Source: Candidatus Hydrogenedentota bacterium
GTDB lineage: Bacteria; Hydrogenedentota; Hydrogenedentia; Hydrogenedentales; CAIZGN01
Direction: 5' to 3'
Assembly: GCA_903932505.1 (NCBI GenBank)
Contig: CAIZGN010000056.1
Coordinates: 1 to 63,172 of the forward strand
Length of the DNA: 63,172 bases
In this document: positions 1 through 63,172 of the stretch, one piece after another
Layout of the letters: every line of letters starts with the position of its first letter
Numbering within the stretch: position 1 is the first letter of the stretch
Translations under genes and position numbers: made by a program
The notes under the pieces: model-generated
Seen by the model: the letters and a program-made list of their open reading frames with translations, nothing else
What the model was told of the DNA's origin: nothing
Database searches by the model: none

Positions 1-2117
1 AGGCCTTGCTCGAGGAACTGTGCGAGCTGATCCCGGAATCGTTGGGCGGTTTCGGGCATGCGCTGGAAGTTGTCTAGGGGTGCCTGGGCGGTGCGGTAGC
101 GCTGGATGTCGGTGAAATCGACGGCGGCTTCGTCGGCTGTGCGGGCTCCGGTGAATGGGTCCCTTCCGGATTGCCAGGTGTAGCGCCATTGATTGGTTCG
201 CATGGAGAGGGCGACCGGGACACCCTGTACGGCGACAGGTTCACCCCGGGTGGTGCTTTGCAGCAGGTCGTGTCCGCCCAATCCGGGGTCGGCGGGCGCA
301 CCGGACAGGGCGAGCAGAGTTGGCGCGACATCCTCGATGGATACGAGGGTGTCGGAGGTGCGCGGGGTCTGGGCGGGGAGTGCCATCAGCAGGGGGATGT
401 GCAGGGTGCTTTCCGTGAGCTGTCGGGTGGGTGGCCCGCCCCGGCGCCAAACGCCCCGCCCGGGTTCGGAGAAGTCAAAGCCGTAGGGCGAGGTGATGAC
501 GATTCCGGGCTGGCCAAGTCCTTCCATGGTTCGCAGACGCTCGAGAAAGGTGCCGAGTTGGCGATCCACATCGGCCAGCGCGGTATCGAAGACATCGACA
601 GGGTCGGCGGTGCGACCACGGCCCAGAAAACCCTCGCCGTAGCGGCGTAGCCGGGTGGGCACACGAAGTTCGCGCAATCGCACGAACACAAAAAACTTTT
701 CGGTGTGGTGCGCGTCGATCCACTGCGCGACCTTGTCCAGGGTGATGCGGGAACCGGCGGGCACGGCGGGGGCGGGTTTTCCGTCCTGTTGTGGCGTGCC
801 GGCGGACTGCACCGGGTACTCGGCGTCGAACATTTCGAAACCGCGCTCGAAACCACTTCCGGCGATCAGGTCTGCGTCGTCGGGGGACTGTCCCTCGGTG
901 AAAGCGGCGGTGACGTAGCCTTGCTGGCTGAGTGCCTCGGCGAGCGTGCGCGTCCGATCCGGCAGCGGACCGCGTCGGTTTTCAAAGAAGCCGTGTCGCA
1001 GGGGATGCTGGCCGGTGAGCAGGGTCATGCAGGCGGCAGCGGCCTCTGGTGCGGGGGTGTACGCCTCGCTCATCTGAATGGCCTCGCTTGCAAGGGCGTC
1101 GATGGCCGGGGTGGTGCTGCGGCGGTAGCCCATGCCGGAAATGCTCTCCGCGCCGAGCCCTTCCACCGCCAGCAGGATGAGCGATGGCGAGGGGGCGGTG
1201 TCGGAACGGCGATGGTAAAAGGGACCGGAGAGCAGGAGCGCCTGACCTGCGGCGGCTTTGGGGCGCACGCCAATGCGCGCAATCCAGGCCGGTTCTTCCT
1301 CAGCGCTCCAAGTAAGCCGACATAGCCCGCCCTGCGGTGGCGTCATGTTCGCGGGGATGCGGAACTCCGCCCAGGCTTTGTCACGCAGGGTGATTTGCTG
1401 CGTGAAGGCGGGTGCGTCCGGGGTGTTGAACTGCAGGGTGACATAGGCGCTGGCGGCGGGGCGCTCGGCATCGGCCGGGTTGGCAAGCCGCAGCAGCACC
1501 TCGCGTCCGGCATTGGGTGCGAGCTCGAATCGGTAGACGGCACCCTCGAAGACCGTGCGGGCGAGAGAGGAAGTGGTGCCCGCCAGGGCGGGTGCGGCCT
1601 CGGGCCAGCGGGCCTCGCGCCCGGCTTCCAGGGCGGTTCGCCATTGCAAAAAGGCGACATTGGCCAGCAGGGCGCAACCGATGCAGCCACCGGCCCATCC
1701 CAGAACATTCCAGCGCGGACCCCGTACGGACTGGGACGCGCTGAAGAGAGACACGAGCTTGAAAAAGAGGTGGATCGAAGCGAACACGGCGAAATAGATG
1801 ATGAGTTCCGCCTTGGCCAGCGAAGGGTGCGGCCAGGGGACGTGCAGATGCGTGAGATAGGGCAGAAAGGCAAGTATGCCGATCTGGGACAGGGCCTCAA
1901 AAAAAACGGGGCCCCGGTCGGAACTGGGTTTGGCGAGACGCAGGATCATCATGTAGGCGAACTGGAGCGCGGCGTAGGCACAGGCCGCTATTCCCGCGAG
2001 GATGAGGCCGCTGGTGAAGGTCGGCACGAAGCCTTGCTGGGCGAGCAGACGTCGTGCGAGTATCCCGACAATGCCGGAGGAAAGACCAAGCATTACCCCG
2101 TAGAATGGCAGGGTCAT
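1..2117 (-). CDS. membrane-anchored sulfatase-like / alkaline-phosphatase-superfamily protein (LtaS/MdoB-type architecture); 3' end lies outside the window
   Basis: Minus-strand frame open from ATG at 2117 to the left edge. It is absent from the ORF track because it has no stop in the window. My translation starts MTLPFYGVMLGLSSGIVGILARR and has about 5 hydrophobic segments, followed by a sulfatase-type core (LILLAVEGLGAESISGMGYRR, CMTLLTGQHPLRHGFF, GIVITSPYGFDFSEPG). The frame is continuous: 2117 to the internal ATG at 1346 is a multiple of 3. Confidence 0.6.
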   Translation of the reverse strand, partial: MTLPFYGVMLGLSSGIVGILARRLLAQQGFVPTFTSGLILAGIAACAYAALQFAYMMILRLAKPSSDRGPVFFEALSQIGILAFLPYLTHLHVPWPHPSLAKAELIIYFAVFASIHLFFKLVSLFSASQSVRGPRWNVLGWAGGCIGCALLANVAFLQWRTALEAGREARWPEAAPALAGTTSSLARTVFEGAVYRFELAPNAGREVLLRLANPADAERPAASAYVTLQFNTPDAPAFTQQITLRDKAWAEFRIPANMTPPQGGLCRLTWSAEEEPAWIARIGVRPKAAAGQALLLSGPFYHRRSDTAPSPSLILLAVEGLGAESISGMGYRRSTTPAIDALASEAIQMSEAYTPAPEAAAACMTLLTGQHPLRHGFFENRRGPLPDRTRTLAEALSQQGYVTAAFTEGQSPDDADLIAGSGFERGFEMFDAEYPVQSAGTPQQDGKPAPAVPAGSRITLDKVAQWIDAHHTEKFFVFVRLRELRVPTRLRRYGEGFLGRGRTADPVDVFDTALADVDRQLGTFLERLRTMEGLGQPGIVITSPYGFDFSEPGRGVWRRGGPPTRQLTESTLHIPLLMALPAQTPRTSDTLVSIEDVAPTLLALSGAPADPGLGGHDLLQSTTRGEPVAVQGVPVALSMRTNQWRYTWQSGRDPFTGARTADEAAVDFTDIQRYRTAQAPLDNFQRMPETAQRFRDQLAQFLEQG

Positions 2118-2146
2118 GGCATGCTCCGGGTGAGAGACGCAAGCAC

Positions 2147-2185
2147 ATCCCCCGGGACTTCGCGCTCCGTCCTTTGAAGGGGGAT
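2147..2185. repeat. degenerate copy of the REP-like nested-hairpin element (copy A)
   Basis: ATCCCCCGGGACTTCGCGCTCCGTCCTTTGAAGGGGGAT. It shares the ATCCCCCGG...TTTGAAGGGGG(AT) parts with the copy at 34171-34234. It lies in the divergent intergenic region upstream of secA. Confidence 0.4.
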
Positions 2186-2426
2186 TTCTTTGCGCTTCGC
2201 GCTGGGGGCGCAGTGGCGGTGCTGTTCCAGCACAAACCGGCTGGAGGGACGGTGGCAACCGGCCCTGGGCATGCAAAAAGCGGCTGCGACGCTGCACAAG
2301 CGGTGATATGAATCTCGCACGCCCAAGTAGGCTCCTTCCCCGATGTTTCGACGCTGAATGGACATATCCAGCGACTCTCTGTTATCATAAATCCTAACAT
2401 CTTGCCAGGCTTGGAGGCCAATTCCC

Positions 2427-5183
2427 TTGTTTTTAGATTTTCTTAAGAAGATCTTTGGCACCGCCAAAGATCGTGACATACGGCGGCTGATGCCGCTGGT
2501 GGACGATGTGCGTGGGCTTGAACCGCGCTTTTCCGCCATGACTAATGACACGCTGCGCATGCAAACGGCCCTGCTCAAGGAGCGTCTGGCTGCGGGCGCG
2601 ACACTGGACGAACTTCTGCCCGACGCCTTTGCAACCGTGCGCGAGGCCGCCAAGCGCGTGGTGGGGATGCGCCCCTTTGACGTGCAGATTCTGGGTGGCC
2701 TCGCGCTGCATCAGGGCAAAATCGCCGAAATGGTGACGGGCGAGGGCAAGACGCTGGTGGGCGTGATGCCGATGTACCTCAACGCGCTGGACGGGCGCGG
2801 GGTGCATGTGGTCACGGTTAATGACTATCTGGCCCGACGCGACCGGGACTGGATGGGCCCCATCTTCGAGTTTCTGGGCCTTTCGGCCGGTTTGATCCAG
2901 CATGACATGGACACGCGCGAGCGCCAGGTGGGCTATCGCGCGGACATTACCTATGGCACGAACAACGAATACGGGTTCGACTACCTGCGCGACAATATGG
3001 CGCACCGACCGGAATTGCGCGTGCAGCGAGGCCGCAATTACGCCATCGTCGACGAGGTGGACTCGATTCTGATTGACGAGGCGCGCACGCCCCTCATTAT
3101 TTCCGGTCGCCCCGAAAAAAGCAGTGACCTGTATCTGAAAGTGGACGAGGCGGTGCGCCGGCTGCGGCAGGGACCGCATTTCGAGCTTGAAGAAAAGGGG
3201 CACCACGTGCTGATGTCCGAAGAGGGCATGGAGACGGCGGAGCGGCTGTTGGGGGTGCAGGATCTCTACACGGACGACACGATGGGTCTCGTGCACATGC
3301 TCGAGCAATCGCTGAAGGCGCACTACTTTTACAAGCGCGACAAAGAATACATCGTGGACAAGGACGGCGAGGTGCTCATCGTCGATGAGTTCACGGGTCG
3401 CGCGATGGAAGGTCGCCGCTATTCCGATGGTCTGCACCAGGCTCTCGAGGCGAAAGAGCGTGTCCCTCTGCGTTTTGAGTCGCAGACCGTGGCCACGATT
3501 ACCTATCAGAACTATTTCCGCCTGTACAGCAAGCTCGCGGGCATGACGGGTACGGCGGCGACGGAAGCCATCGAATTCGCGAAGATTTACAACCTTGAAG
3601 TTTTTCAGGTGCCCACAAACCTGCCGCTTATCCGCGCTGACCGCAACGACTTGGTCTTTGCGACGGAAAAAGGCAAGTTCGACTATGTGGCGCGTGAGAT
3701 CGAGCGCATTCACGAGTCCGGTCGGCCCATCCTGGTCGGTACGGTCTCGATCGAAAAGTCGGAATATGTCTCGAAGCTGCTCGAAGAGCGCGGATTGACG
3801 GATCACGAGGTGTTGAACGCGAAACACCATGAGCGCGAGGCTTCGATTGTGGCCAACGCCGGTAAGCGCGGAGCCATTACTATTGCGACGAACATGGCGG
3901 GACGTGGAACGGACATCAAGCTGGCGGAAGGCGTACGCGAGGCCGGTGGACTGTATATTATCGGTACTGAGCGGCACGAATCGCGCCGGATTGACAACCA
4001 ATTGCGCGGCCGTTGCGGTCGTCAGGGTGATCCGGGCACCACGCGTTTCTATGTCAGCCTCGAAGACGAGGTGGCGCGTCTTTTCGGCGGCGACCGCGTG
4101 AAAAAGATGCTCGCGATGTTCGGCAGTCAGGATGGCATGGATGCCGAACCGCTGAGTCAGCGCATGGTTTCGCGTTCGATCGAACGATCCCAGCGTCAAG
4201 TTGAGGAATTCAACTACGAGATCCGCAAACACTTGCTCGACTATGACTTGGTGATGGACAAACAGCGCAAGTACATCTACGCCATGCGCGAGGAAGTACT
4301 TGAAGATCGCGACATCACCGAGCGGTTGATGCAGATGTTCGACAACATCATTGCCGACTGCGTGGATGAGTTTGCCCCGGAGAAAGTCGAACCGGAGGAA
4401 TGGAATCTCGACGGCCTGCAAATGGCGATGCGCAAATTCTTCGGTTATGACCTGGACCTGAGCGGCAAGTCGGATGAGACGCCGATGCGGCTTGAGGACA
4501 GCCTCGGAGCACAGGTGCGCAAGGAGTACCACCGCCGCGAGAGAATCATCGCCGAAGATATCCATGAGCGTTTCAAGACGGAAGTGGGTAGCGATGATTC
4601 CAACATTGACTTTGACGCAATGGCGCGCAAGCAGGTGCACAATCTGGAGCTGATGGCACTCTTGCGGTCGGTGGACGACAAATGGATTGAACATCTGTAC
4701 AGCATGGACTACCTGCGGGATTCTGTCCGGCTGCGTGCCTACGGGCAAAAAGATCCGCTCCTGGAATACAAGCAGGAAGGTTTCGAGATGTTCGAGGACA
4801 TGGTGCGCAGCATTGAAGAGGACGTCGTGCAGACGCTCTTCCGCATCACGGACCCCGAACTGTATGGGCGTCGGGCGCAAGCGCGCCAGCGTTTGCAAAC
4901 TTCGCAACCTCAGGAAGATCCCTTTGCCAAGCTGCGGCAGTACAGCTATGTGGCGGCGGACAAGGAGGCCGATAGCAGCTTCGCCTCGTTCGACAACACC
5001 CGCTTCAATCTCGCCGGGCAGGCGTCCGCAGCGCAGTCCGTGGAAGGTGGCGGCGGTGGCGGCTCAGCTGAACGTCCGAAGCGCGCGCCGGTTCGTGTCG
5101 CCCCGAAGGTGGGGCCCAACGATGATTGTCCCTGCGGCAGCGGCAAAAAGTACAAGAAGTGCTGCGGCAAGCAGGTGGACTAG
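2427..5183 (+). CDS. secA: preprotein translocase ATPase SecA
   Basis: 918-aa ORF from TTG. N-terminus MFLDFLKKIFGTAKDRDIRRL. Motor motifs MVTGEGKTLV and IVDEVDSILIDEARTPLIISG, plus TNMAGRGTDIKL. C-terminal zinc-binding tail CPCGSGKKYKKCCG, typical of SecA. Confidence 0.97.
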   Translation: MFLDFLKKIFGTAKDRDIRRLMPLVDDVRGLEPRFSAMTNDTLRMQTALLKERLAAGATLDELLPDAFATVREAAKRVVGMRPFDVQILGGLALHQGKIAEMVTGEGKTLVGVMPMYLNALDGRGVHVVTVNDYLARRDRDWMGPIFEFLGLSAGLIQHDMDTRERQVGYRADITYGTNNEYGFDYLRDNMAHRPELRVQRGRNYAIVDEVDSILIDEARTPLIISGRPEKSSDLYLKVDEAVRRLRQGPHFELEEKGHHVLMSEEGMETAERLLGVQDLYTDDTMGLVHMLEQSLKAHYFYKRDKEYIVDKDGEVLIVDEFTGRAMEGRRYSDGLHQALEAKERVPLRFESQTVATITYQNYFRLYSKLAGMTGTAATEAIEFAKIYNLEVFQVPTNLPLIRADRNDLVFATEKGKFDYVAREIERIHESGRPILVGTVSIEKSEYVSKLLEERGLTDHEVLNAKHHEREASIVANAGKRGAITIATNMAGRGTDIKLAEGVREAGGLYIIGTERHESRRIDNQLRGRCGRQGDPGTTRFYVSLEDEVARLFGGDRVKKMLAMFGSQDGMDAEPLSQRMVSRSIERSQRQVEEFNYEIRKHLLDYDLVMDKQRKYIYAMREEVLEDRDITERLMQMFDNIIADCVDEFAPEKVEPEEWNLDGLQMAMRKFFGYDLDLSGKSDETPMRLEDSLGAQVRKEYHRRERIIAEDIHERFKTEVGSDDSNIDFDAMARKQVHNLELMALLRSVDDKWIEHLYSMDYLRDSVRLRAYGQKDPLLEYKQEGFEMFEDMVRSIEEDVVQTLFRITDPELYGRRAQARQRLQTSQPQEDPFAKLRQYSYVAADKEADSSFASFDNTRFNLAGQASAAQSVEGGGGGGSAERPKRAPVRVAPKVGPNDDCPCGSGKKYKKCCGKQVD

Positions 5184-5188
5184 CCGGT

Positions 5189-5866
5189 ATGACGCGCTCA
5201 TACACCGTCCGGCGCGTTGTCGCGCCCATTGCCATTGATGCGGCTTGGGATGCGCCTGAGTGGCAAGTCGCTGACCCGCTTGAGGTGGATCAATTTCATC
5301 CGGCCGGAAGCGCACACCGTCCCCGCACGCTGGCCCGCCTCGTTTACGACGAGAACGCCCTGTATGGCATCTTCTCCGTGGCGGATCGCTATGTGAGGTG
5401 CGTCCACATGGGCTACCAAAGCGATGTGTATGAGGACGCGTGCGTGGAATTCTTCGTGCAGCCCGCCGAAGGCCATGGCTACTTCAATTTTGAGATGAAC
5501 GCCTGCGGACAACTTCTTTGCGGGCATGTGGAAGACCCCACCCGGTTGCCGAACGGCGACCTGCTCAAAAGCGAGCGATTGCCGGAGGCACTGGGTCGCA
5601 CGGTCGAGGTGCGCGGGCCGTTTTTCGCGTCGGTGCCTGAAGAAATCGCGGACCCGCTCACATGGACGCTGGGGTTCCGGATTCCGTTGGCGGTGATGGC
5701 GCATTATGTCGGACCGCTGGGCGATCTCAAGGGGAAGACGTGGCACGCGAACTTCAACAAGTGCGCCGAAAACAATTCGCATCCGCACTGGGCCACATGG
5801 TCACCCATCGGAGAAGCACTGAATTTTCACCAGCCGGACAAGTTCGGGCGTCTAGTTTTTGAATAG
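5189..5866 (+). CDS. carbohydrate-binding family 9-like (CBM9/DOMON-like) domain protein
   Basis: ATG at 5189, 5 nt after the secA stop; the 5126 start would overlap secA. Pattern IDAAWDAPEW...ARLVYDENALYGIFSVADRYV...DACVEFFVQP...GYFNFEMNACG resembles CBM9-like domains as I recall them. Confidence 0.55.
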   Translation: MTRSYTVRRVVAPIAIDAAWDAPEWQVADPLEVDQFHPAGSAHRPRTLARLVYDENALYGIFSVADRYVRCVHMGYQSDVYEDACVEFFVQPAEGHGYFNFEMNACGQLLCGHVEDPTRLPNGDLLKSERLPEALGRTVEVRGPFFASVPEEIADPLTWTLGFRIPLAVMAHYVGPLGDLKGKTWHANFNKCAENNSHPHWATWSPIGEALNFHQPDKFGRLVFE

Positions 5867-6002
5867 CTGAACCCTTTTGAAAACGATGGAATCCCGTCTG
5901 CGCAGCAATGCGAGAGAATAACCCACGGCCTGTCGCCCTGAAAACGGACATGCCGCGCGAAGCGCCGGGGGATGTTTTTTCTCGCCATAGAGGAGAATAT
6001 CC

Positions 6003-7388
6003 ATGACCCCTGAAATCCCAAAATACGCCCCCGTGGAAACGGCGGTGGAATTGCTGCGTGGTTTGGGCGGGCAGTTTGCCGTGGTGTCCAACCCCCAGTA
6101 TGTCTTCCCGCCCTACGACCTCTATCCTTTTGCACCGCCCGCCGCCGAATTGCGCGAGGGGCTGTTTGGCGCGGTGATGGACATGGACGGCACGACCACC
6201 ACAACGGAACCGCTCTGTATTCATTCGCTCGAAACCATGGTACGGAGAATTACGAATCGGCCCACGAAAGGCGTGTGGAGCGGATTGGATCAGGCGCGGG
6301 ACTACCCGCACATTATCGGTAACAGCACCACAAAGCATGTCGAATACCTCATCCAGACCTATGGTTCGCACATTTCGCTTGATGCCGTGCGCGCGTGGCA
6401 TATTCGGGCGGCCGCCTGGACTTTGGGGCAGGGCGCAGACGAAGGACGCCGTCGCGAGGTGCGCTCGAATGTGCTGGCGCTGGGCGCGGGCGCGCTGCTA
6501 GACGACAGGCGATTTCATGCGCTCATGGTCGGTGCCGTCGAAGGATCGAATGCGGATACGCTGGTGGGTGGGCTCGTGGCGCAGTTTGGTTCCGCCTACG
6601 CGATCGACCAAACCCCCGCACTGGTGCGCCTCTCGGTTGATATTTATTACCAGCGCTATCACGAGATTCTAGCTCGTATTGAGGCGGGTGAAGGCGAGGA
6701 TGTGGCCGCCTCCGTGCTCGGCCAGTCCGGTGGAAATCTTATCGAGCCGATGCCCGGCGTGGGTGTTTATCTCGCGTTGATCAAGGGTTGGCTTGGCGCG
6801 GATGCGCAGGGTTGCGCGCCCGCCTTGGTGGCACATCTGCAGAAGACGGGCGATGCCGAGGGTGTTGACCTGAAAGGAGCGGCGGAACTGTTGCGCACAC
6901 TCGGCGCGCACTTCGCTGCGCATCCCGCCCGCGCCGCCATTGTGACCTCCTCCATCGAATACGAGGCTGGCATCGTGCTCGGGGAAGTATTTCGCATTCT
7001 TCAGGACGAGGTGGATGATTGGGACATTCCCGCCGAAAAACGCGCGTTCATCCGCCAGGGTTTTGCCGACCCGCTCGCTTTCTACAACGGCTTCATCACC
7101 GCCTCAGACTCCAGCGAGATCCGGCTGAAGCCCCACCGCGATCTTTACTCACTGGCCCTGTACCGGATTGGCATCCTGCCGCAGGATTTCGCCAACGTGG
7201 CGGGCTTTGAGGACAGCGAATCCGGCACCATCGCCATTCGTGCGGCGGGGATTCCCTTGTGCTGCGCACTGCCCTTCCACATGACCCGGGGCCACACATT
7301 CCACGCCGCCACCCACACCTGCCCCGGCGGATTGCCCGAAGTCATCCTGCGGCATCGCGCCTTTCTGCCCGCTGGGCTTGTGTTGTAA
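6003..7388 (+). CDS. HAD-superfamily hydrolase-like protein with large insert
   Basis: 461-aa ORF. HAD motif I DMDGTTT (DxDxT) near residue 60. Late GFEDSESG resembles the HAD motif IV region. Function unknown. Confidence 0.5.
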   Translation: MTPEIPKYAPVETAVELLRGLGGQFAVVSNPQYVFPPYDLYPFAPPAAELREGLFGAVMDMDGTTTTTEPLCIHSLETMVRRITNRPTKGVWSGLDQARDYPHIIGNSTTKHVEYLIQTYGSHISLDAVRAWHIRAAAWTLGQGADEGRRREVRSNVLALGAGALLDDRRFHALMVGAVEGSNADTLVGGLVAQFGSAYAIDQTPALVRLSVDIYYQRYHEILARIEAGEGEDVAASVLGQSGGNLIEPMPGVGVYLALIKGWLGADAQGCAPALVAHLQKTGDAEGVDLKGAAELLRTLGAHFAAHPARAAIVTSSIEYEAGIVLGEVFRILQDEVDDWDIPAEKRAFIRQGFADPLAFYNGFITASDSSEIRLKPHRDLYSLALYRIGILPQDFANVAGFEDSESGTIAIRAAGIPLCCALPFHMTRGHTFHAATHTCPGGLPEVILRHRAFLPAGLVL

Positions 7389-7397
7389 TCCGGTCGC

Positions 7398-9665
7398 CTA
7401 TGCAGTGGGTCGTAGGAAGCGGGCCGGTAGTACTTTGCGGGACATGTTCTCCATGATTTTTGCCAGGCGCGGTTCAAGTGGTTCGCGGTACAGTTCCATG
7501 CCGAACATCAGGACGCCGTACAAGAAGGCAAAGAGCAGCGGCAGTGGCGTGGGGGTTCCGGCAAGCGGCCACTGCAGGTACAATGCCCACCCAAACGCAG
7601 CGGTCACGGCGGTCATGAGATTCGCCGTGTGCCGTCCCCGCCCTTCGCGCAAAGCGAGCGCCAGCATCCATAGCACGGTGACAAATACCATCCAGTCGAT
7701 CCAGTAGTAGGTGGCATATTCACGTTGCATCCAGTGGCTTCCGGCGGTGGTGATTAGATCGTAGAAGACATACCCCGCTATGCCGGTGATATACATCCAA
7801 GCCATGCCCAAGGCGCGCGAGAGGCGTTCCGGCTCTTCAGCGAAGAACAGGAGCGGGACGAGCAGCAAGATGAAGTAGTAGTAGGTGGCGGAGGCGAGGA
7901 AGAAGCACGGCACAAAACCCAAGATGATGGACTGATAGGGCTTGAGTCCGCGTGCTGCGATCAGCGCCAGGAGCAGGGAACCGCCCTGAATGGACCACCA
8001 CAGACCTTTGTAGGTTTCAAACCACTTGTCCTGACACACCGGCGTCCAGTCGCGGAAAGGGGTGGTCCAGCCGATCGCAGAGTTGAAGGACGCCAAAAAG
8101 ATGTATTTGAAGCCGAGACGCCAAGTGGAAATGCTGTCATTGTGAAACCGAATCTTGGCGGCGAAGTCCTGCCACAGGGCTATCCCGCGCCAATAGACCA
8201 AACTGCCGAGCAGGATGCCCCCGATAAGCACGATGAAGGTGGTGAAGTAGCGGCCATATTGGGTGAGGCGCTGTTTTCTTCCGGCGTCTGTGTCTTCCGC
8301 GATGCCCAAGCCCCAATGGGGAAAGCGTTTCTGTAACCCGGGCAATGCGGCGTCGAAAAGCTCCCAGAAGATCTTGGCACCGATGCCGAAAAGAAAGACC
8401 ACGGGAAAGACGCGCGACAGCACGGCCCAGCCCGTGAGCACCCCGGCGAGCGCGTAGCGTTCTTTTTTCACCAGGCACACCGTCATGATGAGGCACATGA
8501 CAAAATCAGTGCGGACAAACGCGCCCTTCATGTGCCACCAGTGCATGACATAATGAGTGCCGAGCAGGACGAGCATGAACATCGCCGCGCGTCCACCAAA
8601 GGTCCAGATGACCAAACCGGTGGCAATCGTAATGAGGAGTGGATCCAGCATGGCAAGAAACATCATCTGCCAGGGTCGGTCGGGGCTGAAATGGTTGCTG
8701 AAAATCCCGCCCACCACCATTGAAACCACGGGCGTCGAGTTATACCCCTTGTCCTGCAGGATGCCGCTCCATCGCAAAACGGGCATCTGGTCGAGATTCT
8801 TGAACCACACGATATCCCGTACGAATTGCTTCCATCGTTCCTCACTGAAAAGAGCTTTGTACTTTTCCCGATCGGCCAGCACCTGCTTGACGGTCAGGCT
8901 GTGATCGCCGGTGGCCAGATTTCGGAGGGTACCGGACTTAGAGCGGAATTTCATCCCTGTTTCATCGTCCGCCACCAGGGTGGCGGCATACATGTTGGTG
9001 TAGCCCACCTCGGCTGCGTATTTGGTGCCAATGTAGTAGTGGTAAAACTCGTAGGCATTAAAAAAGTGGCTGAACTCAGGGGTATAGTTGGGTTCATCCG
9101 CGCGGTTGAGTTCTGGCGCGCGAAAGAAACCCAAGTGCTCCTCGAAGAAAATGTAGTTGCACACGGAAAGCAGTGCGCAGAAACCCAGCACAACGGAAAG
9201 AAAGGTGCGGGCGGTAAACCTCGCGTCCTCCGCCTTGCGCGGGTTGTGTTTCTCTCGGCGGATCCAGAATCCGGTACGTTGAAACCGGGGGCCGAAGGCA
9301 AAAGCCAGTGCGACCACGCTCGCCACCAAGGGAAGCGTCACGAAAACATGGGTCCACCCGCCAAAGCGAGCACCATTCCATAAGGGGAGCAGCGGGTAAA
9401 TCCAAGATGGTGTTTGCAGGGCGCGTCGAACCATCGTTCGCGGCTTGGCGGTCGCAGGGCTGGCGGTAACCTTGACCGGCGCGGCAGGTGGCGTGCCGAC
9501 TGTTGGGGCAGGGGTTGTGGCCGCATCGCTTTCCGGGGCGGATTCCTGCAACTGGGCATGGAGATTCCCCGCCATTCCCAGCATGGCACCCAAGGCGATC
9601 AAAAATACCCACACCCATGATTTCAAGAAGCGTTCATGCCCGATGGCGGTTCCATTCATTTCCAT
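7398..9665 (-). CDS. large polytopic integral membrane protein, function unknown
   Basis: 755-aa ORF with a signal-like N-terminus (FLIALGAMLGMAGNLHA), an Ala/Pro/Thr-rich linker and then many hydrophobic segments. Coding-like composition. Converges on the HAD gene with a 9-nt gap. Confidence 0.6.
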   Translation of the reverse strand: MEMNGTAIGHERFLKSWVWVFLIALGAMLGMAGNLHAQLQESAPESDAATTPAPTVGTPPAAPVKVTASPATAKPRTMVRRALQTPSWIYPLLPLWNGARFGGWTHVFVTLPLVASVVALAFAFGPRFQRTGFWIRREKHNPRKAEDARFTARTFLSVVLGFCALLSVCNYIFFEEHLGFFRAPELNRADEPNYTPEFSHFFNAYEFYHYYIGTKYAAEVGYTNMYAATLVADDETGMKFRSKSGTLRNLATGDHSLTVKQVLADREKYKALFSEERWKQFVRDIVWFKNLDQMPVLRWSGILQDKGYNSTPVVSMVVGGIFSNHFSPDRPWQMMFLAMLDPLLITIATGLVIWTFGGRAAMFMLVLLGTHYVMHWWHMKGAFVRTDFVMCLIMTVCLVKKERYALAGVLTGWAVLSRVFPVVFLFGIGAKIFWELFDAALPGLQKRFPHWGLGIAEDTDAGRKQRLTQYGRYFTTFIVLIGGILLGSLVYWRGIALWQDFAAKIRFHNDSISTWRLGFKYIFLASFNSAIGWTTPFRDWTPVCQDKWFETYKGLWWSIQGGSLLLALIAARGLKPYQSIILGFVPCFFLASATYYYFILLLVPLLFFAEEPERLSRALGMAWMYITGIAGYVFYDLITTAGSHWMQREYATYYWIDWMVFVTVLWMLALALREGRGRHTANLMTAVTAAFGWALYLQWPLAGTPTPLPLLFAFLYGVLMFGMELYREPLEPRLAKIMENMSRKVLPARFLRPTA

Positions 9666-9729
9666 GTCCTACCTTGCATTCTTCGGGGAAACCCGTTTCA
9701 TTTCAGTCTTCCTGCCTTGGACGGGCCTA

Positions 9730-11028
9730 TCACCACAAATCCATGATGGATAGGCTTTCCACCAAGGCCTCGGTATCGTTGATCATTACCCTCGCATCAG
9801 ACAAGCTCTCGCCGTCGAGACGGAATTCTCCGCCATCCCGCAACGTGTACGGGTCGGAACCCGCAATAAAGAAGATGTGATACGAACCTCGATCGAGGCG
9901 CATATCCTGTGTCTGTCCGGGCGCAACCTTGACGTCCTGTCCCCAGCGTCCACTACGCAGGCCCGCGAGCAGCACGGCCTCGCTGGTGTTCTCGAAACGC
10001 ACCCGGTACACGCCACGACGAAGGGAATGAGAATACGCCGGCAACTGGGCCCGGTGCAAGTGTTTGGTTTCCGAAATCCGGGTAATCCGGTTTCCATCGG
10101 GCGCTGTGTCGGTCTCTTTTTCGGCTGCTTTCCTGTCCGCACCGAGTACCACGACCTTGCGCGCAGGGGTGGATTGTGGCGGATTTTCGGGTTCTTCGGA
10201 GACTTGGGCGGGTGTGTTTTCCGCCGGGACCTCTAGGACTTCCGAAGTGGATTCCTCCGATGTGTTGTCATCGGATGCGGGTGCTGGTTTTTCGGCGGTC
10301 TGGATTGGGGCGGCCATGCCGGTGCCGGGCGTCTCCTCCAGACTGCCCGCCTGATACAGGCCCGATTTTCGTACGAGCCGGTCGTCCTCAAACCAGACTG
10401 TGCAGCGGTTTCCCTGCGCATCACGCCACCGATAAGCGGTGCCACCCTGCTCGTCCGAACCAACCAGTTCCCCGGCGAAGCCCAACAAGGCATTGGCGTC
10501 GGACAGCCGCATGCCTTCTTCCAGCGCTCCCACCGCAACCGGCGTAAGGATCTGCCCTTGCGGCTCGTCCTGTTTTTCCGGCGGAGGCGGGCCAAGCACG
10601 ACCTTGCGCATGAGTTTTCCGTTCTCAAAACGGGCGACGTGGGTGCGCCCCTCCGTGCGCCAGCGGCATACCAGCGACTCTCCCTCGCCCGAAGTCCGAC
10701 CCTGTGCGCCCATGGCGGCGACGGCATCCTCGTAGCCAATACCGAGCGGCAAGGTCTCAAAATCATCGGCGAGAATGACAGGAGAAGCCGACAAGGTCTT
10801 CTGGGTCGTTGCGGGAATCAGGGGGATGGTCTCGCCTTCTTGGGCGGATTCACCTTCATCAACAGCCCCTTCCTGCGACCCCGAAGCGGACGACAATTCT
10901 GTTTTTTCGACAGAAATCCCCGGATTTTGGGCGGGCACGGTCGTTTGCGTTGGCCCCGAGCAGGCGCTCAGGCCAAGAACCAGCAACCAAGCCACGGCGA
11001 GTGAATAGTTTCGTAAAGACCGCCACAT
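9730..11028 (-). CDS. putative lipoprotein with internally duplicated domain
   Basis: Start chosen at MWRSLRNYSLAVAWLLVLGLSACSGP, which has a lipobox LSAC. Two homologous segments: CRWRTEGRTHVARFENGKLMRKVVLG and YRWRDAQGNRCTVWFEDDRLVRKSGL. Acidic low-complexity linkers. Confidence 0.55.
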   Translation of the reverse strand: MWRSLRNYSLAVAWLLVLGLSACSGPTQTTVPAQNPGISVEKTELSSASGSQEGAVDEGESAQEGETIPLIPATTQKTLSASPVILADDFETLPLGIGYEDAVAAMGAQGRTSGEGESLVCRWRTEGRTHVARFENGKLMRKVVLGPPPPEKQDEPQGQILTPVAVGALEEGMRLSDANALLGFAGELVGSDEQGGTAYRWRDAQGNRCTVWFEDDRLVRKSGLYQAGSLEETPGTGMAAPIQTAEKPAPASDDNTSEESTSEVLEVPAENTPAQVSEEPENPPQSTPARKVVVLGADRKAAEKETDTAPDGNRITRISETKHLHRAQLPAYSHSLRRGVYRVRFENTSEAVLLAGLRSGRWGQDVKVAPGQTQDMRLDRGSYHIFFIAGSDPYTLRDGGEFRLDGESLSDARVMINDTEALVESLSIMDLW

Positions 11029-11239
11029 CGGAATGAATCCCTCTCCGCCTCCAGTATTCACCACCGGCGCGTCAAATTCAAGCCCGCGCGAAAACCCCGA
11101 CACTTGCATAGGGGTAATGGGCTGTCCAGGAAAGGTTACACCGGGGTGCCTAAGATCGCTGGAATCGGCAATGGAACACAAACGGCGTTTTGTGCTATCC
11201 TATATGGCCCGAAAAGTACTTTTCCGGTAGAGGATTATC

Positions 11240-11542
11240 ATGAGCAGAATTGGCAAAGCAGAGGTCGAGCATGTGGCGGGTCTTGCCCAGCTGGAGCTGG
11301 ACGAGGCGGCAAAGGAACGTCTGGTCCATGAAATGGGCGATATTCTCGCCTATATGGATCAGTTGAACGCCTTGGATACGACAAATGTCGAGCCGATGAT
11401 GCATGCCCTCGAGATGACGAACGTTTTCCGCGAAGACTGCGTGGGAGAATCCCTGCCGCGCGAGGAGGCGCTGCGCAATGCGCCCAATCACGACGAGGAG
11501 TACTTCATCGTGCCCAAGATTCTGGAAGGTGGTAACGCATGA
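11240..11542 (+). CDS. gatC: Asp-tRNA(Asn)/Glu-tRNA(Gln) amidotransferase subunit C
   Basis: 100 aa, with VEHVAGLAQLELDEAAKERLVHEMGDILAYMDQLNALDT typical of GatC. Its stop overlaps the gatA start (ATGA at 11539-11542). Confidence 0.9.
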   Translation: MSRIGKAEVEHVAGLAQLELDEAAKERLVHEMGDILAYMDQLNALDTTNVEPMMHALEMTNVFREDCVGESLPREEALRNAPNHDEEYFIVPKILEGGNA

Positions 11543-13008
11543 CCGCGCCGTGGTGTGACAAAACGGGACATGAAATCCGGGAAGCCGTGGTGCGCGGTGA
11601 TGTGACGGCGCGTGTGGTAACCGAGGCGCATCTGGCCCGCATCCATGCGCTGGACGGAAAAATCGACGCCTACACCCAGATCTGGGAGGAGTATGCGCTG
11701 GCGATGGCCGACCGGGTAGATGAAAAGCGCCGCAGTGGCGCGACCCTCGGCATACTGGCGGGCGTCCCGATCTCGCTCAAGGAATTGATGTGCACCAAGC
11801 AGGGCGAAACGACCTGTGCCTCGAAAATGCTGGCAGGTTATCGGAGCCCCTTCGACGGAACGATGGTGCAGCGATTGGCAGCAGCAGACGCGGTGTTTCT
11901 AGGCAAGGTCAACATGGACGAATTCGCCATGGGTTCCTCGACGGAGAACAGCGCCATCAAGACGACGAAAAACCCGTGGGACTTGGGTTGTGTGCCCGGC
12001 GGCTCGAGCGGTGGCTCGGCAGCGGCCGTGGCAGCGGATCTTTGTTCCATGTCCATGGGCAGCGATACCGGAGGATCGATCCGGCAACCGGCCGCCTTGT
12101 GCGGTTGTGTGGGTATCAAGCCGACCTACGGGCGCGTCTCGCGCTTTGGGCTGGTAGCTTTTGCCTCGTCGCTGGACCAGATTGGCCCACTGACAAAAGA
12201 CGTGCGGGATGCGGCCTTGTGTTTGAATGCGATTTGCGGCCGGGATCCGATGGACGCGACCTCCGTGGATTTGGCCGTGCCCGATTTTACAGCCGCCCTG
12301 ACGGGGAACGTGAAGGGGCTACGCATCGGTTTGCCCAAGGAATACTTCACGGATGCGCTGGGGGCCGAAGTGCGCGAAAAGGTGATGGCGGCGATCGAAG
12401 TATTGCGCGGTCTGGGCGCGGAAACGGTGGAGGTTTCCCTGCCGCACTGCGATTACGCGATCGCGGCATACTACATCATTTGCACGGCCGAGGCGAGCGC
12501 GAATCTTGCGCGATTCGACGGCGTGCGTTATGGTTTCCGCCATCCCGACGCGAAGGACATGCGCGGGATGTATGTAATGAGCAAGAGCGCGGGCTTCGGC
12601 CCGGAAGTGCGTCGGCGCATCCTGCTGGGAACTTATGTACTGTCCAGTGGCTACTACGACGCTTATTATTTGAAGGCGCAAAAAGTGCGACGCCTTATCA
12701 AGCAGGACTTTGACGAGGCTTTTGAAAAATGCGATGTGGTGCTCGGCCCGACGACGCCTTCACCGGCCTTTCGCTTCGGCGAAAAGACGGCGGATCCGCT
12801 GGAAATGTACCTCAGCGACATCTACACCATTTCGGTGAATCTGGCCACGCTGCCGGGCTTGTCGCTGCCGTGCGGATTGAGCAGCAGCGGACTGCCCATC
12901 GGCATGCAGCTTATTGCGAAGCCGTTCGCCGAGGAGACATTGCTCCGGACGGCACACGCCTATGAACAAAACCGTGGATTCGACATGGGCAAGCCGCCCA
13001 TTGCTTGA
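11539..13008 (+). CDS. gatA: Asp-tRNA(Asn)/Glu-tRNA(Gln) amidotransferase subunit A
   Basis: 489 aa. Amidase signature GGSSGGSAAAVAA and SMGSDTGGSIRQPAALCG. Sits between gatC and gatB. Confidence 0.95.
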   Translation: MTAPWCDKTGHEIREAVVRGDVTARVVTEAHLARIHALDGKIDAYTQIWEEYALAMADRVDEKRRSGATLGILAGVPISLKELMCTKQGETTCASKMLAGYRSPFDGTMVQRLAAADAVFLGKVNMDEFAMGSSTENSAIKTTKNPWDLGCVPGGSSGGSAAAVAADLCSMSMGSDTGGSIRQPAALCGCVGIKPTYGRVSRFGLVAFASSLDQIGPLTKDVRDAALCLNAICGRDPMDATSVDLAVPDFTAALTGNVKGLRIGLPKEYFTDALGAEVREKVMAAIEVLRGLGAETVEVSLPHCDYAIAAYYIICTAEASANLARFDGVRYGFRHPDAKDMRGMYVMSKSAGFGPEVRRRILLGTYVLSSGYYDAYYLKAQKVRRLIKQDFDEAFEKCDVVLGPTTPSPAFRFGEKTADPLEMYLSDIYTISVNLATLPGLSLPCGLSSSGLPIGMQLIAKPFAEETLLRTAHAYEQNRGFDMGKPPIA

Positions 13009-13018
13009 GGACGACAGG

Positions 13019-14449
13019 ATGGAATACGAGGCCGTCATCGGCATGGAAGTCCATGTCGAGATCAACAGCAAGTCGAAGGTGTTCTGCGCCTGCGGAACGG
13101 ACTTCCATGCGCCGCCCAACACCAACGTGTGCCCGGTTTGCCTGGGCATGCCCGGGACCCTGCCGGTGCTGAATGTCGACATGGTAAACAAGTCGGTGGC
13201 GGCGGGTCTGGCGCTGGGCTGCACCATCTCGCGATGGTCCAAGATGGACCGCAAGAATTATTTCTACCCGGATTTGGCGAAAAACTACCAAATCAGCCAG
13301 TACGATCTGCCCTTATGCCACGGCGGCTATATGGACATCGAAGTGAATGGCGTTGAGAAGCGCATCGGCATCACGCGCGCACATATCGAGGAAGACACCG
13401 CGCGCAACACGCACACCATTGGTGGCGGACAGAGTGGTGTCGATTTCAATCGTTGCGGTATGCCCCTGCTGGAGATTGTGACCGAGCCTGACATTCACAG
13501 CGCGGACGAAGCCTATGCGTATCTTACGCTGTTGAAACAGACGCTGCAATACCTCGAGGTAAGCGACTGCAACATGGAAGAGGGTTCACTGCGGGCCGAG
13601 GCGAACATCAGCGTGCGCCCGAAGGGGACGACCGCGCTCGGCTCGAAGACCGAAGTGAAGAATGTGGCCTCGTTCAGCGGGGTGCACAAGGCCATCGACT
13701 TCGAAATCAAGCGGCAGATCAACGTGATTCGCGAGGGTGGCGCGGTTTTGCAGGAAACGCGCGGCTGGGACGCGGATCGCGGCGTGACCTTCTCGCAGCG
13801 CCAAAAGGAATCCGCACACGACTATCGCTATTTCCCCGAGCCGGATCTCACCCCCATTGTGGTGGACGAAGCCTGGGAACAGCGCATTCGCGAGTCACTG
13901 CCCGAATTGCCGCAGGCCCGCTGCAAACGCTTCCAAACGACCTACGGTCTCTCGCCCTATGATGCGGGCGTGTTGACCGCCGGTCGTCCCATGGCGGATT
14001 ATTATGAATCGGTGATCACGGCGGGCGCGGATCCGAAGAAGGCGGCCAACTGGATCATGGTGGATCTGCAAGCCCTGTTGACCGACGCCAAACAGGAAAT
14101 CACGGATTGCAAGGTGGCCCCGGAACACATCGCCGAGTTACTCACGCTGATTGGCGACGGTGCCATCAGTGGGAAGATGGCCAAGGACATCCTGCGCGAC
14201 ATTTTTGAGACGGGCAAGACGCCGAAGGCCGTGGTCGAAGAAAAGGGGCTGGTGCAAATTAGCGACACGGGGGCAGTCGAAGCCATCGTGCGACAGGTGG
14301 CCGAGGGCCATCCTGCGCAGGTGGAACAATACAAGGGTGGCAACGAAAAAGTCCTGGGCTTTTTGATGGGACAGGTCATGCGGGCCTCGCAAGGGAAAGC
14401 AAATCCCAAGCTGGCCGAAGACCTGCTCCGTAAACTGCTCAACGGATAG
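13019..14449 (+). CDS. gatB: Asp-tRNA(Asn)/Glu-tRNA(Gln) amidotransferase subunit B
   Basis: Start at MEYEAVIGMEVHVEINSKSKVFC (ATG 13019, 10 nt after the gatA stop). Also NRCGMPLLEIVTEPD and a C-terminal GatB/YqeY-type tail (KVLGFLMGQVMRASQGKANPK). Confidence 0.95.
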   Translation: MEYEAVIGMEVHVEINSKSKVFCACGTDFHAPPNTNVCPVCLGMPGTLPVLNVDMVNKSVAAGLALGCTISRWSKMDRKNYFYPDLAKNYQISQYDLPLCHGGYMDIEVNGVEKRIGITRAHIEEDTARNTHTIGGGQSGVDFNRCGMPLLEIVTEPDIHSADEAYAYLTLLKQTLQYLEVSDCNMEEGSLRAEANISVRPKGTTALGSKTEVKNVASFSGVHKAIDFEIKRQINVIREGGAVLQETRGWDADRGVTFSQRQKESAHDYRYFPEPDLTPIVVDEAWEQRIRESLPELPQARCKRFQTTYGLSPYDAGVLTAGRPMADYYESVITAGADPKKAANWIMVDLQALLTDAKQEITDCKVAPEHIAELLTLIGDGAISGKMAKDILRDIFETGKTPKAVVEEKGLVQISDTGAVEAIVRQVAEGHPAQVEQYKGGNEKVLGFLMGQVMRASQGKANPKLAEDLLRKLLNG

Positions 14450-14459
14450 GAGAACGATA

Positions 14460-14855
14460 TTGGCGCTCGCAGTACGAAAAATAACGGTGGAACAGGATGA
14501 TATTTTCCTGATTCACACCCGGCGCATTGCCGACTTGGCCGCCAGCAAAAAGGCAGTCAATCTCGTCGCGGTTGATGTGCGGGGCTTGACCCTCATCGCG
14601 GATAGTTTTGTGATGTGCTCGGCGAACAGCGAACCCCAGCTCAAGGCCATTTTCAACACAGTGCACGATGGCATGAAGGAGGCGGGCCTGCGCCCGCTGC
14701 GCACCGAAGGCTCCTTTCAGGGTGGCTGGATGCTGATCGATTTTGGTTCGATTCTATTCCACGTCTTCCGTCAGACCGCGCGTGAGTTCTACGATCTGGA
14801 CGGATTGTGGGCGGATGCCAAGCCGATTCCTTTGGAACTGGATCTCGACACATAG
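14460..14855 (+). CDS. rsfS: ribosome silencing factor RsfS (iojap-like)
   Basis: 131 aa. KKAVNLVAVDVRGLTLIADSFVMCSANSEPQLKAI...GWMLIDFGSILFHVFRQTAREFYDLDGLW matches the RsfS/iojap family. Confidence 0.85.
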   Translation: MALAVRKITVEQDDIFLIHTRRIADLAASKKAVNLVAVDVRGLTLIADSFVMCSANSEPQLKAIFNTVHDGMKEAGLRPLRTEGSFQGGWMLIDFGSILFHVFRQTAREFYDLDGLWADAKPIPLELDLDT

Positions 14856-14866
14856 GGGTGTCTCTC

Positions 14867-15709
14867 ATGTCCCAGGATACACTGACTCCCGATCGTCCGA
14901 CCCTGTATCACTACAAACTCGACCAAATCCTCGGTGAAGGAGGTACGGGCCGGGTTTATCGCGGCATCGACACCATCAAGGGCGATGTGGCGGCCGTCAA
15001 GCTGTTCCACGAGAATTTTTTCCGCAACGCCCTGCATGTGCGCGATCTCGCGAAGTCTATCAAGCGCTCCAACAAGCTTTCCCACCCCAATGTGGTGGGG
15101 ATTTTCGAGTTCATCGACGGAAAAGACGGCCGCTGTATGAGCATGGAGTATGTGGACGGCCCTAATCTGAAGTGGTATATCCTGAATCGGCCATGGAACA
15201 TTCAGGAACGGCTTAACATCACCATTTCGATCTGTTCCGGTTTGCAGTATCTGCACGACAATGGATTTATGCACCACGATTTCAAGCCGTCGAACGTGTT
15301 GTTCACGCGGCGCGGCGTTCCCAAGGTCGCGGACTTTTCCCTGTACGGCAACAGTTACCTGCTGGAGTTGTTTGCGGGGGCGGTCGGAGAACAGATTACG
15401 CCGATGTTTGTCGCCCCGGAGTTCATCCGCAGGGAGAAAGCCACGCCGTCCGCCGACCAGTATTCGCTGGGGATCACCATGTACATGATGTTTGCCGACC
15501 GGGTTCCCTTTCCCGTCGACAGTATTCAGCGCCTCTACCAATGCCACCTGCACTACCTTCCTGATCATCCGAGCCAGGCAAATCCCAAATGCCCACGTGC
15601 CCTGGGCGATGTCATCATGAAGATGATTGCCAAGAAGACCTCGGATCGGTTTCGGGATTGCGACGAGATTCGCGCCATCCTGACCACGATGAATCAGAGC
15701 CGGATTTAA
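14867..15709 (+). CDS. stand-alone Ser/Thr protein kinase domain protein
   Basis: ATG at 14867, 11 nt after rsfS. Hanks-type motifs: LGEGGTGRVYRG (P-loop), AAVKLF (VAIK-like), HHDFKPSNVLF (catalytic loop), VADFS (DFG variant), FVAPEF (APE), DQYSLG. About 280 aa with no extra domains. Confidence 0.8.
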   Translation: MSQDTLTPDRPTLYHYKLDQILGEGGTGRVYRGIDTIKGDVAAVKLFHENFFRNALHVRDLAKSIKRSNKLSHPNVVGIFEFIDGKDGRCMSMEYVDGPNLKWYILNRPWNIQERLNITISICSGLQYLHDNGFMHHDFKPSNVLFTRRGVPKVADFSLYGNSYLLELFAGAVGEQITPMFVAPEFIRREKATPSADQYSLGITMYMMFADRVPFPVDSIQRLYQCHLHYLPDHPSQANPKCPRALGDVIMKMIAKKTSDRFRDCDEIRAILTTMNQSRI

Positions 15710-15728
15710 GGCCGCGCCCCAAGAATCG

Positions 15729-15757
15729 TTGACATCCCGACTGAATTCCAGTACATT
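15729..15757 (+). promoter_or_regulatory. possible sigma-70-type promoter upstream of the HEPN-SNF2 gene
   Basis: TTGACA (15729-15734), a 17-nt spacer, then TACATT (15752-15757), about 77 nt upstream of ATG 15834. Pattern match only. Confidence 0.3.
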
Positions 15758-15833
15758 GTGCGGAGTGCTGTAATAGACCTTGAGACGGGAAGATCAATGC
15801 CGTTCCATAGGGGAGCGGTCAGCGGGGAAGGCC

Positions 15834-18800
15834 ATGGAACTGGAAACTGGAACGAGGAAAGCGCAGGAATTGGTTGCGCCGCTACTAGGGGGAGTCACCT
15901 CTCATCTGGCCCGCTTTCTTAACCATGTCCTTCCGGCCATCGGGGACGATTGGTGGAAGAAGCTGGTCGTGGATCGTCTTTCGGTCAATCAGCAGCAGCG
16001 CCTGGCGCATCAGCCGGGCCCCTCACTAACAAGCCTCGATCTGGCCGCCTTACTGCGGGTTCTCGACCAGAACTGGTTTGAAATTACATCAAAGAATCAT
16101 CTTTCCGCCGAGGCCCGCCATTATGTGAAGGAGATGCAAACCATCCGCAATCGATGGGCGCATGCGGGCACGGATGGAGTTCCCGGCGAGGACGTTTACC
16201 GCGATCTGGATACACTTCAGCGTTTCGCTGCCGCAATTGGCGCGGACGAAGCGTTTCTTGAAGAGATACGCTTCGCAAAAAAGTCCATGCTGATTAGGGA
16301 ATCGCCCATGAGCATCCAAGTGAAGGAAGAGGCACCCCAAGATCCAGCCCCAAGGCTGGAGGGTGGCGCGGAATTCGCTCCAGGTCAGATGGTCATGTTG
16401 AAATCCAATCCCGCGATCCAGGGTGCCGTAATCGAAGTCCTTTTCTCCTCGCAAGAGAACCGCTTCAAGGTTTTCATGGGTGGGGGAATCCAGATCTACT
16501 ACGCTTCCCAACTTCAAGGGATTGTTCCGGCGGAGGAGAGGCAACCGGTAACTTGCGAACAATTTCATGCCCGCCTCACGGCGCTGCAAATTCTACATCC
16601 CGGCCTTTCCACGCTCTATTCGCTAAATACCGCCCGTGTCGATTTCATTCCCTATCAATTCCGGCCTGTGCTCAAGTTTATCCGTTCGGATCGCCCACGC
16701 CTGCTGATCGCCGATGGAGTCGGCGTGGGTAAGACCATCGAGGCAGGCCTTATCCTTCGAGAACTGCAGGCAAGGCGCGATCTTCGCTCCGTGCTCATTA
16801 TCTGCCCACGCCCCTTAATCACCGAGTCCAAGTGGCTCAATGAGATGAAGCGGTTCGAGGAACACTTTACCCATCTTGATGGCCCTGGTCTGAGGCATTG
16901 CATCAATGAAATGGATCTCGACGGGCAATGGCCGGAGCAGCACTCACGGGTAATCGTTCCATATTCCCTGTTTGATGAAACCCTTCTATATGGCCCTGAC
17001 CCGGGCAACAAACGGAAGCGCAAGAAGGGACTCCTAGCCCTGGATCCCCCTCCGCGCTTCGACTTGGTTATCGTGGATGAGGCGCACCACATTAGAAACC
17101 CGGAGACCTTCAGTCACAAGGCGGTTCGATTCTTTTGCGATCACGCCGAGGCCGTGCTCTTTCTCACGGCCACCCCCATACAACTTGGAGCAGACGACCT
17201 TTTTGTGCTGTTGAACACGCTGCGCCCGGATCTGATCATCGACAAGGCCAGCTTTGAGCACATGGCGGAGCCCAACCCATTCATCAATCAGGCTGCGGCG
17301 GCTGCCCGAGCCCAAGGGGATGGATGGGCGGGCCGAACATCGTCATACCTGAGCGAGGCCGCATCAACCGCATGGGGACAGGCAATTCTGAAACCAAACC
17401 CCGAATTCACCGATATGCAACGGCAGCTTTCAGAGGATGGTGGTATTTCTCCAGAGGAACGCATCAGGCTGATTGCCGATATTGAATCCTTACACACTTT
17501 TGCGGGAATCATCAACCGCACCCGGCGTCGGGACATTGGGGACTTCACCCTCCGTAAATCCCAAACCGTAACGGTGGAATTCACGAGTGCGCAAAGAGAA
17601 CTCCACGATGCGATCTTACAAGTTCAAGCGAAGATATTTCTGGCGATACATGGCGACAAAAACGTCAAATTCATGATGACCACCATCCGGCGGCAAGCCG
17701 CCAGTTGTTTGTTCGGACTTGCGCCATTTCTCCAAGAGATTCTAAGTCGGCACTTGGACGAACTGGCCTGGGAAGAGGCGGATGATTCAGCAACTGTCGC
17801 CGATGTGAAAGCTATCGACAAGATAGAAAGGGAGATTCAAGCCATTCTAAAAATGGCGGAAAACCTCGATCCTTTCGATCCGAAATTAGAAGCATTGCGG
17901 AAAATCATCCGGAACAAACAGAACCTTTCCAACAACAAGATCATGCTTTTCAGCAGCTTCCACCACACGCTTTACTATTTGCGTGACCAATTAGGGACCG
18001 GTGAATTCCGCATCGGCCTCATCCACGGCAAGACTCCGGACGAAGATCGCATGGATCTTAGGAGTCGCTTTGAAAGCCCGCGCGAAGAGGAAGACGCGCT
18101 TGATGTCCTGCTTTTCTCCGAAATCGGTTGTGAAGGCCTCGATTATCAATTTTGCGACTGCATCGTGAATTATGATCTGCCGTGGAACCCCATGCGGATC
18201 GAACAACGCATCGGTCGCATTGACCGAAACGGGCAGAGAAGCGAATCCGTGGCCATCTACAACCTGGTCACGCCTGGAACCGTCGACGCCAGCATTTACG
18301 AGCGGTGCCTGCTTCGTATCGGAATATTCGAGCATGCCATGGGCGATGCCGAGGAAATCCTCGGCAAAATCACCCGGGATATTCGCAATATCGCGGAAGA
18401 TCTCCAGCTTTCAGAAGAAGAACGCAACCACAAGCTCCAGCAATTGGCAGACAATGAAATTCGTTTAATCCAGGAACAGAACGCGCTGGAGGAAAAGCAA
18501 GTCGAACTGTTTGGCATTCGGGTACCACAGGATCATATGAAAAACGAAATTGAGGATGCGTCCAGTTTCTGGCTCTCGCCCACGGCCATCCAGCAACTCA
18601 TAAGCTTCTATCTCAAAGAAACCTGCGAAAAAGATCAAGACTTCATCCTCGGCGAGAAACCGCTCAAGACGCTTCGGCTTTCACAGGAAGCGCGGTCTGC
18701 CTTGCGCAATGATCTCCAGAAACTGTCCCGGCTGAAAAGCACCGTATATGGCGAATGGGACAGATGGCTGAAAGGCGGCGATCCCAATCTCTCCATCACC

Positions 18801-19433
18801 TTTGACGCCCAATGCGCGGCCCAGAATCCGAAGGCCGCCTTCATCACACCCATTCATCCTCTCGCCAAACAGGCGGCTGTGGCGTTGGGCCAGGAAAGGC
18901 CCGCAGCGGCTGCCTTCCAAGTGACTTCCGATGAGGCCCCTCCCGGCACCTACGAGTTTGCCATCTATCAGTGGCAGTTTCAGGGTATCCGTCAAGACGT
19001 GGTTCTGCAACCTGTGGTCAATTCACCGGAGATCACGCCTTTGCTCACTGACCTCCTGGCCAAGGCCGTCGAGACCGGTAGTTCCCGCAACTTTGATGTA
19101 CCTGCGACCGCATCGAGTGCGCTCGATGCTCAACACCACGTACTCTGGACTCAGGCACGTGAAGACCACGTCGAAAAAACGCGCCGGATGGCCCAGTACC
19201 GCAAGGAAAGCCTTAACACCAGCCACGCTGCAAGAGTGGCGTTGCTAAGAGAGCAAGCCGAACAATCCAAAGACGAAAAGATAAGGATAATGCGCCAAGC
19301 GCAAATGGCTTCTGCGGAAGCTGATTACGCTCGGCGCACGCAGGAATTGGATATAGCAGCAGAGCGGGCCGACATTATCGCGGAACCCGTGGCGTATGGG
19401 GTGCTTCAGATTCTTGAGGAGAATGCCGAATGA
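15834..19433 (+). CDS. Swt1-like HEPN domain fused to an SNF2-family (SF2) helicase with a long C-terminal extension
   Basis: Start at ATG 15834 (MELETG, GGGGAAGG upstream); the ORF opens at TTG 15780. HEPN-type Rx4H motif QTIRNRWAHAG (R codon at 16146), preceded by LLRVLDQNWF. Small beta-rich segment GQMVMLKSNPAIQGAVIEVLF...RFKVFMGGGIQIYYASQL, resembling the RapA N-terminal Tudor/SH3-like fold. SNF2 motifs: LLIADGVGVGKTIEAG (I, about 16722), DLVIVDEAHHIRN (II, about 17076), FLTATPIQ (III), LLFSEIGCEGLDYQFCDCIVNYDLPWNP (V), QRIGRIDRNGQ (VI, about 18204). The C-terminal extension is about 400 aa and ends in a coiled coil. Confidence 0.85.
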   Translation: MELETGTRKAQELVAPLLGGVTSHLARFLNHVLPAIGDDWWKKLVVDRLSVNQQQRLAHQPGPSLTSLDLAALLRVLDQNWFEITSKNHLSAEARHYVKEMQTIRNRWAHAGTDGVPGEDVYRDLDTLQRFAAAIGADEAFLEEIRFAKKSMLIRESPMSIQVKEEAPQDPAPRLEGGAEFAPGQMVMLKSNPAIQGAVIEVLFSSQENRFKVFMGGGIQIYYASQLQGIVPAEERQPVTCEQFHARLTALQILHPGLSTLYSLNTARVDFIPYQFRPVLKFIRSDRPRLLIADGVGVGKTIEAGLILRELQARRDLRSVLIICPRPLITESKWLNEMKRFEEHFTHLDGPGLRHCINEMDLDGQWPEQHSRVIVPYSLFDETLLYGPDPGNKRKRKKGLLALDPPPRFDLVIVDEAHHIRNPETFSHKAVRFFCDHAEAVLFLTATPIQLGADDLFVLLNTLRPDLIIDKASFEHMAEPNPFINQAAAAARAQGDGWAGRTSSYLSEAASTAWGQAILKPNPEFTDMQRQLSEDGGISPEERIRLIADIESLHTFAGIINRTRRRDIGDFTLRKSQTVTVEFTSAQRELHDAILQVQAKIFLAIHGDKNVKFMMTTIRRQAASCLFGLAPFLQEILSRHLDELAWEEADDSATVADVKAIDKIEREIQAILKMAENLDPFDPKLEALRKIIRNKQNLSNNKIMLFSSFHHTLYYLRDQLGTGEFRIGLIHGKTPDEDRMDLRSRFESPREEEDALDVLLFSEIGCEGLDYQFCDCIVNYDLPWNPMRIEQRIGRIDRNGQRSESVAIYNLVTPGTVDASIYERCLLRIGIFEHAMGDAEEILGKITRDIRNIAEDLQLSEEERNHKLQQLADNEIRLIQEQNALEEKQVELFGIRVPQDHMKNEIEDASSFWLSPTAIQQLISFYLKETCEKDQDFILGEKPLKTLRLSQEARSALRNDLQKLSRLKSTVYGEWDRWLKGGDPNLSITFDAQCAAQNPKAAFITPIHPLAKQAAVALGQERPAAAAFQVTSDEAPPGTYEFAIYQWQFQGIRQDVVLQPVVNSPEITPLLTDLLAKAVETGSSRNFDVPATASSALDAQHHVLWTQAREDHVEKTRRMAQYRKESLNTSHAARVALLREQAEQSKDEKIRIMRQAQMASAEADYARRTQELDIAAERADIIAEPVAYGVLQILEENAE

Positions 19434-22400
19434 TACAAGAGTTGATGGAAAAGCGCAAGAGATGGGTCGAGGCAAACCGTGAGAATGGATTTGAAACGGG
19501 TCTGAAACACCTGCTCACGGAGCTCTACCCGGACAACGCCCACTTCATCTACGAACTCCTGCAGAACGCCGAAGACGCACATGCTCAAGAAGTGCGGTTC
19601 ATCTTGGAGGAGAACCGCGTCGAATTTGAGCATAATGGAGAAAGGCTCTTCTCTTTCGAAGACGTCGACGCTATTACCAGCATCGGATTCAGCACCAAAC
19701 GCGACGACCCCACCAACATCGGGAAATTTGGCGTCGGCTTCAAGGCGGTTTTTGCCTATACCGAAACACCGGGAATCGAATCGGGAGAGTTTCATTTCCA
19801 AGTCCATGACATGGTAGTGCCGGAACCGATCGGCACTGCGCGGATCAAGCCGGGTGACAAGCAAACGCGATTCATTCTGCCTTTTAACAACCCGAAGAAG
19901 TCAGCGGATCGCGCGCGAAACGAGATCGAAACGCTTCTAAGAAAACTCGACGCGGCCACGCTGCTCTTCCTCACGCGTATCCGCAAGATCGAATATCTGC
20001 TTCCTGATACGTCTCTTGGCTACATCGAACGAATAGGGCATGGCGACCACCGATTCGAGATTCGCGTACAACAGCCTGATGAACTCGCCCCTTCGTCTAC
20101 TTGGTTTCTCAAGTTCGACAAAGAGGTTCAGGTGCAAGACGACGAGGCTGAGAATGAAGGCCAACAGCTGAAAACTTGCCGAATCGTCTTGGCCTTCGGA
20201 TTGTCGCCCGTCGCAACAAGAGCGGGCATTAAGGAAAAGAAAGACGTCGGTGCCATACCCGAATGGGAACTTGTGCCACTCGAGCGGGGGCGCGTCTGTA
20301 TCTATTTCCCGGCGGACAAGGAGACCTCCAATCTCCGCTTCCATCTACACGCACCATTTGCCTCCACTGTGGCGCGGGATAGTGTGCGCGATTGCCCGGG
20401 AAACAACGCACTACGCGACCACTTGGCCGAACTACTGGCCGAATCTATGCACGCCATTCGGGACCAAGGCCTGCTGACCGTGCGCACGTTGGCGCTGCTA
20501 CCCAACAACAAGGACAATCTGCCGACGCTCTATCAGCCACTTCTGGCCCGGCTGGTTAGGGAATTCCAGGTTCAGGATCTTGTCCCGATGAAACGCGACG
20601 GACATGCTTCGGCACGAAGCATATTTCGCGGGTCCGCCAAGCTGCAGGTGGTCATTGACGACAAGGATTTGGCCCATCTACTTAACAAACCGAAAGGGGC
20701 TCCGCTTTGGGCCGCAAATCCCCCACAACGGCATCAATGTGAGGACAATTTCCTCGCGGGCTTAGGTATCGAGCAATTAGAGTTGGAAAAACTGGTTCTC
20801 CATTTCTCATCTATCCCGGAAACGATGGAAGCATGGCTCAAGTCCAAGAGTATGCCATGGCACCGGAGTTTCTATGCGCTGCTCATCACGACCTTTTCGG
20901 AGAACGCCAGCTCTGAGTACCAAGCAACTCTCCGAAACCTTCCGCTTGTTCGGCTCGCTTCTGGAAGATATCAAGTCGGCCGCCAATCTTGTTTTCCTGT
21001 TGACCAGATGGATGTAAAGCATAAGCTGCAGCCGGTTGAGCGAGCAACGTACTCAGTTGACAATCAGGACGTTGATCAAGCAAAGAAATTTCTCAAGGCC
21101 ATAGGTGTCCGAGAATATAGTTTGACCGATGTGGTTGTCGATTTGATCATTCCAGAATATGAAGAACATGTCCCGCGAAAACGACATTTCAAGCACATCG
21201 CTACGATTCTCAAGGCAGTGGGGGAGGCGCCCAAACTAGAAAAGGAAAGCCTGAAGAAGCATCTCGGTGATACGGCATTCATTCTTGTGGAAAAGCCCGG
21301 CAAATCTAGTCACGCCTACGCAAAACCTGCAGAACTCTATTGGAGCTCCGAAAAGGACACCTCCCTTTGGAGGGAAAATCATGGAGTCAAATTCATTGAT
21401 GACGAGTATAACAAATCAAATCAGGAGTTTTTCCAAGAGCTCGGCGTCCAAGAGTTCGATATCGTTGAGAATGTCATCACGGCTATTCTTCCCTCGTATA
21501 GGGCCCCTGTTCCGCTAAAGCAGCACCGGCACGACATAGGGAAAATCTGTCAGGCGCTTGACACTGACTCTCAGGAGAAAAAGGCGAAACTACAGGATGC
21601 CCTATGCAAATCCTCGTTCGTTTTGACACAAACAGAATCGTCGACCGGTCCGCTCTACAAGAAACCGACTGAAGTGTCTCTGTTTGACAAGGAATGGTTC
21701 TCCTTCTTCCAAGATGGAGCCCCCCCACACTTCCTCAGTGAGGAATACGACGGAAAGATGGTTGAGAACTTTAAGGACCTCGGAGTTACTGCCCTCAATC
21801 CTATTGAGGCCGCGAAGACGATAATTTTCCGCATGGCGCATCTTTCATTGGAATCAGAGATTGACCGAAAACGCCATCTATCGAACATGCGGTTTCTCGC
21901 GGAAACTTGTTGGCCCCGCATCAAGAAGCAGACCGAAAAGGCCAGCCGAGAAAACTGGGTAAAGGAGTATAAAACACGGGCGTTCATCATCACCGAATCT
22001 GCTGATTCAAGACCGATGGCCTATAGAAGACCGGGCGACCTCTATTTCCACAGTGATGGCCTAGGGGCATACTTTACCGGAAATGAAGAAGGAAAGTTCG
22101 TCTGGGGGGAATATGGGGCCGCGATTCAGGAGTTCTTGGAGGCCTTTGGGGTGTCCCATGACGCGCGAGTCGAGAAAAAGAAAGAAGATCAGGCTCACAA
22201 TATCAGCATCGAAGCCAGTTGGGGCCATCATAAGCGCGGATTAGAGGGGTATGATCCCGAAATTAAGGTCGACGGCTTGCATGATGCGCTAATACTGCCT
22301 CCTTCTATGGAGAAGAGTCGGTATATCTGGAAGAAAATCGCCCTTCCTCATCAGCAGTGTATCACGGGATATATTGAATCCTCGTCGCGGCAGACCTTTG

Positions 22401-23197
22401 AGGGGAGCGAGAAGACGAAGGCGGAATCTGAAGGATTTGGCCGGTTCCTCATTGGAAGCCGGTGGTTGCCCAACAAAGAAGGTGAGTTCGTTTCGCCTAC
22501 AGAAGTAACACTCGACGTTTTGCCGGAGGATTTTCAAGGAGACCAAGTGTTGGCCAGTCAATTGGGCATGAAGCAGAATTACATTGGTGAACTCGCAAAA
22601 AAATGCGGTATTTCACCGGATCGTCTTGAGTTCACAAAAGACAACCCAGAAGAAATTGACCGGCTAATTGCTGAAAAAGAATCAAGGAAAAACAAACCGG
22701 AATTCCCTACTCAGGCGATAACGGATTCAGACCGCCGACGGGAAAAAGTTGCCGAGCAGCATGCTGATGCTCCTGCTAAGGAGTACGAGAAACGCGAGCG
22801 AAGCGTCCGGACTAGCGAGCCCGAAATTGATCGCAGAACAAGCCTTCGAAGCATGTATACAAACCCTGATGGGATAATGGTGTGTCAGGTCTGCGAGCAT
22901 GAAATGCCGTTCAAGAAACGCAATGGCGAGTATTACTTTGAAACGGTGGAGGCTCTTTCTAAAGACTATTTCACCAAAGAGCATGAGGCGCAGTTCTTGG
23001 CATTGTGCCCAGTGTGCGCGGCCAAGTATAAGGAGTTTGTAAAGTCCGATAACCATGCTATGGATGAATTCGTGAGCACATTGAAAGTTTCAGAGACGCC
23101 CGAGGTTCCGCTGAAACTGGGCGATTGGGATACTAGCCTCCGGTTTGTTGAAACGCATTTTCTTGACATCAAGACTATCCTCGGAGTCCTGGAATAA
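19430..23197 (+). CDS. sacsin-like GHKL (Bergerat-fold) ATPase with internal repeats and C-terminal zinc ribbon
   Basis: 1255 aa. The start overlaps the upstream stop (ATGA at 19430-19433). GHKL N-box FIYELLQNAEDA (19553-19579), then EFEHNGERLF and G-box NIGKFGVGFKAVF (19721-19744), the pattern seen in sacsin/MORC-type ATPases. Four to five repeats of about 113 aa each begin xF(L/F)xxLG(V/I) (aa 439-915). C-terminal CQVC...(44 aa)...CPVC (22883-23017). Confidence 0.8.
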   Translation: MIQELMEKRKRWVEANRENGFETGLKHLLTELYPDNAHFIYELLQNAEDAHAQEVRFILEENRVEFEHNGERLFSFEDVDAITSIGFSTKRDDPTNIGKFGVGFKAVFAYTETPGIESGEFHFQVHDMVVPEPIGTARIKPGDKQTRFILPFNNPKKSADRARNEIETLLRKLDAATLLFLTRIRKIEYLLPDTSLGYIERIGHGDHRFEIRVQQPDELAPSSTWFLKFDKEVQVQDDEAENEGQQLKTCRIVLAFGLSPVATRAGIKEKKDVGAIPEWELVPLERGRVCIYFPADKETSNLRFHLHAPFASTVARDSVRDCPGNNALRDHLAELLAESMHAIRDQGLLTVRTLALLPNNKDNLPTLYQPLLARLVREFQVQDLVPMKRDGHASARSIFRGSAKLQVVIDDKDLAHLLNKPKGAPLWAANPPQRHQCEDNFLAGLGIEQLELEKLVLHFSSIPETMEAWLKSKSMPWHRSFYALLITTFSENASSEYQATLRNLPLVRLASGRYQVGRQSCFPVDQMDVKHKLQPVERATYSVDNQDVDQAKKFLKAIGVREYSLTDVVVDLIIPEYEEHVPRKRHFKHIATILKAVGEAPKLEKESLKKHLGDTAFILVEKPGKSSHAYAKPAELYWSSEKDTSLWRENHGVKFIDDEYNKSNQEFFQELGVQEFDIVENVITAILPSYRAPVPLKQHRHDIGKICQALDTDSQEKKAKLQDALCKSSFVLTQTESSTGPLYKKPTEVSLFDKEWFSFFQDGAPPHFLSEEYDGKMVENFKDLGVTALNPIEAAKTIIFRMAHLSLESEIDRKRHLSNMRFLAETCWPRIKKQTEKASRENWVKEYKTRAFIITESADSRPMAYRRPGDLYFHSDGLGAYFTGNEEGKFVWGEYGAAIQEFLEAFGVSHDARVEKKKEDQAHNISIEASWGHHKRGLEGYDPEIKVDGLHDALILPPSMEKSRYIWKKIALPHQQCITGYIESSSRQTFEGSEKTKAESEGFGRFLIGSRWLPNKEGEFVSPTEVTLDVLPEDFQGDQVLASQLGMKQNYIGELAKKCGISPDRLEFTKDNPEEIDRLIAEKESRKNKPEFPTQAITDSDRRREKVAEQHADAPAKEYEKRERSVRTSEPEIDRRTSLRSMYTNPDGIMVCQVCEHEMPFKKRNGEYYFETVEALSKDYFTKEHEAQFLALCPVCAAKYKEFVKSDNHAMDEFVSTLKVSETPEVPLKLGDWDTSLRFVETHFLDIKTILGVLE

Positions 23198-23271
23198 CAA
23201 AGAGCGGGGACCTATTTACTGGAGACGGTGGAAGCCGAGTTCAATACGGAGATAGAGAAAGCCACCCAGCC

Positions 23272-23614
23272 ATGACCCAGCTGCTGTCACTTCCGGATAA
23301 TCCAGGATTTCTCGCCGTACTGAACGATCGCATCAGGCATGCCCGCCCCTCCGCTGTCCGCGCCGTCAATCATGAATTGGTTCTGCTTTACCGTGATATC
23401 GGGTACGGCATTGTGGAAAACCAACAGCCTGCAGGGTGGTTCGATGCGGCCGTGGAACACCTCCCCGCCGGTCTTCGCGCGGCAATTCTGCCCGGCGTAT
23501 TCCTGTGCCCAATTTCTTGAAGAGGCTGTTCAAGAATTGAAGAAAAGTGGGCAGCAGTCTCTTCCGCCTGGCGCGACCAACAAGCTCATTTGCCGGATGA
23601 AGGCGGCGGGATGA
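23272..23614 (+). pseudogene. frameshifted, truncated remnant of a DUF1016/YhcG-family (PD-(D/E)XK nuclease) gene; only the N-terminal domain is left
   Basis: Frame 1: LNDRIRHARPSAVRAVNHELVLLYRDIGYGIVENQQPAGW..VEHLPAGLRAAILPGV. This matches the N-terminal helical domain of YhcG/DUF1016 proteins as I remember them (..RIR.A...A.RAVN.EL..LYW.IG..I.E.Q...GWG..VV..LS..L..EFPG..GFS). The frame stops at 23520. Similarity seems to continue in another frame (..QFLEEAVQ..GQQSLPPGATNKLI, compare QQ.LPWGHN..L) up to 23614. No nuclease domain follows. Confidence 0.5.
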
Positions 23615-23719
23615 ACTTGCGACAATCCTGTGACACCGATTGTGTCATGCTAACGGGATGGCTTGGCCTACCCTGCACGGAAACTCTTTGAGAGAAAAGC
23701 CCCTAAGCTGGTACAATTC

Positions 23720-24247
23720 ATGGAGACGCGCTTCAGCGCGACAATGAGGTTCGTTATGCCCCTGAGTCCACAACAAATGCAGGCGATTTATATGGCGACC
23801 ACGGTGATTCGTCGCCCCCGGTTTGGCATCGTCAGCGGTTATCACGAGTTGCCCTATGTGTGCATCGGGGCCTCTTTCGAGCCTAGCAAGGGTGCTACGC
23901 GGGTGAAGGGGCGGGTGCATGTCTCGCCCCGCTTTGTGATTCGCCCCGCGCATTGCGAACCGAGCTACGAGGAAATCTTTGGCGCGGAAAATGTGGACAA
24001 GGCGATCGCGGGGCGCGTTTTTGGCTATCTGGGCTTTCGCAACAAGCCGGTGGAGTGCTCTTCCGAATATCTCGAACTGAAGCATCTGGACCAAACCGTG
24101 GATCAGGTACTCGGAGAGAGCCTCAGCGAACTGGATCGCATGGAAGACATCACTACAGGCGTGTTCATCACGCCCGACAGCCGTTATTACCCTCTTTCCG
24201 TGGAGCGATTTGTGTCGTCCATTCTGGAAGATGAGTTTTCAGTTTAG
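23720..24247 (+). CDS. hypothetical protein
   Basis: The ORF opens at TTG 23663. ATG 23720 (METRFS) is the first ATG, so the start is uncertain. Coding-like composition and no motif I recognise. Confidence 0.45.
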   Translation: METRFSATMRFVMPLSPQQMQAIYMATTVIRRPRFGIVSGYHELPYVCIGASFEPSKGATRVKGRVHVSPRFVIRPAHCEPSYEEIFGAENVDKAIAGRVFGYLGFRNKPVECSSEYLELKHLDQTVDQVLGESLSELDRMEDITTGVFITPDSRYYPLSVERFVSSILEDEFSV

Positions 24248-24331
24248 TTCAAGTCGGCCCGTCCTTTTCGCAGACGAGGCGTCCCGCCTCTTGAATGCGG
24301 CGGAATGCCACTACATTTACCGAGGTACATC

Positions 24332-24601
24332 ATGAAAAGCGCCTATGAATTAGCGATGGAACGGCTTGAGCGGGAAAGTGGCCCGCAGCGGAAACTCACC
24401 GAGGCGCAGCGCGCTGAGATTGCCGAAATCAACAAGCGTTTTGACGCGCGCATCGCTGAAGTCAAAATGAGCATGGAGCAACGCTGCGCCACAGCAACCA
24501 CCTTGGAAGAATTTCAGGGGATGCAAGCAGACATGGCTTCCCAGATTCAGTCGCTTGAAGAGAAGCGGAACCGGGAGAAGGAGGCCATCTGGAATTCCTG
24601 A
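24332..24601 (+). CDS. small helical/coiled-coil hypothetical protein
   Basis: ATG 24332 (MKSAYELAMERLERE) with GAGG upstream. 89 aa, charged heptad-like sequence. Confidence 0.5.
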   Translation: MKSAYELAMERLERESGPQRKLTEAQRAEIAEINKRFDARIAEVKMSMEQRCATATTLEEFQGMQADMASQIQSLEEKRNREKEAIWNS

Positions 24602-24638
24602 CCGGTGTTTACCGTAGGGGGTTTTGGGGGTGTTGACC

Positions 24639-26018
24639 ATGTTCAAGGTTCGACGCCGTTGGTGGTACGCGTCTGCGGTCGCTTTGGCAGGCCTGATGCT
24701 GGTCGGCCTTCTCGCGGTTTGGGATATGCGCATGCGGCAGGCCCCTCACCTGGGTTTCGCCCCCTCAGAGGCGCAGTGGCTCGCTTTCGCACCAGACTTC
24801 CCCGCGTTCAGCGCGGCACTGCAGACTTCCGACCCAGTTCAGCGCGTTCTCTCGAAAATCCCGGCGGGCGAGACCTCGATGGCCTCTGTGGCCGGATGGA
24901 CTCGTTTCTGGATTGGGGGTCCGATCCTGTTTTCGGAAGGTGCGGGAAGCTGGGGTTGTTGCCTCCGGCCGGGTGCCGCCTTGCGGATCACGTGCTGGCT
25001 CAAGGAAAAGACGGGCCGCCCTGCGCTTTTTGGGCGGCTGCACTATTGCTGGCGTGACGGCTTCTTGCTGGCCTCGGAAAGCCAGGGGTATCTGGCCCTT
25101 GCGATGAATGCACCCCGCGTGGACGGGCTGACCCCGCCGCAGTCGACAAACGCCCTCAAATTTCAGATGCATTGGCAAGACCGAGCCTTGGCGTCAAATC
25201 CAGCGCAAAAACTGGAGGCCACCCTCTGGGCCGGGCCCGAACTGCACATCGAGGGGCGCGCCATGCTGGACGCCGCCTTTGCGGGGGGCGGCACCCTGAC
25301 TCTTCCGGACGCTTGGAGTACCCCGCCGCTTCTTATTCTTGCCGGTGGCACCCATGATGATCTTGACGCAATGCTCCGTTGGTTTTCGAAAACACTACCC
25401 GAAGACGGGACGCTTGCCTTGGCTTTTCCGGGTGCGGCCGATACGGTGGGGCGACTGTGGCAGACCCTCGCCACGGTGTGTCCTGCGGAAACCGCGATCG
25501 TATGCCGGGGTATTGATTTTTCTGGGGCTATTCCAGTGCCGGAGGTTGGCTTGGTGGCCCTGCGCCCGACAGGCGGCACCATGTCCGAGGCGCTGAGTCC
25601 TTTCGTGTCCACCCCGGAGGCGATACGCTACGCTTGGGGTCGGCGGGAAGGCTGGCAGTTACCCCTGCTTGGTTCAGAAGGCACCCTCTGCATGACCACC
25701 GTGCAGCCCTACTGGCTCTTTGCCGCACAGGAACGAACCATGGCCGCGCTGCTGGACGGATTGCAGGGAGGGCGTCCAGCGGACGCCAACCTCGCGTTGC
25801 GTCTGGACTGGAGGCAGTTGAGTGGCGTGTTGTCAGAGGTGCTGCTTCGAGCGGCCCGATGGGAACTGTTGCCCGAGTGCAATGAGGCCGATGTATGTCG
25901 GGACTGGCTTCCACTTTGCGAGGCGACTGGTGACTTGGGGCAAGCGGCCATCGATGCCCAGGCGTGGGGTGGTTGGCTGCAGTTCAAGGGGCAATTGTCC
26001 CGCAGGAGTCAGCCATGA
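24639..26018 (+). CDS. hypothetical membrane-anchored protein
   Basis: Start MFKVRRRWWYASAVALAGLMLVGLLAVW (a single N-terminal TM). The stop overlaps the start of the next gene (ATGA at 26015-26018). Confidence 0.55.
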   Translation: MFKVRRRWWYASAVALAGLMLVGLLAVWDMRMRQAPHLGFAPSEAQWLAFAPDFPAFSAALQTSDPVQRVLSKIPAGETSMASVAGWTRFWIGGPILFSEGAGSWGCCLRPGAALRITCWLKEKTGRPALFGRLHYCWRDGFLLASESQGYLALAMNAPRVDGLTPPQSTNALKFQMHWQDRALASNPAQKLEATLWAGPELHIEGRAMLDAAFAGGGTLTLPDAWSTPPLLILAGGTHDDLDAMLRWFSKTLPEDGTLALAFPGAADTVGRLWQTLATVCPAETAIVCRGIDFSGAIPVPEVGLVALRPTGGTMSEALSPFVSTPEAIRYAWGRREGWQLPLLGSEGTLCMTTVQPYWLFAAQERTMAALLDGLQGGRPADANLALRLDWRQLSGVLSEVLLRAARWELLPECNEADVCRDWLPLCEATGDLGQAAIDAQAWGGWLQFKGQLSRRSQP

Positions 26019-27889
26019 TTGCCGTCACCCTGCTCTGTATCGCCGCCAGCCTCTTGGGTGCGCCGGAGACGGCATGGAATCCGGCGGTGCTGCCCTTGGC
26101 TCGAGATGGCGTTGCTGCGGCCTTGGGAAACGGGCTCCTTTCGGCGGGCTTGGACGCACGGGGAAATTTGCGCACGTTCTTCTGGCCCGGGCCGGGCGGA
26201 AACAATCAACTGGCTGCTGAACAGGGCGGTCAATCCTGCGCAGGCTTTTTTCTGGGGCTCCGCGGTCAGGTGATTTCGCTCGCGGATCCGGCATGGCAGG
26301 TGGAGTCCCAGTGCGACCTTGGGCTGGACAGACGGGCGGTGGAAACCCGGCTCGTATTGCCAGACACGGGGGTGCACGCGCGGCAAATAGCCTTGGTGGA
26401 GGAATCGGCGGATGCGCTGTCAATGCAGATTGCCGTGAGCGGTACAGCGGAGGCACCGCGCATATTCTGGTATCAGGACTTCGACCCGAAGACCGTGCGC
26501 ATTCCCGAGGTTGCGTGGTGTGGCGCGCTCAATCGGGCGGGTGTCGATTTTGCGGCGTTCCTCATGTCCGCGCCGACTTTTCGTGGCTATCAGTTTCGCC
26601 CGGCGGCTCCATCCGCCGCTCAAAGGCACGAGACGCGGAGTTTGCTGCAAGCATCCACCGCTGTCGGGCCAGACCTAGCCGCATTGTGGGGGGCAACGGT
26701 TGTGCCGTCGGTGTGGGTGGGTCTGTCCAGCCCCAACCGACCGATCCACGCCGCCTGTGGCAATGTGGGCGAGGCGGATGGCCCTCTGGCCCAAGTGCGA
26801 CAGGGACGCATCGGGGAAACAGCGGCCGCCGTGGGGGATTGTGATGTGGCGGTCGAACTTGAGCCTCAGTCGCGTGGTGAGGAATACAGCGTGACGTTGC
26901 GTCTGGCCTTTGGTGCAAACCGCAAGCGGGTGGACGAGCTTCTAGATGCGGCAGCGGAGGCAACGTTCGATCCTCCAGTGGTGGCAGAGTCGGACGTGGA
27001 AAGGCAACGCGCCCGTGCGCTGACCACCTTGCTTCACGCGATCGACCGCGCGACGGGAGCGGTGGTGCGTGCGCCTGTGGCAGAACCGGCGCAGCCTATC
27101 GTTTCTGCCGAGGTGACAGCATGGGTCTCGCTTGCGCTGGATCTTGCAGGGCGACACAACCAGGCAGCAGACGCGCTGCGCTTCCTGCGCAATCAGGTGC
27201 GCCTGCAATCCACACCCGGGCAACCCAGCGGGTCTCTCGCCTCGGCCTACTACGCAGACGGTGTCCCCGCCTCGCCCCACTGGGTCTTGGAACCAGAGGC
27301 GGTCGCGTGGTTGCTCAGCGGGCTATGGCGGCACGGCGCGCTGCTTTCCGAGAGCGAGAAGAAAGCTTGGTTTGAGGAAAGCTGGGACGCGGCCCGCGCC
27401 TCGGCCGATTTTCTGGAACAATGGACATCGGGGCCGGGTGGGACACCGCTTCCAGGCTATGATCCATCGCAGGGCCGGGACGCAGTCCGGGATGTTTCCA
27501 TCCTGCACCATCTCATGGGGATCAATGCGGCGATACGTATGAACGCTGTGCTCGGTCGGAAAATGGTGGATCCCTGGATACGGCACCGAGATGAGCTGGA
27601 TAACCAGTTGCGTTCAAAGATGCTGGGCGGTTTAACGTCCGCCCTGTGCGTACCAGAAACGCTTCCGTTCTGGTTGCGCGGGGTTCTGGAAAACGAACGG
27701 GATGCGGTGTGGAATGCGTCAGCCATTGCCAAGGGCGAGTCCCGGACTTTGGGTGCATTTTCTTTCGGGCCGACGACCGAATGGACCCGGGACGCGGGGG
27801 TGGACGCCTATGCGGCGGCGTTGGCGTATATCGCGCTGCAAGGCGGGATGCCTACAGAAGCGGCTCCTCAACGGCCTCCAGCTGGCTGA
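26015..27889 (+). CDS. hypothetical secreted protein; weak resemblance to glucoamylase-like alpha/alpha-barrel proteins
   Basis: ATG 26015 with AGGAG upstream. Signal-like MIAVTLLCIAASLLGAPETAW. The C-terminal half (WVSLALDLAGRHNQAADALRFL...WLLSGLWRHG...SADFLEQW) loosely resembles GH15-type barrels. The functional call is weak. Confidence 0.5.
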   Translation: MIAVTLLCIAASLLGAPETAWNPAVLPLARDGVAAALGNGLLSAGLDARGNLRTFFWPGPGGNNQLAAEQGGQSCAGFFLGLRGQVISLADPAWQVESQCDLGLDRRAVETRLVLPDTGVHARQIALVEESADALSMQIAVSGTAEAPRIFWYQDFDPKTVRIPEVAWCGALNRAGVDFAAFLMSAPTFRGYQFRPAAPSAAQRHETRSLLQASTAVGPDLAALWGATVVPSVWVGLSSPNRPIHAACGNVGEADGPLAQVRQGRIGETAAAVGDCDVAVELEPQSRGEEYSVTLRLAFGANRKRVDELLDAAAEATFDPPVVAESDVERQRARALTTLLHAIDRATGAVVRAPVAEPAQPIVSAEVTAWVSLALDLAGRHNQAADALRFLRNQVRLQSTPGQPSGSLASAYYADGVPASPHWVLEPEAVAWLLSGLWRHGALLSESEKKAWFEESWDAARASADFLEQWTSGPGGTPLPGYDPSQGRDAVRDVSILHHLMGINAAIRMNAVLGRKMVDPWIRHRDELDNQLRSKMLGGLTSALCVPETLPFWLRGVLENERDAVWNASAIAKGESRTLGAFSFGPTTEWTRDAGVDAYAAALAYIALQGGMPTEAAPQRPPAG

Positions 27890-29009
27890 TCAATTCCTGC
27901 GTGGGGGAAAGACGCCCCGAATCCTTGAATTCTTTCCGGATTTCCTTGAAGCGTTCCTCGCAGACCAAAAAAGCCTCGACAATTCGAGGATCGAAATGAC
28001 TGCCCGATCCCTCCAAGATGATGCCTCGTGAGGTTTCGTGGTCGAACGGTTTCTTGTAGGGTCGCGCCGAAGTAAGCGCATCATAGACATCCGCCAGCGC
28101 CACAATACGCGCGGCCAAGGGGATATCCTCGCCGCTGAGGCCAAATGGATATCCGCTGCCATCCCACTTTTCGTGATGATAATAAGCAACGTCCCTGCCC
28201 ATCGCCAGGAAGGAGACACTACCCCCGGCCTGCTCGGCGGCACGCAGGGTGTCTCCACCAATGGTGGCGTGCGTTTTCATGATGTCGAATTCAAGCGGTG
28301 TGAGCTTGGCGGGTTTCAGGAGAATGCGGTCGGGTATGCCCACTTTGCCGATGTCGTGCAGCGGACAGGCTTGATACATTTGCCGGACGAAAGCGCCGTC
28401 GATATCGGCCTGAAAATCGGGCTGGACGCGAAGGTGTTGCGCGATTTCATAGGCATAGGAACGCATGCGGTCGATGTGATCGCCGGTTTCATTGTCCCGG
28501 GATTCTGCCAATTTGGAGAGCCCAAACACCGTGACCTGCTGGGTGACTTCGAGTTGACGCGTGCGCTCGCGCACGCGATCCTCAAGTTCCTGCTGGTAAG
28601 CGAAAACCGCGTCCTGCAGCATCTTAGTCTTCAGGGATGTCGCAATTCGCGCGCGGAGCAGCACGCGGTCAAAGGGCTTGATGAGAAAGTCGTCGGCACC
28701 CGCCTCCACCGCACGGACATTGGCCTCGCGATCGGTGAGCCCCGTGATGATTACAACAGGTATGTGCCAGGTTTCGGGATCCTGCTTGAGGCGACGGCAG
28801 ACTTCAAATCCGTCCATACCCGGCATGACGAGATCCAGCAGAATAAGATCGGGAGGGGTGAGCGCCACAAATTCCAGCGCCTCAATACCGTTTTGCGCGG
28901 TTCGAATATCATAGCCGTGTGGCTCAAGAAGTGCCTTCACCACCTGGATGTTTTCCGGCAGGTCATCCACCACCAGGATGCAAATCTCGCTCGGTGCCCT
29001 ATCCCGCAT
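27852..29009 (-). CDS. response regulator with HD-GYP phosphodiesterase output domain (RpfG-like)
   Basis: Start at MRDRAPSEICILVVDD (ATG 29009). Receiver motifs DLILLDLVMPGMDG and FLIKP. HD-GYP motifs PLHDIGKVGIP and HHEKWDGSGYPFGL. Its 3' end overlaps the convergent upstream gene by 38 nt. Confidence 0.85.
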   Translation of the reverse strand: MRDRAPSEICILVVDDLPENIQVVKALLEPHGYDIRTAQNGIEALEFVALTPPDLILLDLVMPGMDGFEVCRRLKQDPETWHIPVVIITGLTDREANVRAVEAGADDFLIKPFDRVLLRARIATSLKTKMLQDAVFAYQQELEDRVRERTRQLEVTQQVTVFGLSKLAESRDNETGDHIDRMRSYAYEIAQHLRVQPDFQADIDGAFVRQMYQACPLHDIGKVGIPDRILLKPAKLTPLEFDIMKTHATIGGDTLRAAEQAGGSVSFLAMGRDVAYYHHEKWDGSGYPFGLSGEDIPLAARIVALADVYDALTSARPYKKPFDHETSRGIILEGSGSHFDPRIVEAFLVCEERFKEIRKEFKDSGRLSPTQELISQLEAVEEPLL

Positions 29010-29143
29010 GACGGTCTCCCAAGTTTTCCGCTGCGCGCCCCCTCCCCGCCAAGCGGGCAACACACTCCACATACGGAGCATACCATAGCGCGAAGAGGTT
29101 GGCAAGAAATCTTTGTCGCTAAGTTGCGACTTTACCGAGAAAC

Positions 29144-30031
29144 CTATTTCTTGAATATGAGGCTATTGAAATCGCAGCGTTCAAACACATCCAAACAGGT
29201 GTGCGCGCTGGCGTTGTACACCTTGCGGCCGTCGCGGACAAAGGCGTCGCGCGCGGCGGCATACGCGTCCTCCTGTTCCTTCACGAAGGGCACGCCGATC
29301 ACATCGCCCACCTGATAGTACTTGTCGCTAAAATGGAGTCCCCGGACGAGATCAATATTTTCTTCGGTAATTTTTATCTTGCCGGGCGGGAAGAGTTTCG
29401 GCAGTTCGCCGTAGTCGTGATCCAGCCCCACGATATAGACGGGATCACAGCCGAGATGATAGGCCCATTGCAGCATGATAAAGGTGACGGTGCTTCCCAG
29501 ATGAACAATGGAGGCAAAATCCGTGGAGAATTGCGGATACAGATCGGTCCAGTAATATTTTTGACCACGCATGCGCGCCGCGTTGAAGAACCAGGTGTCC
29601 TTGTCCGCCGGAAACGCATAGGCGTTGTAAATGGCAGCCATTTTCTTCGGGCCATGCACCCCGCCGATGTCATGCCGCCGCACTTCGATCTGTTCTATGT
29701 CCTCGAACATGAGATAAGTGGTGTGAAATCCCCACTCGGGGAACATCTTGTAGATGCCGTTGCATCCCATGGTGATTTCTTTGCGGAGTTTGGAAACGTC
29801 CGTGTTTTTCAGGCTGGGGCCATTGGCAATGATAAAACAGCGACGACCCTTGAACTTGTCGCGCATGAGGGACAAGCGCTGCTGGTAGCCTGGCAGCGTT
29901 TCGGCCACCGGTTTCCACCCGTCCTTCAGACGGAGGGTAATCCGGTCAAAGTACCGATGACGGGCAAGCAGCAAACGCCAATACCCCACCAGCCGTTCCC
30001 GCTTCGGGAAACCGGATGTCCATGCAATCAT
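29144..30031 (-). CDS. DUF115 / MptE-like (Maf/sialyltransferase-like) family protein
   Basis: 295 aa. RCFIIANGPSLKNTD and the later VYIVGLDHDYG resemble the DUF115 (6-hydroxymethylpterin diphosphokinase MptE-like / motility-accessory-factor) family, from memory. Confidence 0.5.
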   Translation of the reverse strand: MIAWTSGFPKRERLVGYWRLLLARHRYFDRITLRLKDGWKPVAETLPGYQQRLSLMRDKFKGRRCFIIANGPSLKNTDVSKLRKEITMGCNGIYKMFPEWGFHTTYLMFEDIEQIEVRRHDIGGVHGPKKMAAIYNAYAFPADKDTWFFNAARMRGQKYYWTDLYPQFSTDFASIVHLGSTVTFIMLQWAYHLGCDPVYIVGLDHDYGELPKLFPPGKIKITEENIDLVRGLHFSDKYYQVGDVIGVPFVKEQEDAYAAARDAFVRDGRKVYNASAHTCLDVFERCDFNSLIFKK

Positions 30032-30138
30032 TCAGATTCCTCCTGCCACCGGCATTGGCCGATGTCAAACGCCAACAAGTCCAAGGGCGTCTGCTCCAAC
30101 CCTTGCGCCGGGCAGACCCCTAGATATTTTCCATTCAG

Positions 30139-33100
30139 CTATTCCGCCGGGCAAATCACCCGGAAGCCCACGTTGTAGACGTGCTGCCAAGGCTCGTAGG
30201 CTTGGCGGCTCGAGGCGGTGGCGTGTTTGGGTCGGTCGAACCATGAACCGCCGCGCACGGATTTCTTCTCCCGTCCATCGGCGTTGCTGGCTTCCTGATA
30301 GGGATAGGGGCGGTAGGCACTGCGGGTCCACTCGGCGGCATTGCCGAGCATGTCACACAAGCCCCACACATTGGGCTGATACTTGCCCACCGTCGTCATG
30401 ATCTTCTCGCCATCGCTGAAACGGGTATCCTTGATCAGGAAATCTTGGAACGGCGAGGGATTTTTGATGGGTTGCGGGTCGATGCCATCCACCGCCAGCA
30501 GCTTGAGGGAGAGGTCGGCCAAATTGGCGAAGGGGGAGAAGTCCGCATCGGCTTCGCCAAAGTAGAACGGCGAGGCCGCGCCCGCACGACAGGCCCATTC
30601 CCATTGGGTCTCGGAAGGAAGAGAGAATCCGCGCCCGGTCTTCGTGGCGAGCCACTGACAGAAGGCGGAGGCCTCGTCCCAACTGATTCGGATGGCGGGC
30701 ATTTCAGGATCCTGCACGGAGTAGCCGGGTCGCGTATGATCCTTGTGGTGCTGGTCAATGACGCCGTTGTCGTGTTTGGGGTCAAAGGTCTGATACTGGC
30801 GATTGGTGATTTCGGTCACACCCATCCAGAACGGCTTTTCGATTCTGACCTGAGTCTGCGGGAATTCATCATTTGCGCCAAAACGGCTGCCCATGATGTA
30901 TTCGCCCGCCGGGATGAGGCTCAGCCGCAAGGTCACGCCGTTGCCAAGATCGAGGGTATCCTCCGTCTTAGCGCCGGCCGCTTTCTGGTTTTCGGCAGCC
31001 TTTTTCGGATTGATCGGCCAGTCCGGGCAATCGAGGCTTTTCTTCGGACGCTCGGGCTCGGGCTGAGGCTGCACGAAGGCCACCGGGGCGGCGGGGGGAG
31101 GAAGTTGCTCCGGATCTTCGGTGCTAGCGGCATAGCAGGCCCTCATGGCGAGGCGACGCTTGTCGAAGTCCTTCGGAATGCTGCCATAGGCCTCAAGCCA
31201 CGAACCCTTGTCCGGCACATTGAGGTCGATCCAGGTGTAGAGGCGATCCCAGGCCTCATTATCGAGCTGGACGCCGTGGTGGCCTTTTTCAAGCATCTGG
31301 ATGAGCTCACTGGTGCTGGCGTGGAACTCAAGCGGCGTCAGGATATGGTAATCGCTCTCGGGGCCCGGACGTCGCACGTAGGGATGCAGTTCCAGATAGG
31401 ACGTGCTGAACCCGCCGGGGGTCTTGTCATCCCTGAGTCGCAGGTCAGGCTTGGGCCCGCCATCGGCTGAGGGTGATCCATCGTGACAGCCGATGCAGAA
31501 CTTGTCGAGCACCGGCTGCACCTCGCGCTTGAAACTGAAACCGCGCGCGGGTCCGTACCAGGGTTGGATGTCCTTGGGAGCATTGCGCGCTGCCACATTG
31601 GCACCCAGCGCGGGCGACATGTTCTGCCGTTCGTGACAGCCCGCGCAACTGACCATTTCACCGGGCATGCCGACGAACCAGCTGCGCATGAGTTGCAGCG
31701 CGCGACCCTGCGCGTCGAGTGGTTGGATGGCCACAGGGGTGTTCGCGGGAATTTTGAAGGAGGCAGAGCCATCCTCGTCCACCGGGACAGTTCCGAGAAT
31801 CCGGCGCACGTCCCACGAGCCTTCCACGCCCACATTGATGTGCCCGCCGATGTTTGGATAGGCGTAGTGGAAGCCGTAAACCCGAAGCGATTTCACCGTG
31901 CCTCTTGGGACATCCCGCAGTCCGGGACCGGCGTAGACGTCCGACACATAAACCGTCGCGTCCTTGGATTCGAGGTTGACCTTGTCTGGAATCGTCGGCG
32001 GTCTTTGGCTCTTGCGCAGGGGGAGGGGTTCAAAGAGCGCGTAGCCCGGTTCCTCGGCCAGCAACTGGCGATTGCCGAAGACATCCACGAGATAGACGCC
32101 CCAGGCCGCATCCGCCGTGGGCTTGCACGAAACCAGCAGATAGTTTTTGTTCAGCGGGTAAGGATGCAGAAACTTGGGCCAGACATTGTCGACCAGCGTG
32201 TCCATGATGACCGGCTCGACTTTCTTGCCGTAACCGGGAATGCGTTGCACCACCCCATCGCCCTCGGTGCGACCCTTCGCGGGGTCGAGCAGAATCAATT
32301 CACCCATGCGCGGCACGCCGTGGTGTCCGGAAATAATGGCGGCCACCATGCTGGGTTCGCCGGGCACCGGCCGTGCATAGAAGGTCGAGTTGGGCCAGTA
32401 CGAGTTGCTGCCGTAGTACTCCGCCTGGTTGGTGCCATCGGGATTCATGCTGAAGAGGAGACGGGAGAAGTAGTGCGGGGTGTCGGAGTACTCCCAGCGG
32501 GTGTACATGATGCGCCCGTTTTGCAGCAAGGTCGGGCACCAATCGTGATCCTGATCAAAACAGAGTTGCCGGATGGCTGAACCATCGGCATTCATCAAGC
32601 ACAGATTGGCGACCGTGTTGGAACCGCCCACGCAGGGCACCCCCTGAAAGCACCGGGTGGATCCAAAGACAATGCGCTCGTCGGGCAGGTAACAAGCGTC
32701 ATAGTTGTCCACATCGGGTTCGGTGCCGGGGGTCACTTGGCGCAGGCCGTTGCCATCGGCGCCAATCTCGAAGATCTGCCAGCGGTCATTCGTGCCCGGC
32801 ATGGAGAAGAGCATCTTCCCCGCATCGAAATGCAGATCCACATCGCCCACGAACTCGCCGTTCTGCGGGCGGAAAAACGTTTTCGGAACGGCCCCTTTTT
32901 CCTTGTAGGCCAACTGATCGATCTCGTTGTCATAGCCTTTCTGGCCCATGGCGCAGTTACCCTGCCAGTTCTGGGGCAGTCCGAGATTACCCGCGCCGCG
33001 TTTCACCAGAAGAAGCGTATCGAAGTCGAGCAGAGGGTTGGCGAGAAGTGCTTCGCGTTGCAGCTCGAGCAGTTGCTGCAGCTCCTGAACCCCGGCGTCT

Positions 33101-34131
33101 TCCCCCCGGCCCAGCGCGCTTTCGATCTCTGGAATGCGGCCCTTGCAGGCATCCACGCGGGCGAGAAAATCCTTGCCCTTGGGGTAGGTGGCCGAAAAGG
33201 CGGTATCGAGATCCTCAATGGCGAGGCGCAGCGCCACGAAATCGACCTGGCGCAATTTCGCGAGGTTTTCCCGGAAAACGCTCGCGCGCACATACAGGTC
33301 CAACCATTGCGGATCATCGGAAGGCACACGCCCGTCCTTGAGCGCGCTTGCGGCCTGTTGGATGGGCTGGGCGGCTGTTCCCGTTTCACTCAGCGTACGC
33401 GCGAACATGTCCATTTGCGCGTCGGTGTTGTCCGGGCGGAGGAACCAGGCCAAACCCGCACTACCCGGCGCATCGCGCTTGATCCACGACGATTCTCGAG
33501 GAAAATCCTTTTCAATTTTCGGCCAGTAGAGGTTGGAAGGATCGGCGGGCGACGCAAAATAGAACGAATACGCGCCCTGCGCATGAAAGACCTTCACCAA
33601 GAGTGTGTTTTCACCGGCGTGCAAAGCCAGTTCGATGTTCTCCGGATTGGTGGCTAGGGCTTCTTTGCGAAAAACCTCCTGTCCGTTCAGCCACAGTTGC
33701 AGACCCTGACTGTCGCCACCGAGGGCAATCGGCAGGCTCAGGTCCTTGGCGGCCGTGAGGGTGCGGTACAGATAGATGACGGAATTGTCCGGCCCCGAAA
33801 GCCCGCTCGTGGCATAGTCGAGGTATTCCAATCGGGCGTTCCACACCCGCTCGTCCTTGGGATTCTTCGCGTTGATGTCCACGCCCTGTTCAGGGAAAGC
33901 CGCCTCGGCCAAGGACGAAACTCGGATGGGATTGGTGGTGTACCACACCCCGAGAGTCACGGGCCATTGGGCCTGGGTTTGCTGAGCGGCCGCACGGCAA
34001 GTCCGCATGGTTTCCTGCCAGGACGCGCCTTTGGCGTATTCACGCGGCAGTGCTTCTCCGGCGCGGGCCGGGATGCAGAGGCTCAGGCCAACGCAGGCCA
34101 ACAACAAGGACGCCAACAATGATTTCCGCAT
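30139..34131 (-). CDS. giant secreted multidomain protein: N-terminal lectin/PA14-like region, beta-propeller-like middle, two CxxCH motifs, C-terminal FGE-sulfatase (SUMF1/PvdO-type) domain
   Basis: 1330 aa. Signal peptide MRKSLLASLLLACVGLSLCIPARA. SCAGCHERQN (31633-31647) and FCIGCHDGSP (31483-31497). The C-terminal ~260 aa (LIPAGEYIMGS...ISWDEASAFCQWL...RLPSETQWEWACRAG...GNAAEWT...VRGGSWFD...GFRVICP) match the FGE-sulfatase fold. Confidence 0.8.
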   Translation of the reverse strand: MRKSLLASLLLACVGLSLCIPARAGEALPREYAKGASWQETMRTCRAAAQQTQAQWPVTLGVWYTTNPIRVSSLAEAAFPEQGVDINAKNPKDERVWNARLEYLDYATSGLSGPDNSVIYLYRTLTAAKDLSLPIALGGDSQGLQLWLNGQEVFRKEALATNPENIELALHAGENTLLVKVFHAQGAYSFYFASPADPSNLYWPKIEKDFPRESSWIKRDAPGSAGLAWFLRPDNTDAQMDMFARTLSETGTAAQPIQQAASALKDGRVPSDDPQWLDLYVRASVFRENLAKLRQVDFVALRLAIEDLDTAFSATYPKGKDFLARVDACKGRIPEIESALGRGEDAGVQELQQLLELQREALLANPLLDFDTLLLVKRGAGNLGLPQNWQGNCAMGQKGYDNEIDQLAYKEKGAVPKTFFRPQNGEFVGDVDLHFDAGKMLFSMPGTNDRWQIFEIGADGNGLRQVTPGTEPDVDNYDACYLPDERIVFGSTRCFQGVPCVGGSNTVANLCLMNADGSAIRQLCFDQDHDWCPTLLQNGRIMYTRWEYSDTPHYFSRLLFSMNPDGTNQAEYYGSNSYWPNSTFYARPVPGEPSMVAAIISGHHGVPRMGELILLDPAKGRTEGDGVVQRIPGYGKKVEPVIMDTLVDNVWPKFLHPYPLNKNYLLVSCKPTADAAWGVYLVDVFGNRQLLAEEPGYALFEPLPLRKSQRPPTIPDKVNLESKDATVYVSDVYAGPGLRDVPRGTVKSLRVYGFHYAYPNIGGHINVGVEGSWDVRRILGTVPVDEDGSASFKIPANTPVAIQPLDAQGRALQLMRSWFVGMPGEMVSCAGCHERQNMSPALGANVAARNAPKDIQPWYGPARGFSFKREVQPVLDKFCIGCHDGSPSADGGPKPDLRLRDDKTPGGFSTSYLELHPYVRRPGPESDYHILTPLEFHASTSELIQMLEKGHHGVQLDNEAWDRLYTWIDLNVPDKGSWLEAYGSIPKDFDKRRLAMRACYAASTEDPEQLPPPAAPVAFVQPQPEPERPKKSLDCPDWPINPKKAAENQKAAGAKTEDTLDLGNGVTLRLSLIPAGEYIMGSRFGANDEFPQTQVRIEKPFWMGVTEITNRQYQTFDPKHDNGVIDQHHKDHTRPGYSVQDPEMPAIRISWDEASAFCQWLATKTGRGFSLPSETQWEWACRAGAASPFYFGEADADFSPFANLADLSLKLLAVDGIDPQPIKNPSPFQDFLIKDTRFSDGEKIMTTVGKYQPNVWGLCDMLGNAAEWTRSAYRPYPYQEASNADGREKKSVRGGSWFDRPKHATASSRQAYEPWQHVYNVGFRVICPAE

Positions 34132-34170
34132 GACACTGCTCCTACGTTACTTCCGGAGATCCGGGGACAC

Positions 34171-34234
34171 ATCCCCCGGCGCGTCGCGCCAAGAGATCCC
34201 CCTTTGAAGGGGGTGGTGCGAAGCACCGGGGGAT
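34171..34234. repeat. REP-like nested-hairpin element (copy B, with left extension)
   Basis: ATCCCCCGGCGCGTCGCGCCAAGAGATCCCCCTTTGAAGGGGGTGGTGCGAAGCACCGGGGGAT. Hairpin 1 is CCCCC-TTTGAA-GGGGG. Hairpin 2 is GGTGC-GAA-GCACC. Outer arms are GATCCCCC/GGGGGAT(C). Intergenic. Confidence 0.7.
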
Positions 34235-34257
34235 ATCGTGTTCAACTCAACTCGACG

Positions 34258-34938
34258 TTATAACGAAACCTTCGGATGCGTGAACCGCAGCCCTTTGCCA
34301 TCGTGGAACGTGGCATATTCGGTGACGATGGCCCCATCGGGTCCGGCCTTCATCCAGTGCCACTTCTCGGCTCCACCCAGCATATCGACTTCGCCCGGCA
34401 TCAGTTTCTTTTCCGTCTTCGCCACGCAGCACTCTTTGTGGGTCGGCGGGATGCGGTCTTCGACACCCGGCGTGGGCTGTCCTTCGCTGTATAGGTTCAC
34501 CCAGCCGTAACGACCCTGCCACGCTTCCATCTTGGGGCCGGCAGCATCGGTTTTCACGTGCCGGTGTTCCGGGATCATCTGTCCGGGCAACAGATAAATT
34601 TCGTGGCCGAAATAGTTGTCCTTCTCGTTGTTCACCCAGAAAATGCCGCCCATGCCGACTTCGGTGAACTTCCCCAGCCCGAAATCAGCCACCCAGAAAT
34701 CGGCGGTCTTCAATCGCGGCACGATGGGGTAATGATAGAAGTCCATCATTTCGTAAAACGCCTGCTTGGCCTTGTCCACAAGGAACTTTCCATCCGGGCC
34801 GTAGAAATCTTCGTTCTTGTGTTTTTTGAAGCCCGCCTCGGCTTCTGCGGCCAAAGCCGCAGGCACGACCGTCGCTGTGACAATCCCGGTGGCGGCCACA
34901 CCCATCGCTTCCCGTCTGCTGATATCCATGCTGTGCAC
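34258..34938 (-). CDS. cupin-fold D-lyxose/D-mannose isomerase-like protein with Tat-type signal peptide
   Basis: 226 aa. N-terminus MDISRREAMGVAATGIVTATVVPAALAAEA (a twin-arginine-like SRR motif followed by a hydrophobic stretch). Core HEIYLLPGQMIPEHRH...EKWHWMKAG resembles the D-lyxose ketol-isomerase cupin family. Confidence 0.55.
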   Translation of the reverse strand: MHSMDISRREAMGVAATGIVTATVVPAALAAEAEAGFKKHKNEDFYGPDGKFLVDKAKQAFYEMMDFYHYPIVPRLKTADFWVADFGLGKFTEVGMGGIFWVNNEKDNYFGHEIYLLPGQMIPEHRHVKTDAAGPKMEAWQGRYGWVNLYSEGQPTPGVEDRIPPTHKECCVAKTEKKLMPGEVDMLGGAEKWHWMKAGPDGAIVTEYATFHDGKGLRFTHPKVSL

Positions 34939-34954
34939 TCCTTATCGGTTGCGG

Positions 34955-35854
34955 TTATTTCTTTTTCTTGTTCTGCAATGCCAGATACATATCGTACGCC
35001 TTCTTCGCGGTCGCGTTCTCGTGCACGATCGCGCGCACGGCCTGGGCCATCGCCGCAGGATGATCCGCACAGAAGATGTTCCGGCCCATGTCCACACCCG
35101 CCGCACCTTGCTGGATGGCGTTGTAGGCCATCTTGAGCGCGTCGGGTTCGGGCAGTTTTTTGCCGCCCGCGATGACCACTGGCACCGGCGTGCCCGCGAC
35201 CACGGTGTCAAAGCCCTTGTCGCAGTAGTAGGTCTTCACGAAATGAGCGCCGAGTTCGGCGATCACGCGGCAGGCCAGCCCGAGATAGCGTGCATCGCGA
35301 ACCATTTCCTTGCCCACCGCCGTCACGCCCAAGGTGGGCAGACCGAGGCGGTTGCCTTCGTTGATGCAATACGCGAGGTTGGCAAGCGTCTCTTTCTCAT
35401 ACGGCGCGCCAATGCAGACCTGCGTGGTCAGTGCGGAGGCGTTGATCGCCACGGCGTCTTCAGCAGTGACGCCGATAATCTCATTGCTGAGTTCTTTGAG
35501 GACGGTCGCGCCTGTGCTGCAACGCATCACCACCGGCTTGTTGACCTCGGGTGAAATGCACGTGCGCAAACCGCCACGTGAACACATGAGACAGTCCACA
35601 TACTCAAGCAACGGAGGGATCGAAAGATCCATGCGTTCGAGGCCGGATGTGGGGCCCATCATGTAGCCGTGATCGAAGGCCAGCATGAGGGTTCGCCCGG
35701 TTTTCGGGTTGAAAATCCGGGAAAGGCGGTTCTTGATACCCCAGGGCAGGTGGGCGGAACCTTTCAGGAAGAATCCCTGATTGGCCTGCGGAACGCCGAC
35801 CGAAAAGTCCTTTTGTTCCTCTCCACCCGTCTTTGATTTGTCTACATCCGGCAT
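34955..35854 (-). CDS. LsrF/DhnA-type class I aldolase family protein (3-hydroxy-5-phosphonooxypentane-2,4-dione thiolase-like)
   Basis: Start ATG 35854 (MPDVDKSK) with AGGAG upstream. Long colinear similarity to E. coli LsrF as I remember it: LSRIFNPKTGRTLMLAFDHGYMMGPTSGLERMD, VKTYYCDKGFDTVVAGTPVPVVIAGGKKLPE, GAAGVDMGRNIF. Confidence 0.8.
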   Translation of the reverse strand: MPDVDKSKTGGEEQKDFSVGVPQANQGFFLKGSAHLPWGIKNRLSRIFNPKTGRTLMLAFDHGYMMGPTSGLERMDLSIPPLLEYVDCLMCSRGGLRTCISPEVNKPVVMRCSTGATVLKELSNEIIGVTAEDAVAINASALTTQVCIGAPYEKETLANLAYCINEGNRLGLPTLGVTAVGKEMVRDARYLGLACRVIAELGAHFVKTYYCDKGFDTVVAGTPVPVVIAGGKKLPEPDALKMAYNAIQQGAAGVDMGRNIFCADHPAAMAQAVRAIVHENATAKKAYDMYLALQNKKKK

Positions 35855-35885
35855 TGCTTGCGTTCTCCTTGGTTGGTCCGACGGG

Positions 35886-36515
35886 CTACCCCACGCTCCG
35901 GGAAAATCCCCTGAACAAGAGCGAAATCGAGGTGGCACCTGCATCGGGCGATCCGATACTTTGTTCCTTAATATTCTTTGCGCGACCAAAGCGGGCCTGA
36001 AGACCCTCGGTGGATTTTGCGCCTTGCTCCGCGGCGTCTGCTGCGCGTTCGAGCGCGTCATGCACGGTGGCTGCGGCATCCGCCGCGCTCCGTAAAGCGT
36101 CCACGGCGGGCTGCAGGGCATCCACCATAGTTTTGTCGCCCGGTCGCGCCTTCGTCTGTTTCAATACACCCGCGAGACCCGCCTCGAAGACGGTCGCCAG
36201 TTCTGCGGCATCCAGCGTGGTCTTTCCTTGGGCCGCAGGGGCCATGGCCATGAAAAAACCGCCGAGCAACGGGCCGACCGCGCCACCATCGACACCGAGA
36301 ATGGCCCAGCCCACGGCATGCAGCAAACTCTTTATGTCGCGGGTGGTATCAGCGGTGATGACCGCCTCCAGACAGCCCATGGCGCGTGTCATGGTTGCTC
36401 CATGGTCACCATCGCCACCGACCGAATCAAGGCGGGATAATAGATCCTGATTCTCGCGCACCAGCGCCGCGCCACCGCGCAACATCGCAGCGATTCCATC
36501 ATAATCGAGCGTCAT
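35886..36515 (-). CDS. dhaL: dihydroxyacetone kinase, ADP-binding subunit DhaL (Dak2 domain)
   Basis: 209 aa. LSRLDSVGGDGDHGATMTRA (DGDHG nucleotide/Mg site), KARPGDKTMVDAL, GSPDAGATS. Confidence 0.85.
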   Translation of the reverse strand: MTLDYDGIAAMLRGGAALVRENQDLLSRLDSVGGDGDHGATMTRAMGCLEAVITADTTRDIKSLLHAVGWAILGVDGGAVGPLLGGFFMAMAPAAQGKTTLDAAELATVFEAGLAGVLKQTKARPGDKTMVDALQPAVDALRSAADAAATVHDALERAADAAEQGAKSTEGLQARFGRAKNIKEQSIGSPDAGATSISLLFRGFSRSVG

Positions 36516-36629
36516 CCGGCGATTCCTATTCCTGACCTATGGGTTGAAGAGGTTGAGTGTCTGCATGGGGCTTGGCGAACAGGCGAAGAAACATCCCGCT
36601 TCGAAAAGGTGGCCCGAAGGGCACCTCAA

Positions 36630-36669
36630 GATCCCCCTTTGAAGGGGGTGGCCCGAAGGGCCGGGGGAT
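36630..36669. repeat. REP-like nested-hairpin element (copy C), inside the dhaK-dhaL intergenic spacer
   Basis: GATCCCCCTTTGAAGGGGGTGGCCCGAAGGGCCGGGGGAT. A solo hairpin-2-like unit GGTGGCCCGAAGGGCACC lies just upstream at 36608-36625. Confidence 0.75.
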
Positions 36670-36709
36670 GTTTCCCCTGTACCAAACCCTCGATACAACA
36701 TCAATATCC

Positions 36710-37711
36710 CTACTTTACCGTCAACGCGGGGCTGTCACAAGGCGCATCCCAAAGGGCAAGGAGTTCCTCGTCCATCCGCGCGATACACAGCTGAAAACCG
36801 CCCATCTCCTGCACGGTCAAATACTGGCCCACAAGACTGCGGGCAAGCGTGATATTTTTCTCCGCGAGACCCTGTTTGACGCGCCGCAACACGATGTACA
36901 GCTCCATCAAAGTCGTCGAACCCACGCCATTAATCAGGACAAGGACGTTGTCGCCGGATTTAAGGGTCAGATCGTCGATAAGCGCGGTCAGCATGATATC
37001 GGTCGTTTCATCGGCCGATTTCAACGACTGCGTGCCGCCACCGGCCTCGCCGTGCTGGCCCATGCCCACCACCATGATGTCGTCGGGAATCTCGGCGATA
37101 ACCCCGCCCGTACTGGGGTGTGTGGCACCGGAAACCGCGAGAGCCAGCGTGGCCATGTTGCTTTCCATGCGTTCCGCGATAGCCTTGCATTCTTCGAGGG
37201 ACTTGCCCATTTCCGCCGCCGCGCCCGCAACCTTGATCACAGGGAGGCAGCCCACGAGTCCGCGACGTTCTTCCGGTTCATTGCGCGGACCACCCGAAAT
37301 ATCTTCATGCGTCAAGACGGATTCGACCTTCAAGCCCTCCGTCTTGGCCATATCCATGGCAAGGTTTGCCGATAGCACATCACCCGCATGGTTGAGCACG
37401 ACAAACAGGGTTCCGGCGTCGCGGTTGGCCTTGCGCAGGGCCTCAAGCACCCGGGGTGGCCCGGGCGCGGCGAAAATTTCGCCGGGCACACTGATGTCGA
37501 GCATCCCCTCGCCCACAAATCCGCTGAGCGCCGGTTCATGCCCGCTGCCGCCGAGTGTCACCAAGGCGACCTTGTCCGTGGCCTTTGGGTGGGCTCGCAC
37601 CACCAGATTGCTGCCCTCCATGCGCACTTTTTTCTCGTGCGCGATCGCAAATCCCTCAAGCAGTTCCGACACCAGCGCTTCGGGCTGGTTGATCAGTTTC
37701 TTCATCGCCAT
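36710..37711 (-). CDS. dhaK: dihydroxyacetone kinase, substrate-binding subunit DhaK (Dak1 domain)
   Basis: Start ATG 37711 (MAMKKLINQPEALVSELLEG) with GGAAGGA upstream. VALVTLGGSGHEPALSGFVGEGMLD contains the conserved GGSGHEP site. Confidence 0.85.
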   Translation of the reverse strand: MAMKKLINQPEALVSELLEGFAIAHEKKVRMEGSNLVVRAHPKATDKVALVTLGGSGHEPALSGFVGEGMLDISVPGEIFAAPGPPRVLEALRKANRDAGTLFVVLNHAGDVLSANLAMDMAKTEGLKVESVLTHEDISGGPRNEPEERRGLVGCLPVIKVAGAAAEMGKSLEECKAIAERMESNMATLALAVSGATHPSTGGVIAEIPDDIMVVGMGQHGEAGGGTQSLKSADETTDIMLTALIDDLTLKSGDNVLVLINGVGSTTLMELYIVLRRVKQGLAEKNITLARSLVGQYLTVQEMGGFQLCIARMDEELLALWDAPCDSPALTVK

Positions 37712-37730
37712 GAAACCATTCCTTCCGAAA

Positions 37731-38048
37731 TCAGCCAATCGGCTGTATGAGTTCGATAACCGCCTCGTTGTCCGTGATGAACGCGCAACGCAACTGGGGC
37801 GTAGCATTGAAGGGGGGAATGATCACATTCTTCCCGGCAATCGCCGCGTCCAAATCTTCCACTTCAAACGCCACGTGCGGGTGCTTCTGGACAAGCGCAT
37901 TGAAATCGCTGTCTGCATCAAAACGCAGGAATTCGACGTTATAGGGGTGCGCCTCCGGATCGGTGACATACACCTTCGCGCTTTCGATGTAGATTTCGTC
38001 GGCAGACTGCCGTGATGTGGGAATCCCAAAATGCCGATACTTAGCCAT
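37731..38048 (-). CDS. small VOC/glyoxalase-fold-like protein
   Basis: 105 aa; HVAFEVEDLDAAIAGKNVII...AFITDNEAVIELIQ resembles the vicinal-oxygen-chelate fold. First gene of the minus-strand dha cluster. Confidence 0.45.
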   Translation of the reverse strand: MAKYRHFGIPTSRQSADEIYIESAKVYVTDPEAHPYNVEFLRFDADSDFNALVQKHPHVAFEVEDLDAAIAGKNVIIPPFNATPQLRCAFITDNEAVIELIQPIG

Positions 38049-38366
38049 GGTCGTTCATCCTTTCTGCTGGTTGGAACACAGGCCTCTACCGTGACAGAAA
38101 ACGGGGGTAAGACGCAACTTGTCTTCCGGGTGGCCGATGGGAGTAGTTCAACCCCTATAGGGGTTGTTTGGTCTTCTTGAGGGATACATCGCCCGTGCGT
38201 TTCACCCACGGCTAACGTTGTTCGGCCCCTTCGGGGCCCATGCTGCCGCAGGCGCCAAACATGAGTACCAACCATATAAAGTGCGGTGGGGAGCGCAGCG
38301 AACACCCCGCTTTGCCCAGATGCGCAAAACCGCCCTTCCCCCCAACGAGGAAGCGCACAAAAAAAA

Positions 38367-38406
38367 ATCCCCCTTCCGAAGGGGGTGGCCCGAAGGGCCG
38401 GGGGAT
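38367..38406. repeat. REP-like nested-hairpin element (copy D)
   Basis: ATCCCCCTTCCGAAGGGGGTGGCCCGAAGGGCCGGGGGAT, preceded by an A9 tract. Intergenic. Confidence 0.75.
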
Positions 38407-38510
38407 GTCAACCCAGCATCACCACCCCAACACATCATCCACCACCGCAACCCGTCCCCGTAACGCAGGCATCCCCGCACTCTCGATGGCGGCTACCCCT
38501 ATCATGTTTC

Positions 38511-40325
38511 TTAGGGATGCGGGGTGGCATCGAGAATCTGCCGCATTTTGGGTACCAGAATCTCGGTGCGCAATGGTTTCACAATGAACGCGCTGGCACC
38601 CTGCTCAATGAGGTGGTCTTCGGAGTAGGGGGTGTCGGCCAATCCGGTCACGAGAATTCTCATGGCGGGGCGATGGGCGAGGCAGCGCGCGATGATCGGT
38701 GCGGGGGTTTGCTGGAGGAGGGTGGCGTCTAGCAGCATAACGTGGATTTCTTTGTGGTGCGTCTGGATCTTGTGAAGCGCGGCGGTAATGTCGAAGGTGG
38801 GCAACACGGTGTAGGCCAGCCGCTCGAGCATGGTGCGGGTGGCCTGTGCGGCATGGCGATCAGGATCAGCGATCAGCACGGTCTCCATCGCGGAAGGGAA
38901 AGCCCATCCACCGGGGGATGCGGCGTGATTTTTTTCTTCCACGGCGGGAAGATAGATGGTGAAGGTACTTCCATGCCCTTCGGTGCTCTTCACAGCAATA
39001 TGTCCGCCGTGATCCCGGACGTTTCGGCTGGCGGAGGGGAGTCCCATTCCACGTCCGCGGAATTTGGTGGTGATGAATGGCTCGAAGATCTTGTCGAAGA
39101 GTCTCGGGCTGATACCCCGACCGTTGTCCTCAACTGCGATGAGCAGATAGGGGCCCGCCTCCAAGTGGGCAAACGAGCGGGCAAGCTCTGGGCCAATCTC
39201 GATGTTGCGCGTAGCAACGCGGATGATACCTCTGCCGTCAATGGCCTCGAGCGCATTGGTGAGGAGCACGTTGAGCGCCTGAAGCAGTTGTTGTTGGGAG
39301 GCCATGCATCCGTAGGGGTGTCGCTCAAGATCCTGTTCGAGACGGATATGCGCGGGCAGTGCTTCGCTCTGGAGGTGGATAGCCTGACGGACGACCTCAT
39401 TGATGTCGATCAGCCTCCAGTGACCTTCGGCGGTGGGTGGTGGGGCGAGGGAGACAAAGGGATCTTCCTGCTCAATCTTTGCGCGCTGAACAGGGCTGGA
39501 CGTGGGGGCGAAGGAGGGAGCGGATTCCTGAAAAATCCAGAAGAAGCGGCCGCCCTCGAGGTCGAGATAGACGCTGGTCACCTGAACTTCCATAACCTGA
39601 TTGTTCCGGAAGCGATGCGCCGCCCTGAACTCGGCGGTACCATCCTCGACGGCTTTCTGATTGCGTGAAGCGAGGTCTTCGGGGCCTGCGGAAACATCAA
39701 ATTCCTGGACGGGGGCACCGATAACCTCCGTGCGGGGATGTCCGGTAAGGGCGCAGTACGCATCGTTCGCCTCGATAATTCGCCCCGTGGCGTCGACGAC
39801 CCAGAAGGGCTGCTCCCCGATTTGGGCGAGGACGCGGTTTTGTTGTTCAGTGCGTCGTGCGCTGGTGATGTCTCTCGCGGCGCAGAGAAGACCGATGCAC
39901 TCGTTCTCGAGAGAGAACATGGGGCTTTTGTAAAAACGAAGCCATTGCCGCCGCTGCCCCACAACTTCCTCCTCCCAGGAATAGGGTCGCCCGCTGCGGC
40001 GCACCATGGCATCGTAGCGGTGAAACGAGGCGGCGATGTGGTCCGGGAAGATCTGAAAATCGTTTCGGCCCCGGATTTCTTCCTCGGTGCGCCCAGCGAA
40101 TCGGCAAAAGGCGAGGCTCGCGGCCTGATAGGTGCCATCCGGTCGCTTGACGGCGAAAAGGTCGCCGTTGCTGTTCAATACGGCTTCAAGGAGTACGCGA
40201 TACTGATGAAGCTTCCGGTCAGCATCGGCGTTTTCAGCGTGCCGGGCTTCGAGCTCGCGGATACGCTCCCGCAGGACGGCCATCTTTCGGCCTACGGAGT
40301 TTTTGCTTCGCTTGGGGTTTTCCAT
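38511..40325 (-). CDS. PAS-PAS-HATPase_c-receiver protein (histidine-kinase-like, no recognisable HisKA/H-box)
   Basis: 604 aa. N-terminal coiled coil, then two PAS-like segments. ATPase N/G boxes LLTNALEAI, VEDNGRGISPRLFDKIFEPFITTK and GRGMGLPSA. C-terminal receiver (VLIADPD...VMLLDATL...FIVKPL). I found no H-E-x-x-N/T-P type phospho-acceptor box between the PAS and ATPase parts. Confidence 0.8.
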   Translation of the reverse strand: MENPKRSKNSVGRKMAVLRERIRELEARHAENADADRKLHQYRVLLEAVLNSNGDLFAVKRPDGTYQAASLAFCRFAGRTEEEIRGRNDFQIFPDHIAASFHRYDAMVRRSGRPYSWEEEVVGQRRQWLRFYKSPMFSLENECIGLLCAARDITSARRTEQQNRVLAQIGEQPFWVVDATGRIIEANDAYCALTGHPRTEVIGAPVQEFDVSAGPEDLASRNQKAVEDGTAEFRAAHRFRNNQVMEVQVTSVYLDLEGGRFFWIFQESAPSFAPTSSPVQRAKIEQEDPFVSLAPPPTAEGHWRLIDINEVVRQAIHLQSEALPAHIRLEQDLERHPYGCMASQQQLLQALNVLLTNALEAIDGRGIIRVATRNIEIGPELARSFAHLEAGPYLLIAVEDNGRGISPRLFDKIFEPFITTKFRGRGMGLPSASRNVRDHGGHIAVKSTEGHGSTFTIYLPAVEEKNHAASPGGWAFPSAMETVLIADPDRHAAQATRTMLERLAYTVLPTFDITAALHKIQTHHKEIHVMLLDATLLQQTPAPIIARCLAHRPAMRILVTGLADTPYSEDHLIEQGASAFIVKPLRTEILVPKMRQILDATPHP

Positions 40326-40372
40326 GACTTGCTGCCGCCCGGATCCCCGGGCAGGTCGCTGTCGCTCCTGGG

Positions 40373-43228
40373 TTACATGGAGGCTTGGCGCATCCGCCCT
40401 TTTTGGGGTTCAGCGTGCAGGCCGAGGGGACGAACATTTTCGGGTAAAGTCTCGTCGGACGCCGTCGAGGGGGCGGCATTTCGTTGGAGGCTCTCAAGAA
40501 GGGTTCCAACCGCTTCCTGCCGCAGCTGGAGATTCTCCAGTTCTTCGGTCAAGGGCTCGAGGAAAAATACTGCGTCGGTAAGGAGTCGCGAGCGGAAAAG
40601 TTCAAGTTCCCGCGTCAATACGCCACGCTGCTCCACCCAGTGTCCCCCGGCGCGCTCAAGATCCTTTTCCCACTGGGTGGCCCGCTCCCGGAGGGTGCGG
40701 AGCTCGGCATCGCGCTCGGCCAGTTCCGTTTTGAGCGGGCTCATTTCCTTCTGCAGCTCATCGATGATCCGCGACGACACGATTTTTTCCGTTTCGAGGG
40801 ATTCGCGTTCCATGCGCAGCTCAGTTTCGCGCTGGGCGAGCTGTCGCTTCACTGTTGCGATTTCTTTTCTCAGTTCGTCCACAGCCATGGACGTGGTGAG
40901 CTTCTCGGCGCTGAAAGAGCGACGCTCGGTGCGCAGGGCGATTTCGTGTTCGGCGAGTTGCGCCTGAAGAGGGGCGATGTTCCCCCGGGCTTGTTCGAGT
41001 TCGCGCTCAGCGGCGGATTTTTGGATTTCGAGTGCGCTGATTTTTTCGCGCAGCGCGGCCAGCAGATCCTGCAGCTCCGCGACTCGGGTCATGCGCTGGG
41101 CCGCCTCGGTTTCGAGTGTCTTGTTTGCTCCCGTCATGCGGTGCAGGCTGTCGCGGGACTGACAGAGTTCCTGCATGACGGACTGGAGATCGGTTTCGGC
41201 CTGCCGGGCGCGCTGTGCGGCTTCGGTGGCCTCGCGTTGGAAGGTCTGTCGCTCGGTGTCCAGTTTTTCCGTCTGCCCGCGCAGGAAGTGAATCTCAACG
41301 CGGGATTCATCACGCGCGGTTCGCGCGGAGGCATGCGCCTCTTTTTCGAGGGCGAGCCACGTGCGCAGCGTATCCCGCTCGACGGTGGCGCTATCCTTTT
41401 CGTTTCGTTCTTCACCCAGTCGCTTCTTCGCGTCGGCCAGTTGAGATTCGATCGCGTTTTTGTCCGACTGAAGCGTCTGGGCCTCGGACTGGATCTTTTG
41501 CAGTTCCTGCTGCAGGCGTCCGGCGTATTCACCCACTTCGCGCAGCTGTCCGCGCACCTGGTTCACCGACGATTCCAACGAATTCCACTGTTGACTCCAC
41601 TGGCTGATGGCTTGCGCGTGGGTCTCGGTCATGATTTGTTTTTCGTACAGCAGGTTCTGGATTTGTTCCCGCAGTTGCGGCGTTTCATCACTGGCGCGGC
41701 GGAGGGCAGCCTCACGCTGGGCACCGGATCGCTGGTACTCCTCCAAGGTAGTCTGGGTTTCATGGAGGGTCTCGGCGAGCGCGTTGGATTCGCTGGAAAG
41801 CTTGTCCACCGTGGCGTGCAATTCGGCCTTTTCCAGTTCGTTTTTCGCGAGAATATCCCGAAGTTTTTCGGATTCCCCGCGCAGGCGCTGGAGCTCGGCT
41901 TTGGTATCCTGCAGATCCTGCGTAGTGGCTTGACCTTCTCTCGCCTGTGTTTCGACCGTAGTCTCAAGGGAAGCGATTCGGGCCTGGGCCTGTCGCAGAT
42001 CTTCCTCGCTGCGCGACCAGAATTCCCGGAGGCTCTGGGCTTCCAGCAAAGAGCGGGTGGTCTTGTCTTCCGCTTCCCGCAGAGAACTCATGGTGGACTG
42101 AAGCTCGGAGGCCTGTCGGTCTCTGGATTCCTCAAGGGCTGTGATATGGGCGCGGGCCTTGCGCGCCTCGTCTTCGCTGCACAGGCCGGATTCCCGAAGC
42201 GTTTCAACTTCCGATTGCAGTTGAGCAGCCTTCTCCCCGGTTTCGCGCAAGGCCTTTGCGGTGCTTTGCAGCTCGCAACGTTGACGGTCGCCCGATTCCT
42301 CGAGCGATGCAATGCGCGCGCGGGCTTGGCACAGCTCGTCTTCACTGCGCAGACCGGATTCCCGAAGGGTCGCGTTCTCCGACTGCAAATGAGTGGCGTT
42401 ATCCTCGGCTGTCCGCAGGGCGAGCGCAGTGCCTTGCAGCTCGCTGCGTTGACGGTCGCCAGATTCTTCCAAGGATGCGATCCGTTCGCGTGCTTGGCGC
42501 AGCTCATCTTCGCTATGCTGGCCCGATTTCCGGAGAAGCTCGGTCTCCGTCTGCAATTGTGCGCCCTTGTCCTCGGATTCGCGCAAGGCGGTTGCAGCGG
42601 TTAGGATTTCTCGAGCCTGACGACCGGCCGATTCCTCAAGGGACGCGATGCGTTCCCGGGCCTGTCGCAAATCGGTTTCACCTTTCGCGCTGGAATTCGT
42701 TAGCGCCTCGGTTTCCGCCCGCAGTCGGGTAGCGCGGCCTTCAGCATCGCGCAAGCCGTGTGTGGCTACTTCCAACTCGCGGGCTTGTTGAGCGGTAGAT
42801 TCTTCGAGGGATGCGATGCGCGCGCGCGCCCGGCGTATTTCTTTTTCAAGCGCACGTTCCCGTTGCCGTTGTGCAGGGCTGGGATCGTCGGAGAGCGGAA
42901 TGGATTGGGTGCGCAGTTGGACGACTTCGCGCGCGAGCTTGACACGCTCCTCGTTGAGCGCGGACAGACGGTGTTCGGCTTCGGTGGCGCGAATCTCCTG
43001 CCGCTCCAATTCCTGTTGGAGGGCCGAGACCTGCACATGAAACGAGTGCACATCTGCGGTGCCGGTGGGTCCTCCGCTGGACAAGAGTTCAGCCAGTCGC
43101 CCCAATTGTTCGCGACCTTCGGCAATCTGCCGGGTGAGGGCCGTCTGTGCTTCGGTAATTTCCTCGCACCAGCGGGTTATGACCGATTCCAGCCTCGGCG
43201 AAAATCGCCCGTTTTCAAGAGTGGCCAT
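40373..43228 (-). CDS. 951-aa coiled-coil protein with tandem 56-aa repeats
   Basis: E/Q/R/L/A-rich heptad-like sequence throughout. The repeats begin AR(E/A)RIASLEES. The 706-aa ORF on the opposite strand is F/G/L/R-rich antisense junk. The gene ends 47 nt upstream of the PAS-HATPase-REC gene on the same strand. Confidence 0.75.
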   Translation of the reverse strand: MATLENGRFSPRLESVITRWCEEITEAQTALTRQIAEGREQLGRLAELLSSGGPTGTADVHSFHVQVSALQQELERQEIRATEAEHRLSALNEERVKLAREVVQLRTQSIPLSDDPSPAQRQRERALEKEIRRARARIASLEESTAQQARELEVATHGLRDAEGRATRLRAETEALTNSSAKGETDLRQARERIASLEESAGRQAREILTAATALRESEDKGAQLQTETELLRKSGQHSEDELRQARERIASLEESGDRQRSELQGTALALRTAEDNATHLQSENATLRESGLRSEDELCQARARIASLEESGDRQRCELQSTAKALRETGEKAAQLQSEVETLRESGLCSEDEARKARAHITALEESRDRQASELQSTMSSLREAEDKTTRSLLEAQSLREFWSRSEEDLRQAQARIASLETTVETQAREGQATTQDLQDTKAELQRLRGESEKLRDILAKNELEKAELHATVDKLSSESNALAETLHETQTTLEEYQRSGAQREAALRRASDETPQLREQIQNLLYEKQIMTETHAQAISQWSQQWNSLESSVNQVRGQLREVGEYAGRLQQELQKIQSEAQTLQSDKNAIESQLADAKKRLGEERNEKDSATVERDTLRTWLALEKEAHASARTARDESRVEIHFLRGQTEKLDTERQTFQREATEAAQRARQAETDLQSVMQELCQSRDSLHRMTGANKTLETEAAQRMTRVAELQDLLAALREKISALEIQKSAAERELEQARGNIAPLQAQLAEHEIALRTERRSFSAEKLTTSMAVDELRKEIATVKRQLAQRETELRMERESLETEKIVSSRIIDELQKEMSPLKTELAERDAELRTLRERATQWEKDLERAGGHWVEQRGVLTRELELFRSRLLTDAVFFLEPLTEELENLQLRQEAVGTLLESLQRNAAPSTASDETLPENVRPLGLHAEPQKGRMRQASM
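41822..42829 (-). repeat. about 6 tandem 168-bp coding repeats inside the coiled-coil gene
   Basis: Units start at 42829, 42661, 42493, 42325, 42157 and 41989 (minus strand). Peptide units: ARARIASLEESTAQQARELE..., ARERIASLEESAGRQAREIL..., ARERIASLEESGDRQRSELQ..., ARARIASLEESGDRQRCELQ..., ARAHITALEESRDRQASELQ..., AQARIASLETTVETQAREGQ... Confidence 0.85.
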
Positions 43229-43704
43229 CCTTTTCGTCCTTGCGCGCGCAACTCGCGTGCGCCATCGTAAACGTGACCTGACACTTTTTCCATGCTTCCA
43301 AAGACCGCAAGTTCAACGGGGCGGCTGAACCTGCTCCGACCTTCAATTTCAGGCCGAGACGGGTCATATGCCGCAGGCGCTTATTTGCCTCTACCACATA
43401 TTGTATACGATGAAGTACGAAAAACACAATATGTTGGATGTGAACTTAGAAAGAATCTATAGAGGGGAAAAATGCCTATTTCGCAGACCGACAAAAACCA
43501 CCACAAGGCGTCGTCCGTGAAATAGCGAGGACTACCCATGGTATTGATGCCAAGGCGCGTCGTGTGATGTAAAATAAGGCTTACCTTGATTTTTCGAAGC
43601 CGAAATGCTTCAATGACGGCTGCGCATGCGAGCATTAAGACTGCGTTCCCTGATTGATTCGGGGCGGTGCTTGCTTGATGAAGGCCTACGGGAGGACGAA
43701 TACT

Positions 43705-44505
43705 ATGATTCAGTTGGGTGTGAACACCGTATTGTTTGGTGGCTTCGATCTGCGAACCGCGTTGCAGCACATCAAGTGGGCCGGTTACGATTCTGCAGAA
43801 ATTTCTGCGATCCAAGGCATGTGCGAGCACCTGTGTCTCGACACATGGAAAAAAGATGCCGCCGACATCAAAGCAATAAGCGCGGATTTGGAATTGCCGT
43901 TGACTGCGATGGAAGAGGCCGCGCTGGATGAGGATCGGCTACTGCGTGCGTTTGAAGCGGGCGCGGAAATCGGCATTCCGATCATCAATGTGGGGCCGGG
44001 CGGCGAGAAGGGAAATGCAGAACACCTGAAGCGCTCGATCGAGACCTTGGCAAAGTTGGCGGAGCAAGCCGAGGCCTTCGGTGTGACGTTGTGCGTGAAG
44101 GCGCATGTCGGCGCGGCTATTGTGGACACGTTGACCACGTTGGAGGCCATGGCCCAAATCGATTCCCCGGCTTTCGGCATCGACATGGACCCCAGCCACA
44201 TTCATCGCGCGGGCGAAGTGCCCAAGGAAGCGCTGGCCCAAGTCGTCTCCCGCGTGAAGCATGTGCACATTCGCGACTGCGTGGGTCTCGGCCCGAGTCC
44301 CGGCACCCCGGAATTGCAGGCCTGCGGGCGCGGCGACATTGATCTCACGGGGTACTGCAAGGTGCTCGTCGATGCGGGCTACGAAGGGCCAGTAAATCTC
44401 GAGGTCATCGGTGCAGCGGAATATCCCGTGGCACGCTGCGCGATTATTGCGGCAGAAAGTTATGGTTATCTTAACGCTTGCCTGAAGGCCTGCGGTGGAC
44501 GATAG
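43705..44505 (+). CDS. sugar phosphate isomerase/epimerase (xylose isomerase-like TIM barrel) family protein
   Basis: ATG 43705 (MIQLGVNTVLFGG) with GGGAGGA upstream. AGYDSAEIS, LCVKAHVGAAI, HVHIRDC and GPVNLEVIG are typical of the family. Confidence 0.75.
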   Translation: MIQLGVNTVLFGGFDLRTALQHIKWAGYDSAEISAIQGMCEHLCLDTWKKDAADIKAISADLELPLTAMEEAALDEDRLLRAFEAGAEIGIPIINVGPGGEKGNAEHLKRSIETLAKLAEQAEAFGVTLCVKAHVGAAIVDTLTTLEAMAQIDSPAFGIDMDPSHIHRAGEVPKEALAQVVSRVKHVHIRDCVGLGPSPGTPELQACGRGDIDLTGYCKVLVDAGYEGPVNLEVIGAAEYPVARCAIIAAESYGYLNACLKACGGR

Positions 44506-44537
44506 GGAAAAACGTATTTCCAGCAAGGAGCATACTC

Positions 44538-45878
44538 ATGGCCAAACGCAACCCCAACATTCTGATTTTTGCGATCGACAGCATCCGGCGCGACCACATG
44601 AGTTGCTACGGATACCACCGGCTGACCACGCCGTATCTGGATCAGCTTTCACGTCAGGGCACACTGATTGAAAACGCCTTCAGTGCCTACATTCCCACGA
44701 CCCCGGCCTATTCGAGCATGCTCACCGGGCAGGACGTGATCAGTCACCAAATGGTGTCGCTCAGTCCGAAGGGCCCGCTGTCAAAGAAGCACGCGACCCT
44801 GCCGGAGGTTTTGCGCCAGGCCGGATACACCAGCACGGTCGTGGGTTTCGACAAGGGCTTCTATCGCGGTTTCGACAAGTACCTCAACTTTGAGGGATGG
44901 ATGGCGTGGGAGGAACGACCCGCCCGCAAGGCGGAGAATCTCAACGCGGTGACGCTGCCGGAAATGGATCGGCTGCATAAGACGGGCAAGCCGTGGATGC
45001 TGTTCCTTCGCCACATGGATCCACATTCGCCGTATCTGCCGCCGCCCCCGTATGACAAACTGTTCTACACCGGCGATCCCTGCGACAAAAAGCACAAGAG
45101 CATGAAGTCGGTCTTTGACTTCAAGCCCTTCGCCGACTTTTTCAAGTCATGGATGCCGCCCGGCGTCACCGACAGTGAATATGTCGTGGCGCAGTATGAC
45201 GGTGAGTTGGCCTACATGGACGCGTGCTGCCAGCAGATCCTGCAGCGGCTTGAAGACCTGGGCTGCGCAGAAGACACGCTCGTGGTGGTCACCGGCGATC
45301 ACGGTGAAACCTTGTATGACCACGGCATCTACTTTGATCACCACGGCCTGTACGATCCGACACTGGTCGTGCCCTTGGTCTACATCTGGCCGGGTCATGT
45401 GCCCACCGGTGTGCGCAGCCAAGCCTATTCCCTGCACGAAGATATGATGCCCACAATTCTGGATGTCTGCGGATTGAACAAGTACGCCAAGGGCATGTCG
45501 ATTGACGGCGTGTCGCTCGCGCCGTATCTGGAACAGCCCGACGAATCCCCGCGTTCGGAGTTCTACATTACCGAATGCACCTGGCAGCGCAAGCATGGCT
45601 GGCGCACGCCGATCTACAAATTCTGGGACGCCCTGGAACCCGATTTCCACGGCAAGCCCCAGGTGGAGCTGTACAACCTCATCGAGGATCCCCGCGAGGA
45701 AAACAATCTGGCAACCAAGGAACCAGCGCTCGTGGAATCCCTTCGCGCGCGCATGGACGCTTGGTTGAAGCGGCGCTGCAAGGAAACCGGGAAAAAGAAC
45801 CCGATCCTTGATTATCAGATCGGCACGGACAAATATATCGGGTCGATCGCGACCGCGAAAAAGCTGCAGCAGCGGTAG
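44538..45878 (+). CDS. sulfatase-like hydrolase/transferase (alkaline phosphatase superfamily) without a C/S-x-P-x-R formylglycine motif
   Basis: ATG 44538 with AAGGAG upstream. NILIFAIDSIRRDHMSCYGY, IPTTPAYSSMLTGQD (Thr where sulfatases have Cys/Ser, no Arg), VVVTGDHGE. Confidence 0.8.
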   Translation: MAKRNPNILIFAIDSIRRDHMSCYGYHRLTTPYLDQLSRQGTLIENAFSAYIPTTPAYSSMLTGQDVISHQMVSLSPKGPLSKKHATLPEVLRQAGYTSTVVGFDKGFYRGFDKYLNFEGWMAWEERPARKAENLNAVTLPEMDRLHKTGKPWMLFLRHMDPHSPYLPPPPYDKLFYTGDPCDKKHKSMKSVFDFKPFADFFKSWMPPGVTDSEYVVAQYDGELAYMDACCQQILQRLEDLGCAEDTLVVVTGDHGETLYDHGIYFDHHGLYDPTLVVPLVYIWPGHVPTGVRSQAYSLHEDMMPTILDVCGLNKYAKGMSIDGVSLAPYLEQPDESPRSEFYITECTWQRKHGWRTPIYKFWDALEPDFHGKPQVELYNLIEDPREENNLATKEPALVESLRARMDAWLKRRCKETGKKNPILDYQIGTDKYIGSIATAKKLQQR

Positions 45879-45900
45879 GCAAAGCGGAGTAAACAAGCGT

Positions 45901-45946
45901 GGGGAGGTCTTCCCGGAAGAGAAGATCTCCCCGCGATTCTTTTTTT
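45901..45946 (+). terminator. rho-independent terminator between convergent sulfatase-like gene and cysE
   Basis: GGGGAGGTCTTC (45901-45912), loop CCGGAAGA, GAAGATCTCCCC (45921-45932) with one G-U pair, then GCGATTC and a T7 run ending at 45946. Confidence 0.6.
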
Positions 45947-45958
45947 GAGGGCGTGGGC

Positions 45959-46768
45959 CTAAATGCCCTCGCCGTAGCTGAAGAGGCGGTGTTCCATGTT
46001 GCGGGCAGGTTCGTCGCTACCGGAACGCCCGTAGGGGCGGGCCGGAATGCCCACCACCGTGGTGAAGGGGGGCACATCATCGAGTACCACCGCGCCACCG
46101 CCCACACGCGCACCACGACCTATTTCGACGTTGCCGAAAATTTTGCATCCAGCGGTGAGAAGTGAGCCTTCGCGAACCTTGGGATGGCGGTCGCCTGTTT
46201 CTTTGCCGGTTCCGCCGAGGGTCACTTCATGCAGCATGGAGACGTTGTCCTCCACGACAGCGGTTTCACCGATGACGACGCTGGTGGCGTGATCAATGAG
46301 GACGCCCTTTCCGATGCGTGCGGCGGGGTGAATGTCGACTGCAAAAACTTCGGAGATGCGGCTCTGCAAATACAAGGCCAATTGCTGGCGGCCCTGTTCC
46401 CAGTAGTAGTGCGCCACGCGATAGGCCTGCAGGGACTGGAAGCCCTTGAGGAAGAGAAACGGGGTGCTGAACTGCAGGCACGCCGGGTCGCGATCATAGA
46501 CGGCTTGAATATCGGCCCGAAAAGCCTTGCCAATTCCAAGGTCGCGTGAAAAGGCCTCGTCAATGAGGTCGCGCATGGTCACCGCCGGGAGTGTGACACT
46601 GTCGAGTTTGCTCGCGAGGTGAAAACTCAGGGCATCTTCCATCGTGCGATGATTGAGGATGATCCCGTGGAAGAAACTCGCCAGCATGGGTTCTTTCTGG
46701 GTGTTCTCCGCTGCCTCGACCCGGATCGCGAGCCAGATGGGGTCGTTTTGGGGCGCTTTCATTGTCAT
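45959..46768 (-). CDS. cysE: serine O-acetyltransferase
   Basis: 269 aa. SATase N-terminal helical region (EPMLASFFHGIILNHRTMEDALSFHLASKL) and hexapeptide-repeat C-terminus (IHPAARIGKGVLIDHATSVVIGETAVVEDNVSMLHEVTLGG). Confidence 0.85.
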   Translation of the reverse strand: MTMKAPQNDPIWLAIRVEAAENTQKEPMLASFFHGIILNHRTMEDALSFHLASKLDSVTLPAVTMRDLIDEAFSRDLGIGKAFRADIQAVYDRDPACLQFSTPFLFLKGFQSLQAYRVAHYYWEQGRQQLALYLQSRISEVFAVDIHPAARIGKGVLIDHATSVVIGETAVVEDNVSMLHEVTLGGTGKETGDRHPKVREGSLLTAGCKIFGNVEIGRGARVGGGAVVLDDVPPFTTVVGIPARPYGRSGSDEPARNMEHRLFSYGEGI

Positions 46769-47826
46769 TCGTCTCCTGAATCCGCCACGAACATGACCTT
46801 GTTGAAAAACTCCGTTTTGTCACGCATCATCACAAGGCGTTCGTGGAGCCTGGAGAGACTGGTGCGGTGGGTGATGAGTCCTGCGGCGTTGATGGTTTGG
46901 CTGGCCATGGCCTCAAGGGCGAGTCGCCAGTCGCTCACCGACAAGGCTGTGCAGGTCGAATTCCAGGTGCCCAGGACGCGCAGTTCCTTGCGCAGCAGCG
47001 CCCAGTACCCGTCCTGCGAGAGGGTCATCGGTCCGAGGGGGTTGCCCATCAGCACCACGCTTCCAAAGGGCCGCGCGGCGAGCATGGCGAGTTCGTAGGC
47101 CGCTGTACTGCCAGAACCCTCGATCACCAGATCCGCGCCGTGGCGCGTCTTTTTTCGAACCCACTCCGGCACGTCTCCGGCACTCGGGTCGAGCAGATGG
47201 GTAAAGCCGAGTCCTTTTGCGAATCGAAGCTTGGCCGGGTCGATATCGACCAGCATGACGGTGGACACACCCCAAGCCCGGGCCCATTGGGCGAGGAAAA
47301 GTCCGATGGGCCCAGCCCCGAAGATCAGCACCGACCCGCCAGGTTCCACACCGGCCCTGCGAAGAGCGTGGGCGGCCACGGCGGCAGGTTCGGCCATGGC
47401 GGCCTCCTCGATCGACAAACCCTCCGGTATGGCAATGAGGTTCCACTCGGGCACACAGACGTATTCGGCGAAGGCGCCATCACGGCGCGAACCGAGATAG
47501 TCGTAGTCGATGCATTGGGCATAGGCGCCGATCTCGCAGCAGGCGCATTGGCGGCAGGGAATGAGCGGAAAGACGGCCACCGATCGATCTATCCACTGCT
47601 CATCGGTGCCGGGTCCGGTGACCTCGACCGTGCCCGAAAACTCGTGACCGGGAATGAGCGGAAAAGTACGGGTTCCATGTTCGAACACGCGCGGAAGATC
47701 CGATCCGCAGACGCCGCATACGCCCACGCGAACAAGGACTTCACCCGCACCGGGCACGGGCCTGGACACGGTCTCGCAGCGGAGATCGCCCACGGCGTGC
47801 AGTACACAGGCTGTCATGGTGTCCAT
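46765..47826 (-). CDS. zinc-dependent medium-chain alcohol/polyol dehydrogenase
   Basis: 353 aa. VGVCGVCGSDLP, PLIPGHEFSG, a structural Zn Cys cluster (CRQCACCEIGAYAQC) and a Rossmann motif IFGAGPIGL. The stop overlaps the cysE start (46765-46768). Confidence 0.85.
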   Translation of the reverse strand: MDTMTACVLHAVGDLRCETVSRPVPGAGEVLVRVGVCGVCGSDLPRVFEHGTRTFPLIPGHEFSGTVEVTGPGTDEQWIDRSVAVFPLIPCRQCACCEIGAYAQCIDYDYLGSRRDGAFAEYVCVPEWNLIAIPEGLSIEEAAMAEPAAVAAHALRRAGVEPGGSVLIFGAGPIGLFLAQWARAWGVSTVMLVDIDPAKLRFAKGLGFTHLLDPSAGDVPEWVRKKTRHGADLVIEGSGSTAAYELAMLAARPFGSVVLMGNPLGPMTLSQDGYWALLRKELRVLGTWNSTCTALSVSDWRLALEAMASQTINAAGLITHRTSLSRLHERLVMMRDKTEFFNKVMFVADSGDE

Positions 47827-47953
47827 GCGCGGACCTTTCGTTGATGCCGCTATTGTATCCCATTCGGAGCGTGGCTTGCCTGTTTCGGTTTGCGGCGTGG
47901 GTCAGGCGTGTGGTAGTTTCGCATAGGTAGACAACAGGAAAGGAACCAGCGCA

Positions 47954-48787
47954 ATGACCACGGCACCAACCAGCCCTCTCATTCTCGGGGGACATTCTTT
48001 CTTCAGTGAACTGGGCAACGACCCGGTACCAAGCCCGGAATTGCAGCGGGAAATTGTGCGGGCCTGTCTTGATGGTGGCATTACCCGTTTCGACACCACG
48101 CACCAGCCCGAACGTCTCGCCCTGGGTCGTGCGCTGAAGGATTTGGGTCGGCGCGAAGAGGCGACGATCTTTGCGTGGAATTTTCTGAAGGAACTCGGCC
48201 CCGAGGACAAGCTCGATCGACCGATTCCCTACGAGTCCCGCCACATCGACCAATTGTGCCGGGAACTGCAAACCGATTATATCGATGGTGTGGTAATTCA
48301 TGACCTGGACGGTGGATCGGCGGAAGTGCATGCCGGGCAGGAATCCGTGGCGCGGGCGTGGGTTCAGCAGGGGCGGGTTCGCACATTGGGCGTGTGGGCA
48401 CCCCGCGCAGATGCGACCGCTCGCTACGGGGGAGACCCTGCGTTCACGTTCATGATCTGCCCCCTCAATGTGGACACGCCGGGAGCAGCAGCCACCTTCG
48501 AATTGGGTAAATCGCAGGGTTGGCGGAATTTCGCGTGCTCACCCTTTGTGCGTGGCTGGACGCTCGATCGCATGCTAGAAAAGGCCCAAACGCAGGAAGC
48601 GGGAGACCCGGTTGCGGTGCGCACGACGCTGGCGGACAGGCTCTTGCGGTACACCCTGTATCATCCGAATGTGGATGGTGCAATCACGGCGATTCGGCGG
48701 CTGGAATGGGTGCAGGCGAATATTGACAGCGCGGCTCGGGGCCCCTTGGATGAGCAGGAGATGGCTTGGCTACGGGGCTTGCTGTAG
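47954..48787 (+). CDS. aldo/keto reductase family protein
   Basis: 277 aa. LGGHSF...IVRACLDGGITRFDTTHQPERLALGRAL and YIDGVVIHDLD resemble AKR-fold oxidoreductases. Confidence 0.55.
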   Translation: MTTAPTSPLILGGHSFFSELGNDPVPSPELQREIVRACLDGGITRFDTTHQPERLALGRALKDLGRREEATIFAWNFLKELGPEDKLDRPIPYESRHIDQLCRELQTDYIDGVVIHDLDGGSAEVHAGQESVARAWVQQGRVRTLGVWAPRADATARYGGDPAFTFMICPLNVDTPGAAATFELGKSQGWRNFACSPFVRGWTLDRMLEKAQTQEAGDPVAVRTTLADRLLRYTLYHPNVDGAITAIRRLEWVQANIDSAARGPLDEQEMAWLRGLL

Positions 48788-48794
48788 AGCGAGG

Positions 48795-51626
48795 TCAGTT
48801 CGGAGATTTCTTCGCGGCATCCAGCATGGCGCGCACCTTCCACAGCAGGGCGTCGGGCCGGAAGGGCTTGGATATGAGCTCAAAGCCATCAGGCGGCAGG
48901 AGACTCTTGCTCAGCCCCTGGCCGCTGTAGCCGCTGCAGAACAGTACGGGGATGCCCGGTTTCTCGATCCTGATGGTATCAAACACGGCGCGACCGCTGA
49001 GTTTGGGCATGACGACATCGAGCAGCGCGAGTTCAATCCGATCCCGATGCTCATGGAAAACCTGCAGCGCCTCTTCGCCGTCCTGAGACACCAGGATTTC
49101 ATAGCCGGCCGCTTGCAAGACTCGCATCGCGAGGGCGCGAACCATCTCGTCATCCTCGGCGAATAGAATTGTTTCCCGCCCGCCGGGTGCGGATTGCTCG
49201 ACTTTGACCTTCTCCTTGGTCGCGGCTTTTCCCGTGTCGATGGGGATGTAGATGCGGAACGTGGTGCCGTGGCCCAACTCGCTGTAGACGTGTATCATCC
49301 CCTCGTGCTGCTTTACGATCCCGTAAACGATGGAGAGTCCAAGTCCGGTTCCTTCACCAACCGCCTTGGTCGTGAAGAACGGCTCGAAAATACGGTCGCG
49401 CACCTCGGGGGACATGCCAACGCCGGTGTCCTGAACAGAAAGGCACACAAATTCACCCAAGCGTGCCCAAGGGTGCAGCGTCAGGAATTGGGATTCGAGC
49501 AAGATATTGCTGAGGCTGATGGTGAGCTGGCCGCCCTCGGGCATCGCGCTTCGGGCGTTGACACACAGGTTCATCAGCACCTGTTCCATCTGGGTTTGGT
49601 CTGCGTACACCGGTTTCAGGTCGGGTTCAACCAAGATGTCGAGTTTGATGTGTTCCCCGATGACGCGGGTCAGCATCTTGGCGATTTCTTTGACGACTTC
49701 CCCGAAATGAACGCGGGAGGGCTGTATGATTTTTCGTCGACTGAAGGTGAGGAGTTGGCGAACCAGTTGCGCGGCGCGCGCACAAGCCTTGTTGGCTTCG
49801 TTGAGGTCGTTATACGCCCGTCCAGTGGCGGGAATCTCCTGCATGGCCATTTGGGTATAGCCGATGATCGCTTGAAGGAGATTGTTGAAGTCGTGAGCCA
49901 CGCCCCCGGCCAATTCTCCGACGGCCTCCATGCGCTGCGATTGCCGAAGTTGCTGCTCGAGTTCAAGCAGTCCAGTCACATCGCGCAAAGCGCAGACATA
50001 ATTGGTGATGACGCCTTGGGCGTCTCGCACTGGAGAAAATGACGCCTCGCATTCTCTGGTTCGAAGGTCTTTCTTGAGGACTTTGATCTTTCCGGACCAG
50101 GACTCGCCGCTTCCCAGAACTTGTTCGACAGCGGCTATTTTATCGGAATCGGCCCCCATTGCGAGCAGCAATCGGTGCGTCTGTCCCAGCAACTCGGCTT
50201 GGGGATATTGAGAGAGGTTCTCTATTGCGGGATTGGCGAAAATGATGGTCCACGCGAGATCCATGATGAGAATGGCTTCGGCGGACTGCTGCATGGCGGC
50301 GCTCAGCAAGCGGCGCTCTTTCTCCTCAAGCCGCCGGGCAGTGACATCTTCCGAGACGTCGAGGAATCCGATGACGTCCCCATCGGCGTCATGGAGCGGG
50401 AAGGTCCGCAAGTGCATCGAAAGGGTTGTGCTGTCAGGACCGGGCGTGGTGTATTCGTCTTCGATGACGTGCCCGGACTCCATGGCCCGCTTCGCCGCGC
50501 AGTTTTCGCAGGGTTCTTCTTGGTTACCACCGAAAACCTCGTAACACTTCTTCCCGATCACATCGGCGGGGGTAGTATTAAATATGCGGGCCTGCTCAGT
50601 GTTGGCCTTCTGGATGGTATAGTTGGTATCGCCGAGAGTGACGCAGAAGGGAATGTTCTCCACAAGCAGTCGATAGATTTCCTCGCTGTGGCGCAAGGCC
50701 TCTTCGGATCGCTTCCGGGTGATGAGAAAACCCAGCGTCTCGGCATAGAGCCGCAGCAACTGGTTGTCATAGTCGGAGAAAGGCCTTTTGGTGAGCAGAT
50801 TGTCGCTGCTGAGGAAACCAATGATCTCCTTCCCGTTCCACAGCGGTGCGGCGGACTGATCCGCGCGTCCGATCGGCTTCCCGAAAAAATCAAGATCCAC
50901 GTCCTTGTGCTGCACCATGACAACTTCGCGATGACGGACAGGATCCGTAAGTTCACGTTTCCATCCGACATCGCGCAGGTGGTGCTCATCCCGCAAGACG
51001 CCCTGCTCATCCGTTCCAAAGGTGCCAACAGCGACCTCGGTGCCCGGTTCAAGAAGCCAGATCCCGAGTCGATCAAAGCCGAGTTCCCGACGGCCGAGAA
51101 GGACGGCCTCACGGCATAAATCGTCCAGATTGTCGATTTCGGAAAGCTCGGTGGATATATCGTGCAGCAGCGTGAGGCGGTGGGCGAATCCCTTGGCCGC
51201 TTCCTCCTTTTGGAGAACCTCCGCAACCGTTTGCCGGGTCGATGAGATATAGCGCGCAAGACCGGTGACGTACTCTTTATCGTCGACCGTAAACAGGCAA
51301 AGACTTATTTCCACCGGACGCAGCGGAGCGGACTTGGGGGCAAAGTCCATCTCGATGGTGACGCGCCCCTCGCTTCGGAGGCGCTGGATTAATGATACCC
51401 ACGGCTCGTCCGTAAGCTGGGGGATGAAGTCAAAGACGGTTCTTTGAAGGAATTCTTCTTTGGCATAACCGGAGATGGTACAGGCCGCTTCATTGATGTA
51501 CGCAAACCGCCCGTCCAGCTCAAGCCAGAAGAAAGGCTCGGGGGCCAGCTCAAGAAATGGGACTACCACCGCCGGATTGGGCGGGGCACTCGTTTCTTGC
51601 GACCTGTGCGACGAATGATCTTCCAT
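48795..51626 (-). CDS. PAS/GAF multi-sensor hybrid histidine kinase with C-terminal receiver
   Basis: 943 aa. Several PAS/GAF-like segments. H-box GGVAHDFNNLLQAIIGYTQMA. ATPase boxes NLCVNARSAM, QDTGVGMSPEV and GTGLGLS. Receiver ILFAEDDE...LALLDVVMPKLSG...FISKP. Confidence 0.9.
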   Translation of the reverse strand: MEDHSSHRSQETSAPPNPAVVVPFLELAPEPFFWLELDGRFAYINEAACTISGYAKEEFLQRTVFDFIPQLTDEPWVSLIQRLRSEGRVTIEMDFAPKSAPLRPVEISLCLFTVDDKEYVTGLARYISSTRQTVAEVLQKEEAAKGFAHRLTLLHDISTELSEIDNLDDLCREAVLLGRRELGFDRLGIWLLEPGTEVAVGTFGTDEQGVLRDEHHLRDVGWKRELTDPVRHREVVMVQHKDVDLDFFGKPIGRADQSAAPLWNGKEIIGFLSSDNLLTKRPFSDYDNQLLRLYAETLGFLITRKRSEEALRHSEEIYRLLVENIPFCVTLGDTNYTIQKANTEQARIFNTTPADVIGKKCYEVFGGNQEEPCENCAAKRAMESGHVIEDEYTTPGPDSTTLSMHLRTFPLHDADGDVIGFLDVSEDVTARRLEEKERRLLSAAMQQSAEAILIMDLAWTIIFANPAIENLSQYPQAELLGQTHRLLLAMGADSDKIAAVEQVLGSGESWSGKIKVLKKDLRTRECEASFSPVRDAQGVITNYVCALRDVTGLLELEQQLRQSQRMEAVGELAGGVAHDFNNLLQAIIGYTQMAMQEIPATGRAYNDLNEANKACARAAQLVRQLLTFSRRKIIQPSRVHFGEVVKEIAKMLTRVIGEHIKLDILVEPDLKPVYADQTQMEQVLMNLCVNARSAMPEGGQLTISLSNILLESQFLTLHPWARLGEFVCLSVQDTGVGMSPEVRDRIFEPFFTTKAVGEGTGLGLSIVYGIVKQHEGMIHVYSELGHGTTFRIYIPIDTGKAATKEKVKVEQSAPGGRETILFAEDDEMVRALAMRVLQAAGYEILVSQDGEEALQVFHEHRDRIELALLDVVMPKLSGRAVFDTIRIEKPGIPVLFCSGYSGQGLSKSLLPPDGFELISKPFRPDALLWKVRAMLDAAKKSPN

Positions 51627-51745
51627 GAAATAGTCTCTTGTTGAGTCACCGTGCTAATAGGTGCAATCATACGCCGTATTTCATGGAATATGTTAATTTT
51701 GCAGGCGCAATGGCTGCCGTTGCTTGTCCGTAGCTGCCGAGCCCC

Positions 51746-52954
51746 CTATTCTCGGCCCAGTGCATCGATGGGATCGAGCTGGGCGGCGCGACGTGCGGGA
51801 TAGAATCCAAAAAATATGCCAACGCCAACCGCAAATAGCAAGGCCATCGCCCCGCTTCGAAATTCGATGACGGCCGAAAAGGTGGTGACCCAGGAACTGC
51901 ACAAGGCAATGCTGATCCCCGCGACCACCCCCAGAAAACCGCCAAGCGAACTCATCACCGTGGATTCCAGCAGGAACTGGACAAGAATGTCGCGATCCTG
52001 TGCCCCGATGGCTTTTCGCACCCCGATCTCGCGGGTGCGCTCGGTGACGGTCACCAGCATGATATTCATGATGCCGATTCCCCCGACCACCATTGAAATA
52101 GCGGCCACTGCACCGAGGAGCAGGGTGAAGGTCTGCGAAATCGAGGTGACGGCGGCCACCATCTCCGCCATGTTGCGCACGTTGAAATCGTCCTCCTTCT
52201 CGGGGAGGATTTTGTGACGGAGGCGCAGCAGACGTTCTAGGGCGATTTGCACCTCGGCCTGTTTCACGCCCTCGACGATTTGAATATCGATTTCACTCAG
52301 ATAGTCCGTGCCGAGCATGCGGTGCATGGCCGTGGTGTAGGGCACCAAGGCTTGATCGTCAAAGCTGAAAGGACCCTGAGTGCCTTTGGGTTTCAGTACG
52401 CCGACCACCTGAAAAACCTGGCCATTGATCTTGATCTTCTCGCGCACGGCGGGGCTGGTGCCGAACAGTTCTTTGGCCGTGTCGGATCCGAGCAGCGCGA
52501 CTTTGGCCCGCTGCTCGATTTCCAGATCGGTGAAGGCACGCCCCTGATCAATGGAGAAGTTCCGGATGCGGAGATACTCGGAATTGACGCCCATGATGGA
52601 GGCTTGTTTGTTCCGGTTGTAATACTTGAACTGTCCAGAGCCGCGCACCACGGGGGACAACCCGCGAATACCCGGCACTTTTTCCCGCATGGCCACGGCA
52701 TCCTCGGGCAGCAGGGTTTCCACCGCCCCGCCGCGCACACCACCACTTCGCGGTTGCCCCGGCATCACCATGATGAGATTCGATCCGAGTGCCGTCACAT
52801 GTTCCAGCACACGCGCCTGAGCGCCCGCCCCCACCGCCAGCATGACGATGACCGCGCTGACCCCGATGATGATGCCCAGCATCGACAGCAGCGAACGCAG
52901 CTTGTTCGCCAGAAGATTGCGCATCGCCATTTTACAGGTGGTGAAGAACAGCAT
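51746..52954 (-). CDS. MacB-type ABC transporter permease (FtsX family)
   Basis: Start ATG 52954, 1 nt after the ATPase stop (an alternative is 52930, MAMRNLLANKLRS). NKLRSLLSMLGIIIGV, a periplasmic domain, and C-terminal TM segments with RTREIGVRKAIGA. Confidence 0.85.
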   Translation of the reverse strand: MLFFTTCKMAMRNLLANKLRSLLSMLGIIIGVSAVIVMLAVGAGAQARVLEHVTALGSNLIMVMPGQPRSGGVRGGAVETLLPEDAVAMREKVPGIRGLSPVVRGSGQFKYYNRNKQASIMGVNSEYLRIRNFSIDQGRAFTDLEIEQRAKVALLGSDTAKELFGTSPAVREKIKINGQVFQVVGVLKPKGTQGPFSFDDQALVPYTTAMHRMLGTDYLSEIDIQIVEGVKQAEVQIALERLLRLRHKILPEKEDDFNVRNMAEMVAAVTSISQTFTLLLGAVAAISMVVGGIGIMNIMLVTVTERTREIGVRKAIGAQDRDILVQFLLESTVMSSLGGFLGVVAGISIALCSSWVTTFSAVIEFRSGAMALLFAVGVGIFFGFYPARRAAQLDPIDALGRE

Positions 52955-52955
52955 G

Positions 52956-53645
52956 TTAATTCCCTTCCCCGGCGGGCACGCCATTGGCAATACGGCCGTC
53001 GATGATATGAATCTGACGGGTGCACAGACTGGCGAGCCCGGGATCGTGCGTGACCATGATTACGGTGCGACCCTGCCGGTGCAGCTCGTCGAAAAGAGCC
53101 ATGATATCCCGCCCCGTCTTGCTGTCCAGATTGCCCGTGGGTTCATCGGCCAGCAGAATGGCCGGGTCGGTGACGATGGCCCGCGCGATGGCCACGCGCT
53201 GGCGCTGTCCGCCGGAAAGCTGATTGGGCGCATGGTGCATCCGGTCGCGAAGCCCCACCGTCTCCAGCGCGTTCTCGGCGCGTGCACGAGAACCGCGAAT
53301 ACCGCCATACAGCAGCGGCAGCTCGACGTTCTCCAACGCTGTCAAGCGCGGCAGGAGATTGAAGGTCTGAAACACGAAACCAATATAGCGATTGCGGACC
53401 CGCGCCAGCTCGGAAGACGGAAGGGAGGACACGTTCTTTCCGGCCAGCAGGTATTCGCCTTCGTCGGGCCGGCCAAGGCATCCAAGGATATTCATCAGCG
53501 TGGACTTTCCGCTGCCGGAAGGCCCGGTCACGGCCACCCGTTCCCCCTGACCCACCCAGAACGAAACCCCGTCGAGCGCGCGCACGACCGCACCGCCCAG
53601 CGCATAGGCTTTCACAAGGTTTGAGATTTCGATAACGTGTTCCAT
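52956..53645 (-). CDS. ABC transporter ATP-binding protein (MacB/LolD-type)
   Basis: 229 aa. Walker A GPSGSGKST, signature LSGGQRQRVAIARA, Walker B ILLADEPTGNLD. Confidence 0.92.
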   Translation of the reverse strand: MEHVIEISNLVKAYALGGAVVRALDGVSFWVGQGERVAVTGPSGSGKSTLMNILGCLGRPDEGEYLLAGKNVSSLPSSELARVRNRYIGFVFQTFNLLPRLTALENVELPLLYGGIRGSRARAENALETVGLRDRMHHAPNQLSGGQRQRVAIARAIVTDPAILLADEPTGNLDSKTGRDIMALFDELHRQGRTVIMVTHDPGLASLCTRQIHIIDGRIANGVPAGEGN

Positions 53646-53669
53646 GGCGATTCTTTCCTGCCGGTAGGC

Positions 53670-55037
53670 CTACATGGGCGGCGGGCCACCGGGAGGCGGC
53701 CCCCCGAATCCACCTTTGGATTCGCTGGCTTTTTCCTTCGACGTGTCCTGCGGAATCAGGATCGCGGCCTTCTCTTGCACGCCCGAGACAATCTCCGTGT
53801 AGGCTCCGTCATCAATGCCCGTCTGCACCTCAATGGCGTCCGGGTTGGCCGAGTCGGCACCCGCCACCAGTACCACCTTGATTGCGCCCCGACGCTGAAT
53901 GGCTTCCGAAGGCACGGCCAGGGTGTCGTCGTTCGCCGCCGCGAGAATCTCGACGTCGGCGGTCATTTCCGGCAGCAGGCGACTCTTCCCCTCGTCCAGG
54001 ATTTCGATCTTCACTTCGAAGGTCACGATGGTGGAGGTCTTTTCGCCCTTGGCCGCCACGCGCACTACGCGCCCGGTGAATTTGGAGTCGGGATAGGCAT
54101 CCACAGAAATCGTCGCGGATTGCCCCGGCTGAATGTGGCCGATGTCACTCTCGTCCACCGAGGCCAGCACAAAAAGGCGCGAGGTGTCGGAGACGGTCAG
54201 GAGCGCGGTACCACCGCCCACATTCATTTTGGGCGATGCAATGATCTGTCCCACCTCCACCAGACGGTCTGAAACCACACCGTCGATGGGCGCATACACC
54301 AAGGTCTCGGAAAGGCGCTGTTCGGCGTTCTTGAGGTCGACCTTGCAGTAATCCACATCGGTCTGCGCCAGCTTGATGTCCTGTCGCAACAGCTCAAGCC
54401 GGTTCTCATTCGTCTTCTGCCCGTCGAGTCCCGCCCGCGCTTTTTGAAGCGCACTGTCGGCCTGTATCGCGGCGGTTTGCGCGCTGTTCACCGCCTCGGG
54501 ACTCGCGAATTTCTTTTCCTGCAACGCCACCTGCCGCTCCGCCTTCGCCCGAAGATCTTTGCTGGACGATTGTGCGGCGGACAGTGTGGCCTCGGCGTTG
54601 ATAAGACCGTTTTTCAGTTCCTGCTCGGAAATCACCAGTGACTGCTGTGCGCGGGCGTACTTGGCTTCTGCGGCGGCCAATTTTACCTGCGCCTGTTCCA
54701 CGCTGCGCTCCTCGTCCACTGGATCGATTTTTAACAGCAGATCGCCCTTCTTAACCGGCGCGCTGATATCGAAGGGAAGCTCGATAACCTCGCCGGTGGC
54801 CTTGCACTTAATCTCCACATCGAGGTTGGACACGATGGGCCCCGAACAGGTGATTTCCTGTCGGATGGCGCGTCGTTCCACCACGGCCGGGGTGAACGCC
54901 GCGCTGGCCGCGTTGGTTTCCGCGCTTGGCGTCCGCTGGTAGTAGAGGCCTCCGCACGACACCAACCCGATGAGTATGACGAACTGGATCAGGCGGCTCG
55001 GCCAGCGTTTTTTGGGTGTGTTATTCAAGCTCAGCAT
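53670..55037 (-). CDS. HlyD/MacA-family periplasmic adaptor (membrane fusion protein)
   Basis: Start ATG 55037 (MLSLNNTPKKRWPSRLIQFVILIGL, a TM anchor). Lipoyl-like VKKGDLLLKIDP, a long coiled-coil hairpin, and beta-barrel GQSATISVDAYP. The 580-aa version would run through the promoter region. Confidence 0.8.
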   Translation of the reverse strand: MLSLNNTPKKRWPSRLIQFVILIGLVSCGGLYYQRTPSAETNAASAAFTPAVVERRAIRQEITCSGPIVSNLDVEIKCKATGEVIELPFDISAPVKKGDLLLKIDPVDEERSVEQAQVKLAAAEAKYARAQQSLVISEQELKNGLINAEATLSAAQSSSKDLRAKAERQVALQEKKFASPEAVNSAQTAAIQADSALQKARAGLDGQKTNENRLELLRQDIKLAQTDVDYCKVDLKNAEQRLSETLVYAPIDGVVSDRLVEVGQIIASPKMNVGGGTALLTVSDTSRLFVLASVDESDIGHIQPGQSATISVDAYPDSKFTGRVVRVAAKGEKTSTIVTFEVKIEILDEGKSRLLPEMTADVEILAAANDDTLAVPSEAIQRRGAIKVVLVAGADSANPDAIEVQTGIDDGAYTEIVSGVQEKAAILIPQDTSKEKASESKGGFGGPPPGGPPPM

Positions 55038-55074
55038 AACCCGGTTTCCTTCACGTTGTTTCTGCTTATTGAGA

Positions 55075-55090
55075 AGCAATAATCGTGCCG
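55075..55090 (-). promoter_or_regulatory. sigma-54 (-24/-12) promoter of the macA-macB operon
   Basis: The minus strand reads CGGCACGATTATTGCT, against consensus TGGCACG-N4-TTGCW with exact spacing. The -12 element lies about 38 nt upstream of ATG 55037. A sigma-54-dependent activator gene is immediately upstream. Confidence 0.6.
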
Positions 55091-55184
55091 CAAAAAGGGG
55101 AATGGCCCACAACACCACGGAAGGTGCTCGAGTGCACCCAAAAGACTCCCCAAGACGCCTTTGTGCGAACAATAGACGCAACCC

Positions 55185-55224
55185 TTGCGCAACGAATCGG
55201 GAACCTGCGCAGATTTTGCGCAAC
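55185..55224. promoter_or_regulatory. two copies of the palindrome TTGCGCAA(C): candidate enhancer (UAS) for the NtrC-family activator
   Basis: TTGCGCAAC at 55185-55193 and 55216-55224, 31 bp apart and about 100-140 bp upstream of the -24/-12 element. An imperfect relative TTGTGCGAACAA lies at 55161-55172. Confidence 0.35.
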
Positions 55225-55411
55225 ATAACAAAAGGGGACAAGGCGTTTACGGACGAATTTCCCAAGAAAACCCCCAAGATTTCGCTCGAGCCAGAATTCG
55301 CTGGCCAGCCTGCTGCAGTCGAATCAGCAGCTTTCGCTGAGTGCGTAACAGCGCCTGTATTGTCGGGAGGGCGCGTTTGGCCTCGGGCCGCTCGCCCTCC
55401 CCTTTGAAACA

Positions 55412-56791
55412 CTATCCCTCTGGGTCAATCGGGTATCCCTGCACCCGGTATTCCCGAAGTCGATAGGTCAGCGTTCTGCGGCTGATACCGAGCGCACGGG
55501 CGGCCGCAGTGCGATTGAAGGCGTGATCCCGCAAGGCCTGCAGAATGGCGGCGCGCTCGATGTTTTCCATGCGGTTGCCTTCTGCCATTTCCTGCGTGGC
55601 AGGCGCAGTGAGGTCCATCTGCTGGACGCGCCGTGGCAGATGCTCCTCAAGAATGACCTCGCCGCGCGCAAGCAGAATGGCGCGTTCAACCGCATTTCGA
55701 AGTTCACGCACGTTACCCGGCCAACCGTACTGTTCCATGCGGGCCATGGCCCCGGAGGAAAAGCGGGGTCGTCCACCAGTAATTTCAGCGGCAAACTGTT
55801 GTGCCAGCGGCATGATGTCCTCGGCACGGTTTCGCAGGGGTGGCACGAGAATCTCCATGACATTGAGTCGGTAGAACAGGTCATCGCGAAAACGTCCCGC
55901 CTCCACCTCGGCTTCCAGATCGCGGTTGGTGGCTGCCAAAACCCGGACACTCGTATGCAACTCTACATTCGACCCGATCCGGCTGAAGGTGCCGTCCTGA
56001 ATCACCCGCAACAACTTAGCCTGGAGCGACAACGGAATCTCGCCGATTTCATCGAGCAGAAGGGTGCCCTTGTCCGCCTCCTCAAAGCGGCCGACCCGTC
56101 GCGCTACCGCGCCGGTAAACGCGCCCTTTTCGTGGCCGAATAATTCGCTCTCCAGTAGATTCTCCGGAATCGCCGCGCAATTCACCTTGAGGAACGGGCC
56201 GTTCGCGCGGTTGCTCCATCGGTGGATGGTGTCGGCCACCACTTCCTTGCCGGTTCCGCTTTCGCCCGTGATGAGCAGCCGCGTGTCCGAAGGCGCGGCC
56301 AGTGCCGCCTCGTGAAAAACGAGCTGCATGGCCTCGCTGCGGGCCACCACATAGTCGGGCAGGGGCGGTAAGGCAAGTCCGGCCGGAATGGTCGCTCGGA
56401 CAATTCCCAGAGTGCGGCACACCGTGGCTAAAAGGTCATCAAGGTCGATCGGTTTTTCGAGATAGTCCACCGCGCCGCCCCGTATCGCTCCCACCGCATC
56501 GCGCACCTCGGCATAAGCCGTAACCAGCAGCACGGGCAAGCCGGGGAATTGTTCGTTGACCCTTTCCAGAAGTGCCAGACCTGACAATCCCTGCATGCGC
56601 ACATCGGAAATCAGCATGGCCGGTCCCACTTCCGGCAGCATCGCCAGTGCTTCCAATGCGGATGCGGCCTGCGTCACCCGGAAGCCTTGGCTCCCGAGGA
56701 AGGACTCGATCAACCCGCGCTGTCCCGCATCATCATCCACCACCAGAATGGCGTTGTTATTGTCGTTACGCACGTTCGACCTCCTCCGCAT
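55412..56791 (-). CDS. sigma-54-dependent response regulator (NtrC family: REC-AAA+-Fis HTH)
   Basis: 459 aa. ILVVDDD...MLISDVRMQGLSG. ITGESGTGKEVVA (Walker A), ESELFGHEKGAFTGA (GAFTGA), LLLDEIGE. C-terminal HTH AARALGISRRTLTYRL. Confidence 0.92.
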   Translation of the reverse strand: MRRRSNVRNDNNNAILVVDDDAGQRGLIESFLGSQGFRVTQAASALEALAMLPEVGPAMLISDVRMQGLSGLALLERVNEQFPGLPVLLVTAYAEVRDAVGAIRGGAVDYLEKPIDLDDLLATVCRTLGIVRATIPAGLALPPLPDYVVARSEAMQLVFHEAALAAPSDTRLLITGESGTGKEVVADTIHRWSNRANGPFLKVNCAAIPENLLESELFGHEKGAFTGAVARRVGRFEEADKGTLLLDEIGEIPLSLQAKLLRVIQDGTFSRIGSNVELHTSVRVLAATNRDLEAEVEAGRFRDDLFYRLNVMEILVPPLRNRAEDIMPLAQQFAAEITGGRPRFSSGAMARMEQYGWPGNVRELRNAVERAILLARGEVILEEHLPRRVQQMDLTAPATQEMAEGNRMENIERAAILQALRDHAFNRTAAARALGISRRTLTYRLREYRVQGYPIDPEG

Positions 56792-58538
56792 AACCAGCGG
56801 CCAGTTCTATGCCCTGCACCCGGAACACGGCCCCGGCATCGCACGGCACACAAGTCACTTCCCACCCGTGAACCGAGGCCAACTGCCGCACAATCGCCAG
56901 CCCGAGACCCGTCCCCTTTTCCGAGGCCGTGAAATAGGGACGAAATATGTCTTCGCGAATCTTTTCCGGCACGCCCGGCCCGTTGTCGCAAACGTCCAGA
57001 TGCGCCGTCACGCGCCGGTCGCGGACAATGCGCACCTCGATGGTGCCCCCGTCTGCCACCGCCTGTATGGCGTTGTGAATGAGGTTGAAGATGACCTGTC
57101 GCATCATGTTTTCATCGGCCACCACGGTGAGCGAAGGGCCATCGAACTTGAACGTCACGGATTTCTCTTCGCGATCACAAGCCAGCACCTCAAAAATGCT
57201 TCTCACCAGCTCGGTGAGGCTCAGCAGCTTGGGATGCGGTTGCGGAGGCCGCGCATAATCGAGAAACTGGTTCAGGCGACCGGTAATACGGTCCGCTTCC
57301 TCGGTAATCTTCAAGGCGGTGCCGCGCAATGCCTCGGGCAGGTCAGGCCCGCGCCCCATCATCTGCGCAAGACCCCGAATGAGGTTCAACGGGTTCTTGG
57401 TCTCATGCACCAGACCCGCTGCGGTGAGGTTCAGTTCTTCGAGGCGCAGCGAGTGTTCCTGGGATCGCACCAGCTGCACCCGGAGGTCGGCCGATCGATG
57501 AAATGAGCGCCACGCAAGACTCAGGGCCATACACGCCAGCAACGCGACCAGCGCCACCACCCCGCGAAGCCGGAAATCCGCATCCACTTCCATGTGAAGT
57601 GCCTTGGTCGGTATCGACAACAGAAACCAGTGCACACCCCGCTCCTGGATCAGCCCCTCATATTCCTTGCGGTTCATCCACGGCGGCTGGTCAGGTGGCG
57701 GACCGTGCGGCGGCATGGTCATCACCAGAATCTCATCCAGCAGGTTCCGATCCAGCGGGCGGTTGGCCAGGGTTCTGCGCAGGGTTTCCACGCGATGCGA
57801 CCCGATAAGCTCCGGCGGGAAAAAGGCGAGGATGCTGTCCACCTGTTCCGGTCGAAGCGGCTTGCCGTCCATCATCCCGAGCAGTGCCTGCCGTTTGGGT
57901 TCCGTGACCGGCGAGCTGGAAAATGGACTGCGCGCATACTCCTCCGGGGTGGCCGTCATGAAAAATTGCACGGGGTCGCGCGGGGGGCGCGATGGCCCAC
58001 GGTCGAATTCTTCAGGCGGAGGCGGACGGTCTTCCTCGCCCTGACGCCCACGGGGTTGGCGATGATCAGGGGGCCCCATCCCTTCGCGACCTTCCGGTGC
58101 GCCGCCTTCCACGGACAAGAGAATGGGCATGTCGGTGCCGGGGCCGAGCGCCACCAAATTGGCGAAAGAGGCCTCGTCTCTTCCCCAGACTTCCCGCATC
58201 CGAAGCAGGGTGTTCTTGTCCACGGTCATGGGCTGGCCTGCGGTTGCCGCCGTTTCACCCGCCGCATTCAACAGGGTCACAGACACCAAATCGGTAGAGG
58301 CCACCAAGTCTGAAAGCGCCGACTCCAGACGGGCCCGGGGCACCATGGCCACCCGTCCCTGCGAACGTACCAGCACGCTGAGGGACGCGGAGATGTCGTT
58401 GGCCCGATCCGCCAAACCCCTTTTCGCCGCCTCCCGCACGCGCTGATGTTCCAGCGCCTGCCAGGCCAGAAGCGCCAGCCAGGCCAGCGCCAGTGTCGTG
58501 TACAACATCAAACTTCGTCGCATCTTCTTTCCAATCAT
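56766..58538 (-). CDS. sensor histidine kinase (NtrB-like output) with large Pro-rich periplasmic region
   Basis: 590 aa with two TM segments. H-box GLVHETKNPLNLIRG. ATPase boxes IFNLIHNAIQA, VCDNGPGVPEK and GTGLGLAIV. Overlaps the regulator gene start by 26 nt. Confidence 0.85.
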   Translation of the reverse strand: MIGKKMRRSLMLYTTLALAWLALLAWQALEHQRVREAAKRGLADRANDISASLSVLVRSQGRVAMVPRARLESALSDLVASTDLVSVTLLNAAGETAATAGQPMTVDKNTLLRMREVWGRDEASFANLVALGPGTDMPILLSVEGGAPEGREGMGPPDHRQPRGRQGEEDRPPPPEEFDRGPSRPPRDPVQFFMTATPEEYARSPFSSSPVTEPKRQALLGMMDGKPLRPEQVDSILAFFPPELIGSHRVETLRRTLANRPLDRNLLDEILVMTMPPHGPPPDQPPWMNRKEYEGLIQERGVHWFLLSIPTKALHMEVDADFRLRGVVALVALLACMALSLAWRSFHRSADLRVQLVRSQEHSLRLEELNLTAAGLVHETKNPLNLIRGLAQMMGRGPDLPEALRGTALKITEEADRITGRLNQFLDYARPPQPHPKLLSLTELVRSIFEVLACDREEKSVTFKFDGPSLTVVADENMMRQVIFNLIHNAIQAVADGGTIEVRIVRDRRVTAHLDVCDNGPGVPEKIREDIFRPYFTASEKGTGLGLAIVRQLASVHGWEVTCVPCDAGAVFRVQGIELAAGYAEEVERA

Positions 58539-58658
58539 TCATTAAATCATGGAACCTGAAAGCCGCACGCATTATAAGCGAATTCCACGGAAGCGGTTAT
58601 GCGGCGGCAGCCCGGGGAAGTTCTCGGGCTGCCGCCTCCAAGGCTGCGGATTCATCGA

Positions 58659-59375
58659 CTACTCTTGCGGAGGTCCATGTCGTTCCGGTCCGCCCGGGCC
58701 ACCGGGACCACCGTGTTCACCAGGCCCGCCAGGGCCGTGGGGTCCACCAGGGCCACCCGGTCCCGGCTCAAGGGCTTTTTGCAGCTCTTCCGCAGACAGT
58801 GTGCCATTGGCATCCGTGTCGAAACGCTTGAACAGTTTCAGATTGGCCTGGGTCATTCCGGCCACGAACTCTTCCTGAGACACTTGACCGTCTTTGTTAG
58901 TGTCAAGCTCTTCCTTGGAAGGCAGCGGGGGTTTCGGACCCCGGCCCGGGCCTTCACCGGGGCCGCCACGGCGACCTTCACCCGGCCCCCGCTGCCCACG
59001 ACCCATATCCGGTCGGGCAGGACGCTCTTCCTTGCTGATCACGCCATCGGCGTTTGCATCCAGATGCGTGAACATCGTCTTGATCGTCTTGTTCCATGCG
59101 GCAGTGAACTCTTCCACCGTCACATTACCGTCCTGATTGGTATCGGCCTCTTCCAGAGAGGGCGGGGGCGCCATCATGCCGGGGCCACCGCCTGGCCCGC
59201 CGGGTCCGCCACCCGGGCCACCAAAGGGTGGAGGCGGAGGCATCATTCCCTGACCGCCACCTCCGGGCGGGGGCGGCGGGGGACCACCGGGGCCTTCCTG
59301 CGCCCAAACCGGACACGCGGCCAGCAGAAGTACCAACACGGCGGCACCACAGAAAATACGGAACTTTGTTTTCAT
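58659..59375 (-). CDS. secreted 4x EF-hand calcium-binding protein with Gly/Pro-rich low-complexity arms
   Basis: Start ATG 59375 with AGGAG upstream. Signal peptide MKTKFRIFCGAAVLVLLLAACPVWA. EF loops DTNQDGNVTVEE, DANADGVISKEE, DTNKDGQVSQEE and DTDANGTLSAEE. Flanked by GGPGGP-type runs. Confidence 0.8.
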   Translation of the reverse strand: MKTKFRIFCGAAVLVLLLAACPVWAQEGPGGPPPPPPGGGGQGMMPPPPPFGGPGGGPGGPGGGPGMMAPPPSLEEADTNQDGNVTVEEFTAAWNKTIKTMFTHLDANADGVISKEERPARPDMGRGQRGPGEGRRGGPGEGPGRGPKPPLPSKEELDTNKDGQVSQEEFVAGMTQANLKLFKRFDTDANGTLSAEELQKALEPGPGGPGGPHGPGGPGEHGGPGGPGGPERHGPPQE

Positions 59376-59452
59376 GGTTCGAACTCCTCTCGTTTCCCTT
59401 CTTGCTCCATGAGCGCTGCTGGCGGGTTGCCTGCGCGTTCTGCCTAGTGAAT

Positions 59453-59468
59453 AGCAAGGACGATGCCA
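59453..59468 (-). promoter_or_regulatory. sigma-54 (-24/-12) promoter upstream of the EF-hand gene
   Basis: The minus strand reads TGGCATCGTCCTTGCT, against consensus TGGCACG-N4-TTGCW with exact spacing. The -12 element lies about 78 nt upstream of ATG 59375. Confidence 0.55.
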
Positions 59469-59557
59469 AGTGCAAGAGAGTTCCATTCCATGAAAATCAC
59501 CCCGAAAACCAACCTCACCGGGATTCGCAGAGCAATTCCTGCCCAAAAAACAAATCG

Positions 59558-59580
59558 CCCCGCGCAAGATTTGCGCGGGG
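59558..59580 (-). terminator. hairpin CCCCGCGCAA-GAT-TTGCGCGGGG: terminator of the small upstream ORF and/or activator binding site
   Basis: 10-bp stem with a 3-nt loop. On the minus strand it is followed, after 7 nt, by T6 (plus-strand A6 at 59545-59550). A second hairpin AAGAGCC-TTCC-GGGCTCTT lies at about 59589-59606. The stem contains the GCGCAA/TTGCGC half-sites seen upstream of macA, about 100 bp upstream of the sigma-54 promoter at 59453-59468. Confidence 0.4.
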
Positions 59581-59650
59581 GTTCGCGGAAGAGCCTTCCG
59601 GGCTCTTGCGCCCTGCCTGTTAGTCACAAGCAGTGAGACGCATTGACCGC

Positions 59651-59908
59651 CTAAGGCCGGGCTTTACGAGCCACAAACGCCTTCGGCCGGGAACCGCTGT
59701 CAATCAGCGAGATCCGCAGATTGTCCTTGCTGTCCGTGGACAGATAGAGCGCCATTCGGGTGTTGGCATTCTGCCACTCTCCCCGAACGTTCACCGCGTC
59801 ATCCACGTCATCGCTGTCGCAGAATTCCCACAGTGCGGGACGCTTGACCGCATTGGGCTGCCGGTCACTCGCCACGCCGGGGGCGGTATCAATTTCGATT
59901 GGTTTCAT
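59651..59908 (-). CDS. small hypothetical protein (85 aa)
   Basis: ATG 59908 preceded by a good SD (CAAGGAGAACTCT). Acidic, with no recognisable motif. A hairpin terminator lies downstream. Confidence 0.4.
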   Translation of the reverse strand: MKPIEIDTAPGVASDRQPNAVKRPALWEFCDSDDVDDAVNVRGEWQNANTRMALYLSTDSKDNLRISLIDSGSRPKAFVARKARP

Positions 59909-60220
59909 AGAGTTCTCCTTGTGTTATGTGTTGCGCAACTGGGACAACGCGAATACGTTACCCGTTGCACGCTTGAAAAAAGAGCGACTTGCACCCTTGG
60001 GGTGTTTCCGTGGGCAAGAAAGGTCAAACAAATAGAACCAGCAAGCAGGTTGATTTCAAGGGCGAAATAGCCCAAGAGATGATCATGCGCACCCGGAAAA
60101 TCCAGAAGTCGTGCCCTGCAAGCCCCTGAGGAACGGAACACATCATGTCCCGAATTGATGGTGCATTGTATCATGAAACATAGTTTGGCGCAAAAATGTT
60201 TCCATTTGATTAGGAAATCC

Positions 60221-60261
60221 AAAAAAAACAATTGAGGCTCTCGCCACCCTTCAAGTGGCGA
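60221..60261 (-). terminator. possible rho-independent terminator after the CocE/NonD-family gene
   Basis: The minus strand reads TCGCCAC-TTGAAGG-GTGGCGA, followed after 12 nt by T8 (plus-strand A8 at 60221-60228). Confidence 0.4.
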
Positions 60262-60302
60262 ACGGCAAGGCAGCCGGCGATTTTCGCTGGGGTTTGGGGT
60301 GC

Positions 60303-61925
60303 TTAGTCTTTTTTCTTTATTGGCAGGAGGAGTGCGCTCGTCTGATGTGTTGACATGTGGACGGTGTTGTGGGCCGTGCGGGATGGGGGTGTTTGGGTGG
60401 GGAATTCTTGGCCGTTATTTGGGTTGATTTCAAATCTTGGGAAGTTGCTGCTGGAGAGTTGGAGGCCGATTTTGTGGTTGGTATTGAAGATCCAGCTGAT
60501 GGGGCCTAGGTCAATTCTCAGGCGCACAATTTCGCCGGGATTGAGGGGGGCGGCGGGATGTTCGGCCCCGTCGCGGTATTTGGCGCGGACTATGTTGTCC
60601 AGCATAAGTATTTCGCGGGATTCGGGTGCGGGGTAGATGTCGACCACTTTAGCCGTGAAGTCGGTGTCGGGCGCATCGGTGGAGACGTAGAGTTCGACGG
60701 TGAAGTTGCCGGTGGTCTCGAGGGGTGCGGTGAGAGGCGGGGTGGTGAAGTTAAGGACGTCGGGTCGGGAACTAACGGGGCGTTGGTCGTAGGGGCCGTA
60801 GGCGATGGACAGGTTTTCGCCGCCGAGGGTGGGGACGGGGTTCTTGGGGTCATAGTCGAAGACGCGGTGGGCGTCTTTCTCGTTAGGGGCGGCGGTGGAG
60901 AGTTGGCCGTCGGGGTGGAGATAGTAGGGCGTGGCGGTGGTAGGGAAGGGTGGCCAAGTGTCGGCGGTGCGCCATTCCCAGCCGGGGCCCTCGAAGTGGG
61001 TGTCGTCACCAACGGTATAGTAATTAACGGCGGGTTCTTTCATGATTCCGTTATCGGTGCCGAGAACCCAATGCTGCACGAAGCGGTTACGATAGGGGGT
61101 GACGTGGAAGGCTTCAAAGTTTTCAGGGAACTTCAGGTCTTGCGCACCCCAAGGGCCGTGGGCGGCGGGACGCATGATGAGTTTCTGGTTACCCTTGGCA
61201 CCGTCGCCTCCTTGGAATTGGCGGCGCAGAAAGTGCTCGATGGTGCCGCTGGCAAAGATGTCCCACCATCCGCCGACATGGAGCGCGGGGGCGTGAATGT
61301 CTGCGGCACGGTCATCGGCATTGTAGTTTTTCCAGTAGGGGCTTCCGGGGATCTGGGTCTTCCAGATATTGGCGTATTCGGGGACACCAACCGCCTTCAG
61401 CCAGTCCTCGCAAAGGGATTTGCCAAAGACGCCTCCCTGATAGGCGGTGAAGCGGGCGAAGTCCCCGCAGGCAACCTCGATAACCTGGCAGGACAGGGCG
61501 GGCGTCATGGGCGAGAGCAGTGCCTGGGTGAGGCCGGGGGCGGATCCACCGACAGTGGCGATTTTTCCGTTGCACCAAGGTTGTTTGAGAATCCACTGAA
61601 CGGTGTCGAGTCCGTCTTGGTGCGTGCCCCAACCTTCGTCGGCGAAGGGGTGGTAGTCGCCTTCGCTTTTGTAGCGTCCACGCACGTTCTGGTCGACAAA
61701 GACCATCCCCTGCTCCGTCCATCCGTTTCCAGAAGCAGCGAGGGGATAGGGGGTGCGTTCGAGAATAACGGGAAAGGGGGCTTGTCCTTGGTCGGGGGTG
61801 AAGAGGGAGGCGGAGAGTTGAGTGCCGTCGGACATGGGGATCTGGATTTGCTGGGTGGTTTCGGCGGAGAGGAGATCGGGGATGAGGCACAGGGCAATGA
61901 GCAGGGCGTGTCGTATGGCGCGCAT
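60303..61925 (-). CDS. CocE/NonD-family hydrolase (X-Pro dipeptidyl-peptidase S15-like)
   Basis: 540 aa. Signal-like MRAIRHALLIALCLIPDLLSA. IPMSDGTQLSASLFTP...FPVILERTPY...VFVDQNVRGRYKSEG...WCNGKIATVGGSAPG (nucleophile elbow), with a C-terminal beta-sandwich. Confidence 0.8.
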   Translation of the reverse strand: MRAIRHALLIALCLIPDLLSAETTQQIQIPMSDGTQLSASLFTPDQGQAPFPVILERTPYPLAASGNGWTEQGMVFVDQNVRGRYKSEGDYHPFADEGWGTHQDGLDTVQWILKQPWCNGKIATVGGSAPGLTQALLSPMTPALSCQVIEVACGDFARFTAYQGGVFGKSLCEDWLKAVGVPEYANIWKTQIPGSPYWKNYNADDRAADIHAPALHVGGWWDIFASGTIEHFLRRQFQGGDGAKGNQKLIMRPAAHGPWGAQDLKFPENFEAFHVTPYRNRFVQHWVLGTDNGIMKEPAVNYYTVGDDTHFEGPGWEWRTADTWPPFPTTATPYYLHPDGQLSTAAPNEKDAHRVFDYDPKNPVPTLGGENLSIAYGPYDQRPVSSRPDVLNFTTPPLTAPLETTGNFTVELYVSTDAPDTDFTAKVVDIYPAPESREILMLDNIVRAKYRDGAEHPAAPLNPGEIVRLRIDLGPISWIFNTNHKIGLQLSSSNFPRFEINPNNGQEFPTQTPPSRTAHNTVHMSTHQTSALLLPIKKKD

Positions 61926-62106
61926 GGGGAATCCTCCGGGCTGTCGTATTGGGTTTGACTATAAGGGAAAGGCAGGGGTGCAGGCAAGATGCCTGCGTTT
62001 CGGGGGCGCGTGGGGCCGGGTTCGTATGGTATACTTTGCGGGCGTTTTTTGTTGTAGTGCCGGAATGGTCCGGCAAGAATGAGTATCAGCCTTCGGAGAT
62101 CCGGTT

Positions 62107-62727
62107 ATGCACACGCTCGCAAAGTTTTACAATGAATCTCAATCGGTGGCGGACTATGTGGGCAAGTATTGCTCGCGCATGTCTGAACTGCTGGCGGCTT
62201 TGGACACTGCGGCGGTGGAGCAGATTATGGAGTATATCGACCGGGCGAGCCGAGAGGATCGTGCAGTATTTTTCATCGCAAACGGCGGAAGCGCCGCGAT
62301 TGCCTCGCATTGGGTGAACGATCTGGTTGCCGGTTCTTATGTGGAAGGGCAGCCGCCGTTTCGGGCGTATGCGCTGGCCGATAATGTGGCGTCGGTGACG
62401 GCTCTTGGTAATGACGCCGGTTTTGTGCATATTTTCGAGCATCAACTGCGGGTGGACATGCGCCCGGGCGATGTCGTGCTGGCAATGTCCGTGAGCGGGA
62501 ACAGCGAGAACATTATCCGTGCGGTGCAGTATGCGCATGCGAATGGCGCGAAGACCATCGGTGTTTGCGGGTTTGACGGTGGACGCTTGAAGGGGATGTG
62601 CGATGTGACGCTGCATATTCCGACAACGGCGGATGAGTACGGGCCGGTGGAGGATATTTTCGGAGTCGTGGATCACCTGGTGACGGGATATCTCACGATG
62701 AAGCGCGGAAAGTATTTGCATCACTAG
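62107..62727 (+). CDS. SIS-domain protein (GmhA/DiaA-like sugar-phosphate isomerase fold)
   Basis: 206 aa. VFFIANGGSAAIASHWVNDL, VVLAMSVSGNSENIIRAVQYAHANGAKTIGVCGFDGG. Confidence 0.7.
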   Translation: MHTLAKFYNESQSVADYVGKYCSRMSELLAALDTAAVEQIMEYIDRASREDRAVFFIANGGSAAIASHWVNDLVAGSYVEGQPPFRAYALADNVASVTALGNDAGFVHIFEHQLRVDMRPGDVVLAMSVSGNSENIIRAVQYAHANGAKTIGVCGFDGGRLKGMCDVTLHIPTTADEYGPVEDIFGVVDHLVTGYLTMKRGKYLHH

Positions 62728-62776
62728 CGTGAAGAACCCGGGACGCTCTCGTTCCCCCAAAGATTGAGTGTAAGCA

Positions 62777-63172
62777 TTGAAAAAGACATTGCGCGTTATC
62801 CTGGGGTTGGTGTCGCTGGTGCTGGTATTGGCGCTTGGTGCAGCTTGGTATTACATGATCTGGGACGGACGCGCACCCGCAAAGCGGCCGGATTTGGTGC
62901 GATTACCGCAGATGTCCGTACAACCACCCGCTGGTTATCCCACGGAAAATGCACTCATGCTCGCTTTTGCTATGGGGCGGCTGAAATTGATTGATCGGGA
63001 AAACATTCCGGTTCCAGATGCGGTGACCGAGGAGTTGGGCATCGAGTATGGACGGGTGGGCGACAAGTCATTGCAACTGGATTTGTACCGTCCAAGCGAA
63101 AGTGCGAAACCGCTGCCGGGCTTGATCTTTATTCATGGCGGGGGCTGGAAGGCGGGGGATCGCAGCGACTAT
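62777..63172 (+). CDS. alpha/beta hydrolase (esterase/lipase-type, HGGG oxyanion motif), 3' end outside window
   Basis: Frame open from TTG 62777 (an in-frame TAA lies at 62771) to the right edge. My translation is LKKTLRVILGLVSLVLVLALGAAWYY (TM/signal) ...LQLDLYRPSESAKPLPGLIFIHGGGWKAGDRSDY. It is not in the ORF track because it has no stop in the window. Confidence 0.6.
   Translation, partial: MKKTLRVILGLVSLVLVLALGAAWYYMIWDGRAPAKRPDLVRLPQMSVQPPAGYPTENALMLAFAMGRLKLIDRENIPVPDAVTEELGIEYGRVGDKSLQLDLYRPSESAKPLPGLIFIHGGGWKAGDRSDY

Follow-up and report, generated by a model that had tools for sequence, protein, structure and literature searches.

The two very large genes at positions 15834-23197 of the window (the whole stretch of 63,172 nucleotides of Candidatus Hydrogenedentota bacterium DNA analysed here) probably represent a self-contained, horizontally mobile two-gene system directed against phages or other mobile elements, in which a relative of the Tiamat ATPase is partnered by a helicase. 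Judged by their homologies, they are best read as a two-gene relative of the known conflict systems that combine a GHKL ATPase with an SF2 helicase. An earlier note on this DNA had regarded the combination as unnamed. This holds for the pair as such, as no named system is defined by it in the compared profile libraries and literature, but not for its components, which PADLOC labels as TmtA (9e-69, N-terminal half only) and DrmD-like. The features of the locus, all on the forward strand, are the following.

15729..15757, +: sigma-70-like promoter candidate, TTGACA-17-TACATT (consensus scan, 10 of 12 positions agree)
15834..19433, +: gene 1, HEPN-SNF2 helicase, 1199 aa (ORF; PADLOC DrmD PDLC02623, 7.6e-113)
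15903..16241, +: Swt1-like HEPN domain, residues 24-136 (Pfam PF18731, HEPN_Swt1, 1.2e-19)
16371..16553, +: beta-rich segment, residues ~180-240, with which the core helicase begins in homologues lacking HEPN
16692..18233, +: SNF2 ATPase core, SNF2-rel_dom at residues 287-484 (Pfam, 1.8e-17) and Helicase_C at 684-800 (Pfam, 2.5e-19)
18234..19430, +: DrmD-like C-terminal extension, residues 801-1199 (PADLOC DrmD profile aligned up to residue 1060)
19416-19421, +: GAGGAG, 8 nt 5' of the gene 2 ATG
19430..19433, +: ATGA stop/start overlap, 4 nt, within gccgaATGAtac, which spans the gene 1/gene 2 junction
19430..23197, +: gene 2, sacsin-type GHKL ATPase, 1255 aa (PADLOC TmtA PDLC03972, 9.1e-69 over residues 2-679)
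19541..19810, +: Bergerat-fold ATP-binding domain, residues 38-127 (NCBIfam NF047352, 1.4e-25; Pfam SACS)
19811..21109, +: conserved region past the ATP-binding domain, to residue ~560 (invariant columns; common to the TmtA profiles)
21056..22069, +: three repeat modules of ~110 aa, residues ~543-880 (self-BLAST)
22034..22579, +: conserved alpha/beta domain, residues ~869-1050 (confident in the AF2 model)
22694..23194, +: C-terminal Cys4 domain, residues 1089-1255 (C1152, C1155, C1193, C1196)

Both genes were delimited from the ORF listing and translation, gene 1 from the ATG at 15834; a longer ORF from the TTG at 15780 was set aside because homologue alignments and public gene calls favour 15834. 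The ATGA overlap and the protein lengths given by the earlier note are as described, and the overlap is a candidate for translational coupling. All the motifs it had read are likewise found in the translations, namely TIRNRWAH, GVGKT, DEAHH, LTATPIQ and QRIGRIDRNGQ in gene 1, and ELLQNAEDA, EHNG, GKFGVGFKAVF and the four cysteines in gene 2, and its domain calls were borne out by profile searches (HEPN_Swt1, SNF2-rel_dom, Helicase_C and SACS). The promoter candidate sits in the 124-nt space separating gene 1 from a Ser/Thr kinase gene, and is only suggestive because the total of such sites in the region does not exceed the shuffle expectation. Upstream of the pair, the window carries gatA, gatB, rsfS and the kinase gene, while downstream there are ORFs without assignment and a response regulator-HD gene. 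The claim that no methyltransferase or restriction nuclease is adjacent stands for the window, except that a DUF1016/YhcG PDDEXK nuclease has left an N-terminal remnant of 82 aa just past gene 2 (23272-23520); a search for further defence genes across the 63-kb window found none.

Gene 1 has more than 6780 homologues, of which the best 120 are all ~64-66% identical, full length and of the same architecture. Its HEPN domain keeps an intact Rx4H motif (R105-N-R-W-A-H110), and of 111 homologues with HEPN that were examined, nearly all retain R-N-x-W-A-H, one minor variant having C for W. The fusion itself is not new: a HEPN(Swt1-like)-SWI2/SNF2 protein with the same domains, WQE_15321, is tabulated as catalytically active by Anantharaman et al. 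2013 (PMC3710099), in an entry that gives the architecture only and describes neither partner gene, operon nor function. The alignment of HEPN-less partner helicases starts at residue ~175-186 of gene 1 and that of the PADLOC DrmD profile at residue 181, so that the beta-rich segment is the conserved N-terminus of both; for this segment, which the earlier note had labelled Tudor/SH3-like, a sequence search of the PDB returned no match. GVGKT is present in 143 of 144 homologues and DEAH in all 144. By sequence, the motor is nearest to DISARM DrmD and RapA, the closest PDB relatives being RapA structures (E ~1e-37), and the C-terminal extension, with many invariant columns, closes with a helical tail that is conserved. 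Averaged over the columns of gene 1, identity across phyla reaches 81%, which is unusually high for a defence gene.

The homologues of gene 2 (more than 3371) are usually ~1040-1080 aa long. Its ATP-binding domain, with the N-box ELLQNAEDA, HNG and GKFGVGF, belongs to the family of eukaryotic sacsin according to Pfam (SACS, 1.5e-18), NCBIfam (sacsin N-terminal ATP-binding-like domain, 89.6 bits for a cut-off of 50) and comparison with the sacsin Hsp90-like domain in PDB entries 5v44-47 (5e-15 to 7e-14). The N-box E..N..D is retained in nearly all of 103 homologues, with the acidic position preceding D varying in 3. The AF2 model is confident over residues ~320-590. Beyond them, the repeated modules noticed earlier resolve into three copies at about 543-650, 651-760 and 761-880 (pairwise E 1e-13 to 1e-5), followed by the start of a fourth, more repeats than typical family members have. 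Nowhere does the family vary more than in these repeats (the middle region has a median pairwise identity of 26%), where pLDDT is also low, and the model of the alpha/beta domain found no significant match in the PDB.

The pairing of the two genes is almost obligate. Among 80 species-level genome loci surveyed through gene 2, 76 had enough upstream DNA, and in about 70 of these gene 2 is immediately preceded, in the same orientation, by a homologue of gene 1, the neighbour whose conservation the earlier note had asked about; conversely, 75 of 76 metagenome loci found through gene 1 have a gene 2 homologue downstream, 70 abutting and 5 with an intervening ORF of ~215 aa. Overlaps of -4 or -1 occur in 38 of 89 homologous pairs, and spacings from -32 to +37 nt in 71 of 89. 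Because adjacency is near-obligate in both directions, the pair is a conserved coupled operon and not a chance neighbourhood. The HEPN domain, by contrast with the earlier description, is not a constant component: roughly one in two partner helicases lacks it, with no split-off HEPN gene taking its place, so that the family as a whole cannot depend on RNA cleavage as its core mechanism. In a minor variant, three loci (L059, L066, L073) have a type III R-M operon with HTH-SNF2, AbiJ-type HEPN, Mod, Res and sacsin-like ATPase genes, and a fourth (L070) shows the same arrangement without the HEPN gene.

These HEPN-less members can also be accommodated by a DNA-targeting, restriction-like system, in which the Cys4 domain would be an HNH nuclease, strongly derived but active, the SNF2 motor would feed it DNA and HEPN would be optional, a reading that we consider unlikely. 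Clustered at 50% identity, the domain falls into 1007 groups and invariably forms the very C-terminal end of proteins of ~1000-1070 aa, and the best Foldseek matches of its model are all HNH proteins (EcoKMcrA, Cap5, Cas9 HNH and ScoMcrA); relatives of the ATPase in defence neighbourhoods are, moreover, fused to real nucleases (DUF3883, HNH). However, none of these structural matches reaches significance (best E 0.023, TM about 0.2), and the family alignment has EMPF and QFLALCPxCA where HNH has DHxxP and NLxxLCxxCH, so that both the general-base His and the final metal-binding residue are substituted. Gene 2 showed no active nuclease, and the main operon type has no linked methylase for self-protection. 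What had been called a zinc ribbon is most likely a degenerate HNH-like fold without the catalytic His. Operons of MORC, SNF2 and HNH genes are nonetheless on record: Iyer, Abhiman and Aravind described in 2008 (PMC2292703) laterally mobile R-M-like loci joining a GHKL ATPase (MORC/paraMORC), an SWI2/SNF2 helicase and a nuclease, and proposed an ATP-driven clamp or looper cooperating with the other two, so that the general theme had already been published. That paper makes no mention of sacsin. The present pair shares the linkage of ATPase, helicase and nuclease, but its ATPase is of sacsin and not MORC type, its nuclease would be an RNase-type HEPN fused to the helicase instead of a DNase, and the methylase is absent from its main operon type.

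The same set of domain types (SNF2 helicase, ATPase partner, Swt1-family HEPN and DUF3883) also meets around Hma, which consists of HmaA (SNF2-DUF3883), HmaB (DUF1156 methylase) and HmaC (DUF499 ATPase), and whose HmaA protects against phage T4 (PMC11232893); PMC3710099 reports a fusion of Swt1-family HEPN to DUF499 that is operon-linked to SNF2-DUF3883. Gene 1 matches the helicase core of HmaA (7.5e-39, PADLOC profiles), whereas gene 2 does not match the HmaC profile. In our pair, HEPN is on the helicase, the ATPase is GHKL and not AAA+, and both methylase and DUF3883 are lacking.

The cassette is carried by at least 532 species genomes of many phyla, in a patchy distribution discordant with phylogeny and with flanks unrelated from locus to locus; its GC content is 0.47-0.56 within the pair against 0.60-0.64 slightly further downstream. 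Of the locus pairs, 98% show a motor better conserved than its ATPase: where motors are 85-95% identical, median ATPase identity is 35%, and in one locus pair the values are 96% and 36%. Between L118 and L124, gene 1 DNA is 96% identical, the identity ends at the gene junction, and DNA sharing is confined to the cassette; L087 keeps, downstream of its current allele, a leftover of the 3' end of an older ATPase. These computed comparisons show that exchange or diversification of the ATPase gene has proceeded without the motor gene, itself highly conserved, in a pattern that looks sensor-like. Close relatives adjoin type I R-M (L001, L193), BREX (L195) or a DISARM-like cluster (L191; in L191 and L192 a MZB/DUF1998 gene, a PLD gene and a large helicase). 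When the nearest neighbours of 63 loci are made non-redundant (131 genes), the most frequent Pfam families by raw count are ResIII (11), DEAD (8), HsdR-type SWI2_SNF2 (5), HSDR_N (4) and Mrr_cat (3). In the more diverse genome loci, by raw count, nearest neighbours are mainly unrelated genes and include few defence genes. On balance, the behaviour of the cassette as a mobile conflict module appears supported.

This mobility is difficult to reconcile with a housekeeping or stress role, which is quite improbable, and in which a RapA-like remodeller of stalled transcription complexes would act with an RNA-surveillance HEPN and a chaperone-type sacsin-like ATPase. Such a role would suit the RapA structures as best solved relatives of gene 1, the conservation of gene 1, the housekeeping genes that flank the pair in the window and in L189, and its near absence from viral contigs (2.9 million contigs yielded 4 loci). 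In eukaryotes, sacsin is a chaperone and Swt1 an mRNA surveillance nuclease, as PMC3710099 states. There too, sacsin is said to join a sacsin-type ATPase with a HEPN domain, derived, however, from a prokaryotic toxin-antitoxin system and not of the Swt1 family; unlike gene 2, that giant chaperone has no SNF2 partner. Against a housekeeping role, gene 1 scores far below the NCBIfam RapA cut-off (180.6 for 576), R-M, BREX and DISARM neighbours recur, the distribution, flanks and low GC point to transfer, and a hypervariable partner replaced by recombination is unlike a housekeeping complex.

It is very unlikely that the pair is a selfish, toxin-antitoxin-like addiction module, with a HEPN toxin restrained by the ATPase and stabilising the cassette or its island. 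Many HEPN domains are toxins (PMC3710099), the cassette is mobile, and TA genes such as PIN and MazF often lie close by; yet HEPN is absent from about one cassette in two, and two ATP-driven machines of more than 1000 aa far exceed known TA modules in elaborateness. Addiction would, besides, largely coincide with abortive-infection defence and is compatible with it.

Tiamat (TmtA) is reportedly a single-gene anti-phage system, from work by Millman and colleagues in 2022. In our comparison, which rests on PADLOC models and secondary papers, the first ~650 aa of gene 2 match all nine TmtA profiles, but only in the first half of the profile (7-678 of 1302), as in typical family members. In one preprint, Tiamat is listed with the single-gene systems that bear a PD-(D/E)XK domain, and plasmid relatives carry DUF3883; gene 2 has neither, showing instead repeats and the putatively degenerate HNH-like domain, and is almost always paired with an SNF2 gene. 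The usual location of Tiamat is the chromosome (PMC10482375), which fits the scarcity of the pair on viral contigs. Class 1 DISARM DrmD, in turn, is the best PADLOC match of gene 1 (residues 181-1060 against profile positions 3-877 of 1040) and is homologous to it in the SNF2 core and C-terminal extension, but gene 1 stays under the NCBIfam DISARM_DrmD cut-off (661-1159 aligned, 291.5 for 610), and DrmD itself has neither a HEPN domain nor a sacsin-like partner. The 63-kb window has no DrmA, no DUF1998 (DrmB), PLD (DrmC) or methylase genes, and the DISARM and Zorya partners are missing, as noted before. That a stand-alone Tiamat simply lies beside an orphan DrmD of a degraded class 1 DISARM, as the separate PADLOC labels and the DISARM-like cluster adjoining L191/L192 might suggest, is hardly credible given the near-obligate adjacency in both directions, the constant order and strand, the frequent overlaps, the sub-threshold DrmD score, the missing DISARM genes and TmtA profiles that span only the N-terminal half of gene 2.

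For the preferred reading, a mobile defence pair, the near-obligate pairing, the mobility of the cassette, the sensor-like diversification of its ATPase, the homology of both genes to validated defence parts (DrmD and TmtA), the family-wide retention of catalytic motifs and the recurrence of SNF2, HEPN and sacsin-like ATPase functions together in a type III R-M operon count in favour, and the housekeeping flanks, the frequent lack of HEPN, the lack of an active nuclease in gene 2, the strong conservation of gene 1, the rarity on viral contigs and the few defence genes near more diverse loci count against. If the pair acts in this way, the two proteins would form a complex, in which the Cys4 domain on the ATPase side and, on the helicase side, the C-terminal extension may be the docking surfaces. 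The hypervariable GHKL protein would be an ATP-driven sensor or clamp that recognises an invader feature, such as a DNA state or a phage protein, and the SNF2 motor would translocate on DNA or act, like RapA, upon transcription complexes. Once triggered, HEPN would cut RNA, either phage transcripts or, in an abortive-infection mode, host RNA. HEPN-less members would act through motor and clamp alone or through neighbouring nucleases, the latter option being in keeping with the variant that sits inside type III R-M operons.

The two genes form a real, widespread and conserved operon. Both are very large and overlap by ATGA, as the earlier note had described; the coordinates and the overlap were reproduced from the open reading frames (ORFs) and translations, in which every motif quoted for either protein was also found. 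The sequence GAGGAG lies 8 nt before the start of gene 2. The features of the window cassette are the following:

124-nt gap 5' of gene 1: candidate promoter-like site, TTGACA-17-TACATT
15834-19433, + strand: gene 1, HEPN-SNF2 helicase (the motor), ATG start, 1199 aa
19430-23197, + strand: gene 2, sacsin-type GHKL ATPase, 1255 aa

A scan with a gene 2 alignment, taking one genome per species, identified at least 532 genomes with a relative, from which 80 loci were retained, 76 of them with upstream DNA sufficient to judge. A gene 1 homologue stands directly upstream on the same strand in about 70 of these 76; of the rest, four belong to a second operon type and two have no helicase. Reciprocally, in a metagenome scan with gene 1, 75 of the 76 loci with room for one carried a downstream homologue of gene 2, abutting in 70 and separated by an ORF of about 215 aa in five. 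In 38 of 89 homologous pairs, stop and start codons overlap by 4 nt or 1 nt. Nearest-neighbour scans with Pfam and PADLOC revealed no conserved third gene. The intervening ORF of about 215 aa separates, in a subset of loci, the HEPN-SNF2 gene from a divergent ATPase gene (about 30% identical) and may represent a third component of a subtype. A different ORF, of about 205 aa, lies between helicase and ATPase at loci lacking the HEPN domain in Tectimicrobiota- and Latescibacterota-type genomes, where the ATPase gene overlaps at its end with a MazF/PemK-like gene. Neither inserted ORF has a Pfam or PADLOC match.

ORF of about 215 aa: L098 11570-12208; L135 7163-7810; L147 11564-12211; L136 6915-7574; also in L149
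ORF of about 205 aa: L053 9285-9935; L055 9253-9870; L063 8901-9509

The domains proposed for gene 1 were recovered by profile searches, namely HEPN_Swt1 (1.2e-19, residues 24-136), an SNF2-related domain and Helicase_C. With 71.1 bits against HEPN_Swt1 PF18731 (cut-off 27.5) and RNRWAH present, profile match and Rx4-6H motif together assign the N-terminal domain to the Swt1-like HEPN family, and RNase activity is predicted. R-N-x-W-A-H is retained in nearly all HEPN-bearing homologues (n = 111), while GVGKT is kept in 143 of 144 helicase homologues and DEAH in all 144. The best PADLOC match of gene 1 is the DrmD profile of the DISARM class 1 helicase (7.6e-113, residues 181-1060), followed by weaker matches to BrxH, HmaA, DpdE and ZorD, and the closest solved structure by sequence is RapA; sequence searches of the PDB with the HEPN domain and the beta segment gave no useful match.

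A conserved HEPN-SNF2 neighbour of gene 2, which the earlier note had proposed to test for, was borne out for the SNF2 helicase and not for the HEPN domain; roughly one in two partner helicases of the species-level set do without it. These HEPN-less proteins begin at the beta segment (gene 1 residues ~180-240), labelled in the earlier note as a putative Tudor/SH3-like stretch. A split HEPN gene was sought at HEPN-less loci with the gene 1 HEPN HMM (ORFs of at least 50 aa, 81 loci), which matched fused proteins alone, and a small ORF 5' of a Rhizobium plasmid helicase had no match to it. The constant core therefore consists of the SNF2 motor and the sacsin-type ATPase; judged from these sequences, HEPN is an accessory domain and the window pair is the HEPN-bearing form. 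Other N-terminal domains replace HEPN in some helicases (L012 6201-9998, first 258 aa; L057 5797-9381, first 180 aa). In Poribacteria, the ATPase ORFs L016 9362-13138 and L022 9332-13099 carry an N-terminal extension of about 210 aa, which may be a genuine domain or may result from a start called too far upstream.

Housekeeping genes (secA, gatA, gatB and rsfS) surround the cassette in the window, where its GC content is 0.47-0.56, against 0.60-0.64 slightly further downstream. No Rfam RNA was found around it, no meaningful direct or inverted repeats flank it, and in the window flanks no leftovers of earlier alleles of either gene were seen. Right after gene 2, an 82-aa ORF (23272-23520, + strand) matches the N-terminal part of DUF1016/YhcG (PDDEXK nuclease family) alone, with E 4.7e-07 and under the Pfam cut-off, and looks like what is left of a nuclease gene; at another locus, a nearest neighbour of the pair is a full YhcG_C protein. 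The window is rich in Ser/Thr kinase and two-component genes, and one such kinase upstream of gene 1 (14807-15709) was dropped as a candidate part of the system because it is not a recurrent neighbour at other loci. Elsewhere in the window, a 1330-aa protein (30139-34131, - strand) has both a hydrazine-synthase-alpha middle domain and an FGE-sulfatase domain and, with the numerous kinase and two-component genes, may point to a Planctomycetota-like host. A strong AT skew at 40000-43300 (-0.28 to -0.31) coincides with a 951-aa minus-strand ORF (40373-43228) with a weak Pfam match of coiled-coil type.

Evolution of the ATPase is uncoupled from that of the motor. Gene 1 homologues are 62-66% identical to the window protein, whereas their partner ATPases range from 25 to 78%; the ATPase is the less conserved partner in 98% of locus pairs (n = 2485), and motors sharing 85-95% identity have ATPases with a median identity of 35%. 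Variability within the ATPase peaks in the middle repeats (median identity 26%), and the identity of ATPase regions correlates weakly with motor identity throughout (Spearman 0.09-0.25). No relative of the window ATPase above 53% identity exists among 5.8 billion proteins. Loci L118 and L124, whose flanks are unrelated, have 96% identical DNA across gene 1; the similarity breaks off at the boundary of the two genes, is missing from the main part of the ATPase gene and returns, at 88%, in the final ~350 nt, where the Cys4 domain is encoded. At L087, the 3' end of a different ATPase allele has been left just downstream of the present, unrelated ATPase gene (6839-7133, 86% identical to the Cys4-domain 3' end of L095 7654-7948); on this sequence match, it is read as the scar of an allele replacement. 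Replacement and diversification of the ATPase match the expectation for a recognition subunit.

Taken with the domain set, motif conservation, operon structure and mobility observed, this diversification makes it probable that the pair is a two-gene system against mobile elements with a sensor-ATPase and motor logic, although its single steps are less certain. The two proteins would act as a complex, in which the GHKL protein would serve as an ATP-driven sensor or clamp and the SNF2 protein as a translocase on DNA or on transcription complexes. In HEPN-bearing forms, including the window pair, the output would be RNA cleavage, and HEPN-less forms would have to work by means other than cleavage of RNA by HEPN.

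Whether the system might instead cut DNA depends on the C-terminus of gene 2. Its N-terminal region is a Bergerat-type ATPase, as proposed, matched by Pfam SACS and by the NCBIfam sacsin N-terminal ATP-binding-like domain (89.6 bits, cut-off 50); the matches in both libraries are to sacsin-type and not to MORC models. The GHKL N-box is retained in nearly all ATPases (n = 103), a solved structure exists for one relative only, the sacsin Hsp90-like domain, and the repeated modules were confirmed as three internal repeats of ~110 aa. The four C-terminal cysteines of the supposed zinc ribbon are present, but the ribbon reading gave way to that of a degenerate HNH-like domain. AlphaFold models of residues 300-1255 (956 aa) and 869-1255 (387 aa) are confident at ~320-590, 869-1050 and 1089-1255 and poor over the window-specific repeats. 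Foldseek searches of the PDB returned only helical-repeat noise and weak HNH matches for the longer model; for the shorter one, HNH proteins ranked on top, none of them significantly. The best matches of the C-terminal domain are all HNH nucleases (EcoKMcrA, Cap5, the Cas9 HNH and ScoMcrA), and since they are non-significant, the domain is described as HNH-like and not as a nuclease. The models and Foldseek gave no REase-fold match to gene 2, and Pfam no nuclease match. In the family alignment, E-M-P-F takes the place of the HNH motif D-H-x-x-P, and Q-F-L-A-L-C-P-x-C-A that of N-L-x-x-L-C-x-x-C-H, so that other residues stand where HNH has its catalytic His and last metal ligand. Alignment and models together suggest a degenerate HNH-like Cys4 domain that is probably inactive. 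It marks a distinct clade and occurs in 1007 clusters at 50% identity, always at the extreme C-terminus of proteins of ~1000-1070 aa. A DNA-cutting system with an active derived HNH, to which the identity of the top fold matches would be congenial and the substituted residues are not, is accordingly doubtful. The nuclease-like parts in the main operon type are an RNase-type HEPN and an HNH-like domain without catalytic residues.

Among known systems, Tiamat, a single-gene system, is the nearest to gene 2. All nine PADLOC profiles of its ATPase TmtA match (best PDLC03972, 9.1e-69, residues 2-679), and the sacsin/MutL-like GHKL region is homologous to TmtA; this N-terminal homology is the sole point of agreement. 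Gene 2 aligns only to TmtA profile positions 7-678 of 1302, and typical family members are likewise partial (P0017, 5-633 of 1302). Tiamat is stated to carry a PD-(D/E)XK / DUF3883-type nuclease domain (bioRxiv 2024.10.26.620412), which gene 2 lacks, and unlike the single-gene system gene 2 has a helicase partner at the frequencies found in the two scans. On sequence criteria, the pair falls outside DISARM, Hma, Zorya and RapA. Gene 1 scores 291.5 bits on DrmD NF038317 (cut-off 610), and Pfam scans of window ORFs on both sides bore out the reported absence of DrmA, DrmB (DUF1998), DrmC (PLD) and DrmMI; likewise, no neighbouring ORF has a ZorA/ZorB-related Pfam match, and the match of gene 1 to ZorD is weak (1.8e-16). 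Hma, whose helicase protects against phage T4 (PMC11232893), uses the same domain types in another arrangement, SNF2-DUF3883, methylase and Swt1-HEPN-DUF499 ATPase (PMC11232893; PMC3710099); its own components are HmaA with a C-terminal DUF3883, the methylase HmaB and the DUF499 ATPase HmaC, whereas gene 1 matches HmaA by the helicase core only (7.5e-39) and has no DUF3883, and gene 2 has no HmaC match. A housekeeping RapA-like or chaperone role, in keeping with the solved structures nearest to the two proteins, is unlikely: gene 1 reaches 180.6 bits on RapA NF003426, for which the cut-off is 576.

The pair fits the general class of conflict operons with a GHKL ATPase and an SF2 helicase, described in 2008 (PMC2292703), and resembles MORC/paraMORC systems in the conserved position of the ATPase gene beside a SWI2/SNF2 helicase gene; the linked DNase or methylase of that class is absent from the main operon type, while an L059-type variant has type III Mod and Res. 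The HEPN-SNF2 fusion was itself listed in 2013 (PMC3710099). The claim of an unrecognised system thus stands for the pair, which is not defined as a system in the literature or profile libraries searched (a scope exclusive of the primary Tiamat description and DefenseFinder), and not for its components, which PADLOC recognises as TmtA and DrmD. The pair is uncharacterised and new in its form; the helicase-ATPase class and the fusion were known before.

Related arrangements place the same parts in other settings. In L059, L066 and L073, a five-gene operon (HTH-SNF2, AbiJ-type HEPN, type III Mod, type III Res, ATPase) is closed by a sacsin-type ATPase ~36% identical to gene 2; its HTH-SNF2 protein is DrmD-like (4.7e-190), and the operon of L070 differs in lacking the HEPN gene.

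Type III R-M variant operon: L059 1485-13141; also in L066, L070 and L073

The trio of HEPN, SNF2 and sacsin-type ATPase therefore recurs in a clear restriction context, and the pairing of sacsin-type ATPase and HEPN occurs twice, as a Swt1-type domain fused to the helicase and as an AbiJ-type protein in this variant. Plasmid relatives of the ATPase carry a fused DUF3883 (with NERD and Qat genes next to them) or a fused HNH nuclease, or else accompany a HEPN-less helicase close to an ABC-three-component system.

Many phyla have the cassette, among them Hydrogenedentota, Desulfobacterota, Latescibacterota, Poribacteria and Tectimicrobiota, and further Planctomycetota, Actinomycetota, Proteobacteria, Bacillota and Chlorobiaceae; viral contigs almost entirely lack it, with 4 loci in 2.9 million. 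On long contigs, type I R-M genes immediately precede the close gene 1 relatives of L001 and L193, a BREX cluster precedes that of L195 and a DISARM-like cluster that of L191; the L189 relative stands amid housekeeping genes. In raw counts over 63 metagenome loci, with 131 non-redundant nearest neighbours, the commonest Pfam families are ResIII (11), DEAD (8), HsdR-type SWI2_SNF2 (5) and HSDR_N (4), followed by Mrr_cat (3) and IS200 transposase (3). An association with defence genes is supported qualitatively for the window's clade, with its R-M, BREX and DISARM-like neighbours, but in a genome set of greater diversity most neighbours are unrelated genes and few are defence genes.

Several neighbours deserve mention in their own right. 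In three independent neighbourhoods, the pair is closely followed by an SF1 helicase (AAA_11/AAA_30/UvrD_C_2) that is absent from the window; its length is 1074-1183 aa in L001 and L195/L196, and the gene calls of L191/L192 give it 539-596 aa:

SF1 helicase: L001 17111-20335; L191 18733-20352; L195 17001-20231

In L191/L192 (1-9825), the pair abuts the DISARM-like cluster, which comprises an MmeI-type methylase, a HATPase_c_3 protein, a 1309-aa helicase, and MZB/DUF1998, PLD and Vsr proteins, raising the question of whether the HEPN-SNF2 protein acts as its DrmD. RtcB RNA ligase is a nearest neighbour in 3 of 38 genome loci and could repair RNA cut by a HEPN-type RNase or reflect related genomes.

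An addiction module, compatible with a predicted RNase in the window pair and less so with the absence of HEPN from so many helicases, is more improbable still than a housekeeping role. Two unrelated elements that happen to be adjacent are the least credible reading beside the reciprocal pairing.

A bolder version of the sensor-and-motor reading, which we consider doubtful, would see in the pair the predominant operon type of a large anti-phage system still without a name. Here, the hypervariable, recombination-shuffled ATPase would be an HsdS-like specificity subunit directing a near-invariant RapA/DrmD-like motor, HEPN would cut RNA at transcription complexes on foreign DNA, and the ATPase-HEPN pairing would be the prokaryotic counterpart of the combination in human sacsin.

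Should the pair prove to be a defence system, its family is large, spanning the species-level genomes of the gene 2 scan, ~1000 clusters of the C-terminal domain at 50% identity and thousands of matching proteins, which present annotation would break into an 'orphan DrmD' and a partial 'Tiamat'. It would constitute a natural two-protein version of Tiamat, whose mechanism is unknown, with motor, sensor and effector separable. As bacterial examples of a sacsin-type ATPase alongside HEPN, these loci offer a testable parallel to the human ataxia protein sacsin, of interest because the role of HEPN there is not understood. Finally, a near-invariant motor with a freely exchanged ATPase would provide a clean case for the diversification of recognition modules in bacterial immunity.

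Follow-up and report, generated by a model that had tools for sequence, protein, structure and literature searches.

What a predicted RNase domain contributes to a DNA-translocase-type motor is the question raised by a locus in a Candidatus Hydrogenedentota genome (contig CAIZGN010000056.1; its positions 1–63,172, i.e. 63,172 nucleotides, were analysed and are termed the window). The gene occupies a plus-strand frame, 15780–19433, which contains the peptides quoted in the original prediction. The ATG at 15834 is the start in the public database record of the protein (1199 aa), and the N-termini of relatives line up from it. The mean identity to 34 full-length relatives is 64%. Features of the locus are collected in Table 1.

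Table 1. Features of the HEPN-SNF2 locus, in window coordinates.
Feature	Position	Strand	Basis or remark
Promoter-like site, TTGACA, 17 nt, TACATT	15729..15757	+	Upstream of operon; consensus scan, 10/12 positions
HEPN-SNF2 fusion gene	15834..19433	+	ORF; 1199 aa
Swt1-like HEPN domain	15900..16241	+	Pfam PF18731; residues ~23-136, helical bundle to residue ~156
R105-N-R-W-A-H110, predicted HEPN catalytic R-x4-H motif	16146..16163	+	Read from sequence
Linker between HEPN and ATPase	16359..16700	+	Alignment A4, 72% column identity
SNF2 N-lobe, Walker A GVGKT and motif II DEAH	16692..17285	+	Pfam SNF2-rel_dom, E 1.9e-17
SNF2 C-lobe	17883..18233	+	Pfam Helicase_C, E 2.6e-19
Tiamat/sacsin-like GHKL ATPase partner, 1255 aa	19430..23197	+	PADLOC TmtA, E 9.1e-69
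HNH-like zinc-ribbon C-terminal domain of partner	22814..23188	+	AF2 pLDDT 85.8

The original prediction had placed a HEPN module on an SNF2-type motor at positions 15897–16274, and this was borne out. A Pfam profile search assigned the N-terminal region to the Swt1-like HEPN family (HEPN_Swt1, PF18731) with an E-value of 1.3e-19 and 71 bits, exceeding the curated threshold of 27.5, and SNF2-rel_dom and Helicase_C follow. The match (nt 15903–16241 in the protein search, 15900–16241 in the genome-level scan) is enclosed by the predicted span. The segment RNRWAH has the form of the HEPN motif, R-x4-6-H with a polar residue (N106) after the arginine. The R105/H110 pair, proposed at the outset as the active site, holds among homologues: it is retained in all of 120 close relatives, invariant across 35 full-length sequences and at least 90% conserved among 54 N-terminal HEPN domains, in which N106, W108 and A109 are each also conserved at 90% or above.

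The AlphaFold (AF2) model of the domain is entirely helical, with a pLDDT of 92.1. When it was compared with 48,161 chains using VIA-align, the two best matches were HEPN domains, as anticipated: AbiF with its ncRNA (8vz6_B, Z 8.7, 146 residues aligned) and the C-terminal domain of yeast Swt1 (4pqz_A, Z 8.2, 124 of 136 residues), scores that are middling and reachable by chance for helical bundles, non-HEPN helical proteins having Z 6–7 in the same list. Cas13, Csm6 and HEPN toxins appear lower down. Foldseek returned no PDB match at E ≤ 0.001, the HEPN toxins standing at ranks 23 and 26 with E ~1.5, and a profile of the 54 HEPN domains gave chance-level matches only against PDB sequences. AbiF/Abi2 and Swt1 HEPN domains, which include the two best structural matches, form one Abi2/Swt1 group in the 2013 classification, as given in the available part of PMC3710099. 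As judged from profile, motif and model, the N-terminal domain is a Swt1/Abi2-clade HEPN with its RNase motif intact, and RNase activity is predicted.

The architecture is not peculiar to this locus. The HEPN-SNF2 family is widespread, with 733 database clusters at E ≤ 1e-3, the best 120 of which all carry PF18731, SNF2 and Helicase_C; searches of species-representative genomes yielded 561 related stretches. From these sequence searches, the association of the two domains is judged far beyond chance. The same HEPN subtype is also predicted N-terminal to NACHT/WD40, VWA, Sel1, pentapeptide and FGE-sulfatase modules and, within the source phylum, fused to DUF499 ATPases, where the catalytic half aligns at 34% identity with RN-x-WAH kept. 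This distribution suggests that the HEPN is a mobile effector module.

In the SNF2 part, both lobes are present; GVGKT (G297–T301) and DEAH (D415–H418) are invariant in 35 sequences, as are Q791, R792, G794, D797 and R798 of the C-lobe across the 35 full-length ones. The top PADLOC match is DISARM DrmD, with an E-value of 8e-113 across the entire SNF2 part, whereas the HEPN part is left uncovered by the DrmD model. The score of 290.9 bits with NCBIfam NF038317 does not reach the equivalog cut-off of 610, no conserved cluster of DrmA, DrmB, DrmC and a methylase was found in 80 related loci, none of these lies among the window's neighbours, and no DrmA, DrmB or DrmC match was obtained among 122 flanking ORFs. 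Identity with DrmD was rejected on the low equivalog score and the absence of a DrmA/DrmB/DrmC operon. Among proteins of solved structure, the motor most resembles RapA (E 1.1e-32), which associates with RNA polymerase; the likeness covers the ATPase core and one weak C-terminal stretch (2.5 bits). HEPN-less relatives begin at the linker (1–25 aa ahead of it). A likeness between the linker and the N-terminal domain of RapA was considered and dropped when the A4 profile of the linker, run against PDB sequences, found no solved relative and gave only chance-level immunoglobulin matches. That result, together with a score of 180.5 bits against the equivalog cut-off of 576 (NCBIfam NF003426), sets the motor apart from RapA proper. 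By its motifs and profile matches, the part following the HEPN is a DrmD/RapA-like SNF2 ATPase with predicted ATP-binding motifs intact.

The RapA likeness bears on one explanation of the fusion, in which the HEPN would be a targeted, non-suicidal nuclease: the motor would move along a transcription complex or the DNA of an invader, with the HEPN cutting nascent or nearby invader transcripts in cis and not shutting off RNA globally. The covalent tethering of the HEPN to a translocase, where a toxin would be free, speaks for it, as does RapA being the motor's closest solved relative (180 bits with the NCBIfam model). The explanation is nevertheless considered unlikely, with a RapA score far from equivalog level, a likeness limited to the core and the weak C-terminal stretch, and a linker profile lacking the RapA N-terminal domain.

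The downstream gene shares 4 nt with the SNF2 gene, its start overlapping the stop of the latter. The product of the downstream gene matches Pfam SACS (E 1.5e-18) and NCBIfam P_loop_sacsin (89.6 bits for a cut-off of 50), and it has the sacsin-type GHKL N-terminus and TmtA profile match of Tiamat proteins. In its canonical form, Tiamat comprises one gene only and has a PD-(D/E)xK DNase at the C-terminus, whereas this protein is paired with an SNF2 gene and ends in an HNH-like zinc ribbon. The model of the C-terminal domain matched TagI (Z 6.1), EcoKMcrA (Z 6.0) and then many HNH nucleases in VIA-align, and McrA in Foldseek (E 0.018, probability 0.95); the CxxC...CxxC in this C-terminus is invariant. 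In 74 of 80 related loci the SNF2 gene is immediately followed by a Tiamat-like homologue, and contig ends account for three of the six exceptions; both full-length orthologues from the same order have such a partner as well. From gene order and overlap, the SNF2 gene and its partner are a conserved two-gene unit with predicted translational coupling.

The pairing of SNF2 and Tiamat-like genes is partly anticipated by a 2026 preprint (bioRxiv 10.64898/2026.09.30.754977), according to the available text of which an HNH-like C-terminus, as found here, replaces PD-(D/E)xK in Tiamat type IV-A, and Swi/Snf helicases occur among Tiamat neighbours, with a helicase that carries a fused nuclease domain being listed for type IV-B. 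In that text HEPN is mentioned for SACSIN only. Sacsin of eukaryotes likewise has both a HEPN and GHKL ATPase repeats of the sacsin type; the two are linked here within one operon, whereas in sacsin the HEPN lies C-terminally on the ATPase chain and is of a different family, HEPN-T PF05168 (PMC3710099, available part). The two associations are probably convergent.

The surroundings were examined for signs of defence. Matches to PADLOC models at E ≤ 1e-15 were found for 39 of 122 flanking ORFs, in 25 of 39 loci, a raw rate without background control; they include type I/III R-M, Septu, Zac, HmaC and AbiD. The neighbours are different in nearly every locus. Of 30 genomes of the same order, only 2 have a full-length orthologue, and the GC content is 0.51–0.54 in the island compared with 0.56–0.63 in the flanks. 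The setting looks like one of defence because of the flanking defence-model matches, the patchy occurrence among relatives and the low GC. Promoter-like sites in the region number 9 against 6.2 ± 2.2 in shuffles, which is weak evidence. The window contains no tRNA gene that might mark an island border. Among listed sequencing runs, two of DNA, from one study, contain the sequence and none of RNA does. A kinase encoded upstream was considered as a third component and rejected, as it is a neighbour in 0 of 80 related loci.

Within the window, the pair adjoins gatA, gatB and secA. These neighbours and the RapA-like ATPase core would suit a housekeeping transcription or repair factor, a role that is regarded as very improbable for a pair that is restricted to two of 30 same-order genomes, lies in an island of low GC, changes neighbours in almost every locus, often for defence-gene matches, and includes a partner matching Tiamat models. 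The two-gene unit instead appears to be horizontally mobile and to serve, most likely, in defence against phages or other invading DNA.

AbiF, the best structural match, stands alone as a HEPN and was solved in complex with an ncRNA, whereas the HEPN here is fused, and the search for a conserved RNA element upstream was negative: the 250 nt 5' of 40 HEPN-bearing genes are alike among close kin only. A search for an AbiF-style ncRNA antitoxin with Rfam over 14500–24700 gave 0 matches at E ≤ 1.

The HEPN is optional, being present in 42 of 80 related loci. It is missing from 35 assessable relatives, and because most of these also have no substitute RNase, the two-ATPase core may function without any. 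Atlas look-ups yielded one weak lead for an alternative N-terminal module (DUF6707 at 0.92, low recognition) and, for a 215-aa protein, unnamed clusters with no usable family. The partner gene, the optional HEPN and the presumed inactivity of the eukaryotic Swt1 HEPN were all absent from the original prediction.

Dispensability would be consistent with a HEPN that is not a nuclease and acts as an RNA- or nucleotide-binding sensor, or as a dimerisation module, controlling the motor. Such a role has been proposed for eukaryotic Swt1, whose HEPN, unlike the present one, is a PIN-fused dyad that probably lacks activity, and for human sacsin; both HEPNs are described as probably non-catalytic in the available part of PMC3710099. 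The same source states that these inactive HEPNs have lost the motif and calls the bacterial Swt1-like HEPN active, and the R/H pair is kept here in all 120 relatives, so that a non-catalytic role is given a low probability.

Other RNase-like genes were found within some operons: MazF-like in 9 loci (Pfam E 5.9e-11) and PIN-like in 5, the latter being weak matches (E 3e-4, 22 bits, below the Pfam cut-off of 23.6). Seven of the nine MazF-like ORFs overlap the stop of the partner gene by 8 nt. All 13 loci with such genes lack the HEPN. This exclusivity is a single-lineage pattern, because the 13 loci all fall within a single 29-row clade that lacks the HEPN. On the tree, HEPN and MazF/PIN offer 5 independent contrasts, with the second trait differing in at most one, and exclusivity was rejected as independent evidence, so few contrasts giving no statistical support. 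The occurrence of HEPN, MazF-like and PIN-like domains suggests that RNase add-ons recur on the two-ATPase core.

One could imagine the core keeping RNase toxins in check generally, acting as the antitoxin of a HEPN in cis or of MazF-like and PIN-like proteins in trans and freeing the RNase only on foreign DNA; in function, the bacterial pairing would then correspond to the association of ATPase and HEPN in eukaryotic sacsin. On this speculative and rather doubtful proposal, it can be remarked that the MazF-like and PIN-like RNases of the sister lineages are not accompanied by a dedicated antitoxin gene and show translational coupling with the partner.

Among known systems, the nearest parallel is HEPN-DUF499 (Hma or 'type-1 BREX-related', Ava_2192 type), described in the available parts of PMC3710099 and PMC12839542 as an N-terminal HEPN on a large defence NTPase. 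The HEPN is optional there as well (1370 of 2446 taxa; PMC12839542), and the PF18731 family and N-terminal position are common to both. However, the carrier in HEPN-DUF499 is a STAND/AAA+ DUF499 protein accompanied by an N6-methyltransferase and a separate SNF2-nuclease, whereas here the SNF2 protein carries the HEPN and has a GHKL ATPase as its partner. No DUF499 or methyltransferase gene occurs in the operon or its neighbours in the window. The HEPN of the present locus is a diverged subfamily, as its Pfam score is 71 bits compared with 119–129 for HEPN-DUF499. Another parallel is HmaA, an Snf2 helicase with experimentally supported function in defence (PMC11232893, available part). It is also an SNF2 motor bearing a nuclease domain; that domain is a C-terminal PD-(D/E)xK nickase, a DNase, in contrast to the N-terminal predicted RNase here.

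The reading preferred, with a probability of roughly 60%, is that a defence pair of two ATPases bears the HEPN as an optional RNase co-effector. We infer RNase activity, HEPN dimerisation, a licensing step and a defence function from the comparisons above. The SNF2 and Tiamat-like ATPases would form a sensing and translocating core on DNA, and the HEPN would be held inactive until this core meets its target. Once the core is engaged, the HEPN would cleave RNA, probably when two HEPN domains meet, and the resulting arrest of translation would be a backup or abortive response. Such licensing, with its logic of abortive infection, would fit published views of N-terminal HEPNs on defence ATPases, those on DUF499 and DndF being read as a backup suicidal effector in the available parts of PMC12839542 and PMC10853773.

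No description of a HEPN-SNF2 fusion was found in the accessible portions of the literature on HEPN with SNF2, sacsin or Tiamat, nor was any found under the names Swt1-like HEPN, HEPN_Swt1 or PF18731. If active, the protein would be an SNF2 DNA motor bearing an RNase, linking the sensing of DNA by two ATPases to a response at the RNA level. The pair would define a widespread two-gene defence system, the form with HEPN occurring in 733 clusters, with 561 related stretches. The natural variants that have the HEPN, lack it, or bear MazF or PIN provide a series in which the contribution of an RNase add-on to a defence core can be followed.

The SNF2 protein is encoded in a single open frame (table below). 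The ATG at 15834 is the start in the public record of the protein (P0003), which comprises 1199 residues, and the N-termini of relatives line up with it. The original prediction had placed a HEPN RNase domain at 15897–16274, on the N-terminus of an SNF2 motor. These coordinates and this description are correct, since the quoted peptides occur in the plus-strand translation and the Pfam HEPN_Swt1 match, the R-x4-H motif and the SNF2-rel_dom and Helicase_C domains, which lie in the remainder of the protein after HEPN, were all found. No second PF18731 copy was detected by the genome-level scan of the window's genome.

Coordinates of the features in the window
Feature	Coordinates	Strand	Remarks
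Open frame of the HEPN-SNF2 gene	15780-19433	+	start at ATG 15834
HEPN_Swt1 (PF18731) match	15900-16241 (genome-level scan)	+	residues about 23-136; Pfam E 1.3e-19, 71 bits against a curated cut-off of 27.5
R105-N-R-W-A-H110 motif	16146-16163	+	read from the sequence
Tiamat-like partner gene	19430-23197	+	1255 aa; start overlaps the SNF2 stop by 4 nt
Ser/Thr kinase gene	14807-15709	+	125 nt 5' of HEPN-SNF2
ORF right after the operon	23272-23520	+	82 aa; matches N-terminal 60 positions of PADLOC candidate PDC-S02, E 6.6e-13
FGE-sulfatase and HZS_alpha protein	30139-34131	-	1330 aa

When residues 1–180 were searched against proteins of 659–2099 aa, 733 clusters were retrieved at E ≤ 1e-3. The best 120 without exception combine PF18731, SNF2 and Helicase_C domains, mostly in a length of 1175–1210 aa. 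The R-x4-H motif is kept throughout these 120, as 119, including the window's protein, fit R-[NQ]-x3-H and the remaining one reads RDRWAH; the R/H pair of the original prediction is thus conserved among homologues. A full-length alignment of 35 of these 120 proteins (64% identity to the window) shows no variation at R105 and H110, nor in the Walker A (GVGKT) and DEAH motifs. The ATP-binding motifs of both ATPases, motor and partner, are intact. A wider alignment of 54 N-terminal domains consisted of the window, 28 loci drawn from the 39 HEPN-bearing loci with derived start coordinates, and 25 short representatives. There, conservation reaches 90% or more at each of R105, N106, W108, A109 and H110, with leucine replacing the arginine in one representative. 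When 1.84 billion representatives were searched exhaustively with HMMER, 1013 proteins passed E ≤ 1e-3 and 491 passed E ≤ 1e-10. A less likely alternative is that the HEPN domain is non-catalytic and serves as a sensor or in dimerization.

An AlphaFold2 model of residues 1–177, computed from the 54-row alignment, is wholly helical, with a mean pLDDT of 92.1 and a pTM of 0.82. Foldseek found no match to it in the PDB at E ≤ 0.001. A second search, independent of Foldseek and covering 48,161 chains, returned as best matches the AbiF dimer bound to ncRNA (8vz6_B; Z 8.7, r.m.s.d. 3.3 over 146 aligned residues) and the C-terminal domain of yeast Swt1 (4pqz_A; Z 8.2, r.m.s.d. 3.4, 124 of 136 residues aligned), then Cas13 (Z 7.2), Csm6 (Z 6.4), HEPN toxins (Z 6.3–5.6) and AbiA (Z 5.6). 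Unrelated helical proteins are interspersed at Z 6–7, and the values are moderate by the standards of helical bundles. The matches carry weight because the top two are exactly the Abi2/Swt1 group, as defined in the text of the 2013 HEPN census (PMC3710099), and agree with the profile match. The Swt1-type call of the original prediction is therefore upheld by the profile, which places the region in HEPN_Swt1, and the predicted model agrees at moderate Z, its two best matches both being HEPN domains.

The HEPN-SNF2 gene and its partner make up a two-gene unit that is conserved and mobile. Species-representative genomes were scanned for it; of the 561 related stretches detected, 80 loci were kept, and their ORFs were called and clustered. 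The SNF2 gene is present in all 80 and is directly followed by a Tiamat-like gene in 74; three of the six misses lie at a contig edge (L047, L049, L055) and in the other three the partner is truly absent (L019, L035, L044). HEPN, with an intact motif, occurs in about half of the family (42 of the 80 loci). The 38 HEPN-less loci include three cut by a contig end (L017, L037, L055), leaving 35 assessable. Most HEPN-less proteins begin 1–25 residues ahead of the conserved linker, and four (L056, L060, L073, L080) have in place of HEPN a module of 260–280 aa (e.g. L056:7164-8000). This module resembles the N-terminus of the PADLOC candidate PDC-M23B (E 2.9e-57) and has no Pfam match; an atlas look-up gave a weak DUF6707 lead. 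At L062, two overlapping ORFs (7977-8660 and 8470-11568) encode the HEPN part and the SNF2 core separately, which suggests a frameshift or split, and L007:318-3665 has only the second half of HEPN. A full-length orthologue was found in only 2 of 30 genomes of the same order (53–54% identity), both with HEPN and partner. The GC content is 0.51–0.54 over 16–24 kb versus 0.56–0.63 in the flanks. A housekeeping role of the pair is an unlikely rival reading. The genes 5' of the pair in the window are the Ser/Thr kinase, gatB, gatA and secA.

The kinase matches PADLOC mad6 (E 2.4e-56) and, over almost the whole profile, the single-gene defence kinase PD-T4-6 (E 8.2e-55). It is linked to the pair in none of the 80 related loci; it may be a defence gene in its own right, or else just an ordinary kinase. 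The C-terminal part of PDC-S02 is matched, at four related loci, by proteins of some 270–370 aa encoded immediately 5' of the SNF2 gene.

The partner matches Pfam SACS (E 1.5e-18), NCBIfam P_loop_sacsin (above cut-off) and PADLOC TmtA of Tiamat (E 9.1e-69). It is longer than the median partner of the related loci (1028 aa), with additional sequence at about residues 700–1000 that relatives share only in part. Its final 255 residues are kept in 56 of 58 full-length partners, with or without HEPN on SNF2. Modelled at a pLDDT of 85.8, they resemble HNH nuclease domains: the structural matches were TagI (Z 6.1), EcoKMcrA (Z 6.0) and, lower, many Cas9, Cap5 and PtuB HNH domains, and Foldseek matched McrA (E 0.018, probability 0.95). 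Two CxxC pairs are invariant; on visual inspection, other residues seem to stand at the positions of the canonical HNH histidines.

Some operons carry further genes. In nine HEPN-less loci, a MazF/PemK-like gene (Pfam E 5.9e-11; e.g. L020:14856-15197) directly follows the partner, overlapping its stop by 8 nt in seven. It has no preceding antitoxin gene, as the gene immediately 5' is the Tiamat-like gene, and would represent an RNase toxin that the operon itself carries. Five HEPN-less loci have a PIN-like gene between the two core genes, with a weak match (E 3e-4, 22 bits, under the 23.6 cut-off). At least one of these two genes occurs in 13 of the 38 loci that lack HEPN versus 0 of 42 HEPN loci, an exclusivity without statistical support because the tree holds just five independent contrasts. 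In this FastTree tree of 76 SNF2 cores, from which L017, L019, L023, L032 and L055 were left out (<950 aa), all 12 such loci fall in one HEPN-less clade (29 rows, support 99); the thirteenth is L032. HEPN status changes 5–6 times, one change (L037) being an edge artefact. In 11 loci, four with HEPN, a gene of about 215 aa separates the SNF2 gene from the Tiamat-like one (e.g. L051:3935-4582); it has no Pfam, PADLOC or PHROG match, and the atlas look-up gave unnamed clusters only. Directly 3' of the pair, six loci (L013:14660-18205, L014, L016, L017, L022, L048) encode a RecD-like SF1 helicase of 1180–1250 aa, which could either add a third component or belong to an adjacent system. Of the five scanned (all except L017), four full-length copies match PDC-S68 with E 0 and the L016 fragment with E 2.1e-66.

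The scan of flanking genes covered a maximum of two ORFs to either side of the pair, at 39 HEPN-bearing loci out of 42 (L036, L040 and L047 had none). PADLOC matches at E ≤ 1e-15 were obtained for 39 of 122 flanking ORFs, in 25 of the 39 loci, as a raw rate. Among them are restriction enzymes of types I and III, Septu PtuA/B, ZacA/B, HmaC, AbiD and the candidate PDC-S68.

This HEPN subtype is also N-terminal to NACHT/WD40, VWA, Sel1, pentapeptide and FGE-sulfatase modules. The best representative match, a metagenomic protein of 595 aa (P0123), is a fusion of two HEPN stretches with an FGE-sulfatase domain. In the window's phylum, 17 of 135 genomes have a PF18731 match. The strongest (110–135 bits) come from ORFs roughly 1100 aa long, and both of the two checked are HEPN-DUF499; five matches of 57–71 bits, in ORFs of about 1200 aa, are of the SNF2 type. 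Over the catalytic half, the two kinds of HEPN are 34% identical, and both keep RN-x-WAH.

The HEPN domain call is ordinary database knowledge, and the system itself is uncharacterised; a literature search under the Pfam name or accession (HEPN_Swt1, PF18731) found no paper. Active bacterial Swt1-like HEPN domains joined to a DUF499 AAA+ ATPase are listed in the 2013 census (PMC3710099); in their operons a nuclease is borne by an SNF2 helicase that is encoded separately. This HEPN-DUF499 form is reported from 1370 taxa (PMC12839542). The October 2026 Tiamat preprint (bioRxiv 10.64898/2026.09.30.754977) describes HNH-like C-termini in Tiamat-like type IV-A, Swi/Snf helicases in Tiamat-like neighbourhoods and, in type IV-B, helicases fused to a nuclease domain. 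Its text names HEPN for SACSIN only; its figures and data files may already include the HEPN-SNF2 fusion.

A defence role of the pair is predicted from homology and context. The two ATPases would sense or track foreign DNA, and HEPN would be a co-effector freed upon target engagement. Activation would probably bring two HEPN domains together, which HEPN RNases generally need according to a general statement in the Tiamat preprint. As a less likely alternative, HEPN might cleave nascent invader RNA in a targeted manner: RapA is the closest solved relative of the motor (E 1.1e-32), but the motor scores far below the RapA profile cut-off, and a profile of the linker matched no RapA N-terminal domain. 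The release of HEPN as a co-effector would follow the same logic as that proposed for HEPN on DUF499 and DndF (PMC12839542, PMC10853773).

Follow-up and report, generated by a model that had tools for sequence, protein, structure and literature searches.

A conserved SNF2 helicase and sacsin-like ATPase gene pair in a Candidatus Hydrogenedentota bacterium, a candidate two-gene defence module

Operons encoding GHKL ATPases of the MORC type carry SWI2/SNF2 helicases and HNH nucleases, and the MORC-type GHKL protein has been proposed to act with the motor as its ATP-driven partner for DNA looping or clamping (Iyer, Abhiman and Aravind 2008, PMC2292703). A second group of relevance is Tiamat (TmtA), a single-gene PD-(D/E)XK system (10.1101/2024.10.26.620412). 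Eukaryotic sacsin has the architecture UBL, three SRR, XPCB, DnaJ and HEPN; its HEPN domain has been assigned to the NT-associated HEPN-T clade (PF05168), and the same authors derive it from a toxin-antitoxin system, with recruitment onto a chaperone that already existed (PMC3710099). In bacteria, an optional N-terminal HEPN backup effector has been published for the DUF499 ATPases of BREX-related (Hma) type-1 systems (PMC12839542), and a Swt1-like HEPN fused to SWI2/SNF2 was already listed in 2013 (WQE_15321, PMC3710099). Active HEPN RNases and degenerate HNH domains are hallmarks of conflict systems (PMC3710099).

The window analysed here is a 63,172-nucleotide stretch of DNA (contig CAIZGN010000056.1 of assembly GCA_903932505.1) from a Candidatus Hydrogenedentota bacterium. 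On its + strand, as are all features described below, a sacsin-like ATPase gene (19430..23197, 1255 aa) is preceded by its conserved operon partner, a HEPN-SNF2 helicase gene (15834..19433, 1199 aa). They share 4 nt, the ATG of the ATPase gene and the TGA of the helicase gene being contained within a single ATGA at 19430-19433. The helicase gene is preceded by a 124-nt gap with a consensus match to a sigma-70-like promoter (TTGACA-17-TACATT, 15729..15757), although the eight such matches found in the region are not above the expectation from shuffled sequence (5.9 ± 2.6). In joining a GHKL(+S5/middle) ATPase and an SF2/SNF2 helicase in a conserved operon, the pair agrees with the family definition of the MORC-type systems (PMC2292703). 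It resembles the MORC/paraMORC restriction-modification-like operons, in which the GHKL ATPase carries an S5/middle module and adjoins a SWI2/SNF2 helicase, often together with an HNH nuclease. It differs from them in that its GHKL domain is of the sacsin type, the HNH-like domain is fused and apparently inactive, the putative RNase effector is carried by the helicase, and neither a methylase nor a restriction endonuclease is found within the module.

A first-pass annotation of this DNA had read the ATPase as sacsin-type, and sequence and fold searches (Pfam, NCBIfam, PDB and Foldseek) agree with that reading rather than with a histidine-kinase or MutL type. The N-terminal region (19430..20210) is a putative GHKL (Bergerat-fold) ATP-binding domain by sequence and fold. 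The ORF passes the cut-offs of Pfam SACS PF25794 (1.5e-18, 67.9 bits; cut-off 32.8 bits) and of NCBIfam NF047352, "sacsin N-terminal ATP-binding-like" (1.4e-25, 89.6 bits; cut-off 50 bits), and the Pfam search found a single SACS domain and no further Pfam domain in the protein. PDB sequence searches matched sacsin SR1 (5V44-5V47) at 1e-11 to 1e-10 with the single sequence and at about 4e-15 to 5e-14 with the family profile, and no GHKL chain other than sacsin was found by either at E≤1. With the predicted N-terminal model, whose segments aa 84-98 and 264-318 have pLDDT values under 50, Foldseek ranked sacsin SR1 first, followed by full-length Hsp90 and TRAP1, with MutL also behind. Sacsin SRR/SR1 is therefore the best match in both sequence and fold; the sequence-based assignment to sacsin is far above chance, and the PDB searches and Foldseek place the domain nearer to sacsin than to MutL, Hsp90, MORC or histidine kinases.

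All three motifs quoted in the first-pass annotation are present in ORF 19430-23197: YELLQNAEDA, the N-box (aa 41-50, 19550-19579), EHNGERL, within EFEHNGERLF (aa 65-74, 19622-19651), and GKFGVGFKAVF, the G2 box (aa 98-108, 19721-19753). E42, D49, K90, G98, G101, G103 and R316 are invariant in the ATPase homologs, and at least 90% of them retain N46. Sacsin and the window ATPase have in common the ELxQNAEDA N-box, the GxFGxGF box and the lid Lys, as well as a middle region that is Hsp90-like and contains a conserved Arg; a non-Asp adenine-contact residue would be a further similarity. The adenine-contact residue is Asp79 in Hsp90 and Asn160 in sacsin; the candidate in the window protein is a His (H68, 19631-19633). 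The replacement of Asp by His had been pointed out before, and it appears to be a conserved trait of the family, since H68 is invariant in 45 ATPase homologs. H68 ends a predicted strand (aa 63-68), and sequence and model support its occupying the usual GHKL Asp position of DxGxG, with the qualification that position 69 alternates between N and D in the homologs and that HMMER gap placement near H68 is unreliable. With a His at the presumed adenine-contact position, ATP binding by the protein is only putative.

The Hsp90-like middle region (20211..21088) is recognized from Foldseek matches and invariant residues. The model of aa 1-580 aligned over 529-569 columns with full-length TRAP1 and Hsc82, and an invariant segment, HLHAPFASTVARDSVRD (20342-20392), contains R316, a candidate catalytic Arg by analogy with Arg474 of sacsin (PMC9880540). 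Downstream are three tandem repeats of ~113-121 aa (21089..22132; aa 554-666, 667-780, and 781-901), whose pairwise local alignments score z = 20.9, 13.9, and 7.3 relative to shuffled sequences. Repeats of ~115 aa number from one to three in the ATPase proteins, and a ~200-aa insertion in the window protein relative to most homologs corresponds in the alignment to two of its three repeats.

The C-terminus contains an McrA-type HNH-like zinc-ribbon domain without catalytic histidines (CQVC ... YYFETVEAL ... LALCPVCAAKY, 22883..23029). The C-terminal family profile matches EcoKMcrA (6GHC) at E = 1.1e-6, and the best Foldseek matches of this region are 6GHC and the HNH domains of Cas9 and Cap5. 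The scaffold shared with EcoKMcrA, a CxxC...CxxC zinc-ribbon with a beta-beta-alpha fold, is present, but the McrA motifs EVHHVIP and CPNCHRELH have become FE(A/T)VE and CPxCAAxY in the window family, such that V/E stands in place of the HH of McrA, and Ala (CPxCA) in place of the metal-binding His of CPNCH. No replacement His was found among 33 sequences. Because both the general-base and the metal-binding histidines are lost, the domain is predicted to be non-catalytic. A further motif close to the C-terminus, ETHxxD (23150..23167), has its His and Asp invariant in 33 homologs.

A defence gene close to the ATPase is that of Tiamat, with which it shares a homologous sacsin-like N-terminal half and relatives located in defence islands. 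Nine PADLOC TmtA profiles match the ATPase, the best being PDLC03972 at 9.1e-69 over aa 2-679, and a plasmid-borne relative that adjoins QatABCD is annotated as a DUF3883 protein, which would fit a plain Tiamat gene with the helicase as an unrelated neighbour. However, the best match is limited to profile positions 7-678 of 1302, no DUF3883 or PD-(D/E)XK domain was detected in the ATPase protein by Pfam at E≤10, and where Tiamat is one gene with a PD-(D/E)XK/DUF3883 nuclease, the window protein ends in an HNH-like region devoid of the histidines, and its helicase partner, linked to it in most related loci, looks obligate. We therefore regard an ordinary Tiamat gene as unlikely.

The helicase begins with a Swt1-like HEPN domain (15903..16241; Pfam PF18731 at 1.2e-19, 71.1 bits, above the 27.5-bit cut-off) with an intact Rx4H motif, RNRWAH (16146-16163), in which R105, N106, and H110 are invariant in 28 homologs; from the sequence, the HEPN RNase is predicted to be active. 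A small conserved beta-rich domain (LKSNP..GAV..RFKVF..YYASQLQ, 16374..16560), identified by alignment, separates the HEPN from the SNF2 helicase core (16668..18236), and helicases without HEPN start in the alignment at this LKSNP-type domain. The core has intact motifs I (GVGVGKT, 16716-16736), II (VDEAHH, 17073-17090) and VI (QRIGRIDRNGQ, 18204-18236), with residues invariant in 46 homologs, and matches the Pfam models SNF2-rel_dom (1.9e-17) and Helicase_C (2.5e-19). The HEPN-DUF499 proteins and WQE_15321 provide the nearest parallels for this arrangement, each having a Swt1/Abi2-clade HEPN as an optional N-terminal addition to an NTPase of a DNA-targeting system; a methyltransferase belongs to those systems, and the reports on them make no mention of a sacsin-like partner.

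The SNF2 helicase profiles closest to the window helicase are DrmD of DISARM and BrxHI/BrxHII of BREX. Its best PADLOC matches are DrmD (7.6e-113), BrxHI (5.5e-54) and HmaA (7.5e-39), as might be expected if the locus were a fragment or variant of a DISARM or BREX-related (Hma-type) system in which DrmD or BrxH is represented by the helicase. Against NCBIfam DrmD, however, the helicase scores 291.7 bits, below the equivalog cut-off of 610 bits, and the other components are absent: no DrmA/B/C, PglZ, DUF499 or methyltransferase was found by PADLOC and Pfam among the window's neighbouring ORFs scanned. A derivation from DISARM or BREX is accordingly very improbable.

The pairing of the two genes extends well beyond the window. 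Among the 75 related loci whose upstream DNA extends for 1 kb or more, 66 have the helicase immediately upstream of the ATPase on the same strand, with a gap that is usually -4 to +72 nt, and the pairing is still seen on a Rhizobium plasmid, where ATPase identity has fallen to 29%. In seven of the nine loci without an upstream helicase, the ATPase does not have the HNH-like C-terminus, indicating that these belong to another subfamily, and in some other relatives an SF1 helicase is fused in cis to the ATPase. The helicase is thus the invariant partner, either as SNF2 in trans or as SF1 in cis. Gene order by itself would suggest that the two proteins associate physically. We found no paper on an SNF2 helicase and sacsin-like ATPase pair; the locus looks like a candidate two-gene defence module undescribed as a pair, and kin to Tiamat and to the MORC/paraMORC-helicase systems.

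The HEPN domain is less constant. It is present in 34 of the 46 complete helicases, and the other 12 have either no HEPN or a different N-terminal domain; one locus (L040) retains a decayed HEPN remnant. No HEPN was found fused to the ATPase in the 120 best homologs and eight relatives of atypical length, and none was seen as a separate gene among the related loci. HEPN is therefore an optional, dispensable module of the helicase. The expectation in the first-pass annotation that HEPN association would recur is borne out, though in the neighbouring gene and not in cis. Likewise, its adjacent, translationally coupled HEPN gene exists to the extent of the ATGA overlap and the PF18731 domain, but the HEPN occupies just the N-terminal ~140 residues of an SNF2 helicase.

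These data bear on the proposal that the locus has the same domain partnership as eukaryotic sacsin and an ancestor-like arrangement, i.e., that adjacent GHKL and HEPN genes represent an ancient partnership and a prokaryotic forerunner of the sacsin architecture. In its favour are the sacsin-type ATPase, the frequency of HEPN in the neighbouring gene, and the existence of prokaryotic HEPN-GHKL fusions (Ymh-HEPN on paraMORCs; PMC3710099). The HEPN clades differ, however: that of the window is PF18731 (Swt1-like), that of sacsin PF05168 and separately recruited (PMC3710099), and no sacsin HEPN chain in the PDB was matched at E≤10 by either the window HEPN or a 28-sequence HEPN profile. The window protein is bacterial, has one ATPase module without UBL, DnaJ, XPCB or tandem SRR, is operonic with an SNF2 helicase, and ends in a predicted-dead HNH domain. 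Neither the shared partnership nor the ancestor-like arrangement is upheld, and the forerunner proposal is highly improbable. Since the HEPN is of a different clade, sits on the helicase and is dispensable, and the invariant partner is the helicase, the GHKL-HEPN resemblance to eukaryotic sacsin is best read as convergent, not ancestral.

The genomic setting is mixed. In the window, the pair is located directly downstream of gatA, gatB, and rsfS, and GC3 is 0.57-0.61 in the module vs 0.68-0.76 in the flanking genes. The genomic position of the pair varies between loci, plasmids included. At one locus (L004) it is flanked by a type I R-M system on one side and NERD/UvrD genes on the other; neighbours at other loci include R-M, RecD-like PDC-S68, NERD, DndB, ArdC, resolvase, integrase, and IS66, and relatives adjoin an ABC-three-component system and QatABCD. 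Many flanking genes are ordinary metabolic genes, e.g., purD, ABC transporters, and psaAB in Phormidium. The low GC3 together with the restriction, defence, and mobile genes beside relatives points to a horizontally moving defence module.

An alternative with no conflict role is that of a housekeeping pair, comprising a RapA-like transcription or chromatin remodeller and an Hsp90-like chaperone. The helicase does match the RapA model (4.9e-53), the ATPase is predicted to fold like the N-terminal and middle domains of Hsp90, and the gat-rsfS and psaAB surroundings would be compatible with it. The RapA score of 180.6 bits is nevertheless far below the 576-bit cut-off, the GC3 is atypical for the host, the locations vary and include plasmids and IS66, integrase and R-M neighbours, and the predicted active HEPN RNase and the degenerate HNH are the conflict-system hallmarks noted above. 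A housekeeping role is consequently quite unlikely.

The explanation toward which we lean, with modest confidence, is that of a conserved, horizontally mobile two-gene operon, an SNF2 translocase followed by a sacsin-clade GHKL ATPase, that forms a nucleic acid-directed anti-phage or anti-plasmid conflict system and whose likeness to sacsin is convergent. In such a system the GHKL and middle domains would dimerise as a clamp or switch driven by ATP, in the manner of MutL, Hsp90, and MORC, and the repeat array and the catalytically dead HNH zinc-ribbon would bind DNA or a foreign structure. The clamp may then recruit or license the SNF2 motor encoded directly upstream, and the N-terminal Swt1-like HEPN RNase of the motor, present in about three-quarters of the systems, including that of the window, would be an optional effector that cuts RNA and thereby stops the infection. 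Given the predicted loss of HNH catalysis, the HEPN-less systems have no recognizable nuclease, and so the core may act without cleavage or for another purpose.

A broader and more speculative proposal, which we put forward only tentatively, is that the pair represents a widespread uncharacterized anti-phage system in which the His-bearing GHKL protein senses invader nucleic acid through the dead HNH and the repeats and licenses the SNF2-RNase motor. Bacterial sacsin-like ATPases would then be fundamentally helicase-coupled immune modules, from which eukaryotic sacsin and the "sacsin-like" antiviral genes would descend, with HEPN acquired independently. When homologs of the ATPase region were clustered at 50% identity, there were 1,247 representatives at E≤1e-30 and 6,161 at E≤1e-3.

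The sacsin-like ATPase is encoded by a 1255-codon ORF at 19430-23197 on the forward strand. Its start codon and the stop codon of the preceding gene share the ATGA at 19430-19433, confirming the two genes as adjacent and overlapping. In the translated ORF, a motif check placed YELLQNAEDA at residues 41-50, EFEHNGERLF at residues 65-74 and GKFGVGFKAVF at residues 98-108. The N-terminus matches the Pfam SACS domain PF25794 (1.5e-18) and the NCBIfam sacsin N-terminal ATP-binding-like domain (1.4e-25). PDB sequence searches returned only the sacsin repeat ATPase region SR1 (5V44-5V47), with E-values of 1e-11 to 1e-10 for a single-sequence query and about 4e-15 to 5e-14 for the family profile. The first-pass annotation had described a sacsin-type ATPase with these motifs; all of the Pfam, NCBIfam and PDB matches are to sacsin, and at the level of sequence comparison the assignment is well above chance.

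The structure of residues 1-580 was predicted from 45 homologues (mean pLDDT 78). Human sacsin SR1 is the top PDB fold match to this model, followed by full-length TRAP1 and Hsc82 over 529-569 columns, and then by GRP94, MLH1 and MutL. The matches to full-length Hsp90 family proteins indicate that the ATPase protein has an Hsp90-like N-terminal domain and a middle domain. The catalytic glutamate E42, the N-box D49, the G2-box glycines, the lid K90 and R316 are invariant among homologues, of which at least 90% also keep N46. By analogy, R316, which is located in the HLHAPFASTVARDSVRD block, is the candidate counterpart to Arg474 in sacsin and Arg380 in Hsp90 (PMC9880540).

The same annotation had also read a histidine in place of the DxGxG aspartate. 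H68 is invariant in the ATPase family and is the last residue of a predicted strand (63-68), the usual place of that aspartate, but the adjacent position 69 varies between Asn and Asp, and HMMER alignments to sacsin, which are unreliable in where they put the gap near EHNG, do not settle which residue replaces the aspartate. On the structural model, H68 is the likely replacement, and the His-for-Asp exchange is probably a family trait rather than decay. Sacsin itself has Asn160 at the adenine-contact position, and nucleotide binding by this human disease protein is still disputed (PMC9880540). If the two-gene module is confirmed, it would offer a useful bacterial system, amenable to experiment, for studying the disputed sacsin-type ATPase, with the invariant histidine as a clean test point.

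From residue 554 on, three tandem repeats of ~115 amino acids (21089-22132 on the forward strand, residues 554-901) were detected by Smith-Waterman alignments scored against shuffles (z = 21, 14 and 7); self-BLASTP over the region gave no match. Two of the repeats form a ~200-aa insertion that, by alignment, accounts for the excess length over the ~1040-1080-aa homologues, most of which align with one repeat only, versus three in the window protein. The array is a lineage-specific expansion of what may be a recognition module. The C-terminal part carries a conserved CxxC...CPxC zinc-ribbon. A single-sequence Pfam scan of this region found only weak generic zinc-finger matches and neither HNH nor DUF3883, and kinship to HNH domains was detected only via the family profile and a fold search. 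A 33-sequence C-terminal profile matches the EcoKMcrA HNH domain (6GHC; E = 1.1e-6), and the best fold matches to the model of residues 951-1255 (pLDDT 79) are McrA, Cas9 HNH and Cap5 HNH domains. The McrA motifs EVHHVIP and CPNCHRELH align with FE(A/T)VE and CPxCAAxY in the ATPase family, and both catalytic histidine positions are gone in all 33 sequences. Judged from these alignments, the C-terminal domain is HNH-derived and probably no longer cleaves DNA.

The upstream gene (15834-19433, forward strand) encodes a 1199-aa SNF2-family helicase, identified by Pfam and motifs. A HEPN domain occupies its first ~140 residues; behind it come a conserved beta-rich domain of small size and the full SNF2 core, in which motifs I, II and VI are intact. 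The HEPN domain reported upstream of the ATPase is thus present (Pfam HEPN_Swt1, 1.2e-19, with RNRWAH as Rx4H), and PF18731 is the only Pfam family that matches it. The closest profiles to the helicase are DISARM DrmD (PADLOC, 7.6e-113) and then BrxHI, and its NCBI DrmD score is 291.7 bits against a cut-off of 610. A scan of the neighboring ORFs in the window found no further DISARM or BREX component near the module. We therefore ruled out membership in DISARM, BREX or Hma, whose other components are missing, and for the same reason it is highly improbable that the pair is a DISARM or BREX fragment, despite the profile matches.

A Pfam scan of N-terminal segments found HEPN_Swt1 on 34 of 46 complete partner helicases; the HEPN-less helicases either start at the beta-rich domain or bear an unrelated N-terminal domain. 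In one of the related loci (L054, 4062-4700), DUF2283 is found in place of HEPN, and in three others (L060, L061 and L063) a ~250-aa N-terminal domain without a Pfam match replaces it; these replacement domains may serve as effectors or sensors in its stead. With a custom HEPN HMM, no separate HEPN gene was detected in the HEPN-less loci, all intact domains being helicase N-termini. The same HMM picked up, in locus L040, a 64-aa Swt1-HEPN remnant (1171-1362; E = 1.6e-6) that lies just ahead of a truncated, HEPN-less helicase ORF, which suggests that HEPN was lost there through decay. On the helicase, HEPN is an optional module and the putative effector. The expectation that HEPN association would be recurrent therefore holds for the upstream gene, but the domain resides on the helicase, is optional, and was found in cis with the ATPase in none of the best 120 homologues or eight relatives of atypical length.

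These features bear on the proposal that the locus has the same domain partnership as eukaryotic sacsin and reflects an ancestral GHKL-HEPN linkage. Anantharaman et al. 2013 (PMC3710099) assign the sacsin HEPN to the nucleotidyltransferase-associated HEPN-T clade (PF05168) and state that a chaperone that already existed acquired it from a prokaryotic toxin-antitoxin system. Swt1-like HEPNs form a separate clade (Abi2/Swt1), and the fusion of such a HEPN with a SWI2/SNF2 ATPase was already listed in that paper. Neither the window HEPN nor its 28-sequence profile matched sacsin HEPN chains in the PDB at E ≤ 10, and the sole HEPN-like match, a weak one, was a chain named HepS. Both arrangements combine GHKL and HEPN domains, but because the window has a Swt1-like PF18731 domain on an SNF2 helicase, from a different HEPN clade and on a different host protein, and because HEPN is dispensable here, the resemblance is superficial. 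An ancestor-like arrangement is very unlikely, and the co-occurrence should not be taken as evidence of an ancestral partnership. This corrects a misleading evolutionary account, and the pair does not give the insight proposed. "Sacsin-like" genes also turn up in the literature on antiviral responses of fish and oysters, a hint that the clade might have an immune function in animals.

What is conserved instead is the association of the ATPase with a helicase. A word-indexed protein search gave >3,370 relatives, and HMMER, run exhaustively on the representatives of clusters at 50% identity, gave 6,161 with E ≤ 1e-3, of which 1,247 reach E ≤ 1e-30. We collected 83 related loci, with an alignment-based metagenome scan as the productive source; a single-protein contig scan gave two. 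Upstream DNA of 1 kb or more is available for 75 loci, and in 66 of these an SNF2 helicase is directly upstream on the same strand, usually with a gap of -4 to +72 nt, and seven of the nine exceptions represent a different subfamily, since they are without the HNH-like C-terminus. The pair is kept on a Rhizobium plasmid even though the ATPase is only 29% identical; RefSeq names these proteins "helicase-related protein" and "hypothetical protein", and a 176-aa gene ahead of the helicase has no Pfam match. In Phormidium sp. FACHB-1136 (L002, 9989-13192), a full-length member with the HNH-like C-terminus stands alone downstream of psaA/psaB, with no helicase within 10 kb upstream. Three of the eight atypical-length relatives bear a C-terminal SF1 helicase, and relatives of this kind (P0144, P0202, P0165 and P0235) include SACS-SF1 (AAA_11/AAA_12) fusions in one polypeptide. 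Two stretches of the 1508-aa P0235 match the SACS model and may represent a tandem SACS domain, like that of eukaryotic sacsin. The constant theme of the relatives is a sacsin-like ATPase with a helicase.

The GC3 of the helicase and ATPase genes is 0.61 and 0.57, compared with 0.68-0.76 for the flanking gatA, gatB, rsfS, kinase and downstream genes, which is consistent with horizontal acquisition of just the two module genes. In locus L004, the pair has a type I R-M system on one side and NERD/UvrD genes on the other; elsewhere it adjoins an ABC-three-component system on a plasmid, or is near IS66, resolvase, integrase, DndB, ArdC and RecD-like PDC-S68 helicase genes. A more distant DUF3883-bearing relative adjoins QatABCD. 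A housekeeping role, as a RapA-like remodeller with a chaperone, is quite unlikely given the atypical composition, the patchy, plasmid-borne distribution and the toxin-type domains. Large RecD-like SF1 helicases (1074-1278 aa) are directly downstream in L004 (13185-16727), L028 (12105-15845) and L054 (10701-14534). They are likely to be among the four flanking ORFs that matched PADLOC PDC-S68 at E = 0 in a pooled scan, and may be an accessory third gene or a mere defense-island neighbor.

From the observed operon conservation, domain content and context, we consider it moderately probable that the pair is a two-gene conflict system. For interaction, trigger and outcome, we infer a scheme in which the GHKL protein would act as an ATP-driven clamp or sensor, use its repeats and dead HNH domain to bind nucleic acid, and cooperate with the SNF2 motor; in systems that carry the HEPN RNase, this would be the effector. 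The closest functional precedent is provided by prokaryotic MORC/paraMORC operons, where SWI2/SNF2 helicases and HNH nucleases accompany a GHKL ATPase (PMC2292703); a second, for the optional HEPN, is the N-terminal HEPN "backup effector" found on some DUF499 ATPases of BREX-related systems (PMC12839542). PADLOC profiles of the Tiamat protein TmtA match the N-terminal half of the ATPase protein (9e-69), which raises the alternative of a plain Tiamat gene. According to a secondary source (10.1101/2024.10.26.620412) and the PADLOC profiles, Tiamat is a single-gene PD-(D/E)XK system, whereas no such nuclease is detectable in the window ATPase protein; with two of three defining Tiamat features absent, this alternative is unlikely. 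Literature searches found no described system of an SNF2 helicase with a sacsin-like ATPase, and the pair matched no system-specific model in PADLOC-DB v2. Its parts are already known: the sacsin-like ATPase from Tiamat, the HEPN-SNF2 fusion from 2013, and the GHKL, SNF2 and HNH logic from MORC. What appears to be undescribed is the conserved pairing of a sacsin-clade GHKL protein, with an invariant histidine at the likely adenine-contact site and a degenerate McrA-type HNH domain, with a DrmD-like SNF2 helicase and an optional Swt1-HEPN. The pair is a good candidate for defense-system screens and, if the conflict-system reading is confirmed, would extend the list of prokaryotic immune systems by a common module of two genes.

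Directly upstream of the module, a 280-aa Ser/Thr protein kinase (14867-15709, forward strand) resembles PADLOC mad6 (2.4e-56) and PD-T4-6 (8.2e-55). It was rejected as a third component since none of the other loci has it and its GC3 of 0.73 is host-like; it is probably not a member of the module. Just after the module, the precomputed gene table lists an 82-aa ORF (23272-23520, forward strand) with a weak DUF1016_N match, which may be the remnant of a YhcG-type nuclease gene. Two overlapping forward-strand ORFs of 462 and 624 aa (24630-26018 and 26015-27889) have a host-like GC of 0.63 and no Pfam or PADLOC match. In the same gene table, a 1330-aa protein on the reverse strand (30139-34131) combines HZS_alpha (hydrazine-synthase alpha-like) and FGE-sulfatase domains.
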